This document shows positions 1-64,000 of a stretch of 64,000 bases of DNA, piece after piece. Every line of letters starts with the position of its first letter. Positions within the stretch are counted from its first letter, which is position 1. The DNA is taken from the IMG/VR virus record IMGVR_UViG_3300031867_000008, positions 76,957 to 140,956 of that record; one strand, 5' to 3'. Both the position numbers and the translations under genes were made by a program. The notes under the pieces are model-generated. The model was not told the DNA's origin, searched no databases, and saw nothing but the letters and a program-made list of their open reading frames with translations. The DNA comes from a virus. Its lineage: Duplodnaviria; Caudoviricetes.

Positions 1-402
1 AACAGGAATTACGAGAGCTTGGCAAATAGCTTTTGTTGTTGGATAAAAAATTACATCGTAGTTTTTAAATCTTTCTATCTCATTTTCGTCACCAATAACT
101 AATAGCTTGTCCGAAGTATTTGTTACAGGCACGAACCACTCGTTTCTGTAACCGCTGTCGATAATACCACATCTCTGAGCTATTCCTTTTGTTCCAGTAC
201 TTCCACGTTCTTTAAGAACAAAACAAAAATCTTCGTCACAAGCAGAAGCAATACCTGTCGGTATCATTTTTGTCTCGTGGGGCATTATAGCGATATAAGG
301 TTTCTTAAAACATGGATATATGTCATATCCAGCATCTTCCTTTCTCTTAGTTGGAATAATTGCGTAGGGGTTTATTTTTGCAAATTTAATTTTGGTAGTC
401 AT
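1..402 (-). CDS. dut: dUTPase (3' end runs off the window; not in the ORF track)
   Basis: Manual translation MTTKIKFAKINPYAIIPTKRKEDAGYDIY...KERGSTG...GIIDSGYRNEW shows dUTPase motifs I-III; AAGGAG RBS upstream. Confidence 0.9.
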   Translation of the reverse strand, partial: MTTKIKFAKINPYAIIPTKRKEDAGYDIYPCFKKPYIAIMPHETKMIPTGIASACDEDFCFVLKERGSTGTKGIAQRCGIIDSGYRNEWFVPVTNTSDKLLVIGDENEIERFKNYDVIFYPTTKAICQALVIPV

Positions 403-424
403 AATCATTCTCCTTTTACATTTA

Positions 425-1513
425 TCAATTCTTTATACTCGTAAGTATTTCGCAAGTCCTCACAAGCGTATTTACAAAATAAATAATATCTTCATCTCGG
501 AACGTTTCGTCAAACGATATTCTTATAGTTCCGTGTTCATAATCTTCTGGAAGGTTGAAACTCTTTACTGTTGGGCTTGCTTCAAGACTTTTGCTGTGAC
601 AAGCAGAACCAGTTGACACGAATATCTCTTTGCTGTCAAGAATAAGAGCAACACTTTCACCCTCGATACCTTGAATAGCAATATTCAAAATGCTTGGAAC
701 GTTGAAGTTTTTATTTTCAAGAATCTTGAAATCACATGGCATCTTGGCACATAGCTGAGTGATAAGTTTGTCTCTGATTATTTTGCAAGCCATTTCTTTT
801 TCTTCGCTGTAATTGTAGAGTTCCGCAGCTTTGCCTATTCCAACTATCGCAGGAACGTTTTCTGTTCCCGATCTGAGATTTGATTCTTGTCCACCACCAA
901 TAATATCTGAATGGAATTTCTTCGGTTCTTTTATATAGAGAACCCCAATTCCTTTTGGAGCGTGAAACTTATGACCGCTGAATGAAGCGAAGTCAACGTC
1001 AAGATGTTCAACGTCTATTGGAACTTTGCCGAAAGCTGCTGTCATGTCGGAATGAAAATAAGCATTGTTCATGTGAGTAATCTGCACTATTTCTTTTATT
1101 GGGAATATCATTCCTGTTTCACTGTTGACATACTGCCATGATAATAGTGTATCACTCATATGACAAATTTTTTGCTTCTGATTCTCATAACTTTCTTTGT
1201 CATAAACGATATGTCCTGCTCTCATTGATGGATGCTCGTATATTGAAGCGTAAACAGTATTCTTGCCAAAGAATCGCCTTACAAGATTATTGCTTTCCGT
1301 TGCTCCGCTTGTAAAGAAAATCTGCTCAGGCTCGGTATTGATCGCCTTTGCAAACTGTTCTCTCGCCTGCTTTATCGCCGCTTTAGCGATTCGTCCATAT
1401 TTGTAAGACGAACTTGGATTGCCGTACATACTAGAAAAATATGGTAGCATGGCATCAAGCACAGGTCTTGTCACTGGTGTTGTGGCTGAATTATCAAGAT
1501 ATAAACTCATCAT
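425..1513 (-). CDS. iscS: Cysteine desulfurase (IscS/NifS family)
   Basis: YLDNSATT, GNPSS, FTSGATESNN, SGHKFHAPKGIG (PLP lysine), STGSAC (catalytic Cys). Confidence 0.93.
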   Translation of the reverse strand: MMSLYLDNSATTPVTRPVLDAMLPYFSSMYGNPSSSYKYGRIAKAAIKQAREQFAKAINTEPEQIFFTSGATESNNLVRRFFGKNTVYASIYEHPSMRAGHIVYDKESYENQKQKICHMSDTLLSWQYVNSETGMIFPIKEIVQITHMNNAYFHSDMTAAFGKVPIDVEHLDVDFASFSGHKFHAPKGIGVLYIKEPKKFHSDIIGGGQESNLRSGTENVPAIVGIGKAAELYNYSEEKEMACKIIRDKLITQLCAKMPCDFKILENKNFNVPSILNIAIQGIEGESVALILDSKEIFVSTGSACHSKSLEASPTVKSFNLPEDYEHGTIRISFDETFRDEDIIYFVNTLVRTCEILTSIKN

Positions 1514-1521
1514 TATTATTA

Positions 1522-1713
1522 TTACCTCTGTATGTATTTTTCTAAATCCAGCGGATTTGTCGTCTTGTATTTTGTGTAAGTCAAGCTATCGCCGTTGACC
1601 TGATAGAGTTTGTATACTTCTCGGTGTAGGTCTGAGGTTATAACGTGGGTCAGCTTATCCTGTGAATCGAATATCTGAACCCACAAAATTTCATTCTTTG
1701 GTGTTTTAATCAT
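1522..1713 (-). CDS. Hypothetical protein
   Basis: 63-aa ORF in operon orientation with GAGGG RBS. Confidence 0.65.
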   Translation of the reverse strand: MIKTPKNEILWVQIFDSQDKLTHVITSDLHREVYKLYQVNGDSLTYTKYKTTNPLDLEKYIQR

Positions 1714-1738
1714 GTTGATCCCTCATAAAATATTTCTT

Positions 1739-1906
1739 TCATTCACAAGCAGCAAATCCCTTGAATGAACCATCGTCGTAAAAGTCTATACAAACACCAC
1801 CAAAAGTAATCATTGAGTCAGGGTGTATCTCAATATAATTGTTTCCTGTTGAGAATTTACATCCAATGTCTCTCAACATTCCACATAGTTTTTTATAATC
1901 AGTCAT
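1739..1906 (-). CDS. Small hypothetical protein, paralog of 4203-4436 (not in the track)
   Basis: 55 aa MTDYKKLCGMLRDIGCKF...IEIHP...IDFYDDGSFKGF aligns by eye with TDYEKFKELFKGIGCKY...IEIDP...IEFDRRGKFKRF; GGAGG upstream. Confidence 0.7.
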   Translation of the reverse strand: MTDYKKLCGMLRDIGCKFSTGNNYIEIHPDSMITFGGVCIDFYDDGSFKGFAACE

Positions 1907-2138
1907 TCTCTTCCCTCCAAAACTCCATTGTCAACGGTTCATCATTTTCAACGGTCAATGTCCACATACGATCTCTGCGATCTTTATAAAAAGTAAACAC
2001 TCCTTGTCTACGTTCGCCATTATATATAAGCTCTTTTCCTATAGAAATGGAATCGTGTGTTTTAAGATATTCGTTTAATCTTGGATCGTTAGAAAACCAA
2101 TTGTCTATATCAACAATAAAGCTATTACCTTCGGTCAT
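1899..2138 (-). CDS. Hypothetical protein
   Basis: 79-aa ORF with AAGGAG RBS. Confidence 0.7.
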   Translation of the reverse strand: MTEGNSFIVDIDNWFSNDPRLNEYLKTHDSISIGKELIYNGERRQGVFTFYKDRRDRMWTLTVENDEPLTMEFWREEND

Positions 2139-2140
2139 AG

Positions 2141-2950
2141 TTATTCTCCTTTATATCTAAATAGTTTTTCAACCGCCCTGCTCTTATCAGATGCGTTAAT
2201 GCTTCTGCTTACCTCTTGTTCCCATATACATTCAAAGTCATCGGGTGCTTGAAGTTCGCTTATGTAAACTATACATTTTCTGCTCCAAATTCTCATTGTT
2301 TCCCAAAAGTCATCATAGTCAAAGTTTTGGGAATTAGAGAATTGTTTTGTGTTTGCATAGGGTGGGTCACAATAAATTAAAGGTTTGTACTTTTCATTGG
2401 TGATTGCATAGCCGTCAAACCATCTATAATCGCCCACCATAAATTCGATGTCCTTTAAATTAGGAACTTGTCTTAGAAGATTGTCTTTTGCTTCTCTATA
2501 ATAATTTCGATAACGTAATCCGTTTTTTGTTTTTTCATAACCTGACTTAGCATAACCGCCATCATAAAAACGGGCATTATAACTTGCAAGAAATCCTATC
2601 GCTCCTAATTCCCACAATTCAAATTCTGACGAATTAAGAATTTCGTATTGTTCTTGCCACGGAGCTTTCTCAATTTTATAATAAACCGCTCTTGCTCTAT
2701 CATATAATTCTTTAGGAACTGATTCAGGTAATCCTCCCCCACTAATAACGTGTTTAAGAAGTGCCATAAGATATGGATTATAGTCATTGGCAATTTTTCT
2801 GCTGCAATTTATCTTATCTATAATCGAGCAACCACCACAGAATGGTTCTATGTAAACATTGATGTTGTTATCGTCTATCTCTTTCTGCAAAATAGGAACA
2901 ATGTATTTTGCTATTCTGCTCTTTGAACCCATGTATTTAATTGAAATCAC
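2141..2950 (-). CDS. DNA adenine methyltransferase (Dam/D12 class)
   Basis: KYMGSK, YIEPFCGG (SAM binding), YCDPPY (catalytic). Confidence 0.9.
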   Translation of the reverse strand: MISIKYMGSKSRIAKYIVPILQKEIDDNNINVYIEPFCGGCSIIDKINCSRKIANDYNPYLMALLKHVISGGGLPESVPKELYDRARAVYYKIEKAPWQEQYEILNSSEFELWELGAIGFLASYNARFYDGGYAKSGYEKTKNGLRYRNYYREAKDNLLRQVPNLKDIEFMVGDYRWFDGYAITNEKYKPLIYCDPPYANTKQFSNSQNFDYDDFWETMRIWSRKCIVYISELQAPDDFECIWEQEVSRSINASDKSRAVEKLFRYKGE

Positions 2951-3704
2951 GCTCCTTTTGTGTTGTGAATATTCTTTCCTTTGCTATCTCAAAATATTCT
3001 TCATTTAATTCCATGCCTATAAAGTGTCTGTTGGTATTTACGCAAGCGACCCCTGTTGAACCGCTTCCCATGCAATTATCTAACACCCAATCTCCCTTGT
3101 TTGTATACGTTTTAATTAAGTATTCCAATAAATCGACAGGCTTTTGAGTCGGATGGACACAGGTTGACGGATGAGGCTTTGAAAATGTTAAGATACTATT
3201 AGGATATTTTTCTGTACTCCCCTGTCGTTCATCATCGGTTATGTAAAAATCTCCATAATTGTTATTGGTGAATGTTTTATTTTTGTATGCCGAACCCTTG
3301 CTATGTAATGGAGAGCCTTGTGTAAATTGGGGATTGTAAGTAGGCAACTTTTTATAAAACACGGCTATCTGTTCATGCTGTCTCAATGGCATTCTTTTCG
3401 CATTAAGAAATCCAGTTTTAAGAACTTTGTCCCAAATTAAATCATAACGAAATTCTTTGCGATTACTATTGACTAAATCAATGAAGAATGTTCCTTGTGA
3501 AAATAGAACTATCGGAGTATCATCTTTAACAATTCTATGATATTCATTCCACAACTTGTCAAATGGTAAACAGCAATCTTTTTTATTATTCGTCACTCCA
3601 TAAGGCAAATCACACAAAATCATATCAATACTTTTGTCCGGAATTTCTTTCATTAGTTCAAGACAATCGCCTTGTTGTAACTGGAAGTGGCTAATTGGAA
3701 TCAC
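2937..3704 (-). CDS. Site-specific DNA methyltransferase (N4/N6, beta class)
   Basis: GDCLELM, ILCDLPYG, HPTQKPV, VLDNCMGSGSTG. Confidence 0.92.
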   Translation of the reverse strand: MIPISHFQLQQGDCLELMKEIPDKSIDMILCDLPYGVTNNKKDCCLPFDKLWNEYHRIVKDDTPIVLFSQGTFFIDLVNSNRKEFRYDLIWDKVLKTGFLNAKRMPLRQHEQIAVFYKKLPTYNPQFTQGSPLHSKGSAYKNKTFTNNNYGDFYITDDERQGSTEKYPNSILTFSKPHPSTCVHPTQKPVDLLEYLIKTYTNKGDWVLDNCMGSGSTGVACVNTNRHFIGMELNEEYFEIAKERIFTTQKERDFN

Positions 3705-3915
3705 TCTCCTTACTCAATTTACATTTCTTATTCCACAATCTGATTGCTCCCAAAAGAGTGAAACGAGCCTCATCATAATTAGCCGCTATAAAACCGCAGT
3801 CGTTACACTCTATAACGTAAGCATCTCTCAGATATAGATAGTGCGATTCACTTACGAATCTCGCTTTGCCCCTACCTTTGCATTTGGGACAAGGGTGTAT
3901 TTTATAGAAGTTTAT
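3691..3915 (-). CDS. Lar-like (restriction alleviation) Zn-finger protein with a probable ATA start (not in the track)
   Basis: 74-aa frame INFYKIHPCPKCKGRG...ECNDCG...EARFTLLGAIRLWN, paralogous to 48306-48533 (EARSTILGAIAVWN). GGAGG lies 8 nt before ATA, and no ATG/GTG/TTG precedes the CxxC motifs. Confidence 0.72.
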   Translation of the reverse strand: MNFYKIHPCPKCKGRGKARFVSESHYLYLRDAYVIECNDCGFIAANYDEARFTLLGAIRLWNKKCKLSKESDSN

Positions 3916-3930
3916 ATAAGTCGCCTCCGA

Positions 3931-4197
3931 TTACTTTTTATTCTCTATATCTGTTGTGTCATCGTAATAAAACGTTTCTACATTCTTCGTAAATGGACAC
4001 AGATTATTAACTAACGCTTTACACCTATGTCCAAGAGAAGTACATACCGAAAACGGGCAATCAATCCAACAAGCACCTTTTCCCGGTGTCCAGTCAATTG
4101 GTGCATCAAATCCGAACTCTACTCTTTGACCTATTGTTTGCTTCTTCGACTTAGTTATAATTGTTTTCTTTATAAATGTTGTTTTCATTTCGCTCAT
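3931..4197 (-). CDS. Hypothetical Cys-rich protein
   Basis: 88-aa ORF in operon. Confidence 0.65.
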   Translation of the reverse strand: MSEMKTTFIKKTIITKSKKQTIGQRVEFGFDAPIDWTPGKGACWIDCPFSVCTSLGHRCKALVNNLCPFTKNVETFYYDDTTDIENKK

Positions 4198-4202
4198 CTA
4201 CT

Positions 4203-4436
4203 TCACCCCGTCACAAATCTCTTAAACTTACCTCGCCTGTCAAACTCTATACCTAAATCGCCGTCAGCTAATATTGGATCAATCTCAATATAAATACGAT
4301 CAGGGTAGAGATAAACAAGATACTTACAACCGATTCCCTTGAATAGCTCTTTGAATTTCTCGTAATCTGTTGGACGAGTCTTTGGTGGCTTAACTTCGGG
4401 CATCGGTGGAGTTTGTGAAGGCTTTACATTAACCAT
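4203..4436 (-). CDS. Hypothetical protein
   Basis: 77-aa ORF; paralog of 1739-1906. Confidence 0.7.
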   Translation of the reverse strand: MVNVKPSQTPPMPEVKPPKTRPTDYEKFKELFKGIGCKYLVYLYPDRIYIEIDPILADGDLGIEFDRRGKFKRFVTG

Positions 4437-4777
4437 TTCTTATACTTCCTTTCTCTGCGTTTATATTTACGCTTGTTCTGCTTGGCAAAATATTTTATTG
4501 CAAATGAATGAAAGTCGGACAATTCGGTTTCTGTGTAGCTGTCGTTATACAAGTTCGGAATAATTGCAACGAGAAAAGCAACCGAAAGTACACTGACACA
4601 TATAATTGCAAATTGTATTTCTGAAATATCTCCGTTAGCTCTTACTCCTCCCAGTATCGGGATAACAACTAAAACAGTAGTTAGAACTGAAATTACAAAG
4701 AACAAATACTCCAATTTGTAGAGTAAGTTGTGCCTGTGATATGCTTTTGCTACTTTTGATTTATGAATATTCTTCAT
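4424..4777 (-). CDS. Hypothetical membrane protein (2 TM)
   Basis: Two hydrophobic segments; GGAGG RBS. Confidence 0.7.
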   Translation of the reverse strand: MKNIHKSKVAKAYHRHNLLYKLEYLFFVISVLTTVLVVIPILGGVRANGDISEIQFAIICVSVLSVAFLVAIIPNLYNDSYTETELSDFHSFAIKYFAKQNKRKYKRRERKYKKWLM

Positions 4778-4810
4778 TTGTATTTACCTCCCACCCACCA
4801 CTACTAACAA

Positions 4811-5989
4811 TCAATTACTTTTTATACCATTTTTAACAATCGCACTCAGAATCAATGCAACGCAATACAATGTTCCAATAAAATAGAACACTGTCATATA
4901 AGACCCACTGTGTCTATGAATAAACATTGAAAGCTGATTGCCTACAAGACCAGCACAGCCCCAAGCCGAAAGAATTAAACCGTGAATCTTGCTTATGTTC
5001 TTCATATCATAAATGTCTGCAAGCAAAGGAGCAATACAACTAAAACCAGCTCCGTAGCAAGCTGATATGATGATTAACGCAATCATTGAAAATCTGTGCG
5101 AGATTATAGATAAGATTACAGTCACTATTGAGATACAGAAAATTAAATAATATATATGTACTCTTTTCTTTAGTTTATCCGACACCGCCGAAAACACCAA
5201 TCTGCCACAACCATTGAACACACCCATGATACTTACTACTAAAGCAATCCATGCTGACTTAACATTAAGTTCTGTAAGCATTGGGCTTGCTATTGGAATA
5301 AGTGCAAGACCACAAGTTATATTTAGGAAGAAGAATAACCACATGGCTATAAACTTCTTGTCCTTTAACATAGTGGTTGCTTTAAAATCAGCATTTGATT
5401 TTGGCTCGATCCAGTCTTTTGGCTTCTGTAATAAGAAGTGTCCTATCATCATAGGAATAAAATAAAGCCCTGCAAGAATCAAAAACGTTGTTGAGATTGA
5501 AACTCTATTTAAAAGGAATGTAATTATTGGTGAGGCTACTGTTGAAGCAAACCCAAAAGCACAAACTGAAATTCCTGTTGCAAGACCTTTATTATCTTTA
5601 AACCAAAGCATTAAAGTTTTGACTGGACTAAGATAACCTAAACCGAGTCCAATGCCACCAATAAATCCATATCCAATGTAGAGTAAAGGCAACGATTTAA
5701 TATGTACTGCCAATGCAGTGAGCGCAAGCCCACCGCAAAAGCATACCGTACTTAACAAAGATGATCTGTGAATGTTTCTCTCTACAAAAGCCCCACCAAA
5801 AGCTGCGGATATTCCTAAGAAGAAAATCGCAAGTGAAAAGGCAAACTGTACAAGTGATTGAGATTTCCCAATATAATCTGAAATCGGTTTAGCGAATAAT
5901 GAAAAACTATAAACAGAACCTATACAAATATGAAGAAATATTGCTGGGATAGCAGCGTTCTTCCATTTATTTTGGGTTGCATTATTCAT
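4811..5989 (-). CDS. MFS transporter, oxalate/formate antiporter (OFA) family
   Basis: About 12 TM segments; CIGSVYSFSLF, YGFIGGIGLGLGY.SP..TL..WF.D.KGLATG, NGCGR...SAVSDK, CYGAGFS. Start placed at ATG 5989 behind a GGGGTGA RBS, overlapping the nrdG stop. Confidence 0.88.
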   Translation of the reverse strand: MNNATQNKWKNAAIPAIFLHICIGSVYSFSLFAKPISDYIGKSQSLVQFAFSLAIFFLGISAAFGGAFVERNIHRSSLLSTVCFCGGLALTALAVHIKSLPLLYIGYGFIGGIGLGLGYLSPVKTLMLWFKDNKGLATGISVCAFGFASTVASPIITFLLNRVSISTTFLILAGLYFIPMMIGHFLLQKPKDWIEPKSNADFKATTMLKDKKFIAMWLFFFLNITCGLALIPIASPMLTELNVKSAWIALVVSIMGVFNGCGRLVFSAVSDKLKKRVHIYYLIFCISIVTVILSIISHRFSMIALIIISACYGAGFSCIAPLLADIYDMKNISKIHGLILSAWGCAGLVGNQLSMFIHRHSGSYMTVFYFIGTLYCVALILSAIVKNGIKSN

Positions 5990-6533
5990 TGGCATCACCC
6001 CACAATACAATTCTTCTTTGTTTAAGAGACTTGTGTACATCTATTATTCTTTGGTTTGATGAACCTCGGAATGGAAGTGTTAAGTCTCTAAGTTTTTCGA
6101 TGTATTCGCCGTCAACTATAATATCACAGTTTTGTATTATGTAATACCAATAAACATCTCCCTCAGTGCTTATACGCAAACCATTTATTTCGCCAAAATC
6201 AGAATCGTGTAAGGTATAACCAGTATACAACCAAATTGTTTTACCAAGTATATACTTGTCTCTTATTTTATTAACAAGACTATAAACACCAGAAAGATTT
6301 TCGTCTGTGAGAGGTTCGCCACCTAAGATTGTAACTCTTTCGATATATGATCTATCAATTAAGTCTATGAATTGATTTTGTGCTTCATCAGTCCATTCTT
6401 TTCCACCATTGAAATCCCATGTCTCAGGATTGAAACAGTTTTTACAATGTCGATTACAACCTTGTACAAAAAGAGCAACGCCTATACCATCTCCATTGCT
6501 TACATCAAGATTCCTTATGCTTGCATATCTCAT
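5982..6533 (-). CDS. nrdG: Anaerobic ribonucleotide reductase activating protein
   Basis: MRYASIR..DVSNGDGIGVALFVQGCNRHCKNCFNPETWDF (radical SAM CxxxCxxC), LGGEPL, FRGSSNQR; GGAGG RBS before ATG 6533. Confidence 0.95.
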   Translation of the reverse strand: MRYASIRNLDVSNGDGIGVALFVQGCNRHCKNCFNPETWDFNGGKEWTDEAQNQFIDLIDRSYIERVTILGGEPLTDENLSGVYSLVNKIRDKYILGKTIWLYTGYTLHDSDFGEINGLRISTEGDVYWYYIIQNCDIIVDGEYIEKLRDLTLPFRGSSNQRIIDVHKSLKQRRIVLWGDANE

Positions 6534-6537
6534 GTAA

Positions 6538-8724
6538 TTATTCCTCCGAATCATGATTGTCAAGATGAACGTATCTCTCTAATATTTCTTCTGTTCTGCC
6601 TTGATTCCAGAAGTTAGTTCCTATATATCCACAGGTACGTCTTGCAACATTTAGCTTGCTTGTATTTCTATTACCACAATTGGGACATTCCCATATGAGT
6701 TTATTGTTTTCATCTATGATCTTTATTTCACCATCATAACCACAGACTTGACAATAATCGGATTTGGTATTTAATTCAGCGTACATAATATTGTTATAAA
6801 TAAATCTAAGTATCTTTATTACACCTTTAATGTTATTCTGCATATCGCAACACTCAATATAAGAGATAGCACCACCGGGACTTAATCTTTGGAACTCACT
6901 TTCAATAGCAAGTTTATCAAAAGGATTGATTTTTTCAAAAACTGGAATATGGTAACTATTGGTTATGTAATCACGGTCTGTTATACCTTTTACTTTTCCA
7001 AATCTCTTTTGAAGTTTCTGTGCAAATTTATAAGTAGCCGACTCTATGGGAGTACCATAAAGTGAGTAGTCGATATTTTCATTCTCTTTCCAAAGTTTAC
7101 ATTTATCATTAAGCCGTTGCATTACTTCTAAACCAAAGACTTTGCCTTTGCCGCCAGAGTGACTTTCGCCAGTCATGTATTTTACGCACTCATAAAGTCC
7201 AGCATATCCAAGGGATATAGTAGAGTAACCGCCATACAGGAGTCGATCTATTGGTTCACCTTTAGACAAACGACCTAATGCCCCATCTTGCCACATTATA
7301 GGGGCTGTATCAGATAACGTACCTTTTAATCTTTCATGCCTAACTCTTAGTGCTTTATGGCAAAGTTCGGTTCTTTCTTCAAAGAGTTTCCAAAATTCAT
7401 CAATGTCACCATGAGAAGAAAGTGCGAGGTCTACAAGATTAAGTGTAACTACGCCTTGATTAAAACGCCCATAGTATTTAGGATTGCCATGTTCATCAAT
7501 ATAAGGTGTTAAGAATGAGCGGCAGCCCATACAAGGGTAGCAATGACCATCGCCATTTTTGTCAACCTTGTATTCGAGCATTTTCTTTTCCGAGATATAA
7601 TCAGGAACCATTCTCTTAGCTGTACATTTAGCAGCTAATCTTGTAAGATAATAATACTTGCCGTATACATTGATATTATCTTCTTCAAGAACATAAAGCA
7701 ATTTAGGAAAGGCTTGTGTTACATATACACCTACCTCATTTTTAAGACCTACTATTCTTTGATTTAAAAATTCTTCAATTAACATAGCAAGTTCCGCTTT
7801 GTATTCCTCAGTTTCACCAAGATACATACAAACACTCAGAAATGGTGCTTGTCCATTAGTGGTAGACATTGAATTACATTGATAATTGAATGTTTGTACT
7901 CCATCTTCAATTTCTTTTCTTAAATCTTCTTTAGCATACTTAACGCAGTCATCAGCAGAAAAACCACGATCTGTGTACTTAATAAGGTAATTATTATAAC
8001 TATCTCGTACAAACGGAGCAAGTGCAGTTAGTGATACGGTTGCGCCACCATATTGACTGCTTGTTACGGCAGTAATGATTTGAGTAGCAATTGTCATAGC
8101 AGTAATTAACCTATGTGGTTTTTCTATCATGACACCATTGATTACAGTACCATTTTGTAGCATATCTTCAAGATTTATTAAGCAACAATTATTTATGTGC
8201 TGAACAAAATAATCTTGGTCATGAAAATGAAGTATGCCTAATTCGTCTGCTTCCTTCACATCTTCGGGCAAAAGAAATCGTTTGGTAATATCAGTGCTTG
8301 TCACACCAGCTATATAATCTCTTTGTACTGTAGCTCTACGGGGATTCTTATTAGAGTTTTCATTGTTCCAATAGTCATTAGTTCCATCAATCAATTCTTT
8401 AATGGTTTTATCGGTAGTATTACTTTCTCTCACAAGTTTTCTTTTATATCTATATGTAATATACGCTTTAGCTGTCTTTCTATCGAAATCAAGAAGGGCA
8501 TCTTCTACCCAGTCTTGTATTTCTTCTATGTCAATAGGAGTGTCATCGTCCGAATATTCACTTTTTACATAGCTTACGATCTTTCTTTCGATATATTCAG
8601 CGGCATTCTGATCGTTTTCTACTCCAACTTCTTTAAATGCTTTTTGGACAGCGTTTCTTATTTTGTTGCTATCGAACGGAACAACACGTCCATCTCTTTT
8701 CTTTACCTTTATTGATTCTATCAA
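6538..8724 (-). CDS. nrdD: Anaerobic (class III) ribonucleoside-triphosphate reductase
   Basis: N-terminal ATP cone (VKKRDGRVVPFD), NCC, MGCRSFL, TPIES, Zn CxxC..CxxC, RRTCGYIG glycyl-radical motif. Confidence 0.97.
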   Translation of the reverse strand: MIESIKVKKRDGRVVPFDSNKIRNAVQKAFKEVGVENDQNAAEYIERKIVSYVKSEYSDDDTPIDIEEIQDWVEDALLDFDRKTAKAYITYRYKRKLVRESNTTDKTIKELIDGTNDYWNNENSNKNPRRATVQRDYIAGVTSTDITKRFLLPEDVKEADELGILHFHDQDYFVQHINNCCLINLEDMLQNGTVINGVMIEKPHRLITAMTIATQIITAVTSSQYGGATVSLTALAPFVRDSYNNYLIKYTDRGFSADDCVKYAKEDLRKEIEDGVQTFNYQCNSMSTTNGQAPFLSVCMYLGETEEYKAELAMLIEEFLNQRIVGLKNEVGVYVTQAFPKLLYVLEEDNINVYGKYYYLTRLAAKCTAKRMVPDYISEKKMLEYKVDKNGDGHCYPCMGCRSFLTPYIDEHGNPKYYGRFNQGVVTLNLVDLALSSHGDIDEFWKLFEERTELCHKALRVRHERLKGTLSDTAPIMWQDGALGRLSKGEPIDRLLYGGYSTISLGYAGLYECVKYMTGESHSGGKGKVFGLEVMQRLNDKCKLWKENENIDYSLYGTPIESATYKFAQKLQKRFGKVKGITDRDYITNSYHIPVFEKINPFDKLAIESEFQRLSPGGAISYIECCDMQNNIKGVIKILRFIYNNIMYAELNTKSDYCQVCGYDGEIKIIDENNKLIWECPNCGNRNTSKLNVARRTCGYIGTNFWNQGRTEEILERYVHLDNHDSEE

Positions 8725-8904
8725 CTTTCATCACCCTTTCGTCAAGTCCTTATAAATCAGTCACCATCATTTCTGTTATCGTCAAATGACTTGTCCGATT
8801 TAATCTCACCTTTTTTGCTTGTTACACACAAGCATATCACAGCGACACCTATCAACCCACCCACTACAAGCCCAAAGCAGAACGCAATACCCACATCAAT
8901 CATT

Positions 8905-9324
8905 TTAGTTCACTCCTTTTGGTCTATCGACAATCTTCATAAAATCAAGTTCATGTTCGTCAAACAATCCTTTATCTGCGTGTTCTTTTATAGGAATCCC
9001 CATAAGTTTCGCAGCTACGATTTCACAATTAGTACCTATGGAATCATCGTACTCTCCCACAGACCACAATTCATCGCACAACCCTAAAAGCTGAACACAC
9101 ATTGTAATGCCCTCCTGCATAGTAGTTTCTTTATAGAGATAACTGAATTGACTAACTCCATTGATATATAAGTTATGCGAAGAACCGTACTTCTCACGGA
9201 ACTTCTTACAACAAAGTTCTATATATTTCTTGTTTGCTTCAACATTCTGAAACTTCCCTGCCACATAAATTATTTTGTCATACTGACGATGATTTATACT
9301 TTTATCTTCTCTCATGTTATCCAT
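8905..9324 (-). CDS. Nucleoside 2-deoxyribosyltransferase-like (DUF4406-like) protein
   Basis: IYVAG...LL..CDELW..G....SIGTNCEI..AK..GIPI pattern. Confidence 0.6.
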   Translation of the reverse strand: MDNMREDKSINHRQYDKIIYVAGKFQNVEANKKYIELCCKKFREKYGSSHNLYINGVSQFSYLYKETTMQEGITMCVQLLGLCDELWSVGEYDDSIGTNCEIVAAKLMGIPIKEHADKGLFDEHELDFMKIVDRPKGVN

Positions 9325-9348
9325 TGGAACAATTTACCTCATATTTTA

Positions 9349-9624
9349 TTAAGTGTTGCCTTTGCGTTTAAGATATACTGAATCCAGTCTTTGAACTTTA
9401 TGAACAAAATTTAATGTTTTGAGTTTATCATACCATTCGTCAAAGCTATCACCATAATTCTCGTTAGGGTTTGCCTTACGAAGATATTCCCAAAATTCTT
9501 TGGCATAAGATTTATCTTTTAACAGCTTTATTGGAATACCGTTTGTAGAAGTATTATTAGCCACATTTGTAGAAGTGTTATCAACTATTCGTGCTTTCAT
9601 AAAATCAACTCCCTGTTTAGTCAA
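9349..9624 (-). CDS. Hypothetical protein
   Basis: 91-aa ORF containing a duplicated NTSTN. Confidence 0.6.
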   Translation of the reverse strand: MTKQGVDFMKARIVDNTSTNVANNTSTNGIPIKLLKDKSYAKEFWEYLRKANPNENYGDSFDEWYDKLKTLNFVHKVQRLDSVYLKRKGNT

Positions 9625-10640
9625 TCTGTTATAGTTTCATCGTCCATTACATCAAACTCCTTGCAGTCACAGTCACAGCAATCACAATCATAGTCGTCAA
9701 GATAACTCTTTGGAACACCATACTTTTCAATAGCTAACTTTTCAGCTTCCTCGGTGAGTTCTTGTGCATAGTATTCATCAGCTATCTGCTTGGCAAGTTT
9801 TTCAATCTCACGCTGCTTTTTGCGCTTTGCTTTCTTAGCATCTCTCTTAGCCTTTGATTCTGCATGAATTTTATCTTCTTTTGCTTTCTTTTCTGCTTCA
9901 ATCTTAGCTTTTTCTTCTGCTTTCTTAGCATCTTCAATAGGTTTGATTACAAGCCTGTCCCATTCAGAGAGCATTTTGCCACCGTTACCAAAGGCTTTCT
10001 TTGCAATAGCTGTAACAAAACCTGTGTACTGATCTGCTGTTTTAGGGTCACAAGTCACTGTTGTAGAAGTGTTGTCAGACCATTTAATAATAGTTACTCC
10101 GTTTTCTGCTATGTATTTGTAATCTACTATCTTCGGAATATTTGTAATCATGTTATTGTCCTTTCTAGCATATTTATTTGTGATTGCTTCAAGATACCAA
10201 TTTGCAAGTATCTCGGTACTTAGTCTCTCACAATCTTCAATTGTTGAATCTATACTCTTTTCAGAATTTGTCCTCGTATCAGAAATTGTCCTCATATCCG
10301 CATTTTCCCTTTCATTATGATAAAATTCATCAAAATAAACACTATCTGCTCGTTTACCATCGCCATAGATTGTATTTGTTTGTAATAAATCTCTTACCTT
10401 TTCAAAAGTTTGTCTGCTAACTTCCACATTGTCTATCATGCACCTTGCTCTAATGGCTATTTCACTGAGCGAGATTCCTCTAAATTCTGCGTTAGCATAT
10501 ACATTGTTTACTTCAAACATCGAAGTTTTTGTAGCGATATGGGCTTGTCCATCAGCACCTAAGTACACTACAAAAATATCATCTGTATCTACATATAAAA
10601 TGTGAGGTTCAATAAAGCGTTGTCCGTGTGTTATATACAT
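9621..10640 (-). CDS. Hypothetical phage protein with a charged coiled-coil C-terminus
   Basis: 339-aa ORF; T.IKWSD.T.T.V motif, K/E/A-rich helix, Cys/Asp tail. Confidence 0.75.
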   Translation of the reverse strand: MYITHGQRFIEPHILYVDTDDIFVVYLGADGQAHIATKTSMFEVNNVYANAEFRGISLSEIAIRARCMIDNVEVSRQTFEKVRDLLQTNTIYGDGKRADSVYFDEFYHNERENADMRTISDTRTNSEKSIDSTIEDCERLSTEILANWYLEAITNKYARKDNNMITNIPKIVDYKYIAENGVTIIKWSDNTSTTVTCDPKTADQYTGFVTAIAKKAFGNGGKMLSEWDRLVIKPIEDAKKAEEKAKIEAEKKAKEDKIHAESKAKRDAKKAKRKKQREIEKLAKQIADEYYAQELTEEAEKLAIEKYGVPKSYLDDYDCDCCDCDCKEFDVMDDETITD

Positions 10641-10646
10641 TTGTTA

Positions 10647-11330
10647 TCACATTCCTCTCTTAATTCTTTTTTGAGCAATCTCAAAATAGCTTTCGTCAAT
10701 TTCTACACCGATGAAATCACGGTTTAATTCAATAGCTGCAATTCCAGTTGAGCCAATTCCCATAAAAGGGTCAAGTACAATTTCATTTTCCAAAGATGAA
10801 TTGTCGATCAGTATTTTCATTAACTCAACTGGCTTTTCAGTATTGTGAAGATTTTGTCCATCCTCACCCTTAGTCTTTTTATTTGGTATTGAAAGAATAT
10901 CCGAAGTTCCACAATGGTTTATTTTCTTACCCTTGCCTTTTCGGAAGAAAAGTATATACTCAAAAGAACTCATGTAGTAATGTCCCATTATCTTATTACC
11001 TTTGCTCCAAATAAGGCTTTTGACAAACTTGAAACCATTTTGAGTAAACACGTTCAACATATGTATTAAGTTGATATGATTGCACATTACATAACAATGT
11101 GAACCATCTTTCAATACTCTGTAAAATTCAGGAGCATAAGATTCACAATCTATATTGTTATAGGTAAAGACTTTGCCTATCATAAATTCTTTTGATTGTA
11201 ACATTCCACCACTATTTCCTGCGTTTCCTCTGGAAGTAACTGGATAGGGGGGGTCAGTTACGATAAGGTCAACACTGTTATTAGGAATACTTTTTATTAT
11301 TTTTAGACAATTATCTTGAAATAATTTAAT
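10647..11330 (-). CDS. Site-specific DNA methyltransferase (N4/N6, beta class) with a probable ATT start
   Basis: The frame extends 42 codons upstream of the track ORF (IKLFQDNCLK...SVDLIVTDPPY) to ATT 11330, with an in-frame TAA two codons earlier; HNTEKPV and VLDPFMGIGSTG downstream. Confidence 0.88.
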   Translation of the reverse strand: MKLFQDNCLKIIKSIPNNSVDLIVTDPPYPVTSRGNAGNSGGMLQSKEFMIGKVFTYNNIDCESYAPEFYRVLKDGSHCYVMCNHINLIHMLNVFTQNGFKFVKSLIWSKGNKIMGHYYMSSFEYILFFRKGKGKKINHCGTSDILSIPNKKTKGEDGQNLHNTEKPVELMKILIDNSSLENEIVLDPFMGIGSTGIAAIELNRDFIGVEIDESYFEIAQKRIKRGM

Positions 11331-11350
11331 TTCTTATCACTCACTTTCTT

Positions 11351-12247
11351 TTAATAATTTGTAATCAGCACTTCTTTAGTTTTAAACTCTTTGTTTTTAG
11401 CTTGATAATTACAGTTATCATAATTGTAGTTCATCGGAATTAGATTATAGTCATACTTCTTAATCCATTCGATTAGAATATCATTAGTCTCGCCCTTATG
11501 TTCGATAACATTTGATAATGCGAATCTTGTGCCATAATTAGTTAGTTCGTTGAGAATATATAGCAAGGTTCTATCATCATTTTCAGACCAACCTCTAAAA
11601 CCTCTCTTACCATCATTATAAGCTGCACAGCCAAGTCTGTAAGGTGGATCACAATAAATGAAACTGTTGGAGTATTTATCAAGAATAGAGTAATCAAAGT
11701 CCACGAAATCTTGTTTTGAAAAATTGATGTTATGATTATTTAATAACTGATGGAATGCTATTAGTCCATCTTCATAAATCTCTCTGTAATAATATCTATC
11801 TTTACCAAAAGAGCTATTATACTCATGATTATTATTAAATCTAATTTGACGATTAAAGCTATAACAAGTTAAAAGAAATAAATCAATCGGACTTCTGTTA
11901 TTAGATTTGTTATACCAATTCCTATATTCTATAAACCCTTGCTCGTTCATTTTGCATAATTGAAATTTGACAATTTGTGAATGAATATAATCTCTTATCT
12001 CACATATATCATTTCGTTGTAAATATTCATAAAGCTCTATTATATGATAATTTATGTCATTCGCATAGGTGATTTTTATGCTTGGCAATTCATAATTGAC
12101 TGCAACATCACAACCACCACAAAACAAATCAACAAAACAATCTGTATCTTTTGGAAAATGTTCAAAAAGTTTGTCTAAGAGTTTATACTTATTTCCTATA
12201 TAATTCATGGGAGATTTAACATATGGTTTTGTCTTTTTATCTTTCAT
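11351..12247 (-). CDS. DNA adenine methyltransferase (Dam/D12 class)
   Basis: KSPMNYIGNKYKLL, FVDLFCGG, YCDPPY, EVLITNY. Confidence 0.92.
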   Translation of the reverse strand: MKDKKTKPYVKSPMNYIGNKYKLLDKLFEHFPKDTDCFVDLFCGGCDVAVNYELPSIKITYANDINYHIIELYEYLQRNDICEIRDYIHSQIVKFQLCKMNEQGFIEYRNWYNKSNNRSPIDLFLLTCYSFNRQIRFNNNHEYNSSFGKDRYYYREIYEDGLIAFHQLLNNHNINFSKQDFVDFDYSILDKYSNSFIYCDPPYRLGCAAYNDGKRGFRGWSENDDRTLLYILNELTNYGTRFALSNVIEHKGETNDILIEWIKKYDYNLIPMNYNYDNCNYQAKNKEFKTKEVLITNY

Positions 12248-12765
12248 ACACCACTCTCCTTAATTTTCAAATCCTCCCTTAATACTTCATAGATCACTGA
12301 ATCATGATACTTACCGTTGAACCAAGCTACTCTACACAGAGTACCAACTTTTCTGCCACCAAACTTCTTAATAAACCTATCGTACAGTTTAATAGCAGGA
12401 TTGTCGGCAAATGCAAAGAACTCCATTCGCTGCGCTCCATGCTCAAACATGGTTTTGATATTTGAAAGCACGTCAATTAGAAAAGGTATGTTGTTCTCGT
12501 TGAATCCTATAAGCCCAAAGTTCCTGAGCGACTTATTACCATCTTCGTAGTTGTAGGTGAAATAACCATCGACTTCTCCTTCGTTGTTTAAGTGAACGAA
12601 GTCTCTGCGCCAATAAGCGTTGTCGGGTATCTCAAACTCATTTCTGTCGTTTGCAAAATACCACTGATATTTCGGATCATACCAACAAGAAATCATCTTG
12701 CGTTTAAGTTCTTCTTTGTAAAGCTGTGCAGGCATGAGCAATTCTACCAACTCCTTACTGTACAT
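12244..12765 (-). CDS. GNAT-family acetyltransferase-like protein
   Basis: NPAIKLY...GGRKVG......NGKYHDSVIYEVL, a RimJ/RimL-like C-terminus. Confidence 0.65.
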   Translation of the reverse strand: MYSKELVELLMPAQLYKEELKRKMISCWYDPKYQWYFANDRNEFEIPDNAYWRRDFVHLNNEGEVDGYFTYNYEDGNKSLRNFGLIGFNENNIPFLIDVLSNIKTMFEHGAQRMEFFAFADNPAIKLYDRFIKKFGGRKVGTLCRVAWFNGKYHDSVIYEVLREDLKIKESGV

Positions 12766-12901
12766 ATTTTATCCAGTCTCGTATACTCTTGAAGAAAAGG
12801 CAAATTGTAGAGCCTATCTTCTGCAAAATATTTAAATCTTTATCAGACCAAACTAACTTGTATTTTGTCATATGTATATATCACTTCCTTACTGTTCTTT
12901 C

Positions 12902-13126
12902 TTAATTTCTAAGATGATGGTCTACAATTAAGTAAATCAATAATATCACCACGACTAACACCAAGGGAATCCATATTGGTGCAAGCACCCATAACCAAGA
13001 CCATTTTATGACCCCACAGAGTTTAAGTGCAATAAACACAATCGTAAGCAAACCACAAAATCCTATACCGCCTGATTGGGTAGACTTGTTGTTGTTATTA
13101 TTATCAGCCATTTTATCTCCTTTCAC
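12902..13126 (-). CDS. Small phage membrane protein
   Basis: GGIGFCGLLTIVFIALKL.GVI.WSWLWVLAPIW; start probably at ATG 13111. Confidence 0.75.
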   Translation of the reverse strand: MKGDKMADNNNNNKSTQSGGIGFCGLLTIVFIALKLCGVIKWSWLWVLAPIWIPLVLVVVILLIYLIVDHHLRN

Positions 13127-14411
13127 TATACTTTATACCTCAAAAAGTCCTCGCCATAAATTTCATTGACTGAATCAAACACATACCGCAATCCGAGTCC
13201 ATGAGAATTGCTTGTCCACAATTTTTTCGGATTCCAGTTCTTCCATTCTCCATCGTACTCAGGAGCATTTGGATCATAATAGGGATTGTCTATCCATTCT
13301 CCACCTTTTAAACAGAAGTCATATTGTTTTGGGTGAGTTCTTGCAAGTGCTTGTATTCTTGTTTCGCCTTTTTCTAAATGGACACCTAGTAGGCAGAAGA
13401 TGCAACCTGACCTTCTTACACCAGTTGTTTCTAACAATCCCTTTTCATTCTCTACAATATCGCCATAAACCGAACATATTTGAATATTGTATCTTCTTAT
13501 GTATTCAAGAATATCCTGTTCAGTCCAAAAACTTAATGGCTGAGAACTTGGTTTCTTTCCCTCAAAAGCGTTACAACCTGTTCTTATCCATGATTGTCTA
13601 CGCATAAGACTTTCTTCTGCCATAGTGCCAAGATAAGGTTTGTTATGACTTGCTCTCTGATAAATACCGATAGGAGATTTTTTCATAACATCACAACATT
13701 TGCCACTTATAAGAAAAGGTGTGTAAACCAAAGGCAACCATTTCTTCTTGTTAAACTTTGACTTAACTTTAACATCGTCATAGCTACCCAGAATCCCAAG
13801 GAGCTGTTTTCGTCTGTAATTCTCCTGCACTACATGAGTCTGTACTGTTGTTACAGTTGTCGATTCTTCTGCCAAGCAACTCTTGTCTCTTTCTGATTGC
13901 TGTCTTGAATTGCTCTGATGGGGGGGGGGATTTGGTAGTAACGCTTGTCGAGTAGTTCTTCTCTCCTGTGTTTCGTTTCCTTGAATCCTCTCTCTGCCCC
14001 CCCCTCAGAGGTATTGCTATTTCGTATTCTTCTTGCATAATAAATAGCATTAGCAACTTCTTTACTGATTAAAGGATAACCATAATTTCTTATGACGTTT
14101 ACAAAATTCATCTTAGGAGTCACAAACGTTGCGTTCTTACTTCTTGCGAATTTCTGAATTTCGGGATATTCAAGCCCTGTGTTGCTAAATACAACAGGAA
14201 GTTCAAACGTAGGGTCAATGGCGGCAAGAGTTTTCTTTACAAGGTCAAGAAGAACTGTGCTGTCCTTGCCGCCCGAGAACGATAGATAAACTTGACCCTC
14301 CCAAAAATTGAACCATTCTATAATTCTTGCTTGTGTAATTGCTATCTTGCGGTCAAGTGGCAAGACTTGCAGTTCTTTTAGTCGAGCTGCATCATGAATG
14401 TCGATTGGCAT
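13126..14411 (-). CDS. PAPS-reductase-domain protein, split by a frameshift at homopolymer tracts (N-part 13851-14411, C-part 13126-13875)
   Basis: N-part has the SFSGGKDSTVL PP-loop and NTGLEYPE; C-part has CCDVMKK, PLSFWTEQDIL, RSGCIFC. One extra base in the G8 tract (13997-14004) or C10 tract (13920-13929) of the coding strand gives a 428-aa fusion. Confidence 0.85.
13920..13929. repeat. G10 homopolymer (C10 on the coding strand)
   Basis: Read directly from the sequence. Confidence 0.9.
13997..14004. repeat. C8 homopolymer (G8 on the coding strand)
   Basis: Read directly from the sequence. Confidence 0.9.
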
Positions 14412-14906
14412 TTATTCATCTCCTTCTCTATCATCTATTTCTTTAAAACCTGTTTTGAATTTAACATTTCTAAAGCAATGTGTATTAACACTCGAAACCC
14501 ATAATAGGAAATTAGAATCGTTAAATAAACTATCAGACATAAGAATGTTTGCTGCTTTCTTACCTTTAAACTGTAAGGGATTTGGGTTTTCACTTGAATA
14601 CCAATGAATTTGAATATCTCTGTGACGATAAATTTCTTCTTTATTGTTTGGCGGCTCTGGAATTAACCAATCTATATAGCGAATATTAGGGAAATTTGCG
14701 ACTCTATATTCAAATCGTCTTTTCTCTAATATAGAAATGATTGATTCTATTACATTGTAAAAGTTGTCAAAATCGTTGTTCTTATCAATGTACACAATAA
14801 AGTTATCACCGAGTTCTTGGCAATAATTATCTATTAACAATGAAATATTATCTTTTGATATTCGATAATATCCATGCTCTTCGTTTATAAATGGTTGCGC
14901 ATTCAT
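14412..14906 (-). CDS. Hypothetical protein
   Basis: 164-aa ORF with AGGAG RBS. Confidence 0.7.
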   Translation of the reverse strand: MNAQPFINEEHGYYRISKDNISLLIDNYCQELGDNFIVYIDKNNDFDNFYNVIESIISILEKRRFEYRVANFPNIRYIDWLIPEPPNNKEEIYRHRDIQIHWYSSENPNPLQFKGKKAANILMSDSLFNDSNFLLWVSSVNTHCFRNVKFKTGFKEIDDREGDE

Positions 14907-14991
14907 AGCCTAATCTCCTATTTGTTCTTTTTACGTTTCTCCATCTCGCAAACCACATCTGCATAGAATTTATTCCATGTAGGTTTGTCTA

Positions 14992-15107
14992 TGAACTACT
15001 CACGAGCTAAAGCTCAATGAGCTTCTTGCTTCCTCGTCCTCGTAACCTACTAACTCCACAAGCGTATAAGTTCGGACAGTTCCTGCCCTACTTTATCATT
15101 ATCTTAT
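14992..15107 (-). ncRNA. IS200/IS605 right end / TnpB omega(re)RNA scaffold
   Basis: Directly 3' of tnpB: GGGCAGGAACTGTCC hairpin ... GAAGCTCATTGAGCTTTAGCTCGTGAGTAGTTCA subterminal hairpin, typical of IS605 right ends. The putative guide follows (TAGACAAACCTACATGG). Confidence 0.75.
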
Positions 15108-16214
15108 TTATCCTGCTACCCTTAATCCTTCATAAAGAATATTAACAGCAGCATTTACATCTCTATCATGATGCTCACCACAATTAGGACAAATCCACTC
15201 TCTTACAGACAAGTCTTTAGTCTCTGTATTCTTATAGCCACAGCAGTTGCACAACTGCGAACTTGGATAGAATTTATCAATTTGCACCACCTGTTTACCA
15301 TACCATTCAGCCTTGTAATACAACATTCTAACAAACTCACTCCAAGAAACATCACTGATAGATTTTGCAAGATTATGATTCTTCATCATATTACTTACTT
15401 GTAAATCTTCTAAGCAGATAATATCATAAGTCCTAATCAGTTCTGTACTCAGCTTCTGTAAGAAATCCTTCCTCTGATTAGTAACCTTCTCCCAAGCCCT
15501 CGCAAATCTCACTCTTGCCTTATCACGATTCTTACTACCCTTTGACTTTCGAGATAGTTGTCTCTGTAATTTAACAAGTTTCTTTTCAGACTTTGTGAGG
15601 TATTTAGGATTGGGTATCTTCTGTCCATAAGAAGTGATAGCAAATTCTTTTAAACCTAAGTCTATGCCTACTGAACAACCGGTTTTGGGTAAAGGTTGTT
15701 CATCATCTTTTTCAACAAGAACTGAAACATAATATTTACCGCTTGAAGTTTGACTGATCGTGGCTGACTTTATCTTGCCCATTATGTTAGGGATTCCATG
15801 AGCTTTAACCCATTTGAATTTGGGGAGTTTTATTTTGCGGTTATCAAAGTCTATTTCTATATTTGTACCAGTTATATTAGTTTTATAAGACTTTTTACTT
15901 ACCTTCTTGCTCTTGAATTTAGGAAATCCAGTATGTTCCTTAAAAAACTTTTGATAAGCAGAATCAAGATTATTCACCGCGTTTTGTAAAGAAAATTTAT
16001 CAACTTCTTTAAGCCATAAATATTCTTGTTTTAACACTCTATTAACATAATTCACTATATCAAATTTAGATAAAGAAATATTCTCATTCTTATACTTATC
16101 AATTCGATAAGCTAAACATTGATTATAAACAAACCTCACACAACCGAAAGTTTTCTGTAATAATATTTCCTGTTCTTTATTAGGGTAAAGTCTAAACTTA
16201 TAGCTTTTATACAT
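15108..16214 (-). CDS. tnpB: RNA-guided endonuclease TnpB (IS200/IS605 family); no tnpA
   Basis: [11 protein letters not shown]...[12 protein letters not shown], RuvC GIDLG / LEDL / DRDVNAA all intact, Zn finger CxxC...CxxC. Confidence 0.95.
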
Positions 16215-16242
16215 TTGCTATCACTTCACTTTATTTTCCCAC

Positions 16243-16797
16243 TCATTCGACTAACGCCCTTTCGTATTTATGTAGTTCTCTCAGTTCCAGCTTACTCGGC
16301 AGAAAATCTCTACAAAAGTAAGCTGAACCAAAAGCTGTTCCCTCAGTAACGTGCTTCATATCACCGTTCATAAAGAACCCGACTCTTGAATCGAAGCAGA
16401 GCATTTGGATTTCATTATTAAATATCTTGAACCTTGACTTTCCTTGAATACTATTGCAAGGGAGCAATAAGGCAAATGGTTTATTGAAATCAAACGCTCT
16501 TTCGAGAACTTTATCTTTCTTACTGAATGGTGGGTTGCTTATCATGATGTCCCAATGATCGGGTTCGCATTTGAAAAAATCTTTGCCTTCGTCAATGTGA
16601 GAGTGAACAACTCTCATGCCCCCCCCCCCTGTGAGGACTTGAACAAATGCGGAATATTCTTTATCGAATGGACACCAAATAATTTTGGACTTGTCTGTGA
16701 GAAATTCAAGGAGAGGGTCTACGGCATAGAAAGGTGTGTACATTTCATCACCCGAACTTGTTCTATTAGACGTTAAGTAACCTTTATTCAACGGCAT
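16243..16797 (-). CDS. Putative adenine DNA methyltransferase (NPPF) with an in-frame G11 tract
   Basis: DEMYTP, IWCPFD, GKDFF, ISNPPFS; the GGGG peptide is encoded by G11 (C11 at 16619-16629). Confidence 0.8.
   Translation of the reverse strand: MPLNKGYLTSNRTSSGDEMYTPFYAVDPLLEFLTDKSKIIWCPFDKEYSAFVQVLTGGGGMRVVHSHIDEGKDFFKCEPDHWDIMISNPPFSKKDKVLERAFDFNKPFALLLPCNSIQGKSRFKIFNNEIQMLCFDSRVGFFMNGDMKHVTEGTAFGSAYFCRDFLPSKLELRELHKYERALVE
16619..16629. repeat. C11 homopolymer (G11 on the coding strand)
   Basis: Read directly from the sequence. Confidence 0.9.
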
Positions 16798-17080
16798 TAT
16801 TACTTCCTTTCTCAATTCCTATTGCGTTTTCTTTCTCCCAATCCCATTTATCTTCATTCCATCCAGAACGTTGTCTTAACCCTAAAGCTGTAAGGTTGAT
16901 TACATTATCACTCATACGATAATCGTCATAATAGGTGTCCACCAAAACTTTTGCATTTCCTTTGAACTTCGTTACAACACATTCTTCAAAAGAAGCCCGA
17001 TAGCCACGAGAATTTCTGCCAGAGAAAAGGATCGTGTCACCAACGCTTATTTCATTACCGAGATAATCTTTCATCATCAA
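16784..17080 (-). CDS. Hypothetical protein
   Basis: KDYLGNEISVGD phage-type N-terminus; AAGGGG RBS. Confidence 0.7.
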   Translation of the reverse strand: MMMKDYLGNEISVGDTILFSGRNSRGYRASFEECVVTKFKGNAKVLVDTYYDDYRMSDNVINLTALGLRQRSGWNEDKWDWEKENAIGIEKGSNNAVE

Positions 17081-17233
17081 CCATCCCCTTTATGATAAAA
17101 CCTCGATTTTATAGGTGTTTATTGTCCATTTTTATGGACAATAAAGCTAAATTTTAGCAATTTTTAAAATATTCGCTAAATAACTGTACAATTATTTGTA
17201 CTATAAATCATTTAACCATCAACTATTTTTGGC

Positions 17234-17500
17234 TCACGCCCCCCCTTGCATTGTGCTAAGAGTAGGAGCAAGATAGTCTTTATCATACACCCTACGGATT
17301 TGTTCTTTACCTTTAATATCAAGCATACCCATTACAACAATTTTTGATTCGGTGTTACCACCACAGCCAATACCATGCAGAGTAGGAGAAATACCTTCTT
17401 GTGAATAAACTCTATGTCTTGATTCAATCCATTCAGGTTTGTCAAGGCTTCCCATTGTTTCAATTTCATTTGCGTGAACACTATTATTTTTAGTATTCAC
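17234..17500 (-). CDS. C5-methyltransferase target-recognition-like modules (two), ending at a G7 tract
   Basis: RVYSQEGISPTLHG and RVYDKDYLAPTLSTMQGG; changing G7 (17239-17245) to G6 or G9 would continue as REPKIVDG. Confidence 0.7.
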   Translation of the reverse strand: MNTKNNSVHANEIETMGSLDKPEWIESRHRVYSQEGISPTLHGIGCGGNTESKIVVMGMLDIKGKEQIRRVYDKDYLAPTLSTMQGGA

Positions 17501-17742
17501 GCTTGCTGAAAATTTTCGTCAGAACACTTGTAATTAGGATTATACTGACTGCGATATAAGTGTTCAAATATTAACTCAACACAGTTACTCACGAGCGAAT
17601 TTCCTGCTTGTTTGTACATCTGTGTATCTGACATTCCTATGTTTTTCACTTTCTGAATATCTTCATCTGAAACACTCATAAGTCTTAAACATTCTGTTGG
17701 CGTAAGTTTTCTAATTCTAAATTTCTTCTTATCAATACTCAT
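17497..17742 (-). CDS. C5-cytosine methyltransferase C-terminal fragment (motifs IX-X)
   Basis: FRIRKLTPTECLRLM, YKQAGNS. Confidence 0.88.
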   Translation of the reverse strand: MSIDKKKFRIRKLTPTECLRLMSVSDEDIQKVKNIGMSDTQMYKQAGNSLVSNCVELIFEHLYRSQYNPNYKCSDENFQQA

Positions 17743-17746
17743 TGGC

Positions 17747-17890
17747 TTATTGCCCCCCCCCCGTTGCGGTTACTAAAGTTGGTGCTATATTCTGTGGATC
17801 ATATACAGCTCCATGTCCAGCTTTAAAGGCGTTTTCACATTGACTGTCATATATTGTTCCAAGAACATTAGGTTTACTTCTGTTAGTCAT
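17747..17890 (-). CDS. C5-methyltransferase TRD-like module ending at a G10 tract
   Basis: GAVYDPQNIAPTLVTATGGG; AAGGA RBS before ATG 17890. Removing one G from G10 (17753-17762) fuses it in frame to motifs IX-X. Confidence 0.7.
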   Translation of the reverse strand: MTNRSKPNVLGTIYDSQCENAFKAGHGAVYDPQNIAPTLVTATGGGQ

Positions 17891-17928
17891 TGTTATCCTT
17901 AACCCTCTCAATTCTATACAAACAACAA

Positions 17929-18144
17929 TTACCACTTGCCATTATGGTAGGACAAATCCCCCCCCACTTCCATATCACACAGAACGATTATTTTAGGTTG
18001 ATTTTTATAATAAGTACTTAATACAGTCGCTGATACTCCAAGCGCAGACAACACTTCTGAGTGTTGATGAATTTTATTAGAATCAGGAATCAATCTGCCT
18101 ATCAACATGGGTTTATGAGTTTCGCTTTTCTGTTTTAGATTCAA
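17929..18144 (-). CDS. C5-methyltransferase TRD-like module with a G8 tract
   Basis: GVSATVLSTYYKNQPKI; GGAGTGA RBS before TTG; G8 at 17958-17965. Confidence 0.65.
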   Translation of the reverse strand: MNLKQKSETHKPMLIGRLIPDSNKIHQHSEVLSALGVSATVLSTYYKNQPKIIVLCDMEVGGDLSYHNGKW

Positions 18145-18571
18145 TAGTTATCACTCCTGTCATTGATTGATTTCCAAAACCACGCCAATCTCTTGCTTCT
18201 AAAGTAGCTGCATAATCAAGTTTCTTATTAAACTGGGTTGCATAATTACTTAGTAACACACCCTGATTAGTTGTTGAACTCAACAACACCGGTGCCGTCT
18301 CGTCTAAAATTTGAAATTCCTGCATCATATCTTGCCTTGATGCAGTTTGCTCGGTCAATTGCTCTTGGTTCGTTAAGTGTGAGGTCGATTGTAATTGCTC
18401 TCTCTCTCTCTCAATCAAAAGATTATCTTTTTGAACAGTAGAAATTGTATTTGTCATACCATCATTTCTCGGAACAGCCTCACGATAATCATTAAAGCCA
18501 TGCTTTATCTTGCCGCTTTCATAGTCTTTTCTTAGCGACTTACCCTGTTCGGTGCGCTGCATTTTAAACAC
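18113..18571 (-). CDS. C5-methyltransferase TRD-like modules with a (GA)7G tract
   Basis: TNTISTVQKDNLL and AATLEARDWRGFGNQ modules; dinucleotide tract at 18398-18412. Confidence 0.7.
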   Translation of the reverse strand: MFKMQRTEQGKSLRKDYESGKIKHGFNDYREAVPRNDGMTNTISTVQKDNLLIEREREQLQSTSHLTNQEQLTEQTASRQDMMQEFQILDETAPVLLSSTTNQGVLLSNYATQFNKKLDYAATLEARDWRGFGNQSMTGVITIESKTEKRNS

Positions 18572-19557
18572 ATACTATCCTTTTGAACAGTAGTCAATGC
18601 GTTTGCGACACTTTCGGTTCTTACTTCAATATTCTGCTCAGTAGAATTATCATCGGTATATCTACCTCTCGAAACTACAGGGTAATCTTCCTCTGATAAA
18701 GTTCCGTTAGCAACAAGTTCATCAATTAACTTGTCAGCTTTTTCGTTATTTATGTAATACTTTTCATCTACTACATCATCAAGAACATCTTTGAGTCTAA
18801 GACCATTATCGAAAGGCTTTGGGAAGGTCATTTTGCCTGTGTCTATATCCTTGCGAATTGCTATTCCAAATACTCTTTCGCGATTTTGAGGAACGCCGCA
18901 GTTCTTAGCATTGAGAACTTCGTAATAGGTATTATAATCAAGCTCATTAAGCACCTCTATTAGTTTCTGAAAATCAGGCATAAATTTCTTTGAAATTAAG
19001 TTTTTGACATTTTCAAAAAATAAATACTTCGGAGCTTTATTATCGGTAACAGCTTTTCTTAACAATCGAACTTGTTGCCACAACAATGACGATCTTGTTC
19101 CGCTACCCTCTGATAAGCCCTTCATTGCTCCCGCGACAGAAATATCCGTGCATGGCCACGAAACTGTCCATAAATCAGCATAAGGTAATTCCTCAATACT
19201 GCTTATGTCTCCAAGATTGTTGGATAACTTCATAGCAAGCCAATACTTTTCAAGTTCCTTACTTTTACTTTTTGTTTTCTTGTTCCAATCGTAAGGCTTG
19301 TTCTTCTTGAAATCAAATCCTATATTTCTATCTAATAGGTCTTGCGCCATTTGTTCTCTACTCGGATAATCGGAATAATTCTCGATCATTTCGTTAGTCA
19401 AACCGTTATGTATAGCCGCATATGAAACCATTACATCTTTATCAATATCAGAAGTACAATTTACTGTTAGGTCAAACAATCCCGTATTCATAATTCCTCG
19501 CTCTTGGTTTCCTAACCCTGAGAAAAGAACATTTGCTGACAATTTAACCTTTTCCAA
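18532..19557 (-). CDS. dcm: C5-cytosine DNA methyltransferase, catalytic N-terminal part (motifs I-VIII plus first TRD)
   Basis: LFSGLG, SWPCTDIS.AG (catalytic PC), FENVKNL, PQNRERVF, ANALTTVQKD; lacks motifs IX-X. Confidence 0.92.
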   Translation of the reverse strand: MEKVKLSANVLFSGLGNQERGIMNTGLFDLTVNCTSDIDKDVMVSYAAIHNGLTNEMIENYSDYPSREQMAQDLLDRNIGFDFKKNKPYDWNKKTKSKSKELEKYWLAMKLSNNLGDISSIEELPYADLWTVSWPCTDISVAGAMKGLSEGSGTRSSLLWQQVRLLRKAVTDNKAPKYLFFENVKNLISKKFMPDFQKLIEVLNELDYNTYYEVLNAKNCGVPQNRERVFGIAIRKDIDTGKMTFPKPFDNGLRLKDVLDDVVDEKYYINNEKADKLIDELVANGTLSEEDYPVVSRGRYTDDNSTEQNIEVRTESVANALTTVQKDSMCLKCSAPNRVSR

Positions 19558-19560
19558 CTT

Positions 19561-20406
19561 TTAATCAATCCTTTCAATACTTACAACATTGCCACCTATA
19601 TTGTCAAGTACTCCACAATCTCCCATTGTCCAAGCAGAAGAATCAAGGCAGTCTGTATCGCATATAAATTCCACCACGTTCAATCTGCCGTCTCCGCAGA
19701 CATGATACCAACTTTTATAGCCATCATAACTAACAGCATCATAGCCTTTGGCATCACTCATGATTACAGAATAGCTGTTTCCTTTGTCGGTAGTGACAAT
19801 AAATCTGTCACCAATTTCGCCATAGTATGTTCCGAGCGCAACGCAATAGTCATTACCTATTCTTCTGAATCCTTGCCAATCAGTCCACGCAGACTGTTGG
19901 AGTTCCCACTGTTTGCTACTCGTATCTGTCAATGTCCGATAGTCCATAAACCCATAACAATCGGTTTCACCCGATGGAATGGCGAGCGATTCAAAATCAT
20001 CTTGTCCAGAATCTGATTCAGATTCAGAATCAATTTCCATGGAATCGCATATCGTTTCTTCATCAGGAATTATCGTTTCAGGCAAATCAGCTTCATTATT
20101 GCTATCATTTGCATTATTTTTATAATATAAATTTGTTAATGTGACAGCATTTTCAGAATCTGTTATTGAAGCGTCATCTGTTTTCAAAGGTTTTAAATCT
20201 TCAAATTTAACCCTTTCCGATTCAACTAACGAAGATGAATAGTATGTAACTGCTTTTTCTTCACTGTCAATAGTATTACTCTGAAAACTTTCACTACTCT
20301 TTTCATCATTGGAACTATCAACTTTAGTGGCTACATTTGCTGTTATAAGCAACGCTGTTCCAATAATAAATAGTGTTGTATACAATTGATATTCATGTTT
20401 AATCAT
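19561..20406 (-). CDS. Membrane-anchored/secreted protein with an acidic linker and a C-terminal 3D/DPBB-like (cell-wall-associated) domain
   Basis: N-terminal hydrophobic helix; YCVALGTYYGEIGDRF.V......Y.VI..D.K pattern. Confidence 0.5.
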   Translation of the reverse strand: MIKHEYQLYTTLFIIGTALLITANVATKVDSSNDEKSSESFQSNTIDSEEKAVTYYSSSLVESERVKFEDLKPLKTDDASITDSENAVTLTNLYYKNNANDSNNEADLPETIIPDEETICDSMEIDSESESDSGQDDFESLAIPSGETDCYGFMDYRTLTDTSSKQWELQQSAWTDWQGFRRIGNDYCVALGTYYGEIGDRFIVTTDKGNSYSVIMSDAKGYDAVSYDGYKSWYHVCGDGRLNVVEFICDTDCLDSSAWTMGDCGVLDNIGGNVVSIERID

Positions 20407-20638
20407 TGTTCACTATCCACTTTCCGAAATCTTCAAGAATATTGTCAAGTTGACATTCAGGAAATTGAATCTTCACCCCGTCAGACAAGTCAATTAAACT
20501 CATCACCGACATTAGTGAGCAGGCTGGAAACTCATAATTTCTTCCTCTCACAATCAGATCGTCACCATACTTGCTTGCTAAATCCACAAAGTTCTTTATA
20601 TCTTTGTAAAACTCAATTTTAATTATTCGGCTTATCAT
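20399..20638 (-). CDS. HPr-like protein (frame also open upstream to ATG 20776)
   Basis: DIKNFVDLASKYGDDLIVRGRNYEFPACSLMSVMSLIDLS resembles the clostridial HPr-like family (AKSIMG region, Ser46 equivalent kept, no His15); GGAGG 8 nt before ATG 20638. Confidence 0.65.
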   Translation of the reverse strand: MISRIIKIEFYKDIKNFVDLASKYGDDLIVRGRNYEFPACSLMSVMSLIDLSDGVKIQFPECQLDNILEDFGKWIVNND

Positions 20639-20876
20639 TTCACAATCCTCCCAAAACTCATCATTATCATATGTTTTTCTTGCTTCTTTATAAAATGGAA
20701 CGTTATCGGAACAGCCGTTATCGCATTCATCGCTCCAATAAATGTCCATAAAATCTCGATAAAATTCCTGTTTCATTTTTTGTCTCCAAGGTATCTTTAA
20801 TGTTCTTTGAACCATACTTTTCACCACCTTTATTGATATTTTCAACAGTAACTCACGCTATAATCTTTTTAAAATG

Positions 20877-20956
20877 GTGCAGTAATAACGTAAAGCGTTT
20901 GTAAAAGACCAAATTTTACAAACTTTTACAAACGGTATTTCACGTTATTACTGCAC
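20877..20956. other. 80-nt long inverted repeat / hairpin in a transcript leader
   Basis: GTGCAGTAATAACGT...ACGTTATTACTGCAC (15 bp perfect) enclosing CGTTTGTAAAAG...CTTTTACAAACG. Confidence 0.8.
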
Positions 20957-21003
20957 TATTTACACTATATCGCTAAAATTACATCTTTTATCTCTGTAAT
21001 TAT

Positions 21004-21074
21004 ATTATACACCACAATAAGCATTTTGTCAAGTACTTTTCAACAGTCATTGACGATTTTACAATTTGTTAATA
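21004..21074 (-). promoter_or_regulatory. Sigma-A promoter with a conserved upstream element
   Basis: TTGACA (21027-21032)-17 bp-TATAAT (21004-21009); the 35 bp from the -35 upstream are nearly identical to 39198-39232. Confidence 0.85.
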
Positions 21075-22732
21075 TTATTAGAAGTAGTTGTCAACGCCAT
21101 CGGTAAAACAGTACCCAAATAATAATTCTGGTTACTTACAGTTTTTTCATAGCTCTTTTCACCCTCAAATTCATTGACAATTTTCTGTTCCTCAGAAGTC
21201 ATATCTTTATAGGTTTTAGTACCATAGTCATTAGGAAGAAAATTCTTTTTCTTTCCTGCAAAGATATTCCATTTCTTTAACAGTTCTTCATTGGTGAACC
21301 ACAAATGAATAGTTCCCTTTTTCTTGAACTCAATATCAAAGAAAGCACAATGTATTTTTTCTCCGTTATAGTTCTTACTGCTCTGATAGCTGCGAATGAT
21401 CCAATCAACTCTATGCTCTGCTGTAAAGCCACCATTTAAAAATATGAGTATCTTTTCTATTTCATCAAGTTTTTCTTCTGCTTTCCACAGATCCCAACTA
21501 TTACAATACCGAGCATCGAATACACCATAGCAAGGAATAATGATTTTCTTATTTAATTTGTAAGCATCATTTGTACACCAACCATTATAATAATGAACGT
21601 TACTGCTGTTACTCATGCTGTTTTTATAAGTGAGTTTATCGAACTGTTTTAAGATAGCATCTTCCATATTAGTTGACATACGTTTTGAAAGTTCAAGTTG
21701 AATTTCTTTAATGTTGCTTAAAGTAAAATCAAATGCTCTGAATTGTTCTAAGTTTGCTCGAAAATAATCTCTTGTTGCCTGTGTGAGCATAGGAGCAATA
21801 GCATCGCTTGAAAACAATATGTTCCAGTATTTAGCTCTAAGTTCTCTAAGAAATGCGTTGTGTTTTGAATACTTTTCATTATCACTATCACGAGAATTTA
21901 TGTGTATACCAATCAAAGCGTTGTCACGTTCTCCTTTTGGAATGATATTTTCAAACCTATCAAACGTGTCAATTAAACTCAATCCTAAAATACACTCGTC
22001 ATTGTACTGTTTAAGAACGTTAGCAATTACATCGTTAGTCGCAAGCTGATAATCGTTGCTCATACTATCATACTTAGGCTTGTATTCTTGCGCTCGATTC
22101 ATTTTGGTGAACATATCGTAATCATACTCTATTGTAGGAATATCAATATAAACAAGAGCTATTTCTACATCAGTTTTACGTTCGCTGTCAATGAACTCAT
22201 CTTGTAAATATTCAATATCAGCGTGATATTCATTTAACTTATTTACAAGGTCTTGTCTTATGTTGCTATAAGGATTCCTTAAAGTTTCAGCGTTGAGAAT
22301 ACAAACAATCTGACCGCCAGTTCTGCATAACTCTATTGCTTTGAGCAAATGCTTATCTCCCTCGATAAAAGGTGGGTTCATAGCAATTAAATCATATCTC
22401 GAAAAGGTGTCCCATGTTAAGAAGTCAGCTTGTGTAACATTATAAGCATTTAGAATTGTTCCACTTATTCTTTCGTCTTTAAGAATAGCTACAAGATTAG
22501 GATCGATTTCTACACAGTCAATTGAAACATTCCATTTGGAAGTCCTGTCATAAAGATCGTACTTTGAACACTTCTCTTTTTCTTCTTTAATAAACGTGTT
22601 TTTCAACCCTTTTATTATGTCACCCTTACCAGCAGAAGGTTCAAGAATTGATTTAACCTTGTGCCATTTTACTTTATTGTACATCTTTTCAACAAGTGAT
22701 AAAGGTGTAGGATAAAACTGTATTCCAAACAT
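21059..22732 (-). CDS. SAM-dependent (adenine) methyltransferase with a DUF4942-like C-terminus
   Basis: QFYPTP, ILEPSAGKG, AMNPPF, C-terminal FKKKGTIHLWF. Confidence 0.82.
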   Translation of the reverse strand: MFGIQFYPTPLSLVEKMYNKVKWHKVKSILEPSAGKGDIIKGLKNTFIKEEKEKCSKYDLYDRTSKWNVSIDCVEIDPNLVAILKDERISGTILNAYNVTQADFLTWDTFSRYDLIAMNPPFIEGDKHLLKAIELCRTGGQIVCILNAETLRNPYSNIRQDLVNKLNEYHADIEYLQDEFIDSERKTDVEIALVYIDIPTIEYDYDMFTKMNRAQEYKPKYDSMSNDYQLATNDVIANVLKQYNDECILGLSLIDTFDRFENIIPKGERDNALIGIHINSRDSDNEKYSKHNAFLRELRAKYWNILFSSDAIAPMLTQATRDYFRANLEQFRAFDFTLSNIKEIQLELSKRMSTNMEDAILKQFDKLTYKNSMSNSSNVHYYNGWCTNDAYKLNKKIIIPCYGVFDARYCNSWDLWKAEEKLDEIEKILIFLNGGFTAEHRVDWIIRSYQSSKNYNGEKIHCAFFDIEFKKKGTIHLWFTNEELLKKWNIFAGKKKNFLPNDYGTKTYKDMTSEEQKIVNEFEGEKSYEKTVSNQNYYLGTVLPMALTTTSNNINKL

Positions 22733-22737
22733 TTATA

Positions 22738-23127
22738 TTATTCCTCATTTTCTAATAATTTTAAATATGTTTCTTTATCAATTATTTTGTTATCGAGCGC
22801 AAAGTACAACCATAAGTCCCGTACTGTTCTAAATGGAGTTTCAACAATGCCATCACCAGTATCGTATTCGCATTTTTCATTATACTCATCACCGAAGTCA
22901 AGTTCATAAATGAAGTAATCAAAAGTATCTAATTCGTCATTTAATACTTTTTCAGTCATATTTATAAGATAACGAAACATTTTCAACATTGGTTCGGTTT
23001 CAAACAAATCAAGTGACTCATTGCTCGCTCCATACACAATATCACAAAATTCCATATATTCCTTAATAGCTTTTGTGATCCTTTGAAATTCATCATAAGT
23101 AATATTATTTATTTTTTCAGGAAACAT
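22738..23127 (-). CDS. Hypothetical protein
   Basis: DYFIYELDFG motif common in phage proteins; AAGGAG RBS. Confidence 0.7.
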   Translation of the reverse strand: MFPEKINNITYDEFQRITKAIKEYMEFCDIVYGASNESLDLFETEPMLKMFRYLINMTEKVLNDELDTFDYFIYELDFGDEYNEKCEYDTGDGIVETPFRTVRDLWLYFALDNKIIDKETYLKLLENEE

Positions 23128-23145
23128 TATTATCTTTCAACTCCT

Positions 23146-23400
23146 TTACTTATCCTTAATCAGCGACTTAATTAAATCAGAATAGTTTGTGATGCAAAGA
23201 TTTTCTAACTCATATTCTTCGACCATTAGAAGAACGTCAGAAAGTATCTTTTTTAATGAGCAAATTTCTTGATTAAGTCGATCAGCAGTCTCCTTTAATC
23301 TGTTTATATCTCGAATGGCATCTGCATACTGATTGGTATTTATTGTGTGCTGTTTAGCAGTATCAAATACAATGCGTTTATAGTTCATAACTACTACCAC
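23146..23400 (-). CDS. Hypothetical coiled-coil protein
   Basis: 84-aa ORF in operon. Confidence 0.6.
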   Translation of the reverse strand: MVVVMNYKRIVFDTAKQHTINTNQYADAIRDINRLKETADRLNQEICSLKKILSDVLLMVEEYELENLCITNYSDLIKSLIKDK

Positions 23401-23427
23401 TTCCCTCTTTTAAAGTCACGTTTTATT

Positions 23428-23958
23428 TCACTTAATTCTAAGCGACTCCCCTTGTGGCTGAATAACACCATACTCACTCACAATAGAGCCATCTTCTTTA
23501 ACCTCTCCATGAGAATTTATAAACTCTCTCAGAGCATCGCCATCAACTTTATCGGGTTGCTTTATCCTAAACTTCTCAGGAAGATCGGTAATGGGAACAG
23601 ACAAATCGAGTTTTCTCTTACCACCATTTTTCTGAATGTTAAATGTAAATAAATCGGTTGTGATTCTTTTTTTACCAGTTATCTCCATTGTAGTTTTAAG
23701 ATTGTTCTTTAATGACTTGATTCGATTCTGGAAAGTAGTCTTTCGCTTCTCCAATCTGTCAAGTTCACTTTCAATACCGATGATTTCATTTTCAAGATTT
23801 CTGATAATGCGACCATAACAATCTGCCTTATAATCAATGTCCATACTTTCTTCTGAACTTTCGAGAGTGTCTTGAATCACATCGTCTGGGATCTCCATGT
23901 CCTCTAACATATACATGAGTTCGAGATACTTTCCTGTTAATTCATATAAACTTGCCAT
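23428..23958 (-). CDS. Siphovirus Gp157-family protein
   Basis: MASLYELTG, KADCYG..IRNL, TDLFTFNIQKNGG, C-terminal ESLRIK. Confidence 0.88.
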   Translation of the reverse strand: MASLYELTGKYLELMYMLEDMEIPDDVIQDTLESSEESMDIDYKADCYGRIIRNLENEIIGIESELDRLEKRKTTFQNRIKSLKNNLKTTMEITGKKRITTDLFTFNIQKNGGKRKLDLSVPITDLPEKFRIKQPDKVDGDALREFINSHGEVKEDGSIVSEYGVIQPQGESLRIK

Positions 23959-23978
23959 AATTCATTTTCCTTTCTGTA

Positions 23979-26351
23979 TTACATTTGATTATTAAGCAGA
24001 GCAGTAAGAAACGTCTGCTTATTATTAACTTCTTTAGTATGAATAGCTTTTCTTACGGCACCAGTCTGACCTACAAGAACGCAATATTTCTGCGCTCTTG
24101 TAATAGCTGTATATAACCATTCTGCATTATTCATTATGTACGAGCTGTTGTCTATTCCAACTATTACAGATTTAAACTGCGAACCTTGTAATTTATGAGT
24201 GGTGCAAGCGTAGGCTAATTCAAGATTCTTACAATCATTCTGTGTAAATACTACCTCTCCAAGACCGATAAAATCTATAATTGTTTCGCCATCGTCTTTT
24301 ATTTCTTTAACGATTCCAATATTACCATTAAACACTGAAACGCTTGTATTATCAATAGATTTTACATCATAATTATTTTTAACGTTTATTACTTTATCGT
24401 TTCTGCGAATATGATATTCTAATTTCTCACCCTCTGAGGTCTTACCCATGTATATAACAATTTCATTACCTTGAACAAACTTAGGATTGTATATCTCTTG
24501 AATAGCGTTATTTATACTATAACAAGACAAATCACCTTGAACTCTCTTAGCTATACAAACCTGAACCTCTGTTATATCATTATCATTCTTTTCTAATTCA
24601 GTCTTAAAATGATTGATTATTAAATCCTTTATAAAAAGTTTGTCTTTTCTTATGTCAAGCTCCATATCCTGTAACTCACCAAGAATTTTGTTACCCTCAT
24701 AGTCATTGTTGAAAATCTGTTCTTGATGAGCAATGCTCATTGAAGTCGGTATAATGCCGCTTCTCATAGCTTGTCTATGAGGTTTTGTAAGTTTCACTAT
24801 CGGAAGAACATCGCTATTGAGAATATCCGCAAACACTTGACAATTTCCGATTGGTGTAAGCTGCTGAACATCACCCAAGATTATAACTTTTGCTCCTGTC
24901 GGAATAGCTTTTAATAAGGCTAAGAACAAGCTACCATTTATCATAGTGGCTTCATCTATTATAACCATATCAGCTTCCAACTTTTCATACTCGTTGTGCA
25001 TAAATCTGTGAATTTCAGGATTCCAACCTAACGTTTTGTGAATAGTTGCGGCAGGAAGTCCTGTCACTTCTGAAATACGAAGTGCAGCTTTACCTGATAA
25101 CGCACATTGAATGATCGTTACTCCCACACAAAGTTTACTAATTGCTAAAGCAACACTTGTCTTACCCGTTCCGGCAGAGCCTGTAATACAAACAACGTTA
25201 TTATTTACCGATTTTTCAATACCTTGCATTTGTTCATCTGTAAAATCAAATCCTTGTTGTTCTTCAATTTCTTTTACTTTTTCTTGCCAACCGTCATATG
25301 AAAACTTCTTGACAGAATAATCTTTCTTAACAAACGAATTATTAAAATCACTACCAAAAGGATCATCTTCATCAAAAGAAAAAGGTTCAACATCTTCTTG
25401 TTCTACAATTTCAACATTACCAACATGAAGGCGTATGAGTTCTTCTTTGATTCCCTTTTCTAACATATAATATTTTCTTAGTGCTACATATTCACCATCA
25501 TCGGTAACTATAATAGACTTTTGATCTATAAGCAACTGCGCCGCTTTCTGTATGGCTTCGTCTGTAATACCTTCTAAGGTATCATATATTGCTGTCAATA
25601 TATCTGAGTAAGATACATAACTTCTACCCATTTCGCCCTCATCAGTAAGAAAATTCACTATAAAACCTTTTGCTCTTTGAGGATCAGTATAACTCATACC
25701 GCCCTTAATAGCTATGCTATCGGCAGTTTTAAAACCTATCCCCTCAACATTTACTAAGTCATAAGGATTGTTTTTTATCACATCGACTATTATATCAGGA
25801 GATTTATAGTGTTCTCTTAATTTTCTAAGCATTGTATCTGTTAAGCCATACTCAGAAAGTTCCATAAACATTGTCGAGTAATCTTTTGAATCCTCATATT
25901 CATCTATAATTCTTTGTGCTTTGATTTCCTTTATACCCTTTATTTTACAAAGCGATTCAATATCATGATTTTCAAGTAAAGGAATAACGTCATCATACAC
26001 TGAGAAAATACTTTCTACAACGCTTTCACTAAGAAAACCTTTGAGAAATTTCCTCTGCTTTTTCGGATCACTCAAATCAAGAACCTTATTCATATATTGA
26101 ATTTGGTATGTATCTCCATACTGCTCATGGTGTTCAGCCAAAACACATTCAACTTTATACTTTTCACCATACTCTAACCGAGGAACATTACCTTTTAGTT
26201 TTATCTTTTTCAAAGGACACGATTCAATGTTTTTTATTACAGACGCTTGAAAAATGGCAAACGAATTACTTTCCACAACACTTTTATTCTTTGGAAAGAA
26301 GATTCTATCCAATAATATCTCACATTTTAATACAATTGGTTCATTGCTCAA
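23979..26351 (-). CDS. recD2: RecD2-like SF1B helicase
   Basis: NPYDL..VEGIGFKTAD HhH, GSAGTGKT, IIDEATM, GDVQQL, TTHKLQGSQF, LYTAITRA. Confidence 0.92.
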   Translation of the reverse strand: MSNEPIVLKCEILLDRIFFPKNKSVVESNSFAIFQASVIKNIESCPLKKIKLKGNVPRLEYGEKYKVECVLAEHHEQYGDTYQIQYMNKVLDLSDPKKQRKFLKGFLSESVVESIFSVYDDVIPLLENHDIESLCKIKGIKEIKAQRIIDEYEDSKDYSTMFMELSEYGLTDTMLRKLREHYKSPDIIVDVIKNNPYDLVNVEGIGFKTADSIAIKGGMSYTDPQRAKGFIVNFLTDEGEMGRSYVSYSDILTAIYDTLEGITDEAIQKAAQLLIDQKSIIVTDDGEYVALRKYYMLEKGIKEELIRLHVGNVEIVEQEDVEPFSFDEDDPFGSDFNNSFVKKDYSVKKFSYDGWQEKVKEIEEQQGFDFTDEQMQGIEKSVNNNVVCITGSAGTGKTSVALAISKLCVGVTIIQCALSGKAALRISEVTGLPAATIHKTLGWNPEIHRFMHNEYEKLEADMVIIDEATMINGSLFLALLKAIPTGAKVIILGDVQQLTPIGNCQVFADILNSDVLPIVKLTKPHRQAMRSGIIPTSMSIAHQEQIFNNDYEGNKILGELQDMELDIRKDKLFIKDLIINHFKTELEKNDNDITEVQVCIAKRVQGDLSCYSINNAIQEIYNPKFVQGNEIVIYMGKTSEGEKLEYHIRRNDKVINVKNNYDVKSIDNTSVSVFNGNIGIVKEIKDDGETIIDFIGLGEVVFTQNDCKNLELAYACTTHKLQGSQFKSVIVGIDNSSYIMNNAEWLYTAITRAQKYCVLVGQTGAVRKAIHTKEVNNKQTFLTALLNNQM

Positions 26352-26365
26352 AAATATCCCACCTT

Positions 26366-29032
26366 TTAATAATCACTACTAAAATAACTTTCCTCACTTG
26401 CTATATTTTTGTATTTAGTATTTCTATAATTTATGTCATAACTCATTATCACATCATAAACTTTTTCCTTATTTTCCTCTATTATGTTAATTCCCTTATC
26501 ATCTTTACCAACAATCTTTTCACCGAACTTTTTACCCCACGATTTCACTTGTATTAAATCACCACCATATAAAGGCAGTATGTTAAAGATTCTTTTATCA
26601 ACCTTGACATATTTATATTCGCCAGTTGCAATAGAATAAATTATAATGTTAGGAGCGATCACATTTCTTACATTTAACACAAAGTATAAATCTTTAGACA
26701 GTGATTGATTAACGTATCTGCACTCTTGAAATTTTAAAATTTGTGCTTCAAGTATTCTATGAATATCTATATGTTCATTTGGAATCCTATCAAACAACCA
26801 TTTTAGAAACACTTCATAATTAAATGATGTATACGTTTTTCCAGTTTTTGATAATTCAGATAATGATATTATCTTATCTTTAAGTGTTTGATTAGTTACA
26901 TTCTTTTCAAGCCATGAAATATTGAACTTTTCTTTCTGATAAAATAATTTGAAATAATCAACAAATGCTAACAATCTCTTAGATTTACCATATTGCTCAC
27001 AACAATTGGCTTCAATATAAGGTTTCAACATATTGTCTGTGATATTTTGTATAGGATTGTTTTTTACATTCTTCATAAACTCATAGAACGTTCCACTTTT
27101 CTGCATACAATCAAACAGTATGTCGGGTACTTTATCTTCTACTACTGGTTCAGGAACAAGAAATTGTTTTATCCTATCCTTTGCCATATCAATATAGTAT
27201 TGCCTGTCAAGATACTCTGGGATAGGTGAATCATGAATATCATCATTGTTTATAAAACATCTATCAGGAGTATAAGAAATCTTTTCAAATGTTTCTTCTC
27301 CCTTTTCCATTCGCATTTTGTATAACCCTTTGTCAGTAGGGCGAGTTGAAGCGAATACCCTATGAACCTTTTCTCTTAGAGGAATGCCATTCTTGACTAC
27401 GATTTTATTTTTAACTTTCTTACCATTCGTAATCTTTACAACTTCTCCATTACCATAAAGAACTTTTCTATAACTTGACGATAGTTTAATTATTTTTTGA
27501 AATTGAATCAGATCATTACATTCGTTTATGGTCGTTTCAACAGGAACATCATTGACAAAATATTCGATCAGAGCTTTATTGATAATAGGCAAGTCATTAT
27601 CTATCGGAGAAAGTTTCTTGACATACGCCCCTTTAGATTTATAATGTGATTTATCGTTCATGTCAATGAGAATATAATTATTTACATCTTTTTGAATAAG
27701 TTTGCCATGTTCAAAAACATCTACTTCAAGTTCAAGTTTTGTTCTCTGCTGCCATTCATCGAGTATGGGTTTTACTTTATCCAGTATATCCATAGAATCC
27801 AACTTCATATAAACACCATCGGTATTCGACTGCAAAATTGAAACTCCAACAACTGCTCCGAGTTTAGCAATAAGTTCTGTCATATACAACTGCCCTGAGA
27901 TACACACATTATTTGACATAAGAGGATCATAGCAATCTGAATGAGGGTCTTTAAGCACTCCATATGCACCATTGATGCAAATCTTTAATGGTTGTTGTCT
28001 TTTGTCTTTCTTAGCTTTAAGCTCCAATCGTCTGTCTCGAATGACCTTGAATTTCTTAGGTTCTTTTAATTTTCTCGAATAATAGTTTTCATTTATCATC
28101 AAACTTGGATATTCTGAACCAACATCAGCTATGAGCAGTATGCCTTCCACAACAATATTATTATCACAACCATGAATGCCACCATAACCATAGTCATGAG
28201 GAACATTAGCAACAATTGTATGCAACTGTCTGTTATCTTGGTGGGAATCATCTTTCAATGGAAGTTTATATGCCTTGTTCATAGGGTTAGTGAACCAATC
28301 GACTATGTATTGATACTCTTTCGGCATACGCAGATTTGCGGGAATTGTTATTTCAAATTCATCATCGAGGGTATGATTATGAACTGCACCTAATACATAA
28401 GATGTGAGCTGTGCCTTTGTTTTATTAAACATCTTTTTGTCTAAGTCAAACATTTCGATCATTGTGACTATCGCTTCAAAATCTCCATGAGTATAATAAA
28501 GAACTTTACAAGTTTCCTCTACATCATGAATGTTATAGTCAATGATTTGTTGTATTTCTTCTTCTGTAAGTTCTCTGTCAATGTCAAAATCAACATCTGT
28601 TTCCTTAATCATATCTCCCATAAAACCTTCAAGTTGCTTTAAGGATTTATCTTGAAGAATACAATCATAATTCTGCAAAGGAATACTATTTGCTTTGCCT
28701 ATAATTTGAAATCCTCTGCCACCATCAATAAGTTTATCGTTTATTTCAGGTGCTTTGCCACCGTTCATGATGCCTTTGTATAAGAATTGATCGTATGCTC
28801 TACTGTTATATCCAGCAAATACATTATCTTTGTACTGATTATAAAAATCTCTAAGTTTAGCAGGATCATTAACAACAGTGACAACAATTGGTTTTTGCTC
28901 GCTTTTGTTTAACCACCAGTCAATAAAGGATTGATATTCAATAAAAGTAACACACCACCAACCACCATTAGGAACTTTAGAATAAACCTCAAAGTCATAA
29001 CACCATGTTTTTATGTTATTTTGTTCACTCAT
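26366..29032 (-). CDS. Family-B-type DNA polymerase (exonuclease + polymerase) with a ~260-aa C-terminal extension
   Basis: Exo YDFEV, GYN...YD, YNIHDV; pol DVGSEYPS, K...NGAYG, SNTDG, QKDVNNY, KSKG. Confidence 0.88.
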   Translation of the reverse strand: MSEQNNIKTWCYDFEVYSKVPNGGWWCVTFIEYQSFIDWWLNKSEQKPIVVTVVNDPAKLRDFYNQYKDNVFAGYNSRAYDQFLYKGIMNGGKAPEINDKLIDGGRGFQIIGKANSIPLQNYDCILQDKSLKQLEGFMGDMIKETDVDFDIDRELTEEEIQQIIDYNIHDVEETCKVLYYTHGDFEAIVTMIEMFDLDKKMFNKTKAQLTSYVLGAVHNHTLDDEFEITIPANLRMPKEYQYIVDWFTNPMNKAYKLPLKDDSHQDNRQLHTIVANVPHDYGYGGIHGCDNNIVVEGILLIADVGSEYPSLMINENYYSRKLKEPKKFKVIRDRRLELKAKKDKRQQPLKICINGAYGVLKDPHSDCYDPLMSNNVCISGQLYMTELIAKLGAVVGVSILQSNTDGVYMKLDSMDILDKVKPILDEWQQRTKLELEVDVFEHGKLIQKDVNNYILIDMNDKSHYKSKGAYVKKLSPIDNDLPIINKALIEYFVNDVPVETTINECNDLIQFQKIIKLSSSYRKVLYGNGEVVKITNGKKVKNKIVVKNGIPLREKVHRVFASTRPTDKGLYKMRMEKGEETFEKISYTPDRCFINNDDIHDSPIPEYLDRQYYIDMAKDRIKQFLVPEPVVEDKVPDILFDCMQKSGTFYEFMKNVKNNPIQNITDNMLKPYIEANCCEQYGKSKRLLAFVDYFKLFYQKEKFNISWLEKNVTNQTLKDKIISLSELSKTGKTYTSFNYEVFLKWLFDRIPNEHIDIHRILEAQILKFQECRYVNQSLSKDLYFVLNVRNVIAPNIIIYSIATGEYKYVKVDKRIFNILPLYGGDLIQVKSWGKKFGEKIVGKDDKGINIIEENKEKVYDVIMSYDINYRNTKYKNIASEESYFSSDY

Positions 29033-29044
29033 TTTTACACAACC

Positions 29045-30787
29045 TTATATTAAGAATCCTACTTTTTTACTACTGGGTCTAAAATTCCAATCCTCAATTC
29101 TTACTTGTGCAGAACCATCGTAAATATCAAATATTCCAACAACGTCAAATTCAACTACATCCGATTTTATATCAAACATTTCCTTATATTCTTTGAGTAA
29201 CGAACTACGACTAAACTTTACAAACGATACGTTTTTATACTTAAACATTATTCTATTATTAGTTTTACCTAAGTTTTGAATCAGTGACTTCTTGATTGGA
29301 ATACCTTTTATAACGAACAAAGGTTCATCTACTGAACAACCCCACACATAATTGTACTTGGCAATATGCTTTACAATGTCACCGGAGAAGTTTTCAGCTT
29401 CATAATCAGCACAAACCGTATACACGTTGTCACCAAACGCTGGAGTTTGTGAAAGCAAGTCGAATAAAAGTTCAGTTTTATCAGTGAAAATTTGCGCTCC
29501 AAAGGCATTTTCATGTCCATCAAGTCCAAAAAATAACCCAGTTGACTTACACCAAGCCTTAAAATCTGTCAGTTCACACTTCAAATAACCTCGTCCACTT
29601 CCCTTACAAACGCCATTATTCTCTCTTAAAAGCAAGCAAGGCTTTTTGTACATAGAAGCTAATCGTCCCGCAATCAGTCCTGTTGAATTACTATCCACAT
29701 CTTCGCCAGCGTTTACTACTAAGATAGGATATTGATTCAAACCATACTCAGCGATTTCTTCACTGAGTTTTTCTGAACTTTCTTCTGTGATGCTTTTCTG
29801 TTTTCTGTTTGTAGATTCACACGCTCGTCTGACATACTCTTGTATACTCATTTCAACTTCGCCTTTACCACGAACTTTTCTCACAAGTTTTTTATCAGAA
29901 TTACAGAACGCTTCAAACATTAAAAGTTTTTCTTCTCTTGTACCAAGTCTTATCAAAGAGTTAATCATGGGACAAATATAAAAGGCAATTCCATTAACAG
30001 TAATTTTGTTACTCATAGAATAAGACTGAGATTGAATAAGTTCTTTAATAAAAAGATTTTTGCTTATCCCTTTAGAAATTTCTTCAAGTCCTCGGAAAAC
30101 ATAATAACGAGATTGATTTTGAAACAGATTACACTTATCACCTATCATTCCAACAGCAATCAAATCATAATAATCATTACTCCAATTACAACCGATTTCA
30201 TTATCAACAGCCCTACAAAATTTATAGACTATTCCTACACCAGTCATAGCTTTGTCTTTTATATTTTCTTCAAGTTGATTGTTTATAATAATCGCTTTAT
30301 TATCTTTTGGGTCAATTGGGTGATGATCTAATATAATTACTTGACAACCAGTATCAATTAAAGAATTACATTCTTTTGCATTACCAGTACCAGCGTCAGG
30401 AACAATGAGCAAATCAAGTTTAGCATCAATAATCTCATTCACAACATCTTCGAGTCCATGAATTTTACGATCATGTATGTAATATTTCAATGTTAAATCA
30501 GATTTAAACTCTTTTTGTATTCTTAAAAGATAACTCATCATGAATGCTGCGGAAGTATAACCATCACAATCACAGTCAACCACAACACCTACTCTTGGAC
30601 GATCCTCTTTTAATTTCATCATAAACAAATCCACAGCCTCTCGCATATGCCGAAATGACTTTACAGATTCATTATACTTTATAGTTGGCTTTAAAAAGAA
30701 ATCAGTATCTTCAACACCTTTAGAAACAAGAATTGATTCTACACTATTATCAAAATTTATATTTTCATCAATTTTATAATCAAACAC
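29045..30787 (-). CDS. recJ: RecJ-like ssDNA exonuclease (DHH)
   Basis: DCDCDGYTS, HGL, PDAG, ILDHH, GSGRG, GHENAFG. Confidence 0.92.
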   Translation of the reverse strand: MFDYKIDENINFDNSVESILVSKGVEDTDFFLKPTIKYNESVKSFRHMREAVDLFMMKLKEDRPRVGVVVDCDCDGYTSAAFMMSYLLRIQKEFKSDLTLKYYIHDRKIHGLEDVVNEIIDAKLDLLIVPDAGTGNAKECNSLIDTGCQVIILDHHPIDPKDNKAIIINNQLEENIKDKAMTGVGIVYKFCRAVDNEIGCNWSNDYYDLIAVGMIGDKCNLFQNQSRYYVFRGLEEISKGISKNLFIKELIQSQSYSMSNKITVNGIAFYICPMINSLIRLGTREEKLLMFEAFCNSDKKLVRKVRGKGEVEMSIQEYVRRACESTNRKQKSITEESSEKLSEEIAEYGLNQYPILVVNAGEDVDSNSTGLIAGRLASMYKKPCLLLRENNGVCKGSGRGYLKCELTDFKAWCKSTGLFFGLDGHENAFGAQIFTDKTELLFDLLSQTPAFGDNVYTVCADYEAENFSGDIVKHIAKYNYVWGCSVDEPLFVIKGIPIKKSLIQNLGKTNNRIMFKYKNVSFVKFSRSSLLKEYKEMFDIKSDVVEFDVVGIFDIYDGSAQVRIEDWNFRPSSKKVGFLI

Positions 30788-30812
30788 TTCATCACCTTAT
30801 CTTTCATCAAAC

Positions 30813-31925
30813 CTAATCTCCAATCGCAGGAACATATATTTTATTATCCATCAACTTTAACAACGTATCTTTCCCTCGATCAGTGGGAGAATCTTTATAT
30901 CCAAGTAACTCATCCGAATCTAAAAGAACTGTGACTTTAACATAAGCAGCTAATGGTTTTATAAAATGCTTAAAGATATGTTCTATCCATAAGTCATATT
31001 CTTCTGTATCAACCTTTTGATATTGTTTATCTAAAGCTACAATCACTTCATTGATGTCAAGTTTGAGTATTGTTTTGCGTTGCCATTCACTTAAATTAGA
31101 ACCACAAACAGCTACGGTAAAATTATCTTCGCCAAACATGGTATCAGTTTGAAGAACAGATTTTTCTCCCTCCACAAGCATGATTTTATGTTTTCTTTGT
31201 ATAGCTTCAAGATTGAAATTCAAACCGTATAAATTCTTTCCCAAAGGATGACTAAAATAATAATCTCCGAGTCTAAATGGGGAATACTTACCAAAATTTT
31301 CTTCATTCTCAGGGATAACATTTCGACCTCTTACTCCGATCAATCTATCATATCTATCCCTATGAGGAATAATTATTTTCTGCTGCCAAGTACAATATTT
31401 GATACTATACTTTTTCATAGATTGAATCGAAATTCCTTCATTGATCCACGAACTACTATATTGCTCTGAAAAAATTCTTAGTATTCGCTCATCATACTCA
31501 GGAATCAATTCATCAGTTGTTCTTTGTTTCTTGCGTTTTTTACTCCAACGATTTATAAAAGACCAATCACTACATTTCTCATTTTTAGGGTTATTTAGTT
31601 TACCAAACTGACCGTAAACATAGTCTTGCCATTTGAGATTGACCTTTATCCATTGAATAGCTTTTGGAAATTCATCCAATGTAAAATCTTTATAGTGCAT
31701 AACCAAACCGATTATGTCCATTGAACCGCATTCGGTATAACAATGAAAAGTTTTAGTCAGTTTATAATAATACAACTTAGGCTTATTGCCGCCGTGACAA
31801 ACAGTATCAGTTATCCAATAAGTATCATTTTCAGAGAACCATGTAGCACCCATTATTTCAAGCAGCAGTCTAATTTCATCTTCTGTGATTCGTTCTTTTA
31901 ATTCTTCGGCAGTCAAAAGATTCAC
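30813..31925 (-). CDS. DNA primase (Zn finger + TOPRIM)
   Basis: TVCHGG...FHCYTECG, GVRGR, LYGLN, LVEGEKSVL, ALDK. Confidence 0.88.
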   Translation of the reverse strand: MNLLTAEELKERITEDEIRLLLEIMGATWFSENDTYWITDTVCHGGNKPKLYYYKLTKTFHCYTECGSMDIIGLVMHYKDFTLDEFPKAIQWIKVNLKWQDYVYGQFGKLNNPKNEKCSDWSFINRWSKKRKKQRTTDELIPEYDERILRIFSEQYSSSWINEGISIQSMKKYSIKYCTWQQKIIIPHRDRYDRLIGVRGRNVIPENEENFGKYSPFRLGDYYFSHPLGKNLYGLNFNLEAIQRKHKIMLVEGEKSVLQTDTMFGEDNFTVAVCGSNLSEWQRKTILKLDINEVIVALDKQYQKVDTEEYDLWIEHIFKHFIKPLAAYVKVTVLLDSDELLGYKDSPTDRGKDTLLKLMDNKIYVPAIGD

Positions 31926-31933
31926 CTCACAAA

Positions 31934-33553
31934 TTATGAATTTGATTTCTTGCTAAGTTCTGAAACAAGATCTGCAACCTCAGTGGCGTTTATCTCATTT
32001 TCTTTATCTATAAGACCTACTTCGCCAACATCATCAAATATTGCTTCCGTTTTTTCAATATCAGTGATTAACTCAAAATTATAATTGGTAACAAAACAGT
32101 CTTTTTCTCTCATTGTACCTAAATTTAACTTAGTCCATACAATAACAGAATACCATTTACCGCCACGGTTTTTAAAAATATAGTAAGCCATGTTAGGTTC
32201 GGTTACACCAAAACTACCATAACTGTGCATAATAGGTTCGAGTTTTTTCAAATCTTTCTTAGTTACCGGAAGAGCAAGTATACCACCATCCGCTTTTTCA
32301 ATGATAGCCTTAGAACCTTTCAGAGCAGAAGCATCTTTATTCATATCATCTTTGTAACTATCGTTGAGCTGTGTAGACGAACCTAAAAATATATCAAACT
32401 TATTCGCTATAAGTTTTAATTCTTGTGAAAACATAAACAATATCTGGTCTGTTCTTAATCGTGTTTTTGATTTTTCATAAAAGTAAGAGTACAGCGACGG
32501 AGAATCGTTTATGTAATCATAAAAACAGTATTCAATGTTCTCGTTTATCACATACTTTTCTATTGTATTGGATATAGTATCAATAGTAAAGTCAGGCATA
32601 TACTCAACAAACAACCTACAATTTTGCATTATTTCCGCTGACTTATTTATCACTCGTATTTCTTCTTCCGTCACGTCCCACGAGGACAATTTATCCTCAT
32701 CAACTCCCGAAATATGAGCCAACAAACAACTTTCTATTTCATCTTCTTCAAGCTCTGTTGAAATGAACAATACAGGTTTTGCTTCACCCATACTAATCCA
32801 TTCCTTTTTAGACCAATCATAAATTGTAGTAGCTGCGATATTTATAGCATCTGCCATAGAATTTCTCGACTTGCCTCCACCAGAGATAGATGATCTTATT
32901 ATAAATTTTTTTGGTCGCATACCTCTAAAAATAGTGGTAAGATAAGCAGATTGAAAAGGATAACCAAAAGAATCATCTTTTGAACTATATAATTCTATAA
33001 GTTCTTTGACTCTATCACCAGCTTTAAAAGCATAACCATCTTGATTTAACGCAGAGAATTTATTTTCAAAATCCAAAAATCTATCCTTAAAAGCATTGAT
33101 TACATCTTTTGAAGTCATCGACTGGAATTTTTCACTTTTCTCGTTGTCTTTTTCATTATAGATGAAGTTAGTGTCGAACTTGAATTGCTCATTGGCGTTA
33201 CGAATAATTGAATACTTACGCACATCATCTCTATATGAAGCGGCATTATCCACCTTATCTTCTACCATTTCAATGGCTTGCTCAATGTAATTCCAACCAT
33301 CGTTTTGTTTCCAACATTCTAACGCTTCAACAGAATACGATAATTCTGTTTCTATCTCAAAGCTATCTATACTTTCAATATTACCTTTCTTAGCAAGATT
33401 GAGAATTGCACCCCATATGATCCTATGAAACTTTTCAGGATAATCAAACTCAAATGTTTCACAGTTTTTATCTAAAACCAATCGAGGGTTTCTACAATAA
33501 CAACCCAATAGTAAGAATATAGCTTTTGTATCTACTTGTTCACGAAATTCTAT
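31934..33553 (-). CDS. Replicative DnaB-like helicase with a probable ATA start
   Basis: SISGGGKSR Walker A, LFISTEL, FYDYI, STQLN, FKNRGG. The frame extends 15 codons beyond the track start to ATA 33553, behind GGTGGTGA and overlapping the upstream TAG. Confidence 0.88.
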   Translation of the reverse strand: MEFREQVDTKAIFLLLGCYCRNPRLVLDKNCETFEFDYPEKFHRIIWGAILNLAKKGNIESIDSFEIETELSYSVEALECWKQNDGWNYIEQAIEMVEDKVDNAASYRDDVRKYSIIRNANEQFKFDTNFIYNEKDNEKSEKFQSMTSKDVINAFKDRFLDFENKFSALNQDGYAFKAGDRVKELIELYSSKDDSFGYPFQSAYLTTIFRGMRPKKFIIRSSISGGGKSRNSMADAINIAATTIYDWSKKEWISMGEAKPVLFISTELEEDEIESCLLAHISGVDEDKLSSWDVTEEEIRVINKSAEIMQNCRLFVEYMPDFTIDTISNTIEKYVINENIEYCFYDYINDSPSLYSYFYEKSKTRLRTDQILFMFSQELKLIANKFDIFLGSSTQLNDSYKDDMNKDASALKGSKAIIEKADGGILALPVTKKDLKKLEPIMHSYGSFGVTEPNMAYYIFKNRGGKWYSVIVWTKLNLGTMREKDCFVTNYNFELITDIEKTEAIFDDVGEVGLIDKENEINATEVADLVSELSKKSNS

Positions 33554-34131
33554 GATTCTTCACCACCCATCAACGAATCAATATCTATCAAATTTATCTT
33601 TTTCTTTTTCCTTTGAGATGTAGATGATAGCTTATGGATAACTTTTGTTTTTATTATTTCTGATTCGTGTTTATTTTCAAGCTGTTCTTTCAACTTATTT
33701 TCCAAACGTTCTTGTTGTTTTTCAAGATTCTCAGTATAGTTCTTTGCTTCATCATAAAACGTTTTGATTAAAGCTACACCATATTTTTCTATAAAAGCCA
33801 TACCTTTTATTTCATGAGCATACCAAAGAGCATTACCCATCCAGCGATATTCGTACCCGAAGTTCTTTTTATAGTTGGCAATCTGACCAAGAATCAATCC
33901 TGTTGGAGCATCAAGTTCATATTGTTCACAAATGTAGTCTATCAATTTTTGATAGTCATTTTCAAGTTCCTTTTCTCGTTGCAGTCTACGTTCAGTTACT
34001 TCCTGCAATTTGATTTCATAATCGGATTTCGCAGTCTCTATACAGGAAGAACAATACTTTTTACCATGAAACAATGTCATCGTTTCTGTTGGGAATTTCT
34101 CACCACACAATTTACAAAGTGATTTCCCCAT
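33550..34131 (-). CDS. Zn-finger replication accessory protein (possible helicase loader; SPbeta yorH position)
   Basis: CKLCG...YCSSC; located between the AAA ATPase and the helicase. Confidence 0.6.
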   Translation of the reverse strand: MGKSLCKLCGEKFPTETMTLFHGKKYCSSCIETAKSDYEIKLQEVTERRLQREKELENDYQKLIDYICEQYELDAPTGLILGQIANYKKNFGYEYRWMGNALWYAHEIKGMAFIEKYGVALIKTFYDEAKNYTENLEKQQERLENKLKEQLENKHESEIIKTKVIHKLSSTSQRKKKKINLIDIDSLMGGEES

Positions 34132-34243
34132 TATGATTTTCCTCCTATTTATTTTGTTTCTCCTAAATTGATATAAAAATAGGAGTAGGGTTTGACCCCA
34201 CCCCTATCATTTACGGTTATTTGTGTGGACATGATTTTATATT

Positions 34244-35245
34244 TTAGGATAGATTGTACTTCTGAATGAGTTCTTCAAGTCTTACAAGAACAACCTTTGC
34301 TACATCACACTGCTGTGAATTAAGATCGTCAATCATTATGGGTGAATCATCTTTATTCACACCAATTTCAGTTCTAAGAATATGAAGAACTTCGTCAAGA
34401 TGATTATTTTCTGTAAGAATAAAAGCATAATCGTTAGCCTTTTTCTTTATATCATCAAAAGAATCTTCTTCAACAATTTCCTCTATTAACGCAGTTTCTG
34501 TTATTTCTTCTTTGCCGTATCTACTATCAAAGAACTTTTCAAGATTGGACTTCAATTCTGACACATACATCTTTTCAGGCAATCCAAACTTATCTTTGAG
34601 ATCAGGGTATGTGTTCGACTTCTTGAAAGTAATGTATCTATCGCTTGTGATTGGGTCTTTAGCCTTATTATCAAGTGTTACACAACCTACGAGAAACGCA
34701 TCGTGATACATCTGTTGAGTCGTTGCTTCATCAAGTTTCGTTTTATAAATCACCTGATTTGTACTAAAATCGGTAGTCTTATAAAGCTGCGCTGTAAAAT
34801 GTACTGGATAACCAAGATTGCGAATGTCGTTCACGATTCCATTTGCAGATCGAAGATACTTCTTACCTCTTGCAAATCCAATGTCCTCGATAATGTCAAC
34901 TTCCTTTTTACTCTGAATAAGTGACTTGTTCATAGCTTCAAATTTATCGGCAGTATCAATAACAACACAACTAAACTTTTTCTTGGCGGCAGGATTCTTT
35001 AACTGATTATAAACCTGTCTAAGTTCTGCTACATCATGTACCCTTGCGGCAATAATATTCGGAACTATCATAGTAGCATCTTCAAGAGCTATAAAGAATG
35101 GCACTTTGCCCTCTGGTGCTACACTTGTAAGAAATCTATTTATACTATCAGTTTTTCCATCTCCTGTTTCACCAAGAAAGATAACAGGATAACTACTAAA
35201 ATCGTGAGAAACCTTATTAGGCTGAATATCAAGAATATTTATCAT
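34244..35245 (-). CDS. AAA-family ATPase (Sak4/AAA_24-like recombination protein)
   Basis: GETGDGKT Walker A, VVIDTAD Walker B, GFARGK. Confidence 0.8.
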   Translation of the reverse strand: MINILDIQPNKVSHDFSSYPVIFLGETGDGKTDSINRFLTSVAPEGKVPFFIALEDATMIVPNIIAARVHDVAELRQVYNQLKNPAAKKKFSCVVIDTADKFEAMNKSLIQSKKEVDIIEDIGFARGKKYLRSANGIVNDIRNLGYPVHFTAQLYKTTDFSTNQVIYKTKLDEATTQQMYHDAFLVGCVTLDNKAKDPITSDRYITFKKSNTYPDLKDKFGLPEKMYVSELKSNLEKFFDSRYGKEEITETALIEEIVEEDSFDDIKKKANDYAFILTENNHLDEVLHILRTEIGVNKDDSPIMIDDLNSQQCDVAKVVLVRLEELIQKYNLS

Positions 35246-35264
35246 TCGTTGTCACCAACCTTTC

Positions 35265-36236
35265 TTACTTAGCAAATGGATTCTTGTTTGCCTTTGCAAA
35301 AGGATTACCAGAAACCTTCGGCTTTTCAGAAGTGTTATTAGAAGAACCATTTTTACGATTATTTTTCACATCGTCAAGATGAATCTTTCTCTTCTTGATA
35401 AGAGCTTCAACAATTTCATCTGTAAGGTCTACATCGTAAATACTCTTAGGTTCATCGGCAGCTTCGATAAGATACTTTCTATCATATGTTGTAAACTCTT
35501 TGACATGATCCTTACCAAGAGCCATCTTCTCGACTACCTTTTCAGTTTTAGTTGTGTTTATTAACCTTCCGACAAACTTAGTATAGCAACCTTCATAATA
35601 TCCTATCTGAGCAAAGCCTTCCACAAGATCGCTCGGAAGTGTCAGTTTAATAGGAATAAGACTGTCTACTTCTAATTCAGCATCTTTGTTCCACTTTCCA
35701 TTTGCGGAAGTCTGTCTAATATTATTAAATGTAATAATCTTGTTTCCGGTAGGAGTATCATTCTTCGTTTCATCTTTAATGCTCTCAATGATTCCTGCAA
35801 CATTAAATTCTGCTTTCATAAGAGTAGAATCAATATCCTTTTCAGGAACTACATTGATAAATCTCGCCCAGATCGCATTAGAAGTAACCACATCAGTCTT
35901 TCCTTCGGGAACATAATCATTAGCTGTAAACGAACCATCTGTTATTCTCACAACGGTAGGTCTTTCGTCACTGTCTGCAACATCAGCAATAGTTTTAGCT
36001 GTTTCAATAAATTCAGCATAGGATTTATATAGCTTGTTTTCCTCAGAAGTATAATTCTTATTTGCATCCTTCTTGTACTTGTCCGCAAAAAATCTAATCT
36101 CATGCTCTGATTCATCATCTGTTCTAAGTACAATCGATCCACCTATGTATTCAGAGCCATCATCTCTTGTCTTTTCTTCAAGGTTATTAGCAACAAGAAC
36201 TCCTGCGATATAAACATTATTTTCAATTTTCTTCAT
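35265..36236 (-). CDS. Putative single-stranded DNA-binding protein (tandem OB-like folds)
   Basis: ENNVYIAGVL...AEFNVAGII pattern; first gene of the replication operon; low-complexity tail with NPFAK twice. Confidence 0.6.
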   Translation of the reverse strand: MKKIENNVYIAGVLVANNLEEKTRDDGSEYIGGSIVLRTDDESEHEIRFFADKYKKDANKNYTSEENKLYKSYAEFIETAKTIADVADSDERPTVVRITDGSFTANDYVPEGKTDVVTSNAIWARFINVVPEKDIDSTLMKAEFNVAGIIESIKDETKNDTPTGNKIITFNNIRQTSANGKWNKDAELEVDSLIPIKLTLPSDLVEGFAQIGYYEGCYTKFVGRLINTTKTEKVVEKMALGKDHVKEFTTYDRKYLIEAADEPKSIYDVDLTDEIVEALIKKRKIHLDDVKNNRKNGSSNNTSEKPKVSGNPFAKANKNPFAK

Positions 36237-36592
36237 ATAATCAAAATCCCTCACTCTTATTATTTTCATTTTAAATCATCTTTAAATTCAAATTTACAAA
36301 TAATCATTCATCTTACATATTCTTTATTATACCACAATCATATTTATCGTCACCTAAACTCTCTCCCAAAATAAAATATCTATATTATTAGCTAAAAGCA
36401 TTTGATACAGACCATAATACTTTAGCCAGTGTAGCCATAAACGCTCGTCTTTCCGAGCTGTCAATATGATTTGTCAATCTTCCACACACTCATTCGGACG
36501 CTCACATATTTTGCGCTGTGTCATAAGCATCGCCTTTCTTGTGCCGATTTACCTTTTAGGTAGCGAAGTAACGTATTATCGGGAACGTTAAA

Positions 36593-36666
36593 TGCCCCCT
36601 ATGAGACTTGAACTCATACTTTACAGATTTTGAATCTGTTTCCTCTGCCGTTTGGGATAAGGGAGC
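36593..36666 (-). tRNA. tRNA-Leu(CAA) with a short variable loop
   Basis: GCTCCCT/AGGGGGC acceptor, ACAGA-TTCAAAA-TCTGT anticodon arm, 5-nt variable loop, ATGAG-TTCAAGT-CTCAT T arm. Confidence 0.85.
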
Positions 36667-36810
36667 AAATGCTATCGGCAATCCTCAACGATAGCTTTGT
36701 ATAATGACATTCCGCAAAATATCTTCTACATTTTTACGCAAAACTCCCGTTGCGGAAGGAGCCGTAGGAGGAATCTCATTGTTCAAATGGACTGTCACAC
36801 TACCAATTTG

Positions 36811-36885
36811 TGTCAAAGGGAATCGAACCAACAGTTGATCCACTTGCTTTCAAGCTGATGCTATCACTTATCAAGTTTAACGACA
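36811..36885 (-). pseudogene. Degenerate tRNA-like remnant (possibly Ser-TGA)
   Basis: GGTTCGATTCC T loop, partial TGTC/GACA acceptor, GC-TTGAAA-GC; stems poorly paired. Confidence 0.3.
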
Positions 36886-36898
36886 TTGACAAGTCGGC

Positions 36899-36987
36899 TG
36901 GTGTTGGCAATAGGATTTGAACCTATAAATCTCTTGTACTTCGAGAACAGTGTTTACACTGCGCCTATGACATTTGGCTATACCAAC
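36899..36987 (-). tRNA. tRNA-Tyr-like gene with an aberrant anticodon loop (possible pseudogene)
   Basis: GTTGGTA/TGCCAAC acceptor plus ACCA, long variable arm, ATAGG-TTCAAAT-CCTAT; the anticodon arm CAGTGTAAACACTG lacks a 7-nt loop. Confidence 0.6.
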
Positions 36988-36994
36988 ATTTTAA

Positions 36995-37067
36995 TGCGCC
37001 TAATGGGACTCGAACCCATGCTCCCTTGATTAAAAGTCAAGTGCTTTACCAACTAAGCTATAAGCGC
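36995..37067 (-). tRNA. tRNA-Lys(TTT)
   Basis: Canonical cloverleaf, CTTGA-CTTTTAA-TCAAG. Confidence 0.93.
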
Positions 37068-37073
37068 ATAATC

Positions 37074-37494
37074 ACTAACCACACAACAGCTTTGTGGACA
37101 ACTAAACGATAACAAAACCAACTCGCAAAACCAATCTCAAAGATTTTCCTAAACTGTAATCTGTAAACTGTAACATTTCAACTTTAACTTCGGCAGCTCT
37201 TACAGGATATGAATTACACATAATCATAATAAAAGCCTATAAACTTTCAGCTTTGTAGCTTTAATTCTTAATCGTTAAGTGTTAAACTTTACAGAATCTA
37301 ATCTAAATAATTTTGCACCCAATGGTGGGACTTTAACCCACATACTCATATTTATCAGATATGCGCCTGTTACAATTCGGCTACATTGGAAGTAATCTTA
37401 ATAATTCCTTTTCATTAAGAACTATTATTATAGCATTATACTTACCCTGTATAATAAGGTGGTTTTAATTTATAGTTTTCGTTGTGCAGTTAGT
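37074..37494 (-). ncRNA. Candidate ~420-nt structured ncRNA with two heptamer arrays and an embedded tRNA-like element
   Basis: The 5' ACTAACTGCACAAC pairs fully (two G-U) with the 3' GTTGTGTGGTTAGT on the minus-strand RNA only; 7-nt periodic arrays at 37234-37290 and 37151-37192. Confidence 0.6.
37317..37390 (-). tRNA. tRNA-Ile(GAT)-like, non-canonical T loop
   Basis: TCCAATG/CATTGGG acceptor, CATAT-CTGATAA-ATATG, T loop TTAAAGT instead of TTCRANT. Confidence 0.65.
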
Positions 37495-37526
37495 AAATAG
37501 AAATATGAAATTAGCTCATTATCTCA

Positions 37527-38162
37527 TCAATACTCTACTGTAATCTTTGTCAGAGCATTACTTATACTAAGAGTAGCATCAACCTTGCTCATAAATGTAT
37601 CGGTTTCAGTAGAAAGGGATTCGATGATCTTTTCGCAACCAATGGGGTCAATGAGGTCAAGGGAATTATCCTCTATGAACTTCGCCTTTGCACTCTCGAT
37701 TACATCCTTATTAACTGACTCCTTGTTAGCGTAAGCTCTTTCAACATATGATATTGCCTTATCAGAGATGGTGTCATTTATAGCGTGAATATTTCTGGTA
37801 GCTATATTGTAATCAGCAGATACTTTATTGAGAAGCATTTCCTTGAACTCTATGCCACTACGCTTGTATTCAATAGCTTCTGCTACGGTCATTGAAACAT
37901 CGCCTATTGTTACAACAGTTGTTGCATTTGAATTGGTTACAGCTTTCTTGATAGCTGTTCTACGTTTAATTAGATCAGTTATCTTCGCATACTTAGCCTG
38001 AATAGTGGTCTTATAATCGTTAATTGCAATACCGTTTATCTTGGTGTTACAACGCTGGTTAAAATCAGCAAACTTGGCTTCTGAGATTTCCTTCTTAATT
38101 CTCTTGTCGAGAACTTTCAGCTCAGACAGTGCTTCGTGAATCGTCATAGTTTCAGTTGTCAT
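37527..38162 (-). CDS. Coiled-coil protein resembling the DIP1984/DUF6847 family
   Basis: MTIHEALSELK.LD.RI, SNATT.VTI...MTVAEAI, VD..LS.SNA.T.I motifs recalled for this family. Confidence 0.65.
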   Translation of the reverse strand: MTTETMTIHEALSELKVLDKRIKKEISEAKFADFNQRCNTKINGIAINDYKTTIQAKYAKITDLIKRRTAIKKAVTNSNATTVVTIGDVSMTVAEAIEYKRSGIEFKEMLLNKVSADYNIATRNIHAINDTISDKAISYVERAYANKESVNKDVIESAKAKFIEDNSLDLIDPIGCEKIIESLSTETDTFMSKVDATLSISNALTKITVEY

Positions 38163-38211
38163 AAATTATTTCTCCTTGTCAAATAAAATTTAAGTTTTAT
38201 ATGCCTATCAT

Positions 38212-38258
38212 ACACAATATATAGTATATGCTTCAATTTACATATCTATATATTGTAT
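38212..38258. promoter_or_regulatory. Tandem NrdR-box-like operator pair
   Basis: ACACAATATATAGTAT and TATCTATATATTGTAT, 31 bp apart, matching acaCwAtATaTwGtgt. Confidence 0.7.
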
Positions 38259-38267
38259 ATAATCAAA

Positions 38268-38338
38268 TCGAAAATGTCGGAGTCGAACCGCTATTCAGCA
38301 TCCCAAACGCTGTGTGTTACCGTTACACTACATTCTCG
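38268..38338 (-). tRNA. tRNA-Pro(TGG), atypical acceptor/T-stem geometry
   Basis: CAGCG-TTTGGGA-TGCTG anticodon arm; CGAGAATG/CATTTTCG 8-bp acceptor with a short CGG-TTCGACT-CCG T stem. Confidence 0.75.
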
Positions 38339-38677
38339 GTGAACAAAACTCAATCTCAAACCTTTACGAATAAATTTAGATCAGTTATTTCTATTTTTAT
38401 TCTGCCTTATCTGTGTGTACATCACAAACCGCCAGTCTGAGATTGAGCGTAGGTTTTCGGGGCGGGTTGTCCTACAACCCTACATCATCGAAGAAAACCA
38501 CTTGTGAACAAAACAGTCACGACCTTTCTTTTATATGATTGTGAATTATTTTCTTTTGTCTCAGCAGTATCTTTTGACTGTCCTACTACTGTTCGCAACA
38601 GCAAAAGACTTACCGAGACAAAAATTATAGGAGGTACACGATGAACAGAAAGCAGATCATCGTAAATTGGAGAAAAG

Positions 38678-38762
38678 CTGGGAAGGTGGGATTTGAACCC
38701 ACGACAGATAAATCATGCAGAGGTCAAAGCTCTGTGTGTTAAAACCACTTCACCACTTCCCA
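38678..38762 (-). tRNA. tRNA-Gln(TTG) with a 15-nt variable region
   Basis: TGGGAAG/CTTCCCA acceptor, CAGAG-CTTTGAC-CTCTG, variable region CATGATTTATCTGTC, GTGGG-TTCAAAT-CCCAC. Confidence 0.85.
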
Positions 38763-38932
38763 ATGAGTGAACCTGATTAACCAATCACAGGCTTAGGTGT
38801 GCTGTCAAATCATATTGACTTATCACTCACGTCTATTGCACACATAGACTAACCTATATTAGTGGCGGCTACCACTCATCAGAACGCATTAACCGAAGTC
38901 ACTCTCGATCTTAGAGCTGTTGTTCTTTTGAA

Positions 38933-39006
38933 TACTCCCACCGAGACTCGAACTCGGACTTTACGCATTTTAAGTGCGCTCTCTCTGCCTATTGGAGTAC
39001 GGGAGC
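38933..39006 (-). tRNA. tRNA-Leu(TAA) with a short variable loop
   Basis: GCTCCCG/TGGGAGT acceptor, GCGCA-CTTAAAA-TGCGT, 5-nt variable loop, CCGAG-TTCGAGT-CTCGG. Confidence 0.85.
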
Positions 39007-39174
39007 AAATGCTGAGTATTGTTTTACATCGCACTCAGCACACGATGTTGAAAGGAGTATCATCGTATAGGTCAAAATTCGGTTTTTTGTAAAGTTTCAA
39101 CAGTCACTCACGCTGTAAGTAGCCAAAAAATAAAGGTTTTATCAAATATTTATCCTGTCCTCTTTACATATATT

Positions 39175-39232
39175 ATTATATCACAACTCATTCTGTATGT
39201 CAAGTACTTTTCAACAGTCACTGACGATTTTA
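39175..39232 (-). promoter_or_regulatory. Sigma-A promoter for the tRNA cluster and replication region
   Basis: TTGACA (39198-39203)-17 bp-TATAAT (39175-39180), extended -10 TG; upstream element shared with 21027-21061. Confidence 0.85.
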
Positions 39233-39243
39233 TATGATTGTAC

Positions 39244-39273
39244 AAAAAGCACCTATTTTAGCAGGCGCTTTTT
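39244..39273. terminator. Intrinsic terminator (potentially bidirectional)
   Basis: AAAAAGCACCT...AGGCGCTTTTT hairpin downstream of the MrpR-like gene. Confidence 0.55.
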
Positions 39274-39341
39274 GTGAACATCATACAAATATTGAAGATA
39301 TAACTTGTGACAAGATATAACCTGTAACAAAGCGAAAAACG

Positions 39342-40259
39342 TTAATTATTGTTCTGATCGTTCTGAGCGTTCATAGCGTTAATCTTCTGCTCTTTCCACA
39401 ATTGATACCTTTCTTCATTTACAATTGTAAAATGGCTTATGGTTGCAGTGACTATCTCTTTGTAACTGATCGTAGAGTTTGTTTTGCTATTGTTTATATC
39501 CTCTGTTGCAAACACTCTAAAAAATTCCCCAGCTTGTATTATATTTGAAGAATTAAGTTTTATATTTGCTAATTTGTTAAGCATTCTTTTTATCGTTTTA
39601 ACATTCATTTTTTTTAGAATGTAATATTGGTCATTATAAGACTTGACCGTTCCTTTTTTCTGATTGTTAGCCCTTACATAAGTTGTTGCAGTTGCCAAGA
39701 GCATTATTTTATCTTTTATCAGTTGATTGTCTATCTTTACACCATTCGGCAATATAAATGTGTTCGTTATGTTCTTCGCAAAAATATTCGTTGCCTGCTC
39801 ATCGCTGCAACCGTAGTAGAGAAGATAGCCATATACTTCGGCAATCAAAAAATAGCTGGAATAATCGAAATCTCTCTTCTTACCATATGCGGCAATAGCT
39901 TTTTTAAATTCATTATATAATTCATTAGGATCAAACACGTAATTACTCTTACCCGAATCAATGACTGCCTTTTTTATATCGTTTTCGTTCAATAAATTGT
40001 ATTGAGGTCTTTTACAAAAAACTCTAAATTCGTTTATGAGTTTTCGGTCTTTACTATAGCATTCATAACTCACACGGTTTTCTTGAATGAATACCTCGTT
40101 AATCTCTTGCTCGTTGAAGTCCAACAAGCTACGTTTCTTATCTTTTTCGTATCCTGCAAAGATGTTGAATAATGCTTCTGCTCGTTTTTTTCGATGATCC
40201 TTTGTCAAATAGTTATTGATAAAATCTTCTTTCAACTCTTTATCATAAATTATTTTCAT
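39342..40259 (-). CDS. MrpR/YopR-like repressor (degenerate tyrosine-recombinase fold)
   Basis: N-terminus YDKELKEDFI...LFN.FAGYEK...RSLLDFN..EI and LLYYG core recall the SPbeta master repressor family; no R-K-H-R-H-Y catalytic set. Confidence 0.55.
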   Translation of the reverse strand: MKIIYDKELKEDFINNYLTKDHRKKRAEALFNIFAGYEKDKKRSLLDFNEQEINEVFIQENRVSYECYSKDRKLINEFRVFCKRPQYNLLNENDIKKAVIDSGKSNYVFDPNELYNEFKKAIAAYGKKRDFDYSSYFLIAEVYGYLLYYGCSDEQATNIFAKNITNTFILPNGVKIDNQLIKDKIMLLATATTYVRANNQKKGTVKSYNDQYYILKKMNVKTIKRMLNKLANIKLNSSNIIQAGEFFRVFATEDINNSKTNSTISYKEIVTATISHFTIVNEERYQLWKEQKINAMNAQNDQNNN

Positions 40260-40431
40260 TTTTAAAAGCCTACCTTTCATGTTAAAATGTCGGCAATAAT
40301 TCTTACACAATTATATAAGTATATACTTATAGTCTTGTTTATAATTATATACCAAAATAAGTAACAGTTTATAGATAGACTTTTATATAATGAAAAAGTA
40401 TGTTTTAAATGCTTGTTAATTGTGTTATAAT

Positions 40432-40836
40432 TCAGCAAATTCCGACCTGAACTAATATTTTTTCATTGACAACATTCATTATTTCCGTAGGCAACGCACC
40501 AATGCAATTACGAAGTCTGCTTTTGTCAACGGTACGCATCTGTTCGACCACAAGGGTGGAATCTTTGGTTAATCCACCAGTTCCTTTCATTAAGGAAACG
40601 TGTGTAGGTATTGACTTCTTATGTGCAGAGGTTATAGGAACTACAAGCACTGTATTACTGTAATAATTTCCTTTATCATTTTGAACAATGAGGACAGGTC
40701 TAATTCCCTGCTGCTCAGAACCACACCCCTGACCTAAGTCAGCGATATACACCTGTCCTCGCTTAACTCGTTCACAATCCGCAAAGGATAAACTCGTTCT
40801 GTTCATAGCGTTTGTTGAAATTGTAGTGTTAGTCAT
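40432..40836 (-). CDS. mazF: PemK/MazF-family endoribonuclease with no adjacent MazE
   Basis: VKRGQVYIADL...GSEQQGIRPVLIVQND.GN..S..V.V.PITS, EQMRTVDKSRL. Confidence 0.93.
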   Translation of the reverse strand: MTNTTISTNAMNRTSLSFADCERVKRGQVYIADLGQGCGSEQQGIRPVLIVQNDKGNYYSNTVLVVPITSAHKKSIPTHVSLMKGTGGLTKDSTLVVEQMRTVDKSRLRNCIGALPTEIMNVVNEKILVQVGIC

Positions 40837-40878
40837 AACAATTTTCCTTTCTGTTTAGGAGATTGCAAAATTGAACGC

Positions 40879-41715
40879 TTAACTACAATCCCCTATGGTT
40901 GTCTGTTTGTTGTCTAATCTATCTAAAGTGTGAACTATAAGTTTTTCAGCTTCCTGCAACGTTTCTAAATACTTGTCCTTGTATCTATGTATAACGTTTT
41001 TGTTTTCCTCGCTAAGTTCATCAATTTCCCCAAACCCGAGAATGTACTCCCCTGTTCTGCTGTCCAATAACCCTATATCAATTCCTCCAACAAACGGATG
41101 TCTAAGTCCATCTGTAAAATCTTCATTCACAATGAACGCCAACACATCATGAACGTTCTTATCTTCAAGTCTTTCCTTTGCATGAGGTGATCTATACCAA
41201 CCAGATTCTTTCATATTCTGTATTATATACTTCAATATCGGGTAATGTTCATATTCGTGAGTGTCAACACCGATGATTACTCGTCCATCTGGCAGTCTAA
41301 AAGTATATTCCTTATTTATAGAATCAACCAGTTCATTTGGTATATCTTTTCCTATCTTTTTGTACTTTCCATTATGGTAAGTAATGTAAACCGTTGCTAA
41401 AAGTACCTGATCGTTATATATTTCAAGAGTTTTGCTTGAATCTGTTTTGCTTGTAACCTTATATGAGAAGTCACCAAAGTATATTATTGTTCCGACTATA
41501 TCAGGGAGAAAAACCGATGAATAATCACCTTTGTAAAAAACCATGTGTCCGATTCCACCCATCGAAACAGCACTGTAAGATGAATTATAATCATTCCCAA
41601 TTGTGCCATTTGTACCGTTTGTTTCTACGATAGTTCCATCAGGCAGTTTAAAAATTGCGCTGTATGAATTATCAAACTCCCTGATAAAAGCCTTGTGAAT
41701 CGTTTTAAGTTTCAT
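40879..41715 (-). CDS. Hypothetical protein
   Basis: 278-aa ORF with its own promoter and AAGGA RBS; F.LPDG occurs twice. Confidence 0.75.
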   Translation of the reverse strand: MKLKTIHKAFIREFDNSYSAIFKLPDGTIVETNGTNGTIGNDYNSSYSAVSMGGIGHMVFYKGDYSSVFLPDIVGTIIYFGDFSYKVTSKTDSSKTLEIYNDQVLLATVYITYHNGKYKKIGKDIPNELVDSINKEYTFRLPDGRVIIGVDTHEYEHYPILKYIIQNMKESGWYRSPHAKERLEDKNVHDVLAFIVNEDFTDGLRHPFVGGIDIGLLDSRTGEYILGFGEIDELSEENKNVIHRYKDKYLETLQEAEKLIVHTLDRLDNKQTTIGDCS

Positions 41716-41769
41716 TATTTATCAATCCTTTCGTTTCTGTATGTTTTGAAATTCATCTTTTATGATGAT

Positions 41770-41798
41770 ATTATACACCCGTGCGAACTCATTGTCAA
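41770..41798 (-). promoter_or_regulatory. Sigma-A promoter
   Basis: TTGACA (41793-41798)-17 bp-TATAAT (41770-41775). Confidence 0.8.
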
Positions 41799-41891
41799 GC
41801 AAAGTTCACATCATTTCTGCGTTCTGTACTAAATGATGTTCACTTTTTTAGTCAAAACGCAGAAATTTTATGAAACTTTTTACCGTTTTAG

Positions 41892-42797
41892 TTACTTTAT
41901 GGAAGAAATGTCAGGCAGTTTATTCTTGTTGCGATAATTGTAAACATCACAGATTGCCCTAACTACTCTATCTGTTTTGGTGAATGCGGCACTATCACTG
42001 TAAGAAGCCTTTACGATTTCAGCAACAGGCTTTTTGGAAAAGACTTTTACAAATTTATTTCTGTCAAACTTATCTCCGTAAAGATGGAAGAACTCACCCA
42101 TACCACCAATGAACGTTGCGCTGATTGAATCCTTATCATCTTTCCAAGTTTCTTTCATGAGTTTAAGCATTACGTTTGTGTTCTCTGAGCCTATAAGGTC
42201 GTATACCTTTTCAAAAGTGCTGACACACAAGATTCTTCTTTTACTGGTTGTCTTATCATAGTTCTTGCTTGTTGCAAGTATATAGCCTGCATCTGCACAA
42301 ACGTTAATCATGTCTTTTGCCTTGCTATCATATTCTTTACGAGAAGTCATGTGTTCTTCGGGTGTAAGTTTGGCACAGTTTTCATACTGCTCGTTGTAAT
42401 AGGCAGCTTCATCATCATAAGTAAGACCTGTGAGAACTCTTGCTGTAACGATATAATCTTCTCCAAATAACATTCTTAAAACTGTAAGAGTATGCTGTCC
42501 ATCAACCACATAATACTTACCGTTGCGCTTAGATACTACAATAGGCTTGACCTTATTCTTGTCGAACTTGCGAATGATTGACTTAATACGACTATCCTTT
42601 GTGTTCCTCTGATAAGGTGCGCTTAGAAGCATTTTTGCAGGCAGTTTTCTTATCTCCATGTCATCGCTCTTAGGGAAGTTGAGTTCTGTTGTCTCAGTTC
42701 CACTGTTGACATTAGATGTGGTGTCGTTCTTAATGGGTCTTGTCCCAGAGGGATCGAACTTTGCACTTACCTTAGTTCCTTTGATTACTGATTTCAT
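41892..42797 (-). CDS. ParB/Srx-fold protein (DUF6551-like)
   Basis: YQR....RI..I...FD...V.PIVVS.RNGKYYVVDGQHT. Confidence 0.75.
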   Translation of the reverse strand: MKSVIKGTKVSAKFDPSGTRPIKNDTTSNVNSGTETTELNFPKSDDMEIRKLPAKMLLSAPYQRNTKDSRIKSIIRKFDKNKVKPIVVSKRNGKYYVVDGQHTLTVLRMLFGEDYIVTARVLTGLTYDDEAAYYNEQYENCAKLTPEEHMTSRKEYDSKAKDMINVCADAGYILATSKNYDKTTSKRRILCVSTFEKVYDLIGSENTNVMLKLMKETWKDDKDSISATFIGGMGEFFHLYGDKFDRNKFVKVFSKKPVAEIVKASYSDSAAFTKTDRVVRAICDVYNYRNKNKLPDISSIK

Positions 42798-42836
42798 TTG
42801 TAAATCCTCCTAAAATTTTAAAATTTTTATGTCACA

Positions 42837-43814
42837 TCACAACTCGAAATAGTCAGTGATGTAATTGGCAAATTGTTTAATCTCGTCAAGAAGTTGACAA
42901 GCTATTTGTTTACTTTGTATGGTGATTTTTGGCTTACTTTCTTCTTCGATAGTATTACTTACCGAAAGTATAGCACTCCTGATATTGTCAATGGATAAAC
43001 GAGCTAAGTCTATATCGTTTAAACTTCTGTCTCGTTCTTCGTCATGCAAATCATCAATATAATCTTGAAGTGTTTTTGCTTCCTGTGTAGGACTATCATT
43101 TTCATTTATTGTTGCACATCTTTGACTTATCCTATGGATTCTGCGATAGAACTCACCCTTACAGGAATACTGTTTACGTATTTCCTCACGTTCTTTATCA
43201 GTCCATGAGTCAATCTGATTTACGAATCCGTTGCGCCTTATCGTAGACACCGAAATGTTATCCAACAGAATGTATAAGCATTCCAAATCATCTATTCTGC
43301 CCTGTTCTTCCAGTTCCCACATTTTTCTACCCACTAAGATATAATCTTCGTAACATTTCGCACACAGCAAATTGTTACTATCGTCTTTCTTGATTGAAAA
43401 TATATTTGGGAGATAAGGTAACAATTGCTTTCCTGTCAAATACATATCATGACCTTTTGGGTATGCTTTGCGGTAGCTTTCATAATACACATAAACAGCT
43501 TTGCAAAGTTCTTCCTTTGAACAGTCTCTATGATCGTAGTTCTTGATTATCTCTACTATAACTTCATCGTCATTTGAGCAATTGCACTTTGTAGCTTTGA
43601 TTTTTCCAAAGCCCTTAGCACCATTGTTATGAAGCTGTGCAAACGCTCTTACAGTATCAATGCCAGCTATGACATTATTATTAGTGTCAACCACTATTGG
43701 AGTATAATCGTTTTTATCCTCAGTGAGAGCGTTTATAAGTTCCGAAATGTCACGTTCATTGTAGATACGCTCATAAATATCGGGTATCTGTATCTCGTCT
43801 ATCGACAACTTCAT
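42837..43814 (-). CDS. Degenerate ParB N-terminal-domain protein
   Basis: MKLSIDEIQIP...ISELINAL......PIVVD.NNNVIAGID.VRA, without the canonical GxxR; start placed at ATG 43814. Confidence 0.55.
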   Translation of the reverse strand: MKLSIDEIQIPDIYERIYNERDISELINALTEDKNDYTPIVVDTNNNVIAGIDTVRAFAQLHNNGAKGFGKIKATKCNCSNDDEVIVEIIKNYDHRDCSKEELCKAVYVYYESYRKAYPKGHDMYLTGKQLLPYLPNIFSIKKDDSNNLLCAKCYEDYILVGRKMWELEEQGRIDDLECLYILLDNISVSTIRRNGFVNQIDSWTDKEREEIRKQYSCKGEFYRRIHRISQRCATINENDSPTQEAKTLQDYIDDLHDEERDRSLNDIDLARLSIDNIRSAILSVSNTIEEESKPKITIQSKQIACQLLDEIKQFANYITDYFEL

Positions 43815-45105
43815 GACGCTCATCTCCATTCTCTCCGTTAGTTTGCACATTATTATCATCTCCAACTGTGTCACTATCACTTACTACACTGTCATTGTCT
43901 GTTATATCATCAGTAACATTTGTCACATCAACGTCACTTATTATTTCAGTTTCGACTTCTTCTTCTTTGCTTTCGTTCTCGATCTCATTCAGGAAAGAAT
44001 AATCACCATTCTCCCAATCAAAATCGTCACCCTTGATTTCTTCCACAAGATCACACATTTTGTCACCAACCACATTTATAAGAGTTTGACAAATGATGTT
44101 TACTCTCGCTTCAACTTTCGTTTTCTTAGTAGTACCTTCCTTACAACCTTTTTCAGTGTACTCTTTCTGATACGTTTTAGTAACCCACTTGTAAAGCCAT
44201 TCCTCAAATTCTTCCTCACTAAATCTGCACTTAGCTACATTATGGAACAACAGCTTTCCACTTTGAATATTAAGGAATACTTTCATGCACATTACTAACG
44301 CTGGAATGTGGAGTTTTTTCAGATAAGATACACATTCTTCATCAGCAGGATAGTATTCATCGAGCTTGTTAAGTAACAGAGCAAGTTCATCAAGGTCTGA
44401 ATCCTTGTAATTATCCTTATAATACTCAGCAAACTTTATTATATCAGGCGAACCATAAGACTTAGTTTCATAGTCAGTCAACAGCATTAAGCACTCCAAA
44501 GCTACACCAAGTTTAGCATCTGTTTTACTGTTTGCAATTGAAGGAGCGCACCTATCCCAGAAAGGCAGATTAAGAATCTTTTCATCAAACTTCGGAGCAA
44601 TCTGAGTTCCGAGTGCCACTTTCGCTTTCTGCGTGGGCTTGAATGAAGTGCCACTGTTCAGACGAAGGAACTGTTCTTCAAGTTGTTCTTCATCATAATT
44701 AGTGATCTGAATTACTTCAAGAGTATAATGCAATATGAGAGTTTGTATTTTTTTATCAAGTTCGGAAAACTTTTTTCCTGCTACATCGTAAAATTCTCCT
44801 TTGTAATAAACAGGCTCAAAGGTCTTAGCCAATTTCCACTCATCATCAATGAATGAAAATATTGTACTTGTTCTCTGCTTACCATCAATGATTGTCCAAG
44901 TTCGGTCTGTGGGAGTGTCATTCACTATCACCCAGATTGAAGGTATAACAAAATTTCTAAGCATACTATCAATAAGAGCGTTCTTCTGCCCCCGATTCCA
45001 CTGTCCACCATCACGTTGTAAAGCATAATCGTCATTCATTTCACCATCATTGTGCATATTATAAAGTGATTCGATTGAATTTCTCACCAGTACAGTCGCT
45101 TCCAT
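43771..45105 (-). CDS. DUF262 (GmrS/ParB-like NTPase) domain protein
   Basis: LQR..GQW...QK..LIDSML....IP, IIDGKQRTSTI, F.RLNSG. The AAGGAG RBS and the promoter place the start at ATG 45105. Confidence 0.85.
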   Translation of the reverse strand: MEATVLVRNSIESLYNMHNDGEMNDDYALQRDGGQWNRGQKNALIDSMLRNFVIPSIWVIVNDTPTDRTWTIIDGKQRTSTIFSFIDDEWKLAKTFEPVYYKGEFYDVAGKKFSELDKKIQTLILHYTLEVIQITNYDEEQLEEQFLRLNSGTSFKPTQKAKVALGTQIAPKFDEKILNLPFWDRCAPSIANSKTDAKLGVALECLMLLTDYETKSYGSPDIIKFAEYYKDNYKDSDLDELALLLNKLDEYYPADEECVSYLKKLHIPALVMCMKVFLNIQSGKLLFHNVAKCRFSEEEFEEWLYKWVTKTYQKEYTEKGCKEGTTKKTKVEARVNIICQTLINVVGDKMCDLVEEIKGDDFDWENGDYSFLNEIENESKEEEVETEIISDVDVTNVTDDITDNDSVVSDSDTVGDDNNVQTNGENGDERHEVVDRRDTDTRYL

Positions 45106-45147
45106 TTTTATTATCTCCTTTCGGGATTTAGGTTTTTCATTGATATA

Positions 45148-45176
45148 ATTATAGCACATCTGCTCATGGTTGTCAA
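45148..45176 (-). promoter_or_regulatory. Sigma-A promoter for the DUF262/ParB operon
   Basis: TTGACA (45171-45176)-17 bp-TATAAT (45148-45153). Confidence 0.85.
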
Positions 45177-45195
45177 CAACCCTGAACATGATTGT

Positions 45196-45266
45196 TGTGA
45201 ATAATTTGTAAATTTTAAGCATCAACCAATTAGCAACTTGACACAATCTGCATTATAAGATATAAT
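45196..45266 (+). promoter_or_regulatory. Sigma-A promoter with upstream box, driving the RHH gene
   Basis: TGTGAATAATTTGTAAATTTT at 45196; TTGACA (45238-45243)-17 bp-TATAAT (45261-45266). Confidence 0.85.
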
Positions 45267-45289
45267 ATAATATAAAAGGAAGTGATTAA

Positions 45290-45517
45290 ATGCCGCATGG
45301 TCAAATCTCATCTCATAAAACTCGCACAGGAATTACACTTACCAAAATTTTAAAATCCGAATTAGAATATCTTGCAAAACAAGATCATCGAAGTCTTAAT
45401 AATTATATGGAAATGGTTCTCACCGATCACGTTGAGCAGCAACGTAAACTTGGTAAACTGCCAGAGAAGATTGAGCAGGAGAGTTCTGATAATAGTTCCA
45501 ATAATGATAATTCTTGA
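45290..45517 (+). CDS. Ribbon-helix-helix (Arc/CopG-like) regulator
   Basis: RTGITLTK.LK.ELE.LAKQD.RSLNNY.E.VL. Confidence 0.8.
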   Translation: MPHGQISSHKTRTGITLTKILKSELEYLAKQDHRSLNNYMEMVLTDHVEQQRKLGKLPEKIEQESSDNSSNNDNS

Positions 45518-45546
45518 CAAAAGAGTTTTTTCGATTCTAATACAAA

Positions 45547-45617
45547 TGTGAATAATTTGTAAATTTTCTGAAAAACTATTGAAAAGTGTTGACAAATTGC
45601 TGTTATTAGTGTATACT
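45547..45617 (+). promoter_or_regulatory. Promoter of type III TA cassette 1
   Basis: Same 21-bp box at 45547; TTGACA (45589-45594)-17 bp-TATACT (45612-45617). Confidence 0.85.
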
Positions 45618-45635
45618 AATATTAGGAAGAATACA

Positions 45636-45775
45636 CCTTCCGAGAACAACGGCGAGAATATTGTTCATGTGTATGTTTGGTCTCCGAGAGCAACGGGACT
45701 TGAATTTAGAATATTGCTCATGTTAGATGTTTAGTCTCCGCGAATGACGGGACTTGAATTTAGAATATCATTCAT
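45636..45775 (+). ncRNA. Type III antitoxin RNA 1 (TenpI-like), about 2.7 repeats, 54-nt period
   Basis: Units GTCTCCG-loop-CGGGAC...AGAATA at 45680 and 45734 plus a shortened first unit. Loop/downstream pairs GAACAA-TTGTTC, GAGCAA-TTGCTC and GAATGA-TCATTC covary (H-type pseudoknot). Confidence 0.88.
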
Positions 45776-45778
45776 TAT

Positions 45779-45810
45779 TGAAGCTCTATGATTTTCATAG
45801 GGCTTCATTC
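45779..45810 (+). terminator. Hairpin/terminator between antitoxin 1 and toxin 1
   Basis: TGAAGCTCTATGA-TTT-TCATAGGGCTTCA. Confidence 0.8.
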
Positions 45811-45830
45811 TATAATAAGGGGAAACGTAT

Positions 45831-46355
45831 ATGAAAATTATTTCTGTGACAGATGATCTGTTCGATTTACTAAATGACCAAGAATTATTACATAATAAAA
45901 ATCGTAGACCTCATGTACTCATATTAAAATTAACGTATAAAGAAACAAAAATAAACTTTGCTGTACCATTCAGATCGAATATTCCACCAAATGCAAACAA
46001 ATTATTTTATTTTTCAATGCCACCTCGTCCAAGTACCAAACCGAAATATCGTCATGGATTACACTATATAAAAGCGTTTCCCATAACAAGTGAATATTAT
46101 ACTAAGTGCAACATTGATGATAGTAAGTATTATGAAACTATTAGAAAAATAGCTAATTAAAAACTAACAGAAATAATACATGGTATGCAGCATTATTTAG
46201 AATTATATGAGCAAGGTTTACGAGAAAAATATTGTGTTGATATTGATAGCGCAATAAAAAAATTAAACATAACTCTTTTTAATAATGCTCAATACACAAT
46301 ACCCAATTCTGTTGCAGCTATTTCGGAAACTGATAATTCCAATAATTTAATATAA
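45831..46355 (+). pseudogene. Type III toxin 1 (TenpN-like) interrupted by an in-frame TAA at 46158-46160
   Basis: ELLHNKNRRPHVLIL...FAVPFRSNI...GLHYIKAFPI. The same frame continues 64 codons after the stop (KLTEIIHGMQHYLELYEQG...VDID) to TAA 46355. Confidence 0.8.
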
Positions 46356-46362
46356 TGAATTT

Positions 46363-46423
46363 TGTGAATAAATTGTAAATATTTTTTAAAAGTATTGACA
46401 ACTGGTAGATTATAATGTATAAT
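46363..46423 (+). promoter_or_regulatory. Promoter of type III TA cassette 2
   Basis: Box TGTGAATAAATTGTAAAT at 46363; TTGACA (46395-46400)-17 bp-TATAAT (46418-46423). Confidence 0.88.
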
Positions 46424-46451
46424 AAATATTAGAAAGAGGAAACTCTATCTG

Positions 46452-46545
46452 TTGTCGCACCACGATAAGCGACTAATAAATTGTCGTGCGCTAAATGTTT
46501 TGTCGCATCATAGTACGCGACTAATAAATTACTATGTGCTAATTT
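46452..46545 (+). ncRNA. Type III antitoxin RNA 2 (CptI-like), 2 repeats, 48-nt period
   Basis: GTCGC-loop-GCGAC-TAATAAAT at 46454 and 46502; the loops CACGATAA/TTGTCGTG and CATAGTA/TACTATG covary. Confidence 0.9.
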
Positions 46546-46546
46546 G

Positions 46547-46573
46547 AAGCCCTGTTCGCAGGGCTTTTCTTTT
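46547..46573 (+). terminator. Intrinsic terminator between antitoxin 2 and toxin 2
   Basis: AAGCCCTG-TTCG-CAGGGCTT-TTCTTTT. Confidence 0.88.
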
Positions 46574-46585
46574 AGGTGAATAGTC

Positions 46586-47038
46586 ATGTTTGCTGGAGAA
46601 TTTTACTTTATTGATAAATCATACGCTGAAAAATACAGCAATGGAGAAATAATGATTAACCCAAAACGTCCTTATATGTTCGCTTTTGTTCAGAATGGAT
46701 TGTTTTGGTTTATACCTATCACTTCCAAGGTCGAAAAGTTTGAAACCATTCGTAATCATAAAATTATAAAATATAAAAAGTGCGACACTATTGATTTTTC
46801 TTATGTGTTGGGGCATAAGAAAGCTATTCTAATTCAGAACATGGTTCCTATAAGATATGAATACATAAAAGAACAGTACACAGACGATCAAGACAATCCG
46901 ATCAGACTACCTTTAAAAGACGAGCGCAGAATTATCAATAACGCCAAGAAAATTCTTGCACTTCATCGAAAAAATCCAGTTTATATTTATGGAAATGTGC
47001 TTGAAATAGAAAAAGATTTCAATACATTACCTATATAA
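46586..47038 (+). CDS. cptN: Type III toxin 2, CptN family endoribonuclease
   Basis: G.FYFID, RPY.FAF, WFIPITSKVEKF, CDTI, A.LIQNM.PI...YI...Y match CptN; repeats and terminator upstream. Confidence 0.9.
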   Translation: MFAGEFYFIDKSYAEKYSNGEIMINPKRPYMFAFVQNGLFWFIPITSKVEKFETIRNHKIIKYKKCDTIDFSYVLGHKKAILIQNMVPIRYEYIKEQYTDDQDNPIRLPLKDERRIINNAKKILALHRKNPVYIYGNVLEIEKDFNTLPI

Positions 47039-47039
47039 A

Positions 47040-47101
47040 TATGAACAAATTGTAAATATTTTCTAAAAATAGTTGACAAATCATATACTTTGGTGTATAA
47101 T
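47040..47101 (+). promoter_or_regulatory. Promoter of type III TA cassette 3
   Basis: Box TATGAACAAATTGTAAAT at 47040; TTGACA (47073-47078)-17 bp-TATAAT (47096-47101). Confidence 0.88.
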
Positions 47102-47137
47102 AAAAATGTAAGGAAATACCTTTACTATATCGCTGAT

Positions 47138-47241
47138 GATGATGTGTGACGGTTCTGACACATCGGTAAAATAAAAATTGACCGAGCGTAGATGATGTGT
47201 GACGGTTCTGACACATCGGTAAAATAAAAATTGACCGAGCG
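47138..47241 (+). ncRNA. Type III antitoxin RNA 3 (TenpI-like), 2 identical 51-nt repeats, 53-nt period
   Basis: GATGATGTGTGACGGTTCTGACACATCGGTAAAATAAAAATTGACCGAGCG at 47138 and 47191; stem GATGTGT/ACACATC, loop CGGTT pairs with GACCG. Confidence 0.9.
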
Positions 47242-47253
47242 ATGAATTACTTT

Positions 47254-47290
47254 GAGTGAGGTTGACGTTTGTTGACCTCACTCTTTTATT
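47254..47290 (+). terminator. Intrinsic terminator between antitoxin 3 and toxin 3
   Basis: GAGTGAGGTTGAC-GTTT-GTTGACCTCACTC-TTTTATT. Confidence 0.88.
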
Positions 47291-47302
47291 AGGAATGATT
47301 CT

Positions 47303-47899
47303 ATGAACTACAATTTTGACTATGAGGTTTACAAACTCTCTGCAAAATTCTACAATGATTATCCACACAACCAATACCCTGAAATATTGGAAAAGCCCAC
47401 AAGAAGATACAACTGTATTTTAGTAGACATAAACACAGATTATTTTATTTGTCTGCCTTTTCGTTCTGACATGAGACACCAGAATGGTTATAGTTTTAAG
47501 AAGTCCAAAAGAAGTAAACACCATAGATCAGGAATTGATTATTCAAAAATGGTCATAATCAAAGATACAAAGTATCTTGAAAAAGGTGCAATCGTTGATA
47601 CCGATGAATATAAGGAAATGGTTCTAAATATCAATACCATTGTTAATGATTCCGTTGAGTATTTATTGAAATACATCAATCATAAAAAGGGAATTTCTGT
47701 ACTACATGAAAGACAATACCAGAGATTATATGGCTTATCTTCACTGCCTTATTTTGACTTAATCATAATTGAGCCTGATATAAACAGCTCATATAAAATA
47801 AATGATAAAAGCAGTTCGACAAACAATAATAATGTTTCTCCATACGCTCTTGCTGTATCGGTAGAACAAAATCAAAGCACATCTTCAAAGTTTACATAA
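47303..47899 (+). CDS. tenpN: Type III toxin 3, TenpN family, with a low-complexity C-terminal tail
   Basis: LS..FY.DYP...YPEILEK..R.Y, LPFRS.M.H, SGIDYSKMVII.D..Y, VD..EY, Y..SSL.YF. Confidence 0.88.
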   Translation: MNYNFDYEVYKLSAKFYNDYPHNQYPEILEKPTRRYNCILVDINTDYFICLPFRSDMRHQNGYSFKKSKRSKHHRSGIDYSKMVIIKDTKYLEKGAIVDTDEYKEMVLNINTIVNDSVEYLLKYINHKKGISVLHERQYQRLYGLSSLPYFDLIIIEPDINSSYKINDKSSSTNNNNVSPYALAVSVEQNQSTSSKFT

Positions 47900-47947
47900 C
47901 CTATTTTAAATAACTTATCGACATCTCCTAAATTCTAAACCTTTTTT

Positions 47948-47987
47948 TGAGAAAGAGTGTATCTTCGGGTATGCTCTTTCTCTGTTT
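47948..47987 (+). terminator. Hairpin/terminator after the TA array
   Basis: GAGAAAGAGTGTATC-TTCG-GGTATGCTCTTTCTC with a C(UUCG)G loop; the wobble pairs work on the plus-strand RNA. Confidence 0.75.
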
Positions 47988-48103
47988 ATAAATATATCAT
48001 GTTCAAAGATGATAGTCAATGCAAAATATTTTCCAATAAGTAAACCAAAAGCAGGAACCACAAAGCTCCTGCTTTTTATTATAGTTTATGTTTTTTATAG
48101 TTT

Positions 48104-48163
48104 AACGAGCCGTGAGCAAGAAGTCCCCCACCTCTAAGCGAAGCGTAGGTCGGGGTGGTTGAC
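48104..48163 (+). mobile_element. Orphan IS200/IS605-type end (no transposase or tnpB adjacent)
   Basis: GAAGTCCCCCACCTCTAAGCGAAGCGTAGGTCGGGGTGGTTGAC subterminal hairpin plus GTTGAC terminus. Confidence 0.6.
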
Positions 48164-48305
48164 GATTATAATTGTTCAACTTTTTTAAAACCTTACGTAA
48201 TTACAGCATTTTTTACATTTTCGCCCTATCCCTTTTTGATTATTCAGACACCCTCTTTCCGCGTAAGTCGGAAAGGCGAGGGTTGGTAAGGGAAACGCCT
48301 TCCCC

Positions 48306-48533
48306 TTACAGTGTCACAACATTTGCTAATTTATTTTTTCTCTCACTATTTCCATTCCAAACAGCAATAGCGCCGAGTATTGTAGACCTTGCTTCACTGT
48401 TCTTAGCTACTGTTTGCTGACAATTTTGACAGCGTATTATGTAGAGATTTTTATTATCTCCTACGGTTTCTAATTTTCCTTTGCCACCACAAAAAGGACA
48501 GGATTTTATATTATAGTATACCATGTTTGCCAT
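48306..48533 (-). CDS. Lar-family restriction alleviation-like Zn-finger protein
   Basis: IKSCPFCGG...IRCQNC...AIAVWN. Confidence 0.75.
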   Translation of the reverse strand: MANMVYYNIKSCPFCGGKGKLETVGDNKNLYIIRCQNCQQTVAKNSEARSTILGAIAVWNGNSERKNKLANVVTL

Positions 48534-48537
48534 TTAA

Positions 48538-48753
48538 TCACTCCAAGTTCTCTGAATCTTTCTGTACATTATCTTTCTGCATATTTAGCTTTAACGCTTC
48601 TTCCAACGTATCATCTTCCATATAAAAGCAATCGTACTTACCTGTGAGATTAAAGATCAACTGACCAAGCCTCCAATCGGGAACCTGTTTCCATACATCT
48701 CTAAGCAGATCGCAAATTACGTCTATTCTATTCGGATCACGCATTAGTATCAT
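48538..48753 (-). CDS. Conserved small phage protein (MRDPNRID...PDWRLGQL)
   Basis: Recognisable DUF1040-like motif; start probably at ATG 48744. Confidence 0.7.
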   Translation of the reverse strand: MILMRDPNRIDVICDLLRDVWKQVPDWRLGQLIFNLTGKYDCFYMEDDTLEEALKLNMQKDNVQKDSENLE

Positions 48754-49177
48754 CTCCTAAGTTATCTTCCAGTAAATCATCAATCATATCAACTACAATA
48801 CTATAAGCATGAGCCTTGCCTTGTAAATATCTATCACTACAACCACTACGTTCAAAACTCTCCCATTTATCATTAGATAATTTTTGCAATGTATCACGCA
48901 GCTTGTAGATTTCTTTAGTAGGAACAACACATAACTTTGCAGGCGCATCATTGTAGACAGGTGTACCTTTAAGAATACAAGTAGAATGAAAACTTTCAGT
49001 CTTTTCAAAAACCTCTGATAACATTTCAAGTAGTTCAATTTCATAGTTACCACTTATGGAATCCTCTGAATAAACCTGAGATATAACATCGGCAGTAATA
49101 CGCCCTATACTATCTTTAAACTTATCTTGATTGAAATGCTCCTCAAAGTCCTTCGGTATATCAATCATTATTTTCAT
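48737..49177 (-). CDS. Hypothetical protein
   Basis: 146-aa ORF, AAGGAGTGA RBS. Confidence 0.7.
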   Translation of the reverse strand: MKIMIDIPKDFEEHFNQDKFKDSIGRITADVISQVYSEDSISGNYEIELLEMLSEVFEKTESFHSTCILKGTPVYNDAPAKLCVVPTKEIYKLRDTLQKLSNDKWESFERSGCSDRYLQGKAHAYSIVVDMIDDLLEDNLGDDTNA

Positions 49178-49234
49178 TATTCTTCACTCCTTACAATCCT
49201 CACAATGAAAATCTCGTTTCATTCTCTCATCTAC

Positions 49235-49621
49235 TCAAATAAATTCTCCCTGTTCAATAAGTATCTTATCCACAGAATTAAGTAGAAAGTCACTCCAGAA
49301 TCCCCACACCCAATCAATTTTATAAAAACGATAGTCCCTTAAAACGTTGACTGTCTCACAGAATAATCTACGCTGAGTATCTTCGTCATTAACTTTGACT
49401 GAGCAACAATAATCCATATCATCATCGTCTATCAATTGTAGTGTAACTCGTTTATTCCCCTTGTATTTATAAGCTTTTACTACCCCATAAAGTCTGCCGC
49501 AACAAATCCGTTCACCCGCACCAACTGTATCAAGTGTCATTGGCTGATCGTACACGAGCATACTGCGGTCAGAATAATAACGATATTCTCCATGGAATGG
49601 AGTAAGGCTCATGAAACACAT
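49235..49621 (-). CDS. Hypothetical protein
   Basis: 128-aa ORF. Confidence 0.7.
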   Translation of the reverse strand: MCFMSLTPFHGEYRYYSDRSMLVYDQPMTLDTVGAGERICCGRLYGVVKAYKYKGNKRVTLQLIDDDDMDYCCSVKVNDEDTQRRLFCETVNVLRDYRFYKIDWVWGFWSDFLLNSVDKILIEQGEFI

Positions 49622-49627
49622 CTCCTT

Positions 49628-49987
49628 TCATTCATTTATCTCAATAATGTTTCTATACCAAGACAGGAAAGGAACTCGCCAACCATTCACTGTCACAGTA
49701 TAAGTCTCGCCAACTTTCAAACTGCCGTAATCATCCGACGAATTAAATCGCCCAAGAAGAAATTCGTCTGTGATTTCAAAAGTCTCATTGTCAGTGTATA
49801 TGATGTACTTGTCGGATTTGTTATAGCGTTTGATCGCTTTATCTGTTACTGTAATAGTCACTGTTTCTTTTGTGCCATACACGCTATAAATACCAAGCCC
49901 AATAAACGAAATGATCGGTATACAAATCGCTATGATTATCAAAACTTTGTGTATAGTTGTTTTTATTTTCCTTGCTTTTTTGCTCAT
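49628..49987 (-). CDS. Membrane-anchored OB-fold-like protein (DUF1523-like)
   Basis: TM helix, then TVTDK...FEITD....RFNSSD.YG.LKVG.TY...V.GWR.PFLSWY.NII. Confidence 0.65.
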   Translation of the reverse strand: MSKKARKIKTTIHKVLIIIAICIPIISFIGLGIYSVYGTKETVTITVTDKAIKRYNKSDKYIIYTDNETFEITDEFLLGRFNSSDDYGSLKVGETYTVTVNGWRVPFLSWYRNIIEINE

Positions 49988-50052
49988 ATATGCTCTCCTT
50001 TATATTTTTGATATACTATCTCTCCTGTTTGTTGTTTTTTCGATCACCAAAC

Positions 50053-50352
50053 TCACAACTCATTTTTTGCCTTTAAACATACGCTTATATTGGTCTTATA
50101 TTCTTTTTCGTCAAAACTAATAGTTATCCACTTCACCAAATCTTTATCATCAAAAGAAAGTTTATTAAGACTGTCATGAAGCCTTACATAAAGAACGTCC
50201 CAAGATTCTCCCGGTTTAACATCACTCTCAGCAACCAAGTCGTGATTCCATCTATTCATCTCACCCCGTCTAATCACAGACAAATGAACAGTTCCAAATT
50301 TACTTATGGAGTCACCTATTCTATTAAACACTTTGATAAATGTATTATCCAT
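50053..50352 (-). CDS. Hypothetical protein
   Basis: 99-aa ORF, GGAGG RBS. Confidence 0.65.
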   Translation of the reverse strand: MDNTFIKVFNRIGDSISKFGTVHLSVIRRGEMNRWNHDLVAESDVKPGESWDVLYVRLHDSLNKLSFDDKDLVKWITISFDEKEYKTNISVCLKAKNEL

Positions 50353-50650
50353 TACTTATTTCCTCCAAATCATACAACGCCTGTCCGCAATGATGGCAAT
50401 AGTTTGTATTTATTACGTCCCAGAGTCCTACATGGCACTTAGGACAACTCCTAATTATCTGAGCGTGATTATCAATATCTGCTAACATCGGCAACCCTAT
50501 ATCCCTTTTAGCCAACTCTTTTACATACTTCAAATCTTCTAAGAAGTCATCATAAACTGTACACTGATGAAAGGTGTTCAGTTTCTTCGACATTTCTTCC
50601 ATATGATCTAAAATAGTTAGTTGACGTTCGGGTGTTAGCCTATTCATCAT
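50345..50650 (-). CDS. Zn-ribbon protein
   Basis: CPKC...NYCHHCGQAL. Confidence 0.7.
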   Translation of the reverse strand: MMNRLTPERQLTILDHMEEMSKKLNTFHQCTVYDDFLEDLKYVKELAKRDIGLPMLADIDNHAQIIRSCPKCHVGLWDVINTNYCHHCGQALYDLEEISNG

Positions 50651-51092
50651 TTTCCTCCTGTATATTATAATTATTTATTTCTATATACTCCAATTCATCC
50701 CAGCCCTTAGCATAAAACCAGTTAGTCCAAAGAGACTTACTATAGTGTTTCTTTTTTCTTATGGTTGCATTGTATGTTACTATATCTTTATATAGCTGAT
50801 TTTGCACTGTAATATCCTTGTTTTCTTTAAGTAACATAATATAGACATTACGACAGTCTCTTGCTTCTTCAACTTCAAATTTACCGCCAGCATTTGCGTG
50901 TAGAATTAACACCGAACAAGTAGCGATTATTATAAAGGATATTATCCCAGAAATAATAGATAAAGTCTCAAAAAAATCACTCGTTACAATTCTTTTCTTA
51001 TCATTCAACTCGTTGTTATAACATATTTTGGCTATGTTATAAAATACAACAGCCAGAATAAAAAGTGTTACTCCTATAATACACCAAATCAT
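50640..51092 (-). CDS. Hypothetical membrane protein
   Basis: Two N-terminal TM segments. Confidence 0.7.
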   Translation of the reverse strand: MIWCIIGVTLFILAVVFYNIAKICYNNELNDKKRIVTSDFFETLSIISGIISFIIIATCSVLILHANAGGKFEVEEARDCRNVYIMLLKENKDITVQNQLYKDIVTYNATIRKKKHYSKSLWTNWFYAKGWDELEYIEINNYNIQEENDE

Positions 51093-51661
51093 ATCTTTTC
51101 CTCCAATTCTTCATTAAGAATATCGCAAACTTTCTGTGCTATTTCTCCCGTAGGAAAATATACTTCACAAATACGATCGCCACATAACGTGCCGTTATAA
51201 CAATATTGCTTGCTCTTTGAATTAAAGTATACAGAATGTTTCCATGTACTTTCATTATTCCAGTCAGGCACATACTCAGGACAATATATATCATGAAGTC
51301 GTTCGAGCTTCAATAAAAAGTTAATTTTATCGGCTATTTCTTCGGCACGTTGCACAGTTTTAAAGTAATTATTATATCTAAAATTGGTCATATCATCATA
51401 GTAATTCTCTCCGTGTTCCATCCTTTTACAAACAGAGGCTCCACCAATAAACGCATTATCAAATTGTATTGACCAATACGGTTCAAATCTACTCCCTCTC
51501 TCAAACTTCGGTTCACTTTCTCTCCGCTGATCCGCAAGCCTGTCTCGTTCTTCTTCCGCTGTTTTTAATGCAGCTTCCATACTCTTGATTGCTTCGCTAC
51601 CAGTCTTTACAAGTTCTGTAAGCTGGGAGATTCTTTCTTCGAGCTGCTTAATATCGTTCAT
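51089..51661 (-). CDS. Conserved phage protein (coiled coil plus NYFKT / PDW / VYF.T.E.A motifs)
   Basis: 190-aa ORF, AAGGAG RBS. Confidence 0.7.
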   Translation of the reverse strand: MNDIKQLEERISQLTELVKTGSEAIKSMEAALKTAEEERDRLADQRRESEPKFERGSRFEPYWSIQFDNAFIGGASVCKRMEHGENYYDDMTNFRYNNYFKTVQRAEEIADKINFLLKLERLHDIYCPEYVPDWNNESTWKHSVYFNSKSKQYCYNGTLCGDRICEVYFPTGEIAQKVCDILNEELEEKI

Positions 51662-51673
51662 TTTTATTCTCCT

Positions 51674-52579
51674 TTATATCTTAGTCCTTGCTATTCCCAT
51701 AGCTATCGAATTAGCTATCTTCCCAAAGTTGTCAATCTGCTTTACTATTTCGGGTTCTTCTTTTATACAGTCAGCATAAACCTCACGAGGAAGATTCTTT
51801 GCAACAATACCCATTTCTTTTGCGCCCCAGTTTTCGGGTAATATTCCCTCATCAACCAATTTTAAAAGTATCTTGTTTACACGAGCCTCAGTTACAATAG
51901 TTTCAGCAAGTGCTTTGTCTGCTTCGAGTTTAGCGAGAACGTCTGCGTCAGTCTGCTTAATTTTATTATGCTTGTGTGCCTTCGTTTCTACAAACTGCTC
52001 GCCAACTATTTTCAGATAAAACGGCTGACGACCATTAGAATCGTTAAGACGAGTTTGATTCTTGACAACGATTCCTTCCCCATATTCGCCGCCGAGTTCA
52101 GTCTTTCCAACAAAACTTATGCAATGTTCCCACGACTGAAACTCCCCCGTATAGAAGATCGGAACATAAGTTAAATCAAGTTTTGTTGCTATCTCAATGG
52201 CTTTTTCCTGCGGCAAATATTCACCCCTGTCTAAATCATAAAGATCGTAAGCGTAGAAGTTACCGTATTTATCATCGGGATATGGAACAGCATGAGATAC
52301 TAACCATTCTCCGAACAGGCAAAGATTGTCTCCGAGAATGTCTCTGACCTTATTTATATCAAGCCCTTGTGTAAACTCGAAGAATCCTCTGAGAGTATTC
52401 GTTGGGGTTAGAATCTGTTTTCTGCTTTGTGCAACAATGGAATCAGTCTCCCCGTCATAACGAATGGCTGCATTTGCACCATCAATTTTTTCTTCGATAT
52501 AGATTAAGTCTCCCTTCTGAAAACAAGACGAATTGTTTTCCTTTATTCTTTCAATATCCATAAATTTCTTGTGATACAT
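51674..52579 (-). CDS. RNA ligase (Rnl2-like nucleotidyltransferase)
   Basis: EEKIDGAN (motif I), LFGEW, FYAYD, EGIVVKN, LKIV. Confidence 0.88.
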   Translation of the reverse strand: MYHKKFMDIERIKENNSSCFQKGDLIYIEEKIDGANAAIRYDGETDSIVAQSRKQILTPTNTLRGFFEFTQGLDINKVRDILGDNLCLFGEWLVSHAVPYPDDKYGNFYAYDLYDLDRGEYLPQEKAIEIATKLDLTYVPIFYTGEFQSWEHCISFVGKTELGGEYGEGIVVKNQTRLNDSNGRQPFYLKIVGEQFVETKAHKHNKIKQTDADVLAKLEADKALAETIVTEARVNKILLKLVDEGILPENWGAKEMGIVAKNLPREVYADCIKEEPEIVKQIDNFGKIANSIAMGIARTKI

Positions 52580-52592
52580 ATTTATTTCTCCT

Positions 52593-52970
52593 TTATCTTA
52601 CATAGCAAATCCACAATACAATTATTTGTATGATGTGTACTATCTGATCTTGGCACAAGTTTATGATTAGTTTATTTGCTTTAGCATTATCAACTACTGC
52701 GTGAATAATCCAATTCGACACAAACAGAATTGCGAATAAGTATATGTTCATGTCGGAATGATGCGCCCAAAACAAAGGAACATGAATCATAAATGTCCAC
52801 GAAAATGCGTGTTCGATCAGAGCCATGATGTAATCATGCTTGTACAATTCTTTAGGCGCATTATCTGCCCACCACTGCTTTTGCTTCATCTGTGCCAGTA
52901 TACCTTGCAAATAATAATCGTCTACTATATGCAAGAATATCATTGACAATAGCAGAATTATATTGCTCAT
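52593..52970 (-). CDS. DUF3307-like membrane protein
   Basis: HIVDDYYLQ, IHAVVD..K, DQIVH. Confidence 0.75.
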   Translation of the reverse strand: MSNIILLLSMIFLHIVDDYYLQGILAQMKQKQWWADNAPKELYKHDYIMALIEHAFSWTFMIHVPLFWAHHSDMNIYLFAILFVSNWIIHAVVDNAKANKLIINLCQDQIVHIIQIIVLWICYVR

Positions 52971-52973
52971 TTG

Positions 52974-53804
52974 TTATTCCTCCTCAAATTTTATCCTACT
53001 TTCAATATAACTCCTATCCTGTGTAAAAATAGGAATCTCGTTGTCAATTATCCAACCGTCATCAGTTTTAACACAACATGATCCACGCTTAAATTTGGGC
53101 GGTACGTCATTCCAATTTATTCCCTTTTCAAGCATGAGCATATCCTGAATCTGACTACAATTCTTTCCTTCAAGCTGTCTCTGGGAAAAATGTTTCTGAC
53201 CCAATCCTTGAACAGAATTTCTTATAGCATCTTGCTGTCTCCATATTAAGCAATTGCATACTTCTTCTTTAGGAATATTAAATACACGAGAATCGAAAGT
53301 GGCTTGATTTATTTTTGTAGACACATACTTTTTATATCTTTCATAATCGTCTTGACGTTCCGGCAAAACTTCATCACCAATATTGTCAGCTTTAGGATCG
53401 TAGCAACAATCAAACATGGCGTCCTGTGTAATTCCAGCGAATATTCGATTGAATGCCAATGTTGCAAGACTTGCCGATACACTACACATTTTTTGAATAT
53501 TGTCATCGAACCATGCTGATGTAGTTATCTTCTTGTAATCACACAACACAAGTGTTATTTCGTCGGACTGAGTATATCCAAGTACGCAGTTCTGAATGTT
53601 TTCGCAAAGATACTTCATTGTGTTCTGCATACTCTTACAAAGTATTTCATCATACGGCTTATCCATTCCTCGTGTAAAGGTGTGGAAATGACAGCCATCC
53701 AGTCTGATGATTACAGGAGTCCTGCGTGTTAAATGTGTGCGAGTCACGTTCTCGTAAGTTTTCATTCGGTCGCCGAGACTATCTCTTTTATTATTTTTTG
53801 CCAT
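52974..53804 (-). CDS. tRNA-His guanylyltransferase Thg1-like protein (3'-5' polymerase)
   Basis: DRMK.YE, IIRLDG..FHTFT, YTQSDEI, FDSR, WRQQDA.RNS, NWND.P..FKRG. Confidence 0.92.
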   Translation of the reverse strand: MAKNNKRDSLGDRMKTYENVTRTHLTRRTPVIIRLDGCHFHTFTRGMDKPYDEILCKSMQNTMKYLCENIQNCVLGYTQSDEITLVLCDYKKITTSAWFDDNIQKMCSVSASLATLAFNRIFAGITQDAMFDCCYDPKADNIGDEVLPERQDDYERYKKYVSTKINQATFDSRVFNIPKEEVCNCLIWRQQDAIRNSVQGLGQKHFSQRQLEGKNCSQIQDMLMLEKGINWNDVPPKFKRGSCCVKTDDGWIIDNEIPIFTQDRSYIESRIKFEEE

Positions 53805-53824
53805 AAAATTCCTCCAATTAACAA

Positions 53825-54847
53825 TTAGCTATAATTTTTCATTAACGTAGCAGGGTCAAGGCTCATTGCCATATCCTGCCAAGCATCTACTGAATATGAA
53901 TGTTCTGTCTGCTCTCTTGTTGAATTGCTATTATAAGACACCGTTTTTCCACGTTTGTCACGCTTATTAAACCTATCTGCCAATGCTCTGCTATCCTGAG
54001 TCATTGCTGCATTATACAAACTTGTTATAAGATAAGACTTCATCGACCTTATCGTTGTTGCAGAACTGTTCATACATTCACACACATATTTCAAATCACT
54101 CTCCTTTAATTTTTCAAACTGTTTAGCTACAGTACTTGTAAGCATACTCTTCCCCGAAACTCTCGTCCACTTGTACTTCTGTGAAGTAACTTCTGCGATT
54201 ATTGCTTTCATTTCTTTCATCAAATCTTCGTCATAATCATTCTCATACTGAGTAAGATTAAGATTAGATTCTGATAGATTAGATGATAGATTATAAGAGA
54301 TATAACTATTATTTTTATTATCTTTATCTATCTTATCTATATCAGTTATATTATTATTATTATTAAATCTATTATCGGTTATAGTTTCAGTTATATCTTC
54401 TATATCTTCCGTAATTTCAGGGGTTTCAGCCACATCATGATAATCAACACATGGATAATCATAACATGGGTAATCACTAACGCAATTCTGCACTATCGGA
54501 GAATCCATATTTGACTCAGCCATATCACGCTCATCATAACGTGGTTCATTAGTATCAAGCTGTTCAACATCATGTTCAACTTCAATGCGATAAACGCAAT
54601 TAGAAAGAACTCCGTTCGCCTTGCGAACCTTTTCACGAACAAGATAATTATTATTTTCCAGTTCTTTCAGCGAACTATTGACCTTATACTGTCCCGTTGT
54701 TGCCAACTCAGTAAGGCTTTTAACGCTTGCGTTCATTTCCATGAACAACAGTTCCAACATTACACCTTTTGCGCTGTAACTGATAGTGCTATCATTTGCG
54801 ATTGTCTGCAATATGCGTTCTCTATTTTTGTAAATAATATTAGACAT
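53825..54847 (-). CDS. Replication initiator-like protein (N-terminal wHTH, DUF6017-like C-terminus)
   Basis: D..IS..AKG....L, SLKELE...YL.R; IRSMKSYLITSLYNA; central low-complexity linker. Confidence 0.65.
   Translation of the reverse strand: MSNIIYKNRERILQTIANDSTISYSAKGVMLELLFMEMNASVKSLTELATTGQYKVNSSLKELENNNYLVREKVRKANGVLSNCVYRIEVEHDVEQLDTNEPRYDERDMAESNMDSPIVQNCVSDYPCYDYPCVDYHDVAETPEITEDIEDITETITDNRFNNNNNITDIDKIDKDNKNNSYISYNLSSNLSESNLNLTQYENDYDEDLMKEMKAIIAEVTSQKYKWTRVSGKSMLTSTVAKQFEKLKESDLKYVCECMNSSATTIRSMKSYLITSLYNAAMTQDSRALADRFNKRDKRGKTVSYNSNSTREQTEHSYSVDAWQDMAMSLDPATLMKNYS
54255..54410. repeat. AT-rich short-repeat tract inside the Rep-like gene (candidate origin/iterons)
   Basis: Repeated TGATAGATTA/AGATTAGA, TTATCT, (TTA)n and CAGTTATAT units. 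Confidence 0.4.
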
Positions 54848-54867
54848 AACCGATACTCCCTTTCTGT

Positions 54868-55074
54868 TTATGAACTGTCTAAGATTTCCGACAGTCTACA
54901 TTGTATTGTCGATTGTCCTGTCACTGGGTCGATCAGACGAGCAGAATAACACAATTGATTATTCCGCTCACCTACAATTATTTCTGAAAGTGTAAACCAT
55001 GAATCAACATAAAGTCTGGGACTTACAAACCTGACTTTTCTTCCGATAAGTTTAACTGCCTTTTCTACTGTCAT
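54868..55074 (-). CDS. Hypothetical protein
   Basis: 68-aa ORF, GAGG RBS. Confidence 0.65.
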   Translation of the reverse strand: MTVEKAVKLIGRKVRFVSPRLYVDSWFTLSEIIVGERNNQLCYSARLIDPVTGQSTIQCRLSEILDSS

Positions 55075-55086
55075 AGTAAACCTCTT

Positions 55087-56082
55087 TCAGAAAAATCTAG
55101 TCTGCGTTCCTGTCTCGTAAATTAGTTCTTTGTCAGCTTCAATAACTAATTCAACAGCATCTTTTCCGAGATTCATTTGAGAAATGACTTTCGAGAAAAT
55201 CTCCTGTTGATCTCTCATGTAATGCGTTTGAGTTAGTTTAAGACTGCTGTGCTGAAAATAACTGGATAACAGCATAGAACTAAAATATTCATCCGCAACG
55301 TCAGCAAGAGATTTGTCATGTTTTAAAACCTGTCTGAACCAATAAGAAAAGGTCTGTCTTATAGTATAAGATGAATAATGACCTTTAATATTAGCAGTTT
55401 CGGCGCAAGCCTTTAAGTGTCTGCTAATGCTATCCGTGTCAATAGGTTTGCGGAGTTTAATAAATCCATCCGTGTCATTTAAAATAACATTTTTATCACA
55501 AACGATAGAACCTTTTTCTGAGTAAGCAAACATAAGCCCTTTTTTCTTGTGAGCGTTATCCTGATGCCACAGCCTATCATTTTCCTTTTCAAGAAAAACA
55601 AAACTGTTCCTGCGGTTTTTTCCATTGACGAATACAAAATCGTCATCAGAAAATAAAGTACCCGCCGTTTTCTTACGTTTCTTGTACCAAGACAGTGTAG
55701 ATTTGACAGTCTCGTTTAGATTAACCATTGTCGTTTTACCCGTCTTGTGTTCAGGCATAGCAAATACTGACATTAAACTGCCGTCAGCGTTCTCTATCAA
55801 CTTCCAACGCCAAGCAAGTATATCCACTGGACGATAACCTGTATTGATTCCGACTATAAAGAAAGCCAAAGTATCAATGTCATTATTGTTATACAGTTCC
55901 AAAACCATATCATTTATATCCGATTCATCTTTCAAAGCATCTGCCGAATGAAGTTCCTTTGAATACTCTTCTTCCGATACTATATTGATAGACAGTCTAT
56001 CTTTTTTTGGCTTATCTTCTCTTCGTGTCATCTCAATAAGAGAACTCAATTCAATATTTTTTGCTGTACTGTTCATTGTCAT
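55087..56082 (-). CDS. Tyrosine recombinase/integrase (catalytic domain)
   Basis: NTGYRPVDIL (R), EHKTGK (K), SYTIRQTF (xxxR), FQHSS (H), THY (Y). Confidence 0.85.
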   Translation of the reverse strand: MTMNSTAKNIELSSLIEMTRREDKPKKDRLSINIVSEEEYSKELHSADALKDESDINDMVLELYNNNDIDTLAFFIVGINTGYRPVDILAWRWKLIENADGSLMSVFAMPEHKTGKTTMVNLNETVKSTLSWYKKRKKTAGTLFSDDDFVFVNGKNRRNSFVFLEKENDRLWHQDNAHKKKGLMFAYSEKGSIVCDKNVILNDTDGFIKLRKPIDTDSISRHLKACAETANIKGHYSSYTIRQTFSYWFRQVLKHDKSLADVADEYFSSMLLSSYFQHSSLKLTQTHYMRDQQEIFSKVISQMNLGKDAVELVIEADKELIYETGTQTRFF

Positions 56083-56103
56083 TCCTCCTAAAAATTACAA
56101 AAA

Positions 56104-56442
56104 TTACAACAATGCCAAAACGATCATCATTGTTACCATAACACCTAAGAAAAGTATACCCTCAAAGGTACGAAAAATGTCTGAGTATGTAATATCACCC
56201 TTTACATTAGCATCGAAAATATCTTCCAGTGTATCGCTGGTGGTTCTGATGTCAGTTAGTTCAAGGTCATACGCATCAATGATTGTATCTTCACTGTCAA
56301 CATCGACTTTCAAAATATCTCCTTCTCGTTCCGCAAACAAGTAGGTCTGCTCATTAAGTCTGAAAGAGATTTCTTCATTTTCCTGCAATTTCAAAATCGA
56401 AGTTATGCAGAAAAATTTATTATCCAAAGTTGCATCAAACAT
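56104..56442 (-). CDS. Hypothetical protein with a C-terminal TM helix
   Basis: 112-aa ORF, GGTGA RBS. Confidence 0.65.
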   Translation of the reverse strand: MFDATLDNKFFCITSILKLQENEEISFRLNEQTYLFAEREGDILKVDVDSEDTIIDAYDLELTDIRTTSDTLEDIFDANVKGDITYSDIFRTFEGILFLGVMVTMMIVLALL

Positions 56443-56515
56443 ATTATCACCACGCTTTCAACAAAGGTTTATATTACATCACGTTTTTAACAGTCGTTCA
56501 CGCTTTTATACTATT

Positions 56516-56571
56516 ATTATACATCAAAGTGCCGTCAAAGTCAATAGGCTATCAACAGTTATTCACGATTT
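56516..56571 (-). promoter_or_regulatory. Sigma-A promoter with a related upstream element
   Basis: TTGACT (56539-56544)-17 bp-TATAAT (56516-56521); upstream AAATCGTGAATAACTGTTGA resembles the element at 21 kb and 39 kb. Confidence 0.8.
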
Positions 56572-56607
56572 AACACATTATTTACAATTGACTATAATTA
56601 TGTAAAA

Positions 56608-56636
56608 ACTCCCTCTCGGTTTATCCAAGAGGGAGT
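56608..56636 (-). terminator. Intrinsic terminator
   Basis: ACTCCCTCT...AGAGGGAGT followed by a T tract on the minus strand. Confidence 0.75.
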
Positions 56637-56667
56637 CTGAAAATATTTATTTGATTAAAACTAACTT

Positions 56668-56874
56668 TTATTCACCGTGTATGGTCTTGCTTGCCGTGTT
56701 CCATATTGACACAAAGCATTCACCTGTATATCCATTCTTCTCACATACATCTTTACAATGTACATATACTTCATGTCTCTTATTAAAGTCTGTTGGTTTC
56801 CCAGATGTTCTCCACATATTCTCTAGTGCGTTTTCGCAATACTTTATACAATCTCCTTTAGTCATTTTATCCAT
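56668..56874 (-). CDS. Hypothetical protein
   Basis: 68 aa, AAGGAGG RBS. Confidence 0.7.
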   Translation of the reverse strand: MDKMTKGDCIKYCENALENMWRTSGKPTDFNKRHEVYVHCKDVCEKNGYTGECFVSIWNTASKTIHGE

Positions 56875-56892
56875 AGTAATCCTCCTTACAAA

Positions 56893-57162
56893 TCACCTTG
56901 CGCCGAACTGTCCTGTACCATAATATGCAGTTCTTAACTTTTCAAAACTTACATCATAGAAAACCTCATGAATATAACCAAACTTCGGTTCATCAATATT
57001 TTCACGAATTTTCTCTACTCTAAACAAATGGGGATTCTTTGATATATCATCAAGGAACTCTTTTGCTTTGTTGCTGTCCTCAAAAACAACATATGTTGTC
57101 TCTGGATGTATAGGTCTACGCGATAATTCGATAACTGTAACTCTATTGTTTCCCATAATCAT
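56893..57162 (-). CDS. Hypothetical protein
   Basis: 89 aa. Confidence 0.65.
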   Translation of the reverse strand: MIMGNNRVTVIELSRRPIHPETTYVVFEDSNKAKEFLDDISKNPHLFRVEKIRENIDEPKFGYIHEVFYDVSFEKLRTAYYGTGQFGAR

Positions 57163-57312
57163 TCATCCTTTCAGGTTGTTAGTTTCCGATCTCTTCAACG
57201 GCGACTTCGTAGCCCCCGGTCAGCTGCTACTCGTTGTATTCTTCGTTGTACTATCTTTTCATAAGTTAATTCTCCTTTCAGTTATAACGGCATTGTTGCC
57301 ACTTTCACATTT

Positions 57313-57341
57313 ATTATACCACATTTTGCACAAAAAGTCAA
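57313..57341 (-). promoter_or_regulatory. Sigma-A promoter
   Basis: TTGACT-17 bp-TATAAT. Confidence 0.75.
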
Positions 57342-57356
57342 CATCAAATCCGTATG

Positions 57357-57740
57357 TTATTTAAGTCTTTCGATCAATTCATCAAGCAAAACCTTGTAAA
57401 AAGCTACGCTGACATAGCCTGCAAAGTACAAATGCAGTTCCTTTATCCATTCGCTCACCAAAGAATCCTCGTCCTCTGGAACGTTGTACCAATGTTTCTT
57501 CGCAAAATTCTGAAACTCGTCTATGTAAAACTTTATGAATCCCGACCAATCAGCCACAGCTTCGTAGTCGTTCTTCTTTCTTATCAGTCGAACTCTTTTC
57601 AGAATTTCGTCCTCGAATATATCCGAATTATCTCTGAACTCTCCGTAATAAGGAGCGCACACAGTTACACACTTGTCAAACTCATTGTCATATATATCAA
57701 AATCCGAGCCTTCACGTTTAATAAATTCATAAACTGTCAT
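57357..57740 (-). CDS. Hypothetical protein
   Basis: 127 aa. Confidence 0.7.
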   Translation of the reverse strand: MTVYEFIKREGSDFDIYDNEFDKCVTVCAPYYGEFRDNSDIFEDEILKRVRLIRKKNDYEAVADWSGFIKFYIDEFQNFAKKHWYNVPEDEDSLVSEWIKELHLYFAGYVSVAFYKVLLDELIERLK

Positions 57741-57742
57741 TG

Positions 57743-58126
57743 TTACTCCACCTTTCTTATAACGCTTACTACAACTTTATCCTGCTCCGATCTGCATTCC
57801 TGCCATAAATAAGACCTTATGCAGCTTGCAATATAACCTTTTGTAAATGTATCATTACTAAGCGAATAGGTTTTTATTCCACCACCGCCCATATAGCCGA
57901 TAGCAAGAGCTTCACCGTCAAATATTTTTATTATCTGGATTCCAAACCAACCAGTAGGCTCAGACTCCAAATCTTCGTCAAATGTGAAGTAAACGCTATC
58001 CTCATTCTTAGTTTTGTCATCGTCAACAGCGTAAGTGTTCAGCACGATCTCAGCAAAATCTTCGATAGTTTCCACACTCAGCGTTTCCATTCCTTCTGCA
58101 ACAGTTCTTGTTATTGTATTTGTCAT
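57743..58126 (-). CDS. Hypothetical protein
   Basis: 127 aa, GGAGG RBS. Confidence 0.7.
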   Translation of the reverse strand: MTNTITRTVAEGMETLSVETIEDFAEIVLNTYAVDDDKTKNEDSVYFTFDEDLESEPTGWFGIQIIKIFDGEALAIGYMGGGGIKTYSLSNDTFTKGYIASCIRSYLWQECRSEQDKVVVSVIRKVE

Positions 58127-58141
58127 CGCTCATTCCTCCAT

Positions 58142-58327
58142 TCACTTTATAATAGTACAAATCTTAGTGGTTCTATATAGACCGTGTAATCGTCTATATT
58201 CACCAGCTTTGCTATACTCACTAAGTATTCTCACGTATTCGTCAAACACCTTTGCGAAATCACTATGCGTTTGGCTCTGTTTCATGTTTCCCTTGTCATC
58301 CTGATATTTCACATAGTATAATTTCAT
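58142..58327 (-). CDS. Hypothetical protein
   Basis: 61 aa. Confidence 0.6.
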   Translation of the reverse strand: MKLYYVKYQDDKGNMKQSQTHSDFAKVFDEYVRILSEYSKAGEYRRLHGLYRTTKICTIIK

Positions 58328-58406
58328 TATTGATTCCTCATTTCTTTCTGCGATAGACCTTGCCGCTACCGCTCGGCATAAGAAGTATTGCTATTGATGT
58401 TATTGG

Positions 58407-59573
58407 TTATGCGATCATATTCCTGAATTTTTCTTTATCTTCGGGGTTCATTATTATCGGAAGATTAAGACACTCATACTCTCCATTAGTCATCAGTATT
58501 GGTGTCAATTCACTGTTATAGCTAATAGAGATCTCATTCTTCCCGAAAACTTTCAGACTATCAAGAATAAAACTGATCTTATATGCACCTATCATCTCAG
58601 CATTTCCGTCAATTTTAGCCATGAGTTTATCAGAAGTCTTTATGTCACTGGCGAATACCGCCGTGTAAAGCTCTCCATTATGACTCCCTATGTACATAGG
58701 CACAGGAGATTTTGCATTGACGTAACCCTTGTATTCCTTTACAACCTCTGTCAACTCAGCGTTGTCAACCTTGATGACAGTTGCGAACGATTTAGGAATG
58801 TTATCTTTAATCGGATGAAAACTTCCCTCATAGTTGCGTACTCCGTATTCCGCAGTCACACCATAATCGGTTTTAGTAAAGACTGTCAGCTTATTATCTG
58901 TAGTTACAGCAACAGTTATTTTTCCAGACTTATCAAAAACGTTCTTAATGTTTTCAAGCTGCTGCTGAACAGTCATATTATAGTCAGACTGCTTTTCAAG
59001 AGTTCTCCACGACTTGCGGATAGCTCTATATCCGTCAATCGTTTCAATGTGTCCTGTTGTACCATTAAAATTAAAGCCTTGAAGAATAGGTCTTGCTTCA
59101 ATGAATGACCTAAACGGAGCAACAGTCTTTATTCCGTCAAGAAGTTCCTCCGCATCGACTGTGAACACTGTTGTTCTATCTTTTTCAAGCTCACAAGTAT
59201 AACTATCATAGTTAAAATCATTATCCGAAGGAGTAAAGCAAGCTAGTTCCATTGTTTTCTTACCGTCAGCAATCTTTATTTTCTTGTCATCGTCAGAATC
59301 ATATGTAACAATAACGTTATTGCCTTTGATGTTTACTATTTTCTTAGCAGTGTTTTCGTTGATTGTAACCTCAAAAATTCCGTCACAGTCACACTTGCAC
59401 TGACCTCTGTACATCTGATCTAAAGTGTTTCCGCATACATACAGAACGTTATCGCAAGCCTTTATCAGTATACTTTCTCCTATACCACTAGCAGACCTCT
59501 TGACTGTCACCGAAAGTGCAGCCTTTACCATTGTTCTAAAGTCGTTTCCATTTACCATTGCTAAAGTTTTCAT
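58407..59573 (-). CDS. dnaN: DNA polymerase III beta-clamp-like protein
   Basis: 388 aa; RPILQGFNF, TIDGYRA, EGSF..I...IP, F.LDSLK, C-terminal P.......Y.CL.LPI. Confidence 0.75.
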   Translation of the reverse strand: MKTLAMVNGNDFRTMVKAALSVTVKRSASGIGESILIKACDNVLYVCGNTLDQMYRGQCKCDCDGIFEVTINENTAKKIVNIKGNNVIVTYDSDDDKKIKIADGKKTMELACFTPSDNDFNYDSYTCELEKDRTTVFTVDAEELLDGIKTVAPFRSFIEARPILQGFNFNGTTGHIETIDGYRAIRKSWRTLEKQSDYNMTVQQQLENIKNVFDKSGKITVAVTTDNKLTVFTKTDYGVTAEYGVRNYEGSFHPIKDNIPKSFATVIKVDNAELTEVVKEYKGYVNAKSPVPMYIGSHNGELYTAVFASDIKTSDKLMAKIDGNAEMIGAYKISFILDSLKVFGKNEISISYNSELTPILMTNGEYECLNLPIIMNPEDKEKFRNMIA

Positions 59574-59612
59574 TATGTAATTCCTCCGTTTTTTAAATAG
59601 TCATTTTGTTTT

Positions 59613-59810
59613 TTAGTACACAGCGGTCAAATCACCAACGTCAAGGAGATAATTCGCTCCCCTTGCGGCTTCTTCCATAAGTTCGTATTCTTCCTTGTCT
59701 GTCTCAGGATCAATGTCACAGTCGATGACCTCAACGTCCAGTCTTTCATCACTGGAATAAACGTCAGTGACAATACCGCCCTTGACAAACACAACTACCT
59801 TTGTTCTCAT
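59613..59810 (-). CDS. Hypothetical protein
   Basis: VVVFVKGGIVTDVYS....V.VID.D phage motif. Confidence 0.7.
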   Translation of the reverse strand: MRTKVVVFVKGGIVTDVYSSDERLDVEVIDCDIDPETDKEEYELMEEAARGANYLLDVGDLTAVY

Positions 59811-60057
59811 AAATAATCATTCCTTTCATTCATTATCTGTTTTTTCTGATCGCATCTTCGAGAAGGGCAAGCAAATAATACAGCCCTAAACCAACTATCC
59901 AAAGCATTCAATCACTCCCCTTTCATTGAGTATTTATTATGTAATGGACACCAATACAAGCTCATGCACTTGCGTAGGTGTTGTCTGCCGTATTGTAAAG
60001 CCCCGACAGTAAGGGTTTATGTGTTGTGGTATTCCGCTATTGTATGAACGTTCAAGG

Positions 60058-60282
60058 TTAGTTCTTTTTCTTAACATTGATTGTCATAGCATCTATGTCA
60101 TCTATGTAAAACCGTTCAACTTTTGCCGTTTTCCATTCTTCGTGCAGACCATCATCAAGTGTCATGTAGTGAGAAGTCGTGTCTATTTCCACATTATTTC
60201 CCACATCATACAGCGTGAGATTTATTTCCTCTCCACCATACATTTCAAGAAACTCTTTAACCGTCATAAGATCACGCTCCAA
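60058..60282 (-). CDS. Hypothetical protein
   Basis: 74 aa. Confidence 0.6.
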   Translation of the reverse strand: MERDLMTVKEFLEMYGGEEINLTLYDVGNNVEIDTTSHYMTLDDGLHEEWKTAKVERFYIDDIDAMTINVKKKN

Positions 60283-60285
60283 TTC

Positions 60286-60510
60286 TCACAGAAATATTTT
60301 AAATGTACCATCTTCTTTGTAAGTCTCTATCCATTCATTAACAATCTGTTTAGCCTGTTTACTTGACTCACAGATCATGACAACATTAGCACCTTCCCTT
60401 TTCCGCTTTTCGCAGTAAGGTATTAAGTTATCGCTTCCAGAAACTTGACCTACATACGCAGACCTGAAACCGTTCTTTTCTACATTGATCGCTAAGTAAT
60501 AATTTTTCAT
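60286..60510 (-). CDS. Hypothetical protein
   Basis: 74 aa. Confidence 0.65.
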   Translation of the reverse strand: MKNYYLAINVEKNGFRSAYVGQVSGSDNLIPYCEKRKREGANVVMICESSKQAKQIVNEWIETYKEDGTFKIFL

Positions 60511-60713
60511 ACTGATTCCACCTTTCTAAAAGCCCAATACATTCTTATTAAGCGTTCTCTCCGCTTACTCAACTTACAATTGAAACGTTCCATACCATTC
60601 CGCATATCACGCTCACGCAGACAAACGAGCTTATTATAGGATTCCTTTGCGTTCATTGGTGTATGCGGCATATACAGACATTCACGTCCGAAGTCACTGT
60701 TATAGTATTTCAT
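60507..60713 (-). CDS. Hypothetical protein
   Basis: 68 aa, AAGGAG RBS. Confidence 0.65.
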   Translation of the reverse strand: MKYYNSDFGRECLYMPHTPMNAKESYNKLVCLRERDMRNGMERFNCKLSKRRERLIRMYWAFRKVESV

Positions 60714-60728
60714 AAATCAACACTCCTT

Positions 60729-60941
60729 TCAAACACTATCCACGTACTTGACAAAAGCCCATCTGCGCTTTGTCTGTCTTACTTCATAACCGTTATCCTT
60801 ATTCCATACCTTACCAGTTTTCTTATTGATAACACTTGTGTTGTCATCGGAAATGATACAGTTAGTAGTGTAATAGAATTCGTTAATCATCTGTTCAAGT
60901 TCCTCTCGCGTAGGCGCACTCATAATAGTTACTCTTTTCAT
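60729..60941 (-). CDS. Hypothetical protein
   Basis: 70 aa, AAGGAG RBS. Confidence 0.65.
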   Translation of the reverse strand: MKRVTIMSAPTREELEQMINEFYYTTNCIISDDNTSVINKKTGKVWNKDNGYEVRQTKRRWAFVKYVDSV

Positions 60942-60956
60942 GTCAAATACTCCTTT

Positions 60957-61163
60957 TCAATACATTTCAAACTCATACACCGAGTTCATGAGCCATTCAT
61001 TATCTATAAATTCCTCATGCAGCTCGTCAAGAACATCACGCCAATTTGAGGGAGCATTGTATGTGCTGGCAAGCTCTCCCATCAAATCACTTGCTATTTC
61101 CGCAAGTTCTAAATTCTGTTCTTCACTTGCCATAATAAGCAATCGCCTAATAATGTCTTTCAT
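60957..61163 (-). CDS. Hypothetical protein
   Basis: 68 aa, AAGGAG RBS. Confidence 0.65.
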   Translation of the reverse strand: MKDIIRRLLIMASEEQNLELAEIASDLMGELASTYNAPSNWRDVLDELHEEFIDNEWLMNSVYEFEMY

Positions 61164-61516
61164 AAATCAGCACTCCTTTCAATAATAAAAACAAATCCAT
61201 CATAATAAGTTATCGCAAAACCCAAATGATCTATTATCCAATCTTTGAAGTTATCATCATAATAATTCAAAGTCTGTTTTAGTATACCCCAAACACTTTC
61301 AATAAATTCTTTCCAGCATCCAGATATTCCCTGACATACTGCCTCCGCAATAACAACAGGATCGTCTGACATAGAACTTATAACAGCAAGAAATTGCACA
61401 CGACCAGTATTATTTCTTTCCACTACTATACAAGCCTTATTTGTCTCATAATTGCTGAATACCTGATAAAAATTTCTCGCGTTCTGTTCACGTTCCTTTT
61501 TTGTAATTCTTTTCAT
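61160..61516 (-). CDS. Hypothetical protein
   Basis: 118 aa, AAGGAG RBS. Confidence 0.7.
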   Translation of the reverse strand: MKRITKKEREQNARNFYQVFSNYETNKACIVVERNNTGRVQFLAVISSMSDDPVVIAEAVCQGISGCWKEFIESVWGILKQTLNYYDDNFKDWIIDHLGFAITYYDGFVFIIERSADL

Positions 61517-61535
61517 ATGTAACTCCTTTCATCGC

Positions 61536-61582
61536 ATACAATATATAGTGTTATAAATTCATGGTTGTACTATATATTGTAT
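61536..61582. promoter_or_regulatory. Tandem NrdR-box-like operator pair
   Basis: ATACAATATATAGTGT and GTACTATATATTGTAT, 31 bp apart. Confidence 0.7.
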
Positions 61583-61606
61583 GCAATTATCCTTAAAACA
61601 ACTGTT

Positions 61607-62251
61607 TTATTCGATTAACTCAGGCATATAAACCTTTATATATGCCTTAAATCTTCCAATATCATTTGTATCTCCACGCTCTTTAGCAATTCGATTTGCC
61701 GTTTCAACAGCTTTTTCTCCACTAAGAGCGTTAAATGATGTTTCGTTATTGATTATTGGATGATTCGCAAAAGAAACAAATAAACCAGTTCCATCATTAT
61801 TTCCAGTTCCAAAAGTTGTAATATAATAAAACGGAGTTTTAGTCTTGATATAAAGTTCGCCATCAACTAATAAATACATCTGTTCTTCTTTTTGAATCGC
61901 TTCCATCATTTTTTCTTTATTCGGGTATTCTCCATCACGCCATTTACGAGGAAAAAACCAACTTCCATGCTCTCTCCACCAAGATAAAGCGGCAATCGGA
62001 GTATCAAACTCTCCTTCGTCAACACAAATATCTCTTATTATTGCCTTTCTCCAAAGAGTTCGTGTTGTCGGATCATAGTAAATTTTGCCTTGTCCTTCAA
62101 AACTATTATCCTCAAAAGCAATAGATAAAGCAGAAAGAGTTGTTTCAAATATGGTGAAAGCAACATATTCTTCTTGTTCTATATACTCATAATGTCTTTT
62201 AACTTTCACTTTATCATAATACTTTATCCATGTTTTAATTTTCATTCTCAT
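61607..62251 (-). CDS. Hypothetical protein
   Basis: 214 aa. Confidence 0.75.
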   Translation of the reverse strand: MRMKIKTWIKYYDKVKVKRHYEYIEQEEYVAFTIFETTLSALSIAFEDNSFEGQGKIYYDPTTRTLWRKAIIRDICVDEGEFDTPIAALSWWREHGSWFFPRKWRDGEYPNKEKMMEAIQKEEQMYLLVDGELYIKTKTPFYYITTFGTGNNDGTGLFVSFANHPIINNETSFNALSGEKAVETANRIAKERGDTNDIGRFKAYIKVYMPELIE

Positions 62252-62419
62252 TCACTCCTTTTAAATCTTATTCAGCAGTTCTTGTAACTCTTTTATATAC
62301 ACGTTGATCTCGTTTTCCGCAGGCTTACAATTAACCAGCTTGTATGCAGTGTACGCATTATCCAAGAGCTGAATAATACCCTGTCTAATCAGATACTTTT
62401 CACGTTCTGTCATTGTTAA

Positions 62420-62827
62420 TCACTCCTTATCCACAACTTCATCAAGACAAACCTCGTCAAGATGATTAACCACAAGATCAGCGACTTCAAACTCAAACCC
62501 ATGAGTGTTGATAAACTTTTGATACTTTACCTTGTCTTTGTTTTCTGCAAACCATGCAAGCCAATCAGTAAAGCCAAGTATATCAACTATCGTTTCATCT
62601 GAAATTCCGTAGTTTGGGGCTTCTTCCTCTAAATCGTCAAGGAAGTAATCGTCTATGTAAATGTCAAGTCTATCCACAATGGATTCCGCAGAATCAAACC
62701 TATCTTCCGCTATACCACCCCAATATGCGCCCTGATAGTCAATCAGAGCGTAACCATTAGGCTCCTTACAAAGCCCAAAGTCCATCGTATGCAGAAAATC
62801 AGCAAAGAGTTTTGTGTATTTGTTTAT
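62420..62827 (-). CDS. Hypothetical protein with a probable ATA start
   Basis: AGGAGG 7 nt before an in-frame ATA at 62827, 14 codons upstream of the track ATG (62785), which has no clear RBS. Confidence 0.65.
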   Translation of the reverse strand: MNKYTKLFADFLHTMDFGLCKEPNGYALIDYQGAYWGGIAEDRFDSAESIVDRLDIYIDDYFLDDLEEEAPNYGISDETIVDILGFTDWLAWFAENKDKVKYQKFINTHGFEFEVADLVVNHLDEVCLDEVVDKE

Positions 62828-62938
62828 GAGTTTTCCTCCTCATCATCGTCATATACATAATCGTCATCGTCATCATCGTCAAGACGGTCAATCAAAGCGT
62901 TAATAAACTGTTCCATGCTCATTGTGGGTCACTCCTTA

Positions 62939-63262
62939 TTACACATTCTCATAAGTTCCGATTGTGTAATCATATCCGCTAATGTTGATTATCATTTCAC
63001 CATTATCTGCATACTTGACCTTTTTTCTTTTCTCAAACATTCCGATAGTTTTGTATATTCTTCTGTTTTCCTTTTCAGAAAAGACCACATCACAAACTTT
63101 TCTAAACTGAACATTAGCATAATATCCAGTTATTCCCGTTACTATGAACGAATCTATTTGCCGCTTCCAGCCGTCATTGTCTGTCATAGTTCTTTGTTTG
63201 TCAAGCCATTTTTCCGACTTGTCAATGTTTACTTTGTATACTTTGTTCTTGATGTTCTCCAT
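62939..63262 (-). CDS. Hypothetical protein
   Basis: 107 aa, AGGAGG RBS. Confidence 0.7.
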   Translation of the reverse strand: MENIKNKVYKVNIDKSEKWLDKQRTMTDNDGWKRQIDSFIVTGITGYYANVQFRKVCDVVFSEKENRRIYKTIGMFEKRKKVKYADNGEMIINISGYDYTIGTYENV

Positions 63263-63387
63263 AGTTCATTCCTCCTATTAGTTGCAGTTCCGTTTACTTC
63301 TTATGTAATAGTACACTTTCAATCCTCATGCGGATAGATCGTGTATAAGTAGCGGAGATTTAAGGCTCTCCGCTAAAGCCTGTTAAA

Positions 63388-64000
63388 TTACAGATTATAT
63401 TTTTCTGCCTGTTCTTTGGTACAGAAGAAATGAAAGCCGGAAGCACATTCATCTTCTGACATATCAAAGTTATCTATTTCGATTTCGTCACCGATTTCAT
63501 AACAAGTGTTTGAATCATATATAGATATACCTATCTTCTGTCCGTAAAAATCGCCTATAATGTCGGTAATTATAGCCTTTGAAGCTCTGCACTTGCTATT
63601 ATATGAACCTCTAACATGAGCATCTTTAGGAATGGAAGCAACTATTATCACTCCATTTAGACACTTCTTGTATACCTTTTCAGGTGGGTCTATAATTCTT
63701 GTTGGTAATCCTCTTTCACCAGCTATTTTCATAGCCGCCTGTCTTACACGCCAATCGTCGTCTTTCAGACCTCTCTCGATGATGTCAAGGGGAACTTCAC
63801 GTCCGTTGCAAGCGTTCATAGCCGCCTGTCTTACACGCCAATCGCCGTCTTTCAGACCTCTCTCGATGATGTCAAGGGGAACTTCACGTCCGTTGCAAGC
63901 GTTCATAGCCGCCTGTCTTACACGCCAATCGTCGTCTTTCAGACCTCTCTCGATGATGTCAAGGGGAACTTCACGTCCGTTGCAAGCGTTCATAGCCGCC
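63388..64000 (-). CDS. HEAT-repeat protein with a DUF5758-like C-terminal domain (5' end outside the window)
   Basis: 29-aa repeats (..GLKDDDWRVRQAAM..) followed by KCRASKA...ECASGFHFF.T...A..Y. Confidence 0.8.
   Translation of the reverse strand, partial: AAMNACNGREVPLDIIERGLKDDDWRVRQAAMNACNGREVPLDIIERGLKDGDWRVRQAAMNACNGREVPLDIIERGLKDDDWRVRQAAMKIAGERGLPTRIIDPPEKVYKKCLNGVIIVASIPKDAHVRGSYNSKCRASKAIITDIIGDFYGQKIGISIYDSNTCYEIGDEIEIDNFDMSEDECASGFHFFCTKEQAEKYNL
63730..64000. repeat. 87-bp coding tandem repeat, at least 3 near-identical copies
   Basis: Units start at 63730, 63817, 63904 and 63991; one substitution seen (D to G in the middle copy). Confidence 0.92.

Follow-up and report, generated by a model that had tools for sequence, protein, structure and literature searches.

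A PAPS-reductase-like gene of gut and rumen phages as a very probable phase-variable locus with slippage-prone repeats in its linker

INTRODUCTION

Phage contingency loci are already known. In T2 and T4, agt and other genes with homopolymers have been described as such loci (Gomez, Barrick and Waters, bioRxiv 10.1101/2025.10.21.683753), and the receptor-binding genes of Campylobacter phages carry poly-G tracts (Sorensen et al. 2021, Cell Rep, pmid 34107245). The gene switched in T2 encodes a DNA-modification enzyme, and its switching trades one restriction system against another (bioRxiv 10.1101/2025.10.21.683753). In the phasevarions of bacteria (Mod, HsdM/HsdS), repeats in the coding sequence toggle a nucleic-acid-modifying enzyme, and several such loci are clustered in one genome (PMC5909438 and PMC7383803). 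These are host genes that control regulons or restriction-modification, with repeats that usually lie near the 5′ end.

PAPS-reductase-type domains are found in several defence-related proteins. SspD and BrxP act with SspB/SspC or BrxC partners, respectively, and BrxP contains a DUF4007 domain (PMC12914056). On the phage side, a PAPS-domain-Dam fusion encoded by Vibrio crassostreae phages was found experimentally to counter Dnd, with a host trade-off (Piel et al., bioRxiv 10.1101/2021.05.05.442762). Our literature searches found no prior description of repeats in phage PAPS-reductase genes.

Here we analyse a PAPS-reductase-like gene in a 64,000-nucleotide stretch of DNA (the window) that forms part of a complete 141-kb phage genome from a bovine gut metagenome. 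The locus is a further variant of the known kind: as in the described phage loci, which give reversible frameshifts and mixed progeny, the repeats lie in a coding gene. It differs from them in several respects. The repeats are longer (G8-G10, C7-C10, (GA)5-15 and (AC)5-13 among this gene and its relatives), two or three of them act together, and they occupy a dedicated, disordered linker that interrupts a catalytic domain midway. All three frames are open between them, giving several ON genotypes with different peptides; the enzyme belongs to a different, uncharacterised family; and switching is read here from natural alleles. Compared with the phasevarions, the switch is virus-borne, the repeats are mid-gene and the enzyme is not a methyltransferase.

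RESULTS

The two halves of the gene lie in different reading frames

The PAPS-reductase-like gene occupies 13126-14411 on the minus strand, with the N half read in frame 1 and the C half in frame 3 (Table 1). The earlier note on this DNA had read the halves as out of frame, and the domain searches agree: each half matches PF01507 above the gathering score (32.2 bits for the N half and 28.7 bits for the C half, cut-off 22.5), the matches covering profile positions 2-46 and 62-161, and phrog_424 also matches both halves, contiguously at profile position 231. In the present allele the N half stops at a TAA (13851-13853), and the reading of the open reading frames thus makes this an OFF allele with a predicted truncated product of 186 aa. 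A split enzyme with a separately translated C half was considered and rejected, because no ATG precedes the CC motif in the C half and the sole earlier start is a TTG at 13875.

Table 1. Features of the PAPS-reductase-like gene in the window (positions are those of the window)
Feature	Position	Strand	Remarks
N-terminal half	13851-14411	-	frame 1, 186 aa
PP-loop SFSGGKDS	14259-14282	-	inside N half
Helix AIYYARRIR	14022-14048	-	inside N half
Three-frame-open stretch	13852-14006	-	155 nt; spans the three repeats and modules A and B
Repeat 1, G8	13997-14004	-	read on gene strand; G9 in ON strain L066
Repeat 2, (AG)4	13988-13995	-	one base after G8; (AG)3 in L066, (AG)9 in X2 and X3
Module A, HRREELLD	13947-13970	-	frame 1; matches family linker motif 1 (T..KRxELLGxR)
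Repeat 3, C10	13920-13929	-	read on gene strand; C9 in L066, X2 and X3
Module B, RKRQELLG	13871-13894	-	frame 2; second copy of linker motif 1
C-terminal half	13126-13875	-	frame 3, 249 aa
Module C, YRRKQLLG	13795-13818	-	frame 3; matches family linker motif 2 (WRRxxLLG)
KSKFNKKKW	13738-13764	-	C half
CC motif GKCCDVMKK	13678-13704	-	C half
GCNAF	13564-13578	-	C half
CxxC motif RRSGCIFC	13393-13416	-	C half

The switch region had been described as containing two tracts, G8 and C10. Both are present, but a third repeat, the (AG)n next to G8, also varies between strains, and it corresponds to the (GA)n switch of human-gut relatives. Long G/C runs are otherwise scarce in this phage: only seven runs of at least 8 bases occur in the whole 141-kb genome, and six of these fall within 13920-17965 of the window, two of them in the PAPS-reductase-like gene and one in the ORF at 16243-16815.

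Close strains carry natural ON and OFF alleles

Runs of 8-10 identical bases are prone to error, and two assemblies of one sample disagree by two bases at a neighbouring tract (17753-17762), both of which would suit a sequencing or assembly error in a gene that is really intact. Sequencing error was also the explanation on which, according to the earlier note, its reading could fall. Against it, a Logan contig from the probable source run spans 11200-16263 and is identical to the window, so that G8 and C10 are recovered by a second assembler, and the two independent assemblies concur on both tracts at about 33x depth. Since this second assembly shows no difference from the window, we take the OFF allele to be real. 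More than 40 independent contigs obtained from other samples show ordered frame variation at this site, dinucleotide repeats included. This likewise speaks against an error, which we hold to be very improbable.

A protein search identified a strain (L066) that is 96% identical across the switch region and carries G9/(AG)3/C9. This combination gives an intact ORF of 427 aa (P0185) and is thus a natural ON allele; it bears out the prediction that a net tract change of +1 (mod 3) would restore a protein of about 428 aa. Two further runs from bovine samples of other studies (X2 and X3), compared as contigs and hence as one consensus per sample, have C9 together with 10 extra nucleotides of (AG). 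In a sister clade the repeats are (AC)n and poly-G: (AC)5/G8 is OFF (L003), while (AC)11/G6 (L067 and L069) and (AC)13/G8 (L068) are both ON, the segment between the repeats being read in a different frame in each of the two types. INPHARED phage records yielded no similar DNA, and exact-pattern scans with the tract flanks returned no near-identical strains from viral_contigs or metagenome_contigs.

Frame state varies with the repeats among relatives, and both halves are conserved

We surveyed 62 related loci. Fifteen of the 16 without repeats are in frame, while loci in which poly-G/C, (GA)n or (AC)n occupies the switch site are spread over frames 0, 1 and 2; the alignment of homologs around the insertion that the earlier note had called for thus finds repeats at one site and all three frame states. 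In the human-gut clade the frame follows a mod-3 series: (GA)5, 8, 11 and 14 are ON, a one-base shift is seen with (GA)7, 10 and 13, and a two-base shift with (GA)9, 12 and 15. Two sublineages of this clade with an extra T are offset from the series. A quick IQ-TREE tree indicates that repeats have been gained or lost at least 4 times.

The ON state accounts for about a third to 40% of the sampled consensus sequences. Such a share would also be expected if the repeats drifted without selection.

The out-of-frame state of the window allele, shared by about 60% of the repeat-bearing relatives, and an insert of about 1 kb within the linker of L022 could be taken as signs of a decaying pseudogene, in which mutable tracts pick up frameshifts during loss of the gene and the repeats serve no adaptive purpose. 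The substitution pattern contradicts decay. dN/dS is 0.015-0.15 in both halves, including pairs of OFF alleles with dS of 0.45-2, and both halves are therefore under strong purifying selection even between OFF alleles. Outside the linker, disruption is limited to two of the related loci (L051 and L052, each with a frame change inside the C half). In addition, ON and OFF alleles alternate among protein-identical sequences, and the (GA)n lengths follow the mod-3 rule. A pseudogene is accordingly a highly unlikely explanation.

The strong constraint on a gene whose consensus alleles are commonly OFF also bears on programmed recoding, by which full-length protein would be made from 'OFF' DNA, at a leaky or low-set level, instead of or on top of switching at the DNA level. 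Long homopolymers are slippery sites for polymerases and ribosomes alike. RNA polymerase could slip on G8 or C10, or the ribosome could slip by -1 on the proline CCC run, and frame 3 is open wherever a -1 shift from frame 1 would be productive. Other observations fit recoding poorly: near-identical strains differ in tract length at the DNA level and natural ON alleles exist, the OFF frames of the human-gut clade meet a stop within a few codons of (GA)n, and a dinucleotide repeat is no classical recoding site. We regard recoding as improbable, and switching through repeat length in the DNA as the preferred reading.

The repeats lie in a disordered linker that is open in three frames

The repeats sit in a long linker inserted, in a clade of gut and rumen phages, between the two halves of the catalytic domain. 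An AlphaFold model of an ON relative predicts this linker to be disordered, with pLDDT below 50 compared with about 90 in the two domains.

In the window, the stretch listed in Table 1 contains no TAA, TAG or TGA in any of the three frames. It measures 155 nt, and of the 17,045 such stretches counted across the two strands of the 141-kb genome only one is longer. Its openness is matched by 21 of 20,000 dinucleotide shuffles of the stretch itself, and by 5 of 20,000 when the tracts are held fixed; when the whole linker is shuffled, the count is 2 of 3000. The earlier statement that all frames are stop-free from G8 past C10, and that this is unlikely by chance, therefore stands. Three-frame openness exceeds that of shuffles in seven multi-repeat relatives as well (12-96 of 3000), whereas loci that carry one (GA)n or no repeat at all are not unusually open against shuffles; nor are the linkers of the two-tract relatives L005 and L010.

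Three RRxxLL-type modules, one per frame, had been pointed out in this region. All three are present, and the starts of modules A, B and C are spaced by exactly 76 nt. Module C is always read along with the C domain, and in the repeat-poor relative P0189 modules B and C share a frame. The ON allele of L066, however, has neither module A nor module B, and functional weight for the one-motif-per-frame pattern is therefore unsupported. A recent tandem triplication of the modules was also considered and dropped, because Tandem Repeats Finder detects no repeat in 13700-14100 and the modules are only weakly similar at the DNA level.

The related claim of alternative internal peptides holds in part. 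Natural ON alleles do use different inter-repeat frames, as is seen for P0190 versus P0195 and for P0185 versus the canonical path, but in the window module B cannot be joined to the C domain through the three repeats. A stronger version, in which the multi-repeat, three-frame-open linker is a selected frame buffer that holds several ON isoforms with wholly different linker peptides, appears unlikely to us. Were it true, the isoforms could differ in target choice, in partner binding or in recognition by host sensors or inhibitors, and the locus would be a case of protein diversification through frame choice within an enzyme.

The protein is related to PAPS reductases and stands alone

Judged from its sequence, the predicted protein is a stand-alone member of the PAPS-reductase / PP-loop ATP-pyrophosphatase superfamily. 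SFSGGKDS is invariant in 16 relatives, and so are C240, C241, C337 and C340 (L002 numbering), which form a CC...CxxC set. In APS reductases and DndC, cysteines in this arrangement coordinate a 4Fe-4S cluster; such binding is predicted here. The modelled ON relative shows the Rossmann-like fold of the superfamily, and its best structural matches are CysH and APS reductase (Foldseek E 3e-5, TM by target 0.55-0.60). Cluster names give only 'PAPS reductase/FAD synthetase', and homologues number about 5,900.

Membership in the characterised families was not recovered. The cysH, APS_reductase and PRK02090 NCBIfam models score 16-29 bits, against cut-offs of 154-235. CysH has its C-terminal catalytic cysteine in an ECGLH-type motif. 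No such motif is found in the C half or in the 16-sequence alignment, and the C terminus reads ...NEIYGEDFLRYKV. Among the defence families, PADLOC DndC models score 14-18 bits over the N-terminal 40-50 residues only, BrxP scores 36-57 bits confined to profile positions 117-196 of 779, and SspD scores 17-31 bits; the protein has no DUF4007 domain, and a DNA-binding domain was looked for and not found. The gene nonetheless resembles DndC, SspD and BrxP in its PAPS-reductase-type PP-loop domain, its CC...CxxC set and the presence of a cysteine desulfurase in the same genome (PMC12914056). It differs from them in that the matches are weak (14-57 bits) and mostly N-terminal, and in that the gene stands alone among variable neighbours.

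Annotated DNA methyltransferases lie on both sides of the gene, including a Dam-class gene (11351-12247) located 0.9 kb downstream. The cysteine desulfurase, of the NifS/IscS/DndA-like type, is encoded at 425-1513, 12 kb from the gene; it is absent from three complete human-gut relatives with the (GA)n gene. It could equally serve the phage NrdG or Fe-S needs. PADLOC and Pfam searches of the neighbours identified no adjacent DndD, DndE, SspB, SspC or BrxC partner. The 164-aa ORF immediately upstream (14412-14906) was tried as an obligate partner and set aside, as it matches no family and is missing from the X2/X3 strain. Since no flanking gene is conserved across relatives, no partner can be inferred.

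On this evidence, the suggestion of a phase-variable DNA or nucleotide modification enzyme is borne out as regards the ON/OFF states and the variant ON states; for modification itself the support is superfamily membership only. The switch may also be real while the enzyme is no DNA modifier, being instead a metabolic or RNA-directed PP-loop auxiliary enzyme with a role such as sulfur assimilation, tRNA thiolation or cofactor adenylation. The order of the sequence and fold matches (CysH, APS reductase and CysD best, then TtuA, LarE and FAD synthase), the placement of the family among auxiliary metabolic genes by PHROGs, and the lack of a DNA-binding domain or Dnd/Ssp partner are all consistent with such an enzyme. 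The low CysH and APS-reductase scores and the missing ECGLH-type motif speak against it, as do the methyltransferase genes on either side, the other long G/C tracts of the phage lying nearby, and an ON/OFF hedge that fits a defence-related trait better. A phage PAPS domain with a proven anti-Dnd role (bioRxiv 10.1101/2021.05.05.442762) also argues in this direction; our protein resembles it in being a phage-borne PAPS-reductase domain with a Dam-class gene near by, a likeness of domain type, whereas theirs is a fusion and is not described as phase-variable. Weighing both sides, we consider a purely auxiliary enzyme rather unlikely, though a more serious contender than recoding. Our own proposal for the function, a sulfur- or adenylation-type DNA modification or a counter-defence activity whose expression would be hedged between hosts, is tentative.

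DISCUSSION

Our analysis suggests that the PAPS-reductase-like gene is very probably a phase-variable contingency locus that is switched by the repeats in its linker. The linker would have accumulated slippage-prone repeats, here G8, (AG)4 and C10, and slipped-strand mispairing in replication would alter their lengths, bringing the C domain into or out of frame. Any net change of +1 (mod 3) would switch the window allele ON. Because the inter-repeat DNA is stop-free and the linker places no demand on sequence, one repeat could make up for a slip in another, which would result in several ON genotypes with different linker peptides. The phage would thereby hedge between hosts in which the activity protects it and hosts in which it is costly or sensed. 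Precedents for such a hedge are T2 agt, set between TgvAB and McrBC, and the phage anti-Dnd gene that encodes a PAPS domain and brings a host trade-off. We judge this explanation as a whole, with contingency locus, protein assignment and hedge taken together, to be probable.

Phage contingency loci have been recognised only lately, in Campylobacter phages and T-even phages, and the present case would extend them to uncultured gut and rumen phages at scale. One enzyme family has repeatedly gained poly-G/C, (GA)n or (AC)n repeats at a single position in its structure, and ON and OFF alleles are both in circulation among genomes that are otherwise identical. A stop-free linker with several repeats would be a compact natural design that tunes switching and tolerates frameshifts. 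For annotators the pattern is a warning that many 'half' PAPS-reductase ORFs in viromes may be switch states, not fragments. Finally, the switch marks this widespread PAPS-reductase-like enzyme of phages as one whose activity is worth hedging, most likely within defence or counter-defence, and the natural ON and OFF alleles offer a clean genetic handle on its role.

The gene is split by repeats within a stop-free switch region

Translation of the gene strand in three frames placed the two halves of the PAPS-reductase-like gene in different frames, as the earlier note had read them. The N half covers profile positions 2-46 of Pfam PAPS_reduct and 142-231 of phrog_424 and the C half covers 62-161 and 231-376, respectively, so the break falls in a segment that the family core lacks. 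Both tracts proposed to control the frame, G8 and C10, are present, together with an (AG)4 repeat straight after G8. Between and around them, stop trinucleotides are absent from all three frames over a stretch that ranks second by length among the genome's 17,045 such stretches. The claim that such openness is improbable by chance held up: 21 of 20,000 dinucleotide shuffles were as open (5 of 20,000 with the tracts held fixed), and 2 of 3000 whole-linker shuffles reached such a stretch. Local composition only rarely explains it. Three RRxxLL-type motifs, one in each frame, are spaced exactly 76 nt from start to start, and six of the genome's seven G/C runs of at least 8 bases fall within window positions 13920-17965.

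Within a 140,956-bp IMG/VR phage record, the window runs from base 76957 to base 140956. Direct terminal repeats are present, the record is rated complete with 35.5% G+C, and it was found in bovine and other animal gut metagenomes only. Its probable source is a bovine run that contains 99% of the record's words. The split allele is not an assembly artefact, since an independent (Logan) contig from this run spans 11200-16263 with zero differences from the window at ~33x depth. An anaerobic host fits, as the phage carries NrdD and NrdG (anaerobic ribonucleotide reductase); it also carries an MFS transporter gene.

Features of the phage genome and of related loci (window positions unless marked)
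Feature	Position	Strand	Detail
NifS/IscS/DndA-like cysteine desulfurase	425-1513	minus	PF00266 209 bits; NifS model 325, DndA model 249
DNA methyltransferases	2141-3704, 10647-12247, 18532-19557
MFS transporter	4811-6040	minus
NrdD, NrdG	5982-8724	minus
C7 tract	11247-11253	gene strand	encodes PP of methyltransferase motif TDPPYP, in frame
Dam gene stretch	11348-12265		811 other bases in X2/X3
C half	13126-13875	minus	249 aa, frame 3
N half	13851-14411	minus	186 aa, frame 1
Stop-free stretch	13852-14006
C10	13920-13929	gene strand (minus)	repeat
(AG)4	13988-13995	gene strand (minus)	repeat
G8	13997-14004	gene strand (minus)	repeat
164-aa ORF	14425-14928		stretch missing in X2/X3; ORF itself 14412-14906, just upstream of PAPS-reductase gene
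IS605-type TnpB element	14992-16253		TnpB ORF 15108-16214
G/C tracts upstream of TnpB gene	16619-16629, 17239-17245, 17753-17762, 17958-17965		11, 7, 10, 8 bases
G14	50738-50751 (genome, outside window)		genome's longest homopolymer
L022 linker insert	L022:1950-3000		~1 kb
L056-L061 C-half insert	~3363-4426 or 3363-3731		0.4-1.1 kb

Repeat lengths differ between close strains

In support of the proposed phase variation, close strains differ in repeat length and include ON (in-frame) and OFF (out-of-frame) alleles. The strain in X2 and X3, bovine metagenome runs from other studies, is ~94-95% identical to the window (a rough estimate from the listed differences) and is one C shorter at 13920 and ten (AG) bases longer at 13987; this net change of +9 makes it a different OFF allele. 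A search with the C-half protein identified P0185, a 427-aa protein with 95% identity, encoded at locus L066 from another run. The L066 switch region is 96% identical to the window and carries G9/(AG)3/C9, a net change of -2 that restores the frame and yields an ON allele, whose protein uses frame 2 of the window in the inter-tract segment and frame 3 past the tracts. This is a natural case of the earlier note's prediction that a pair of tract changes would restore a full-length protein. In a sister clade, L003 is OFF with (AC)5/G8, while L067 and L069, with (AC)11/G6, and L068, with (AC)13/G8, are ON. The two ON types read one inter-repeat DNA in different frames, producing unrelated peptides.

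Repeats recur at one site across the subfamily

Aligning homologs around the insertion, a check suggested beforehand, revealed tract variation at the same site and all three frame states among 62 related loci taken from viral contigs. The repeats sit just past a conserved helix, EAIYYARRIR. Rumen-type relatives carry poly-G/poly-C runs 7-10 bases long, with as many as three in one gene, plus (GA)n, and ~30 human-gut phages, each roughly 135 kb, carry (GA)5-15. Of 16 repeat-free loci, 15 are in frame; repeat-bearing loci are spread over all three states. (GA)n length sets the frame by an exact rule in the human-gut clade: (GA)5, 8, 11 and 14 are ON and other lengths fall one or two bases out of frame; an extra T offsets two sublineages. 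Protein-identical sequences include both ON and OFF alleles. In a quick maximum-likelihood tree, genes with and without repeats are intermixed, and well-supported branches require at least four changes.

The gene is maintained. Each half has a dN/dS of 0.02-0.15, and low values hold even for the OFF/OFF pairs L023/L038 and window/L003 (dS 0.45-2), indicating that OFF states are transient rather than decay.

Two inserts were also seen. The linker insert in L022 holds a small C5-methyltransferase-like ORF (DLCGGSGSW and PPC motifs by our reading) broken by a C9 tract. The insert in the human-gut loci L056-L061 splits the C half at query residues 157/158 and could be an intron or mobile element.

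The repeats lie in a predicted disordered linker

An AlphaFold model of L002, the closest in-frame relative, with a 16-sequence alignment as input, gave pLDDT of ~90 for both domains and below 50 for residues 122-222. Across the alignment this linker ranges from ~30 to 130 residues and retains only two loose motifs, T..KRxELLGxR (motif 1) and WRRxxLLG (motif 2). We offer its predicted disorder as the reason why frame and repeat changes would be tolerated.

In the window, motif 1 appears in the N frame as HRREELLD (module A), and motif 2 appears in the C frame as YRRKQLLG (module C). RKRQELLG (module B) is another copy of motif 1 and shares the frame of C in P0189, a repeat-poor relative. In the window B is one base off the frame of C with no repeat separating them, so these repeats cannot put module B in an ON protein. 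The pattern of one motif per frame noted earlier is real but gains no functional support from the natural ON allele P0185, which lacks both A and B. Long three-frame-open stretches (158-240 nt, matched by 12-96 of 3000 shuffles) occur in seven multi-repeat relatives and are absent from single-(GA)n loci, repeat-free loci, and L005 and L010.

Genomic neighbourhood and enzyme identity

No neighbours of the gene are conserved across relatives: it lies among replication genes in human-gut phages and in a DNA-methyltransferase-rich stretch in the window. The desulfurase scores are all under equivalog cut-offs; this gene is also in the genome of L003, the nearest large relative, and is missing from three complete human-gut relatives. 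The part of the genome around the PAPS-reductase gene is a variable island. The X2/X3 strain lacks the TnpB element and the 164-aa ORF, and its Dam gene stretch is replaced. Among the tracts upstream of TnpB, G11 is in frame inside ORF 16243-16815, the 16619 tract is 3 bases shorter in X2, and the 17753 tract has two more bases in the Logan assembly of the probable source sample. The frame of the C7 tract runs upstream beyond the listed ATG start (11204).

The protein has a PP-loop, SFSGGKDS, and a CC...CxxC set invariant in the 16-sequence alignment, with CysH and APS reductase as top structural matches. CysH, APS-reductase, CysD, DndC, SspD and BrxP models scored far under cut-offs, mostly matching the N-terminal loop. 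The family numbers 2958 cluster representatives at E ≤0.001, with members in Ruminococcus, Clostridium, Clostridioides, Enterobacter and Vibrio phages, always annotated just as PAPS reductase. The PAPS-reductase-type enzymes of phosphorothioation are BrxP, SspD and DndC (PMC12914056), and a phage PAPS-domain-Dam fusion has anti-Dnd activity with a host trade-off (bioRxiv 10.1101/2021.05.05.442762). Our leading hypothesis is a role in DNA modification or counter-defence via sulfur or adenylate chemistry.

A probable contingency locus in a phage enzyme family

Reversible repeat frameshifts in phage genes have been demonstrated for Campylobacter phages (pmid 34107245) and also in T2 and T4, where switching of the DNA glucosyltransferase gene agt allows escape from TgvAB at the cost of McrBC sensitivity (bioRxiv 10.1101/2025.10.21.683753). 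We found no prior description in the literature of repeats in phage PAPS-reductase genes. The split reported in the earlier note is real, and the gene is very probably a contingency locus, now OFF. Its layout of multiple repeats in stop-free DNA permits several ON genotypes, and this phage enzyme family has repeatedly evolved repeats within one disordered linker.

Follow-up and report, generated by a model that had tools for sequence, protein, structure and literature searches.

Simple-sequence repeats as probable contingency switches in the DNA-modification genes of a cattle-rumen phage

Introduction

To our knowledge, contingency loci of phages have been described only recently, and only as short A-tracts of laboratory coliphages and as poly-G in receptor genes of Campylobacter phages. 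The multispecific C5 methyltransferases of Bacillus phages (M.SPRI, M.Phi3TI, M.Rho11sI and M.H2I) join one core to several short recognition modules in a row, and M.AquI is a two-subunit C5 enzyme whose two polypeptides come from overlapping ORFs; the former are single fixed ORFs, the latter is two, and both are free of repeats. The bacterial phasevarions rest on Type III mod, Type I hsdM/hsdS and Type IIG cj0031 genes (PMC5909438, PMC7383803, PMC6265453, PMC4889913). Among phages, the A-tract of T2 agt is a contingency locus (Gomez, Barrick and Waters, bioRxiv 10.1101/2025.10.21.683753), as are poly-G tracts in Campylobacter phages (Sorensen et al. 2021, Cell Rep 35:109214, cited in PMC12823448).

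Here we analyze a 64-kb stretch (hereafter the window) of the 140,956-bp (141 kb) genome of a cattle-rumen phage. We consider it likely that its G/C runs and a (GA)7 repeat are simple-sequence contingency loci, which switch phage DNA-modification genes and recognition modules and are kept by selection.

Genomic distribution of the tracts

A regular-expression scan of the window found G/C runs of at least 7 at only seven places, and no run of exactly 6. Together with the dinucleotide repeat, they are as follows (window-strand letters first; coding strand minus throughout):

11247-11253, G7 (coding strand C7), DPPY methyltransferase gene
13920-13929, G10 (coding strand C10), PAPS-reductase-like gene
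13997-14004, C8 (coding strand G8), PAPS-reductase-like gene
16619-16629, C11 (coding strand G11), NPPF methyltransferase gene
17239-17245, C7 (coding strand G7), C5 methyltransferase locus
17753-17762, C10 (coding strand G10), C5 methyltransferase locus
17958-17965, C8 (coding strand G8), C5 methyltransferase locus
18398-18411, (CT)7 (coding strand (GA)7), C5 methyltransferase locus

An earlier note on this DNA had listed exactly these positions, all of them inside methyltransferase or PAPS-reductase genes. Our gene assignments agree: the methyltransferases are of the DPPY N6/N4, NPPF and multi-module C5 types, and the fourth gene is PAPS-reductase-like. The note's claim that such runs are confined to modification genes is right for the window and nearly so for the genome, whose whole-genome scan yields nine runs of at least 7 in total: the two outside the window are a C7 at genome position 9483, within a short ORF of unknown function, and a G14 at 50738 in the tape-measure intron, immediately 3' of a small gene that lies there. 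Long tracts are therefore not strictly limited to modification genes, since the G14 sits in an intron. They are nonetheless far from evenly spread, which the note had proposed to check: modification genes make up 5.1% of the genome, yet carry 7/9 of the runs (binomial P = 3e-8), and in two related phages they hold 6/7 and 6/6 of the runs of at least 7, with modification genes covering 3-5% of the DNA in the three genomes and P for clustering about 1e-8 in each. Markov models of orders 1-3 predict about 0.1-0.5 runs of at least 8 in 141 kb, against 6 observed, and the G+C content of the modification genes is 35.7% vs 35.5% for the genome. Three of the seven modification genes are tract-free. 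Across 78 other phage loci, 60 of the 62 runs fall within the C5 methyltransferase recognition region. The tracts (G7 to G11 and (GA)7, inside four genes) have the length at which slippage is expected, about 7 or more G/C.

Such tracts could in principle be assembly errors or a mere reflection of Gly- or Pro-rich peptide motifs, as two assemblies of what is probably the one source sample disagree on tract length, and several tracts encode GGG or PPP. We regard this as most improbable and already largely refuted. The same tracts with unique flanks are seen again in independent studies and habitats, and non-homopolymer repeats, which Illumina reads well, behave alike. As for the peptides, GGG makes up just 6.6% of Gly codons and CCC 13% of Pro codons, and the relative L003 writes the GGGG peptide with GGT codons. 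These rare codons, and the filling of the same site by different repeat types across phages, indicate that the tracts themselves are selected, as the note had argued from their localization.

DPPY and NPPF methyltransferases and the PAPS-reductase-like gene

Three of the four tract-bearing genes have one or two domains:

10647..11330, minus strand, N6/N4 (DPPY) DNA methyltransferase, with a PF01555 match over window positions 10668-11273 without stops (three-frame view)
16243..16815, minus strand, NPPF adenine-type DNA methyltransferase, intact (phrog_799 at 7e-31; weak PF13651 match)
13126..14411, minus strand, PAPS-reductase-like gene (PP-loop, SGGKDS), with N and C domains in different frames
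13987..13996, minus strand, short (GA)n adjoining the G8 of the PAPS-reductase-like linker

The frame of the DPPY methyltransferase is open for 228 codons; the DPPY motif, whose two prolines are encoded in frame by the C7 at 11247, precedes the first canonical start codon (11204). The G11 of the NPPF methyltransferase, which the note had read as being in frame, indeed encodes GGGG within an intact 190-aa protein; its counterparts in relatives are G8, G8, G8 and G9, every one in frame.

The PAPS-reductase-like gene is matched by PF01507 in both halves above cut-off, as well as by phrog_424, and tblastn with the intact relative L083 places it in two frames. The G8 at 13997 lies in the inter-domain linker, where G7 or G10 would put both domains in one frame; as assembled, the gene is therefore in the OFF state. 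The C10 at 13920, encoding PPP, is in frame with the C domain. Among relatives, the gene is intact in five and frameshifted in six, with (GA)6-12 at the 13987 site, and across phages the linker contains poly-G, poly-C, (GA)n, (AC)n or (ACAG)n. We assume that the protein acts in DNA modification, given that its gene is always found next to methyltransferase genes and bears repeats of a similar type.

The C5 methyltransferase locus

The remaining tracts, at 17239, 17753, 17958 and 18398, all lie within the target-recognition region of a PF00145 gene that is broken into small pieces, listed here in coding order:

18532..19557, minus strand, C5 methyltransferase core (motifs I-VIII) and first recognition module; PF00145 at 3e-42
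18113..18571, minus strand, ORF with module M2, an unconserved linker and module M4 (TLEARDWRG type)
18398..18411, minus strand, (GA)7 switch; relatives have G9 or G8, (GACA)4-23, (AGAGC)4-13 or (CAGAG)7 at this junction
18267..18398, minus strand, alternative module M3 (ANCIKARYD type) in another frame
17929..18144, minus strand, module ORF T_a, ending shortly past the G8 and preceded by a ribosome-binding site at a start codon of its own
17958..17965, minus strand, G8 tract with consensus G(n)ATTTGYCCTACC, orthologous to 'site A' of human-gut phage methyltransferases
17883..17957, minus strand, module remainder (ICPTIMASG...) in the third frame
17747..17890, minus strand, module ORF T_d (47 aa) with AAGGA plus ATG, overlapping the preceding stop codon
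17753..17762, minus strand, G10 between T_d and the motif IX-X ORF
17497..17742, minus strand, C5 methyltransferase motifs IX-X, an 81-aa ORF with its own ATG
17234..17500, minus strand, trailing ORF with two further recognition-like modules and without a catalytic motif
17239..17245, minus strand, G7 at the end of the trailing ORF

PF00145 profile positions 38-250 and 269-322 fall on separate ORFs, so that motifs I-VIII, a variable region and motifs IX-X follow in order, and the motifs PC, ENV, QxRxR and GNS are recognizable; the trailing ORF has no Pfam match. From short conserved motifs and homology to the single-ORF relatives L003 and L017, we delineate about nine module-like segments of putative specificity. 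Synonymous changes are in excess for each module in the frame proper to it, which denotes purifying selection. Substitutions fit frame 1 for M2 and M4, not for the linker; the remainder at 17883 has 5 synonymous to 2 non-synonymous changes in the third frame; and M3 has a ratio of 9:3 in the M3 frame vs 1:11 in the frame now read.

M2 and M4 share one frame because the repeat between them is (GA)7; (GA)6 would put M3 in frame, as it is in L001. Where the junction is filled by (GACA)n, n mod 3 of 1 leads to M4, 2 to M3 and 0 to a stop, and these states occur in nature in 34, 17 and 12 contigs, respectively. Such figures bear on the possibility that the modification genes are dispensable and being lost, with homopolymers as the first sites of inactivating mutation. 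Many gene copies are indeed frameshifted, but decay is very unlikely: in-frame module states of (GACA)n outnumber stops 51 to 12, above the neutral 2:1 expectation; intact and broken forms stand side by side across wide divergence; the synonymous excess is kept by every module in its own frame; and the tracts persist against codon bias, being swapped for other repeat types rather than lost.

Further along the locus, the equivalent of T_a in L001 begins with GGAG plus ATG, and at the 17958 site L001 holds an extra 274-bp module between G7 and G9, where the window has a single G8. This difference, the G(n)CA-like context common to tracts at module borders and the much greater divergence of T_a than of its flanks would fit poly-G acting as short homologies that delete, duplicate or exchange recognition-module cassettes, instead of as frame switches. 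Taken as the whole explanation, such recombination joints are improbable, as they account neither for the tracts of the single-domain methyltransferases and the PAPS-reductase-like linker nor for one-unit length differences between near-identical phages. A role as recombination joints is compatible with contingency loci as a second role of the same tracts.

At 17753, G9 or G12 fuses T_d to the motif IX-X ORF, and lengths of 7, 13 and 12 are found elsewhere. The predicted fused 'ON' protein exists in public data (the 128-aa P0006, in a cluster of 20 sequences). At 17239, G6 would add the usual GGxEPKI ending. The lengths 7, 10 and 13 located at 17753 share the unfused class, which suggests that the unfused state is functional and not OFF, or that recoding contributes. 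At some tracts, the switch resembles a changed module composition rather than plain ON/OFF.

Several frame changes of the locus lie off the repeats, at overlapping start and stop codons or at a T_TTA_AAA heptamer, the latter at the -1 junction from the core ORF to the next module. Programmed recoding, by transcriptional slippage or +1 ribosomal frameshifting, would give a fixed mix of short and fused products and render DNA length changes incidental. Besides the heptamer and the single frame class of the three lengths at 17753, it can draw on the fact that most out-of-frame tracts have the in-frame length plus one base (17239, 17753, 17958, 13997 and examples in G2 and G1). We nevertheless hold it to be unlikely: the tetra- and pentanucleotide arrays of 4-23 units at the (GA)7 junction are not recoding signals, and there the repeat number sets the frame in the DNA; all frame classes of DNA length are present in nature; the fused form is DNA-encoded elsewhere; and RNA structure was not found after the heptamer (z = -0.28).

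Tract-length variation

Lengths were compared on assembled contigs, with within-population heterogeneity read from indirect signs (G10 vs G12, contig breaks, G9 vs G16), and assemblies can miscall homopolymers by a base or two, so that any one ON/OFF call is uncertain. The lengths are not invariant, a point on which the note had made its reading depend, and vary among metagenome runs, assemblies and near-identical phages. The rumen metagenome runs X2 and X3 have one base fewer at 13920 (C9), five added units in the (GA)n beside 13997 and three bases fewer at 16619, and a contig of the probable source run has two more at 17753 (G12 vs G10), which is the fusing length. L308 and G2, 97.3% identical and with 1.5 kb identical, differ at all four of their four shared tracts (9/8, 7/6, 9/6 and 7/13). 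The two contig ends of G1 give G9 and G16 for one and the same tract, contig breaks occur at tracts, and loci with identical 200-nt flanks differ in repeat number. Two orthologous poly-G sites and an (ACTT)n repeat occur in both ON and OFF lengths.

The tracts show two marks of contingency loci, namely polymorphic length among close relatives, seen in the comparison of near-identical phages, and an altered frame or product, seen in the frame maps and in the fused product found in nature. Since the runs change length between near-identical phages, they are most likely mutational switches that vary the marking of phage DNA against restriction defenses. The contingency region posited in the note is supported by clustering and variable lengths; its term 'phasevarion-like' applies only in the sense of phase-variable methyltransferases, control of a regulon not being expected in a phage.

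Proposed mechanism and significance

We propose that polymerase slippage during phage replication gains or loses repeat units, and that each change would yield a heritable and reversible frame shift. In the PAPS-reductase-like gene, this would join or separate the two domains. In the C5 methyltransferase, predicted to be otherwise a split protein of a core plus pieces, it would set which small target-recognition modules are read in frame with the catalytic pieces, with the (GA)n junction selecting between two modules encoded in overlapping frames and the G10 at 17753 fusing or unfusing T_d and the motif IX-X piece. The methylated sequences would consequently differ among phage lineages. The putative benefit is bet-hedging, as methylation is expected to shield DNA from restriction enzymes and expose it to methylation-dependent (Type IV) nucleases. 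Virion DNA carries modifications from enzymes that were produced in the previous host cell, so the effect of a switch would become visible one infection cycle later.

More tentatively, with the odds slightly against it, the repeats may form a combinatorial switchboard for an enzyme made of a core, a small motif IX-X piece and recognition mini-genes in series, in which each repeat sets the attachment of a module, one picks between two overlapping-frame modules, and the population continuously makes many methylation specificities. More than 100 gut and rumen phage contigs share this design, which uses mono-, di-, tetra- and pentanucleotide repeats and reaches the neighboring PAPS-reductase-like gene.

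The laboratory coliphages and Campylobacter phages are thereby joined by natural phages of gut and rumen, in which unusual repeats are concentrated in genes that mark the phage's own DNA. If our reading is correct, phages meet restriction and methylation-dependent defenses with a methylome of built-in, reversible variability rather than with an unchanging set of methyltransferases, and methylation-based linking of phages to hosts would be unstable. Annotation pipelines label such genes broken or split, and assemblies stop at such repeats. A repeat with three states, able to select either of two recognition modules that lie in overlapping frames, makes for a compact design.

Comparison with known systems

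As in the phasevarions, mono-, tetra- and pentanucleotide repeats lie in methyltransferase ORFs, repeat number sets the frame and natural strains differ in that number. Unlike them, the genes are those of a phage and encode orphan Type II-like C5, N6/N4 and NPPF enzymes and a PAPS-reductase-like protein; several genes carry repeats, with up to four or five per locus; one repeat picks between two overlapping-frame recognition modules instead of switching ON/OFF; and the genes are expected to protect the DNA of the phage itself rather than to control a regulon.

With T2 agt and the Campylobacter phages (cited in PMC12823448), our locus shares slippage of phage-genome repeats that gives heritable, reversible variants. 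As in T2, where agt mediates a trade-off between two restriction systems, the switched genes act in DNA modification. Loci of the T2 type consist of short A/T runs (6 or more) distributed over all classes of gene, and the Campylobacter tracts, according to PMC12823448, lie in receptor-binding genes. Here, by contrast with both, the long G/C runs go counter to base composition as well as to codon bias and occur almost exclusively in modification genes; together with other types of repeat, they are seen again in more than 100 contigs of gut and rumen phages.

Finally, one catalytic core (motifs I-VIII and IX-X) with serial recognition-like modules recalls the Bacillus phage enzymes, and its split recalls M.AquI. 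Unlike in either, the modules of the rumen phage stand in shifting frames and as small ORFs with their own starts, with slippery repeats between them.

Genome Setting and Distribution of the Tracts

The virus record is complete (140,956 bp, direct terminal repeats, 35.5% G+C), the window forming its final 64 kb, and the public runs that contain the window are bovine and goat gut metagenomes. The earlier note, from a scan by eye, had placed all G/C runs of at least 7 in the window at seven positions and a dinucleotide repeat at an eighth; a scan of the window recovered exactly these runs and no others, as well as the repeat, which is (CT)7 on the given strand. All modification genes discussed here lie on the minus strand, with the tracts placed as follows:

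11247, minus strand: PF01555 methyltransferase; the tract codes for both prolines of the DPPY motif
13920 and 13997, minus strand: PAPS-reductase-like gene (PF01507/phrog_424); the tracts lie in the linker joining its two conserved parts
16619, minus strand: NPPF methyltransferase (phrog_799)
17239, 17753, 17958 and 18398 (the dinucleotide repeat), minus strand: PF00145 C5 methyltransferase; between the ORFs bearing motifs I–VIII and IX–X, or just past the latter

The proposed confinement of the tracts to modification genes therefore holds within the window and nearly so genome-wide, where the only two further runs, a C7 within a short, unknown ORF and a G14 in the tape-measure intron region, are exceptions. 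The genome's longest tract is this G14 (G000:C1:50738-50751), situated 26.2 kb ahead of the window. No modification gene is found there; the neighbours of the tract are a small minus-strand gene, to which it lies immediately 3′, and a plus-strand 43-codon hydrophobic ORF, whose ATG it directly abuts.

Expected run numbers were calculated analytically from low-order Markov models (orders 1–3), which predict 0.1 to 0.5 G/C runs of at least 8 in the genome, as against six observed. The enrichment by gene class anticipated earlier is also evident, with modification genes, 5.1% of the genome, holding seven of its nine runs of at least 7 (binomial P = 3e-8). An elevated G+C content of these genes was rejected as the cause of the tracts, as it equals that of the genome. 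In long ORFs, GGG makes up 6.6% of glycine codons and CCC 13% of proline codons; runs of these rare codons therefore oppose the usage of the genome. The rule is that tracts lie in modification genes, and its converse does not hold: three of the phage's methyltransferase genes (two of the D12 class and one N6/N4) are free of any tract.

Tracts in Related Phages

We compared two whole related genomes, G1 (139.5 kb) and G2 (112 kb), in which modification genes contain six of seven and six of six runs of at least 7, respectively (binomial P of about 1e-8 to 1e-9 per genome). Those of G1 are found in a D12 methyltransferase (at the FxGxG motif), a phrog_757 methyltransferase, the orthologue of the NPPF methyltransferase, the linker of the PAPS-reductase-like gene and a second phrog_799 methyltransferase, and those of G2 in a D12 methyltransferase (one) and the C5 recognition region (five). 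Another 78 C5 methyltransferase loci, the majority belonging to human-gut phages of 55–60 kb, contain 62 runs over 830 kb, of which 60 fall in the C5 recognition region. A G/C tract is likewise displayed at the same linker by 10 of the 12 nearest relatives of the PAPS-reductase-like gene. Among cultured or deposited phages, megablast returned no match to the region and protein searches only relatives of less than 60% identity, none of them a close cultured relative.

Variation in Tract Length

Invariant tract lengths had been named as an outcome that would speak against switching, and the lengths do vary, in comparisons that rest on assembled contigs, where single homopolymer lengths may err by one base. 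Relative to the window, contigs of two public metagenome runs (X2 and X3) have one base fewer at 13920, five additional dinucleotide units beside the 13997 tract and three bases fewer at 16619, and X1, probably the source sample, yields a contig with two more at 17753. Contigs of a fourth run, X4, show a 3-nt gap within 17670–17917 and a 2-nt gap within 18343–18564, whose exact places the alignment table does not resolve; a reading of these as G7 and (GA)6 is only suggestive. G2 and L308 (a contig of 41 kb assembled from a sister sample) are 97.3% identical, with the initial 1.5 kb identical, and all four poly-G tracts common to them are unequal (9/8, 7/6, 9/6 and 7/13), with no other indels except one of 3 nt in a diverged module. 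L308 breaks off within the last tract, just beyond which a second contig of its sample starts. In G1, the two contig ends give different lengths for the D12 methyltransferase tract: G9 at L172:118-126 and, where the sequence recurs at the opposite end, G16 at L178:19494-19509. This contig starts and finishes within that one gene, at the poly-G, and the tract is the probable cause of the break in assembling a circular or terminally redundant genome. Repeats differing in number between identical 200-nt flanks on both sides are seen at all four repeats of the C5 locus, namely (GACA)n, two poly-G sites and (ACTT)n. The simplest account would be slipped-strand mispairing at the DNA level, which would produce heritable, reversible frame changes.

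A Split C5 Methyltransferase

Between the window and the C5 locus of G2, every module of the C5 methyltransferase shows a synonymous excess in its own frame, and the frame shifts from module to module follow the same pattern in both. To judge from such sequence signatures, the modification genes are not decaying. Several modules are each provided with a ribosome-binding site and with a start codon overlapping the preceding stop (e.g., AAGGA plus ATG, 17900–17888); thus, the enzyme would consist of a core ORF (motifs I–VIII), several short ORFs for modules and a motif IX–X ORF of 81 aa. More distant relatives carry the same modules on one ORF (L003) or two (L002, L017). A G9 or G12 at 17753 would fuse the module T_d to the motif IX–X ORF, and exactly this fusion constitutes the public protein cluster P0006 (20 sequences, 128 aa), while the unfused 79–81-aa motif IX–X form makes up many other public clusters. 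The tracts located at this site have lengths of 7, 10 and 13, each of which leaves the two unfused; a length of 12, which fuses them, occurs in the source sample's other assembly. Rather than being plain OFF, the unfused arrangement may thus represent a functional form of the split enzyme.

A code with TGA as tryptophan, as in a mollicute-type host, was rejected as an explanation of the broken frames, since most module ORFs end in TAA; it is further disfavoured because readthrough of TGA yields no module-like sequence. Recoding of the transcript and recombination of cassettes may supplement slipped-strand mispairing but would not replace it. A T_TTA_AAA heptamer (18562–18568) lies exactly at the −1 overlap between the core ORF and the module ORF that follows, and the roughly 170 nt around it are nearly identical between the window and the G2 locus, the adjoining sequence being 10–15% different; a search 3′ of the heptamer for RNA structure of the kind associated with −1 frameshifting found none (z = −0.28). 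The T_a module (17966–18134) is 40% diverged from that of G2, far more than its flanks, and at L302/L308 2400–2700 there are 46 mismatches in 296 nt at T_a between phages otherwise about 99% identical. Either hypervariability or exchange of the T_a module would account for this.

Frame Choice at the Module Junction

The orthologous junction carries (GA)7 in the window, G9 in G2, G8 in L308 and, in human-gut phages, (GACA)n with n = 4 to 23, or (AGAGC)n, (CAGAG)7 or (AGCAG)10. The (GACA) junction was matched exactly in 106 viral and 11 genome contigs, with Catenibacterium mitsuokai assemblies among the latter, and 19 contigs terminate within the repeat. In the window, G2 and gut phages alike, the junction is followed 3′ by ANCIKARYD-type and TLxARDY/W-type recognition modules in overlapping frames. 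For (GACA)n, n mod 3 = 1 leads into the second module, 2 into the first and 0 to an early stop, with 34, 17 and 12 occurrences, respectively, among pure repeats. The (GA)7 of the window leads, by way of an unconserved linker, to the second (TLxARDY/W-type) module, and (GA)6 would be predicted to read the first (ANCIKARYD-type) module.

The human-gut family, which possibly belongs to a Catenibacterium host, features further switches. Its two orthologous poly-G sites, one corresponding to the 17958 tract, commonly show both in-frame and out-of-frame lengths; (ACTT)n, just 5′ of the catalytic PC motif, is in frame with n = 4 (55 loci) and out of frame with n = 3 or 5 (nine loci); and (ACAG)n lies in the linker of the PAPS-reductase-like gene. 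Phages of this family of about 55–60 kb (L003–L080, L185–L301) display as many as five repeats within a single modification module, namely (ACTT)n, (GACA)n and two poly-G in the C5 methyltransferase and (ACAG)n in the neighbouring PAPS-reductase-like gene.

Other Genes of the Modification Cluster

The PAPS-reductase-like gene of the window aligns in two frames to its intact relative (L083), the N-domain frame extending through the G8 at 13997 and the C-domain frame back through the C10 at 13920. A tract of G7 or G10 at 13997 would unite the two domains in a single ORF; in its assembled form, the gene is therefore OFF. Among relatives, five have an intact gene and six carry a frameshift within the linker, whose low complexity and variable length fit a place where repeats could expand without harm to the protein. 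We infer that this protein acts on DNA.

As stated earlier, the 16619 tract is in frame: it supplies the codons for GGGG in the NPPF methyltransferase, which is intact at 190 aa, and the five versions compared are all in frame (lengths 11, 9, 8, 8 and 8). The open frame of the DPPY methyltransferase has no ATG, GTG or TTG 5′ of its catalytic motif (region 11204–11330), and an active enzyme would therefore need an unusual start codon or a frameshift; a short GTG-initiated ORF lies just upstream in the −1 frame. The D12 methyltransferase gene (11348–12265) gives way to 811 other bases in X2 and X3, which also lack a 164-aa ORF (14425–14928) and a TnpB (IS605 OrfB) element (14992–16253); gene content of the cluster therefore also varies among strains.

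Comparison with Known Switching Systems

In our searches of the literature, we encountered no account of repeat-gated phage C5 methyltransferases. In bacterial phase-variable methyltransferases, frames are switched by slipped-strand mispairing (PMC5909438, PMC7383803, PMC4889913), and in the account proposed here the phage tracts would work likewise, with switching presumably conferring a bet-hedging benefit. In phage T2, according to a recent preprint, an A-tract in agt toggles DNA glucosylation between two restriction threats, and short A/T repeats occur across all gene classes (bioRxiv 10.1101/2025.10.21.683753). Unlike T2-type loci, the repeats of the present phages are long G/C and multi-base repeats that occur almost only in modification genes and act as gates for single recognition modules.

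Follow-up and report, generated by a model that had tools for sequence, protein, structure and literature searches.

A split phage C5-methyltransferase whose recognition-like modules may be chosen by slippage at simple sequence repeats

We analysed a 64,000-nucleotide stretch of DNA (the window) from a cattle-gut phage with a genome of 140,956 bp (141 kb), in which the minus strand of positions 17234-19557 encodes one C5-methyltransferase (MTase) made up of a catalytic ORF, a separate ORF for motifs IX-X and nine modules resembling target-recognition domains (TRDs). In our judgement this is probably a phage multi-module enzyme produced from several short cistrons, whose reading frame is set by hypermutable simple sequence repeats at the module joints and in which heritable slippage chooses the TRDs that become attached. 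A sequence-only reading had drawn attention to this arrangement, and the observation itself is confirmed. Its core idea, that repeat slippage determines the set of recognition modules read in frame, is partly supported, being upheld by comparative data, and the phage population probably varies the marking of its own DNA. The pieces of the locus are listed below; L001 is a related phage with 82% amino-acid identity and the same architecture.

18532-19557, minus strand: alpha ORF, 341 aa, with C5-MTase motifs I-VIII and TRD1
18565-18678, minus strand: TRD1, within the alpha ORF
18410-18562, minus strand: TRD2, 51 aa, in frame -1 relative to alpha
18279-18398, minus strand: TRD3, the "hidden" module, with a stop codon after it at 18270
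18230-18397, minus strand: stop-free +1-frame read-through of the TRD3 DNA, a linker to TRD4
18140-18229, minus strand: TRD4, with its ORF ending at 18113
17980-18108, minus strand: TRD5, opening a separate cistron (ATG 18108 or TTG 18144)
17907-17960, minus strand: TRD6, corresponding to the C-terminal half of a module found whole in L001
17753-17890, minus strand: TRD7 cistron, starting at ATG 17890 with AAGGA 6 nt upstream and ending in the G10 tract (17753-17762)
17497-17742, minus strand: motif IX-X ORF, 81 aa, starting at a separate ATG 5 nt past the TRD7 stop
17333-17458, minus strand: TRD8, past motif X
17240-17332, minus strand: TRD9, past motif X

These pieces are spread over six minus-strand ORFs in three frames. 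The earlier assignment of motifs I-VIII and IX-X to two of them is upheld by profile matches, both for alpha (PF00145, 3e-42; TIGR00675, 2e-39) and for the motif IX-X ORF, which matches the very ends of the same profiles (PF00145, 1e-7, positions 271-322 of 324; TIGR00675, 5e-10, positions 278-329 of 329). In alignments with relatives, the PC, ENV and QxRxR motifs of alpha are invariant (P135, C136, E182-V184, Q224, R226, R228), the RKLTP.EC and QxGNS motifs of the IX-X ORF are conserved, and the catalytic residues are intact. No chain leads from motif VIII to motif IX in the window as assembled, and none of the single tract changes made in silico recovered continuity from motif I to motif X. 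In other respects the assembly is sound, with ORFs of at least 100 aa covering 85% of it. It had been proposed that several pieces have their own ribosome-binding site; this holds for GTG 18571, TTG 18144 and ATG 17890, while the remaining pieces have no convincing one. A promoter and terminator scan returned sites no more numerous than in shuffled controls. A DNA search of a phage collection returned short methyltransferase matches only, with no close relative and no SPbeta-group match.

The two catalytic pieces can be modelled as a complex. A structure prediction places the 81-aa IX-X chain on alpha with an ipSAE of 0.88, compared with 0.00 for the best of three controls, although this pass may reflect only likeness to a known structure, because the two halves make up a fold already solved in single-chain form. 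Of 80 solved complexes, 58 attain the ipSAE mark applied here, as do 2 of 110 mismatched pairs. Docking runs shared at least 94% of their contacts, and the partner pLDDT was at least 87.

Nine modules were mapped, in agreement with the earlier count of about nine. Seven lie between motifs VIII and IX and two past motif X, and none matches a characterised TRD or a profile. Because searches with the individual modules gave no match in Pfam, NCBIfam or PDB sequences, their identity as TRDs rests on their core motifs and on their recurrence between motifs VIII and IX in relatives; when an in-frame relative was searched against the PDB, only its catalytic domain aligned, with M.MpeI and M.HhaI as the best matches. 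The same types of module turn up in 44-119 of 160 related loci, for instance TRD2 in 44, TRD4 in 99 and TRD3 in 119. TRD8-type and TRD9-type modules occur in 51 and 98 related loci, respectively, and are located there upstream of motif IX; we know of no precedent for a working TRD in the position past motif X that they occupy here. Relatives of TRD5 are limited to L001, L081 and L082.

The modules appear to be maintained. Internal stops are absent from all modules in their own frames, and the comparison with L001 reveals an excess of third-position differences in every alignable module when read in its own frame, including the out-of-frame TRD3 and TRD7. By codon position (first/second/third), the differences amount to 49/32/143 in alpha, 7/4/20 in TRD2, 1/2/10 in TRD3, 5/6/14 in TRD4, 18/9/26 in TRD5 and 4/4/13 in TRD7. 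TRD3 in its own frame carries nine synonymous and three nonsynonymous codon changes. In the +1 read-through of the same DNA, 11 of 12 codon changes are nonsynonymous, yet stops number zero. This pattern of substitution argues that the modules, hidden ones included, evolve under purifying selection, each in its own frame.

Four repeat tracts lie within the locus, and the consequences of their length were computed by a script that altered each tract by -2 to +2 units:

18398-18412, minus strand: (GA)7G repeat, with three possible outcomes (TRD4, TRD3 or truncation)
17958-17965, minus strand: G8 tract, in which G7 or G10 would link TRD5 to TRD6
17753-17762, minus strand: G10 tract, in which G9 or G12 joins TRD7 to IX-X
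17239-17245, minus strand: G7 tract in the tail of TRD9, in which G6 restores the REPKIVDG ending

All four tracts lie inside the coding region, have units that are not multiples of three and stand one unit from a fusion. The edits bear out the frame predictions made earlier for the loss of one unit at each tract. As assembled, (GA)7 reads stop-free to TRD4, whereas (GA)6 joins TRD2 to the hidden TRD3; the three states of this repeat end in TRD4, TRD3 or a short tail, that is, in alternative C-termini and not in a null product. Similarly, G7 in place of G8 opens the way from TRD5 into TRD6, G9 in place of G10 fuses TRD7 to motifs IX-X, and G6 in place of G7 gives TRD9 its alternative tail. The claim that all four repeats sit exactly at module junctions needs to be narrowed to three, since the G7 tract lies inside TRD9, eight codons before its end. 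This tract affects only the last eight residues of the module and is not conserved in L001. The frame changes from TRD1 to TRD2 and from TRD3 to TRD4 take place without a repeat.

The product of the TRD7 and IX-X fusion measures 147-148 aa (G9 or G12) and yields a split of the M.AquI type, in which alpha holds motifs I-VIII with part of the variable region and beta holds TRD7 with motifs IX-X; in the window as assembled, beta consists of IX-X alone. Neither catalytic half is linked to the TRD5/TRD6 cistron.

The tracts far exceed what chance would produce. The whole genome contains just nine G/C runs of at least 7, seven of which fall in the interval 11247-17965, and in the genome holding L001 five of six such runs are inside its MTase; in both genomes these runs concentrate in DNA-modification genes (7/9 and 5/6). 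Codon bias is no explanation: elsewhere GGG accounts for 8% of Gly codons, and GGGGGN is found in only 6 of 106 Gly-Gly pairs.

Tract lengths differ among assemblies and close relatives. We compared alleles in assembled Logan contigs from other sequencing runs (X1-X4). The X1 contig, an independent assembly of what is probably the source sample, matches the window over 3 kb with zero mismatches and has identical G7, G8 and (GA)7 tracts; at the G10 site it has G12, a length that fuses TRD7 to IX-X. X2 and X3 both carry G8 at that site. In X4, record 27 aligns across the G10 site with a 3-nt gap and no mismatch, which would correspond to G7, and record 29 aligns across (GA)7 with a 2-nt gap and no mismatch; this gap would lie in the tract, making it (GA)6. 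In L001, G9 replaces (GA)7 and TRD2 and TRD3 are in frame, while its sister strain L081 has G8 at that position, selecting TRD4. The G10 site is G7 in L001 and G13 in L081; at tracts other than the (GA)7 site the two strains (L081 vs L001) have 6 vs 7, 6 vs 9 and 13 vs 7, and four tracts differ in all. At the G8 site, L001 contains about 300 nt extra (two modules), bracketed by G7 and G9, and the TRD6 half-module of the window adjoins an apparent deletion joint. Four of the six alleles at the G10 site (7, 10, 13 and the tentative 7 of X4) share the frame that stops TRD7 before IX-X, which could be a preferred state instead of one arm of a free switch. Tracts in neighbouring modification genes likewise vary in length among contigs from other runs. 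Next door to the MTase lie repeat-bearing N6-methyltransferases and a three-frame PAPS-reductase-like gene.

Further comparative evidence concerns the dual-coded TRD3/TRD4 pair. All 64 distinct related loci with this pair have the modules offset by +1 and the alternative frame open. The repeat upstream of the pair is ACAG in 3-16 copies in 55 of the 64 loci and AACAG, AGAGC, AAAC or poly-G in the others. In 26 loci the catalytic half is fused to TRD4 and in 25 to TRD3, while the other 13 have it attached to neither module. Furthermore, loci that are identical over 600 upstream bases differ in (GACA)n repeat number and G-tract length. When synonymous codons are shuffled, the +1 frame stays open in 0.8-2.8% of trials in five lineages and in 11% in one (1.3% for the read-through frame of the window), and it is naturally open in all. 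Openness of this kind is unlikely by chance and points to selection on the alternative frame; recurrence of the pair in many gut phages, behind four kinds of repeat, suggests that it is selected. In the homolog comparison proposed with the original observation, the position of the repeat is conserved, its kind and length vary, and dual-frame openness is kept.

Taken together, these results are consistent with a mechanism in which slipped-strand mispairing during phage DNA replication would alter tract length heritably and reversibly, and tract length would set which TRDs are covalently joined to the N-terminal half (alpha) or to the IX-X C-terminal half (beta). The clearest switch would be (GA)7, where one frame gives TRD3 followed by a stop, the +1 frame gives the linker to TRD4 and the third truncates. 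At the G10 tract, TRD7 would either be fused to IX-X as an M.AquI-like beta chain or leave IX-X to be made alone from its own ATG, and the halves may assemble non-covalently, as in natural two-chain C5-MTases. Each module presumably confers a distinct target sequence, and mixed progeny may hedge between hosts against whose restriction methylation protects and hosts in which methylated DNA is the target of cleavage. The full combinatorial switch envisaged by the sequence-only reading is only partly supported, because TRD5/TRD6 and the post-motif-X TRD8/TRD9 have no clear link to the enzyme. A broader version can be imagined, in which an operon of free-standing TRD mini-cistrons surrounds the split core, repeats and -1 signals choose attachments per genome or per ribosome with the post-motif-X TRDs included, unattached TRDs possibly act in trans like specificity subunits, and the locus forms a "phasome" with the N6-methyltransferases and the PAPS-reductase-like gene that yields progeny with many modification patterns. 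We regard this extension as possible but doubtful.

Frame choice could also be exercised at the level of expression, and two candidate signals are relevant to it:

18562-18568, minus strand: in-phase T_TTA_AAA heptamer at the TRD1/TRD2 frame change (-1), with AAGGA (18578-18582) 9 nt upstream
17472-17515, minus strand: candidate -1 signal into the TRD8/TRD9 frame, consisting of an A_AAT_TTT heptamer (17509-17515), a 6-nt spacer and a 12-bp hairpin (17472-17502)

If RNA-polymerase slippage or ribosomal frameshifting operated here, the output of every genome would be mixed, with some products fused and others not, and the variation in DNA length would be incidental instead of the switch itself. 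Transcription tends to slip on runs of 8-10 G, the stop-then-ATG arrangement after the G10 site is common to alleles 7, 10 and 13, and two repeat-less frame changes have in-phase X_XXY_YYZ heptamers, one of them with a hairpin at canonical spacing. That hairpin (-19.5 kcal/mol, z -5.6) was equalled by none of 200 shuffles, and L001 retains the A_AAT_TTT heptamer, followed after 7 nt by a different hairpin. The T_TTA_AAA site has no hairpin downstream (z -0.2 to -0.7), which leaves frameshifting there with little weight and makes independent initiation at GTG 18571, an alternative start at the TRD1/TRD2 junction, equally possible. In-phase heptamers make up 0.5% of codons, with a chance of about 5% in a 13-codon overlap, and the DNA at 18534-18660 is nearly identical to that of L001. 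What makes recoding an unlikely explanation of the locus is the homologous junction in relatives, where tetra- and pentanucleotide repeats of 3-16 units are classic DNA-slippage elements at which RNA-polymerase slippage is not expected, where copy number differs between phages identical over the 600 upstream bases compared, and where all three frame states are populated. The two mechanisms, recoding and DNA slippage, are not mutually exclusive.

Another interpretation is that the locus is the debris of a multispecific MTase breaking up by decay and recombination, with poly-G runs as mutational or recombinational hot spots and the present frames non-adaptive. The missing motif VIII-to-IX chain, the TRD6 half-module at a G-tract-bounded deletion relative to L001 and the placement of TRD8/TRD9 past motif X would all fit this interpretation, as would the human-gut relatives, in which just 8 of 32 distinct beta ORFs read from the usual start through to IX-X. 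It is nevertheless improbable given that modules under decay would not be expected to retain stop-free frames and third-position excess throughout, intact catalytic residues, an alternative frame held open against 1-3% odds in several lineages and four kinds of repeat acquired at the same junction. More remote still is error in assembly or sequencing of the repeats, in which case the true gene would be an ordinary continuous frame. This concern had been raised from the start, as all four tracts are one unit from a fusion, and the G10 tract does differ between two assemblies of probably the same sample. However, the independent X1 assembly repeats the other three tracts, relatives from other samples share the split design and are frameshifted likewise, fixing all four tracts leaves the repeat-less frame changes in place, and A/T homopolymers elsewhere leave ORFs unbroken, most A/T runs of at least 7 in the assembly sitting inside intact ORFs. 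We therefore consider error very improbable and retain heritable slippage between recognition modules as the preferred explanation.

Phase variation of MTases is regarded as a bacterial strategy and multispecific phage MTases as fixed; if heritable slippage is the correct explanation, phages run contingency loci of their own. One small region could then yield progeny with different methylation patterns, a bet-hedge between the two kinds of host described above. The dual-coded TRD pair behind a repeat would also represent a compact natural design for protein-module switching. Finally, the locus bears on the annotation of frameshifted phage genes, because such loci are easily called pseudogenes.

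Phage C5-MTases with repeat-gated TRDs are not described in the literature that we searched, and the locus combines features of several known systems. Multispecific C5-methyltransferases have reportedly been described from Bacillus phages. These enzymes (M.SPRI, M.Phi3TI, M.Rho11sI and M.H2I) are single continuous polypeptides with a fixed TRD set, and they are thought to shield phage DNA from several host restriction systems. Like them, the MTase described here is phage-encoded and has one catalytic core, accompanied by several short TRD-like modules in the variable region; unlike theirs, these modules lie in separate frames or cistrons, with hypermutable repeats between them and one pair overlapped in two frames. 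For the Bacillus phage enzymes, PMC12707154 cites Trautner et al. (1996, EMBO J 15:1434).

Two-chain enzymes provide a second point of reference. In M.EcoHK31I an overlapping frame encodes the small chain. In both M.AquI and M.EcoHK31I, motifs I-VIII and IX-X (IX alone in M.EcoHK31I) are carried on separate polypeptides that assemble, and the M.AquI split falls in the variable region (PMC3404938). The present locus likewise has motifs I-VIII and IX-X on separate chains. The splits of those enzymes are fixed, whereas here the split point and TRD content would follow repeat length, and cistrons consisting of TRDs only are added.

Repeat-driven switching has been documented in bacteria. According to the account of Adamczyk-Poplawska et al. 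(2011; PMC3232900) given in PMC5320596, a one-nucleotide change in the poly-G tract of the NgoAV Type I hsdS gene alters specificity and is not a simple off-switch. Both cases involve a homopolymer inside a specificity gene, but NgoAV concerns truncation of a Type I S subunit encoded on a bacterial chromosome, and the phage C5-MTase would choose between two overlapping modules. Similarly, in "C-terminal phase variation" a repeat late in the coding sequence switches the C-terminus among three frames, sometimes fusing the next gene (Snyder et al. 2010, PMC2823697; Zelewska et al. 2016, PMC5320596). The (GA)n repeat also gives alternative C-terminal sequences; however, the bacterial genes lack defined alternative domains, while the phage locus has recurrent modules that appear to be selected and several switches in a chain. 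In Type III mod phasevarions, tetra- and pentanucleotide repeats in the methyltransferase gene vary in number and shift the frame (PMC7383803, PMC4525171), and variable-copy repeats inside a DNA methyltransferase gene are shared with the locus described here. Those systems turn N6-adenine methylation on or off in bacterial pathogens and act in gene regulation, whereas the phage locus would swap modules.

The virus record spans 140,956 bp at 35% G+C, and the window, its final 64 kb, encodes replication genes (DNA polymerase, helicases, RecJ-like exonuclease, NrdD) and several DNA methyltransferases. An 87-nt tandem repeat (3.1 copies, 98% match) closes the contig at window 63728-64000, and its unit recurs at the contig start (genome 1-200); it could be a terminal repeat, or reflect a circular genome assembled through the repeat.

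Six ORFs on the minus strand of 17234-19557 carry a single C5 cytosine methyltransferase. The sequence-only reading had placed motifs I-VIII and IX-X in separate ORFs, and both ORFs match profiles. The catalytic (alpha) ORF retains intact Pro-Cys, ENV, and QxRxR motifs, and all nine of the proposed short TRD-like modules with T-L/I-type cores (TRD1-TRD9) were mapped between and after the two ORFs; profile and structure searches returned no match of these modules to any profile or solved chain. The four reported repeats were found exactly in place:

18532-19557, minus: alpha ORF, N-terminal two thirds of the methyltransferase (PF00145, 3e-42; TIGR00675, 2e-39)
18398-18412, minus: (GA)7G
17958-17965, minus: G8
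17753-17762, minus: G10
17497-17742, minus: motif IX-X ORF (profile matches, alignment)
17239-17245, minus: G7

Just downstream, a perfect 12-bp palindromic hairpin (17118-17145) may be a terminator, with a T-run on the plus strand only.

Each tract was lengthened or shortened by script and the resulting frames compared with the predictions, which reproduced the claimed effect of every tract change. With (GA)7, the frame runs without a stop across a hidden module to a different one, reading TRD2, a linker (TRD3 DNA in the +1 frame), and TRD4. The loss of one unit opens the hidden module, so that (GA)6, like (GA)9, reads TRD2 and then TRD3, while (GA)8 causes truncation. Similarly, shortening the G8 site to G7 fuses TRD5 with TRD6, a length of G9 or G12 at the G10 site joins TRD7 to IX-X, and G6 at the G7 site gains a REPKIVDG tail. 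At the TRD7 tract, G7, G10, and G13 leave one common frame, which may be a preferred state.

The dual-coded TRD3/TRD4 pair recurs in many related loci. Of 160 such loci examined in viral and metagenome collections, most of them from 55-60-kb human-gut phages, 64 distinct ones have TRD3 followed by TRD4. In each of these 64, TRD4 is offset by +1 from TRD3 and its frame is open back through TRD3 up to a repeat. Repeat position and dual-frame openness, which the proposed homolog alignment was meant to test, are kept, while repeat kind and length vary: ACAG (x3-16) in 55 loci, AACAG in 3, AGAGC in 2, poly-G in 2, and AAAC in 1, with the (GA)7 of the window as an additional kind. The frame of the catalytic half runs on into TRD4 in 26 loci and into TRD3 in 25; in the other 13 it reaches neither module. 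Loci sharing 600 identical upstream bases carry different repeat numbers (4/10, 4/5/10, 7/8, and 8/13/14) and also differ in G-tract length. Random synonymous recoding of TRD3 left the +1 frame open in 0.8-2.8% of trials for five lineages and in 11% for one; the actual frame is open in every lineage. Among the human-gut relatives, 32 distinct beta ORFs (those with the variable-region remainder and motifs IX-X) were compared, and no more than 8 read from the usual MEKL start through to IX-X; G tracts at +73 and +200 nt range in length from 6 to 9.

The same locus design occurs in L001, a 112-kb phage record with 82% amino-acid identity. Its catalytic ORF ends alike, TRD2 lies in the -1 frame, a G9 repeat at the TRD2/TRD3 junction places these two modules in frame, and the frame of TRD4 has no stop within TRD3; G tracts stand at later junctions, and TRD-like sequence follows motif X. 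A nearly identical sister strain from a sibling sample, L081, has G8 at the TRD2/TRD3 junction, which selects TRD4, and differs from L001 at other tracts (6 vs 7, 6 vs 9, and 13 vs 7). At the G8 site of the window, L001 has about 300 nt extra that encode two more modules, and with one of these the half-module TRD6 becomes whole. This stretch is bracketed by G7 and G9, so tracts also show where modules are gained or lost. The alpha stop, TAA vs TGA between window and L001, is retained. Over about 130 nt (window 18534-18660, L001 6870-7010), from the end of TRD1 through a slippery heptamer into the beginning of TRD2, the two sequences hardly differ, against about 80% identity in the rest of the gene; this could reflect recent module exchange or constraint from overlapping reading.

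Decay of the locus and faulty assembly are two rival accounts of the broken frames. Most of the changes that separate the window from L001 lie at third codon positions, each module in its own frame, a sequence pattern that argues against a pseudogene, out-of-frame modules included. Read in the linker frame, TRD3 DNA shows 11 of 12 changes to be nonsynonymous and no stops, indicating that openness is kept while the protein sequence is not conserved.

Differences between the window and L001 at codon positions 1/2/3
Catalytic ORF: 49/32/143
TRD2: 7/4/20
TRD3: 1/2/10
TRD4: 5/6/14
TRD5: 18/9/26
TRD7: 4/4/13
IX-X: 11/7/26

Assembly error had been raised for the tracts, each noted as one unit too long. 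An independent Logan contig from bovine gut, the probable source sample (X1), has no mismatch to window 16700-19700 and reproduces G7, G8, and (GA)7, which rules against an artefact, as do the 85% of the genome covered by ORFs of at least 100 aa and the A/T runs of at least 7, most of which lie inside intact ORFs. At the G10 site X1 carries G12, the allele with TRD7-IX-X in frame. Contigs of a related strain in two other studies (X2, X3) have G8 there; all these alleles were read from assembled contigs.

Long tracts are concentrated in modification genes. The genome contains 170 G/C runs of four, 26 of five, 4 of six, and nine of 7-14, and seven of these nine lie within window 11247-17965, all in DNA-modification genes; four tracts of this island belong to the split methyltransferase. 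Others are as follows:

13851-14411 and 13126-13875, minus: PAPS-reductase-like gene, split where G8, (GA)4, and C10 occur
13997-14004, 13988-13995, and 13920-13929, minus: these G8, (GA)4, and C10 repeats, respectively
16619-16629, minus: G11, coding GGGG in an in-frame N6-adenine methyltransferase (16243-16815)
11247-11253, minus: C7 in an N6_N4 methyltransferase, where it codes for the Pro-Pro in the catalytic motif DPPY

All three frames are open between the repeats of the PAPS-reductase-like gene, in which X2 and X3 have C9 vs C10 and (GA)9 vs (GA)4; their G11 tract is three G shorter (G8), keeping the frame. The N6_N4 methyltransferase frame is open from 11333, with no ATG, GTG, or TTG upstream of DPPY. 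Outside the island, GGG makes up 8% of Gly codons and GGGGGN serves only 6 of 106 Gly-Gly pairs, so codon bias does not account for the poly-G runs that encode Gly-Gly in the TRDs. The genome holding L001 has six G runs and no C runs of at least 7, five of the six inside its methyltransferase. The remaining long runs of the 140,956-bp genome, G14 (genome 50738-50751) and C7 (genome 9483-9489), lie outside the window. A TnpB (IS605 OrfB-like) gene (15108-16214, within 14993-16252) looks like an insertion; X2 and X3 join 14992 to 16253.

The locus is best read as a two-chain enzyme like M.AquI, in which repeat length would fix the TRDs that join each chain. A structure model seats the 81-aa IX-X chain on alpha with an ipSAE of 0.88 (best of three controls, 0.00); among solved complexes 58 of 80 attained the mark, as did 2 of the 110 mismatched pairs. 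Runs share at least 94% of contacts, with partner pLDDT of at least 87. Because alpha and IX-X are halves of a fold solved as one chain, this pass may reflect only likeness to that fold. Two frame changes occur without a repeat. Between TRD1 and TRD2, an in-phase T_TTA_AAA is present, a search for a hairpin after it found none, and initiation at a GTG with a good RBS is an alternative to frameshifting. The other lies at the end of the IX-X ORF:

17472-17515, minus: in-phase A_AAT_TTT, 6-nt spacer, and 12-bp hairpin (-19.5 kcal/mol, z -5.6)

This signal spans the ORF stop, and the -1 frame runs on into TRD8/9, making it a candidate -1 frameshift site. In L001 the heptamer is retained, and the hairpin that comes after it is another one, containing the poly-G tract of that locus.

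The earlier interpretation as a combinatorial methylome switch is partly supported overall: the tracts, frames, conserved layout, and selection on modules speak for its core, the choice of in-frame modules by repeat length. The TRD-only cistrons (TRD5/6) and the TRDs beyond motif X are putative participants, and methylation that differs between alleles is a prediction of the model. On/off switching of mod genes by simple sequence repeats is established (PMC7383803), a poly-G tract changes specificity in NgoAV hsdS (PMC5320596), and "C-terminal phase variation" among three frames is known in bacteria (PMC5320596, PMC2823697). Multispecific phage C5-methyltransferases are known, judging from the reference list of PMC12707154. 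Full-text literature searches turned up no account of a phage C5-methyltransferase with TRDs that are gated by repeats or dual-coded. The 141-kb cattle-gut phage is a lineage distant from the human-gut phages with the same design, and the window extends the repeats at the junction ahead of TRD3 to di- and mononucleotide kinds. It also adds clustered modification genes that bear repeats and a hairpin-backed frameshift candidate. Two-chain C5-methyltransferases of the M.AquI kind are known (PMC3404938); M.AquI resembles the locus in its two chains, whereas here repeat length would set their TRD content.
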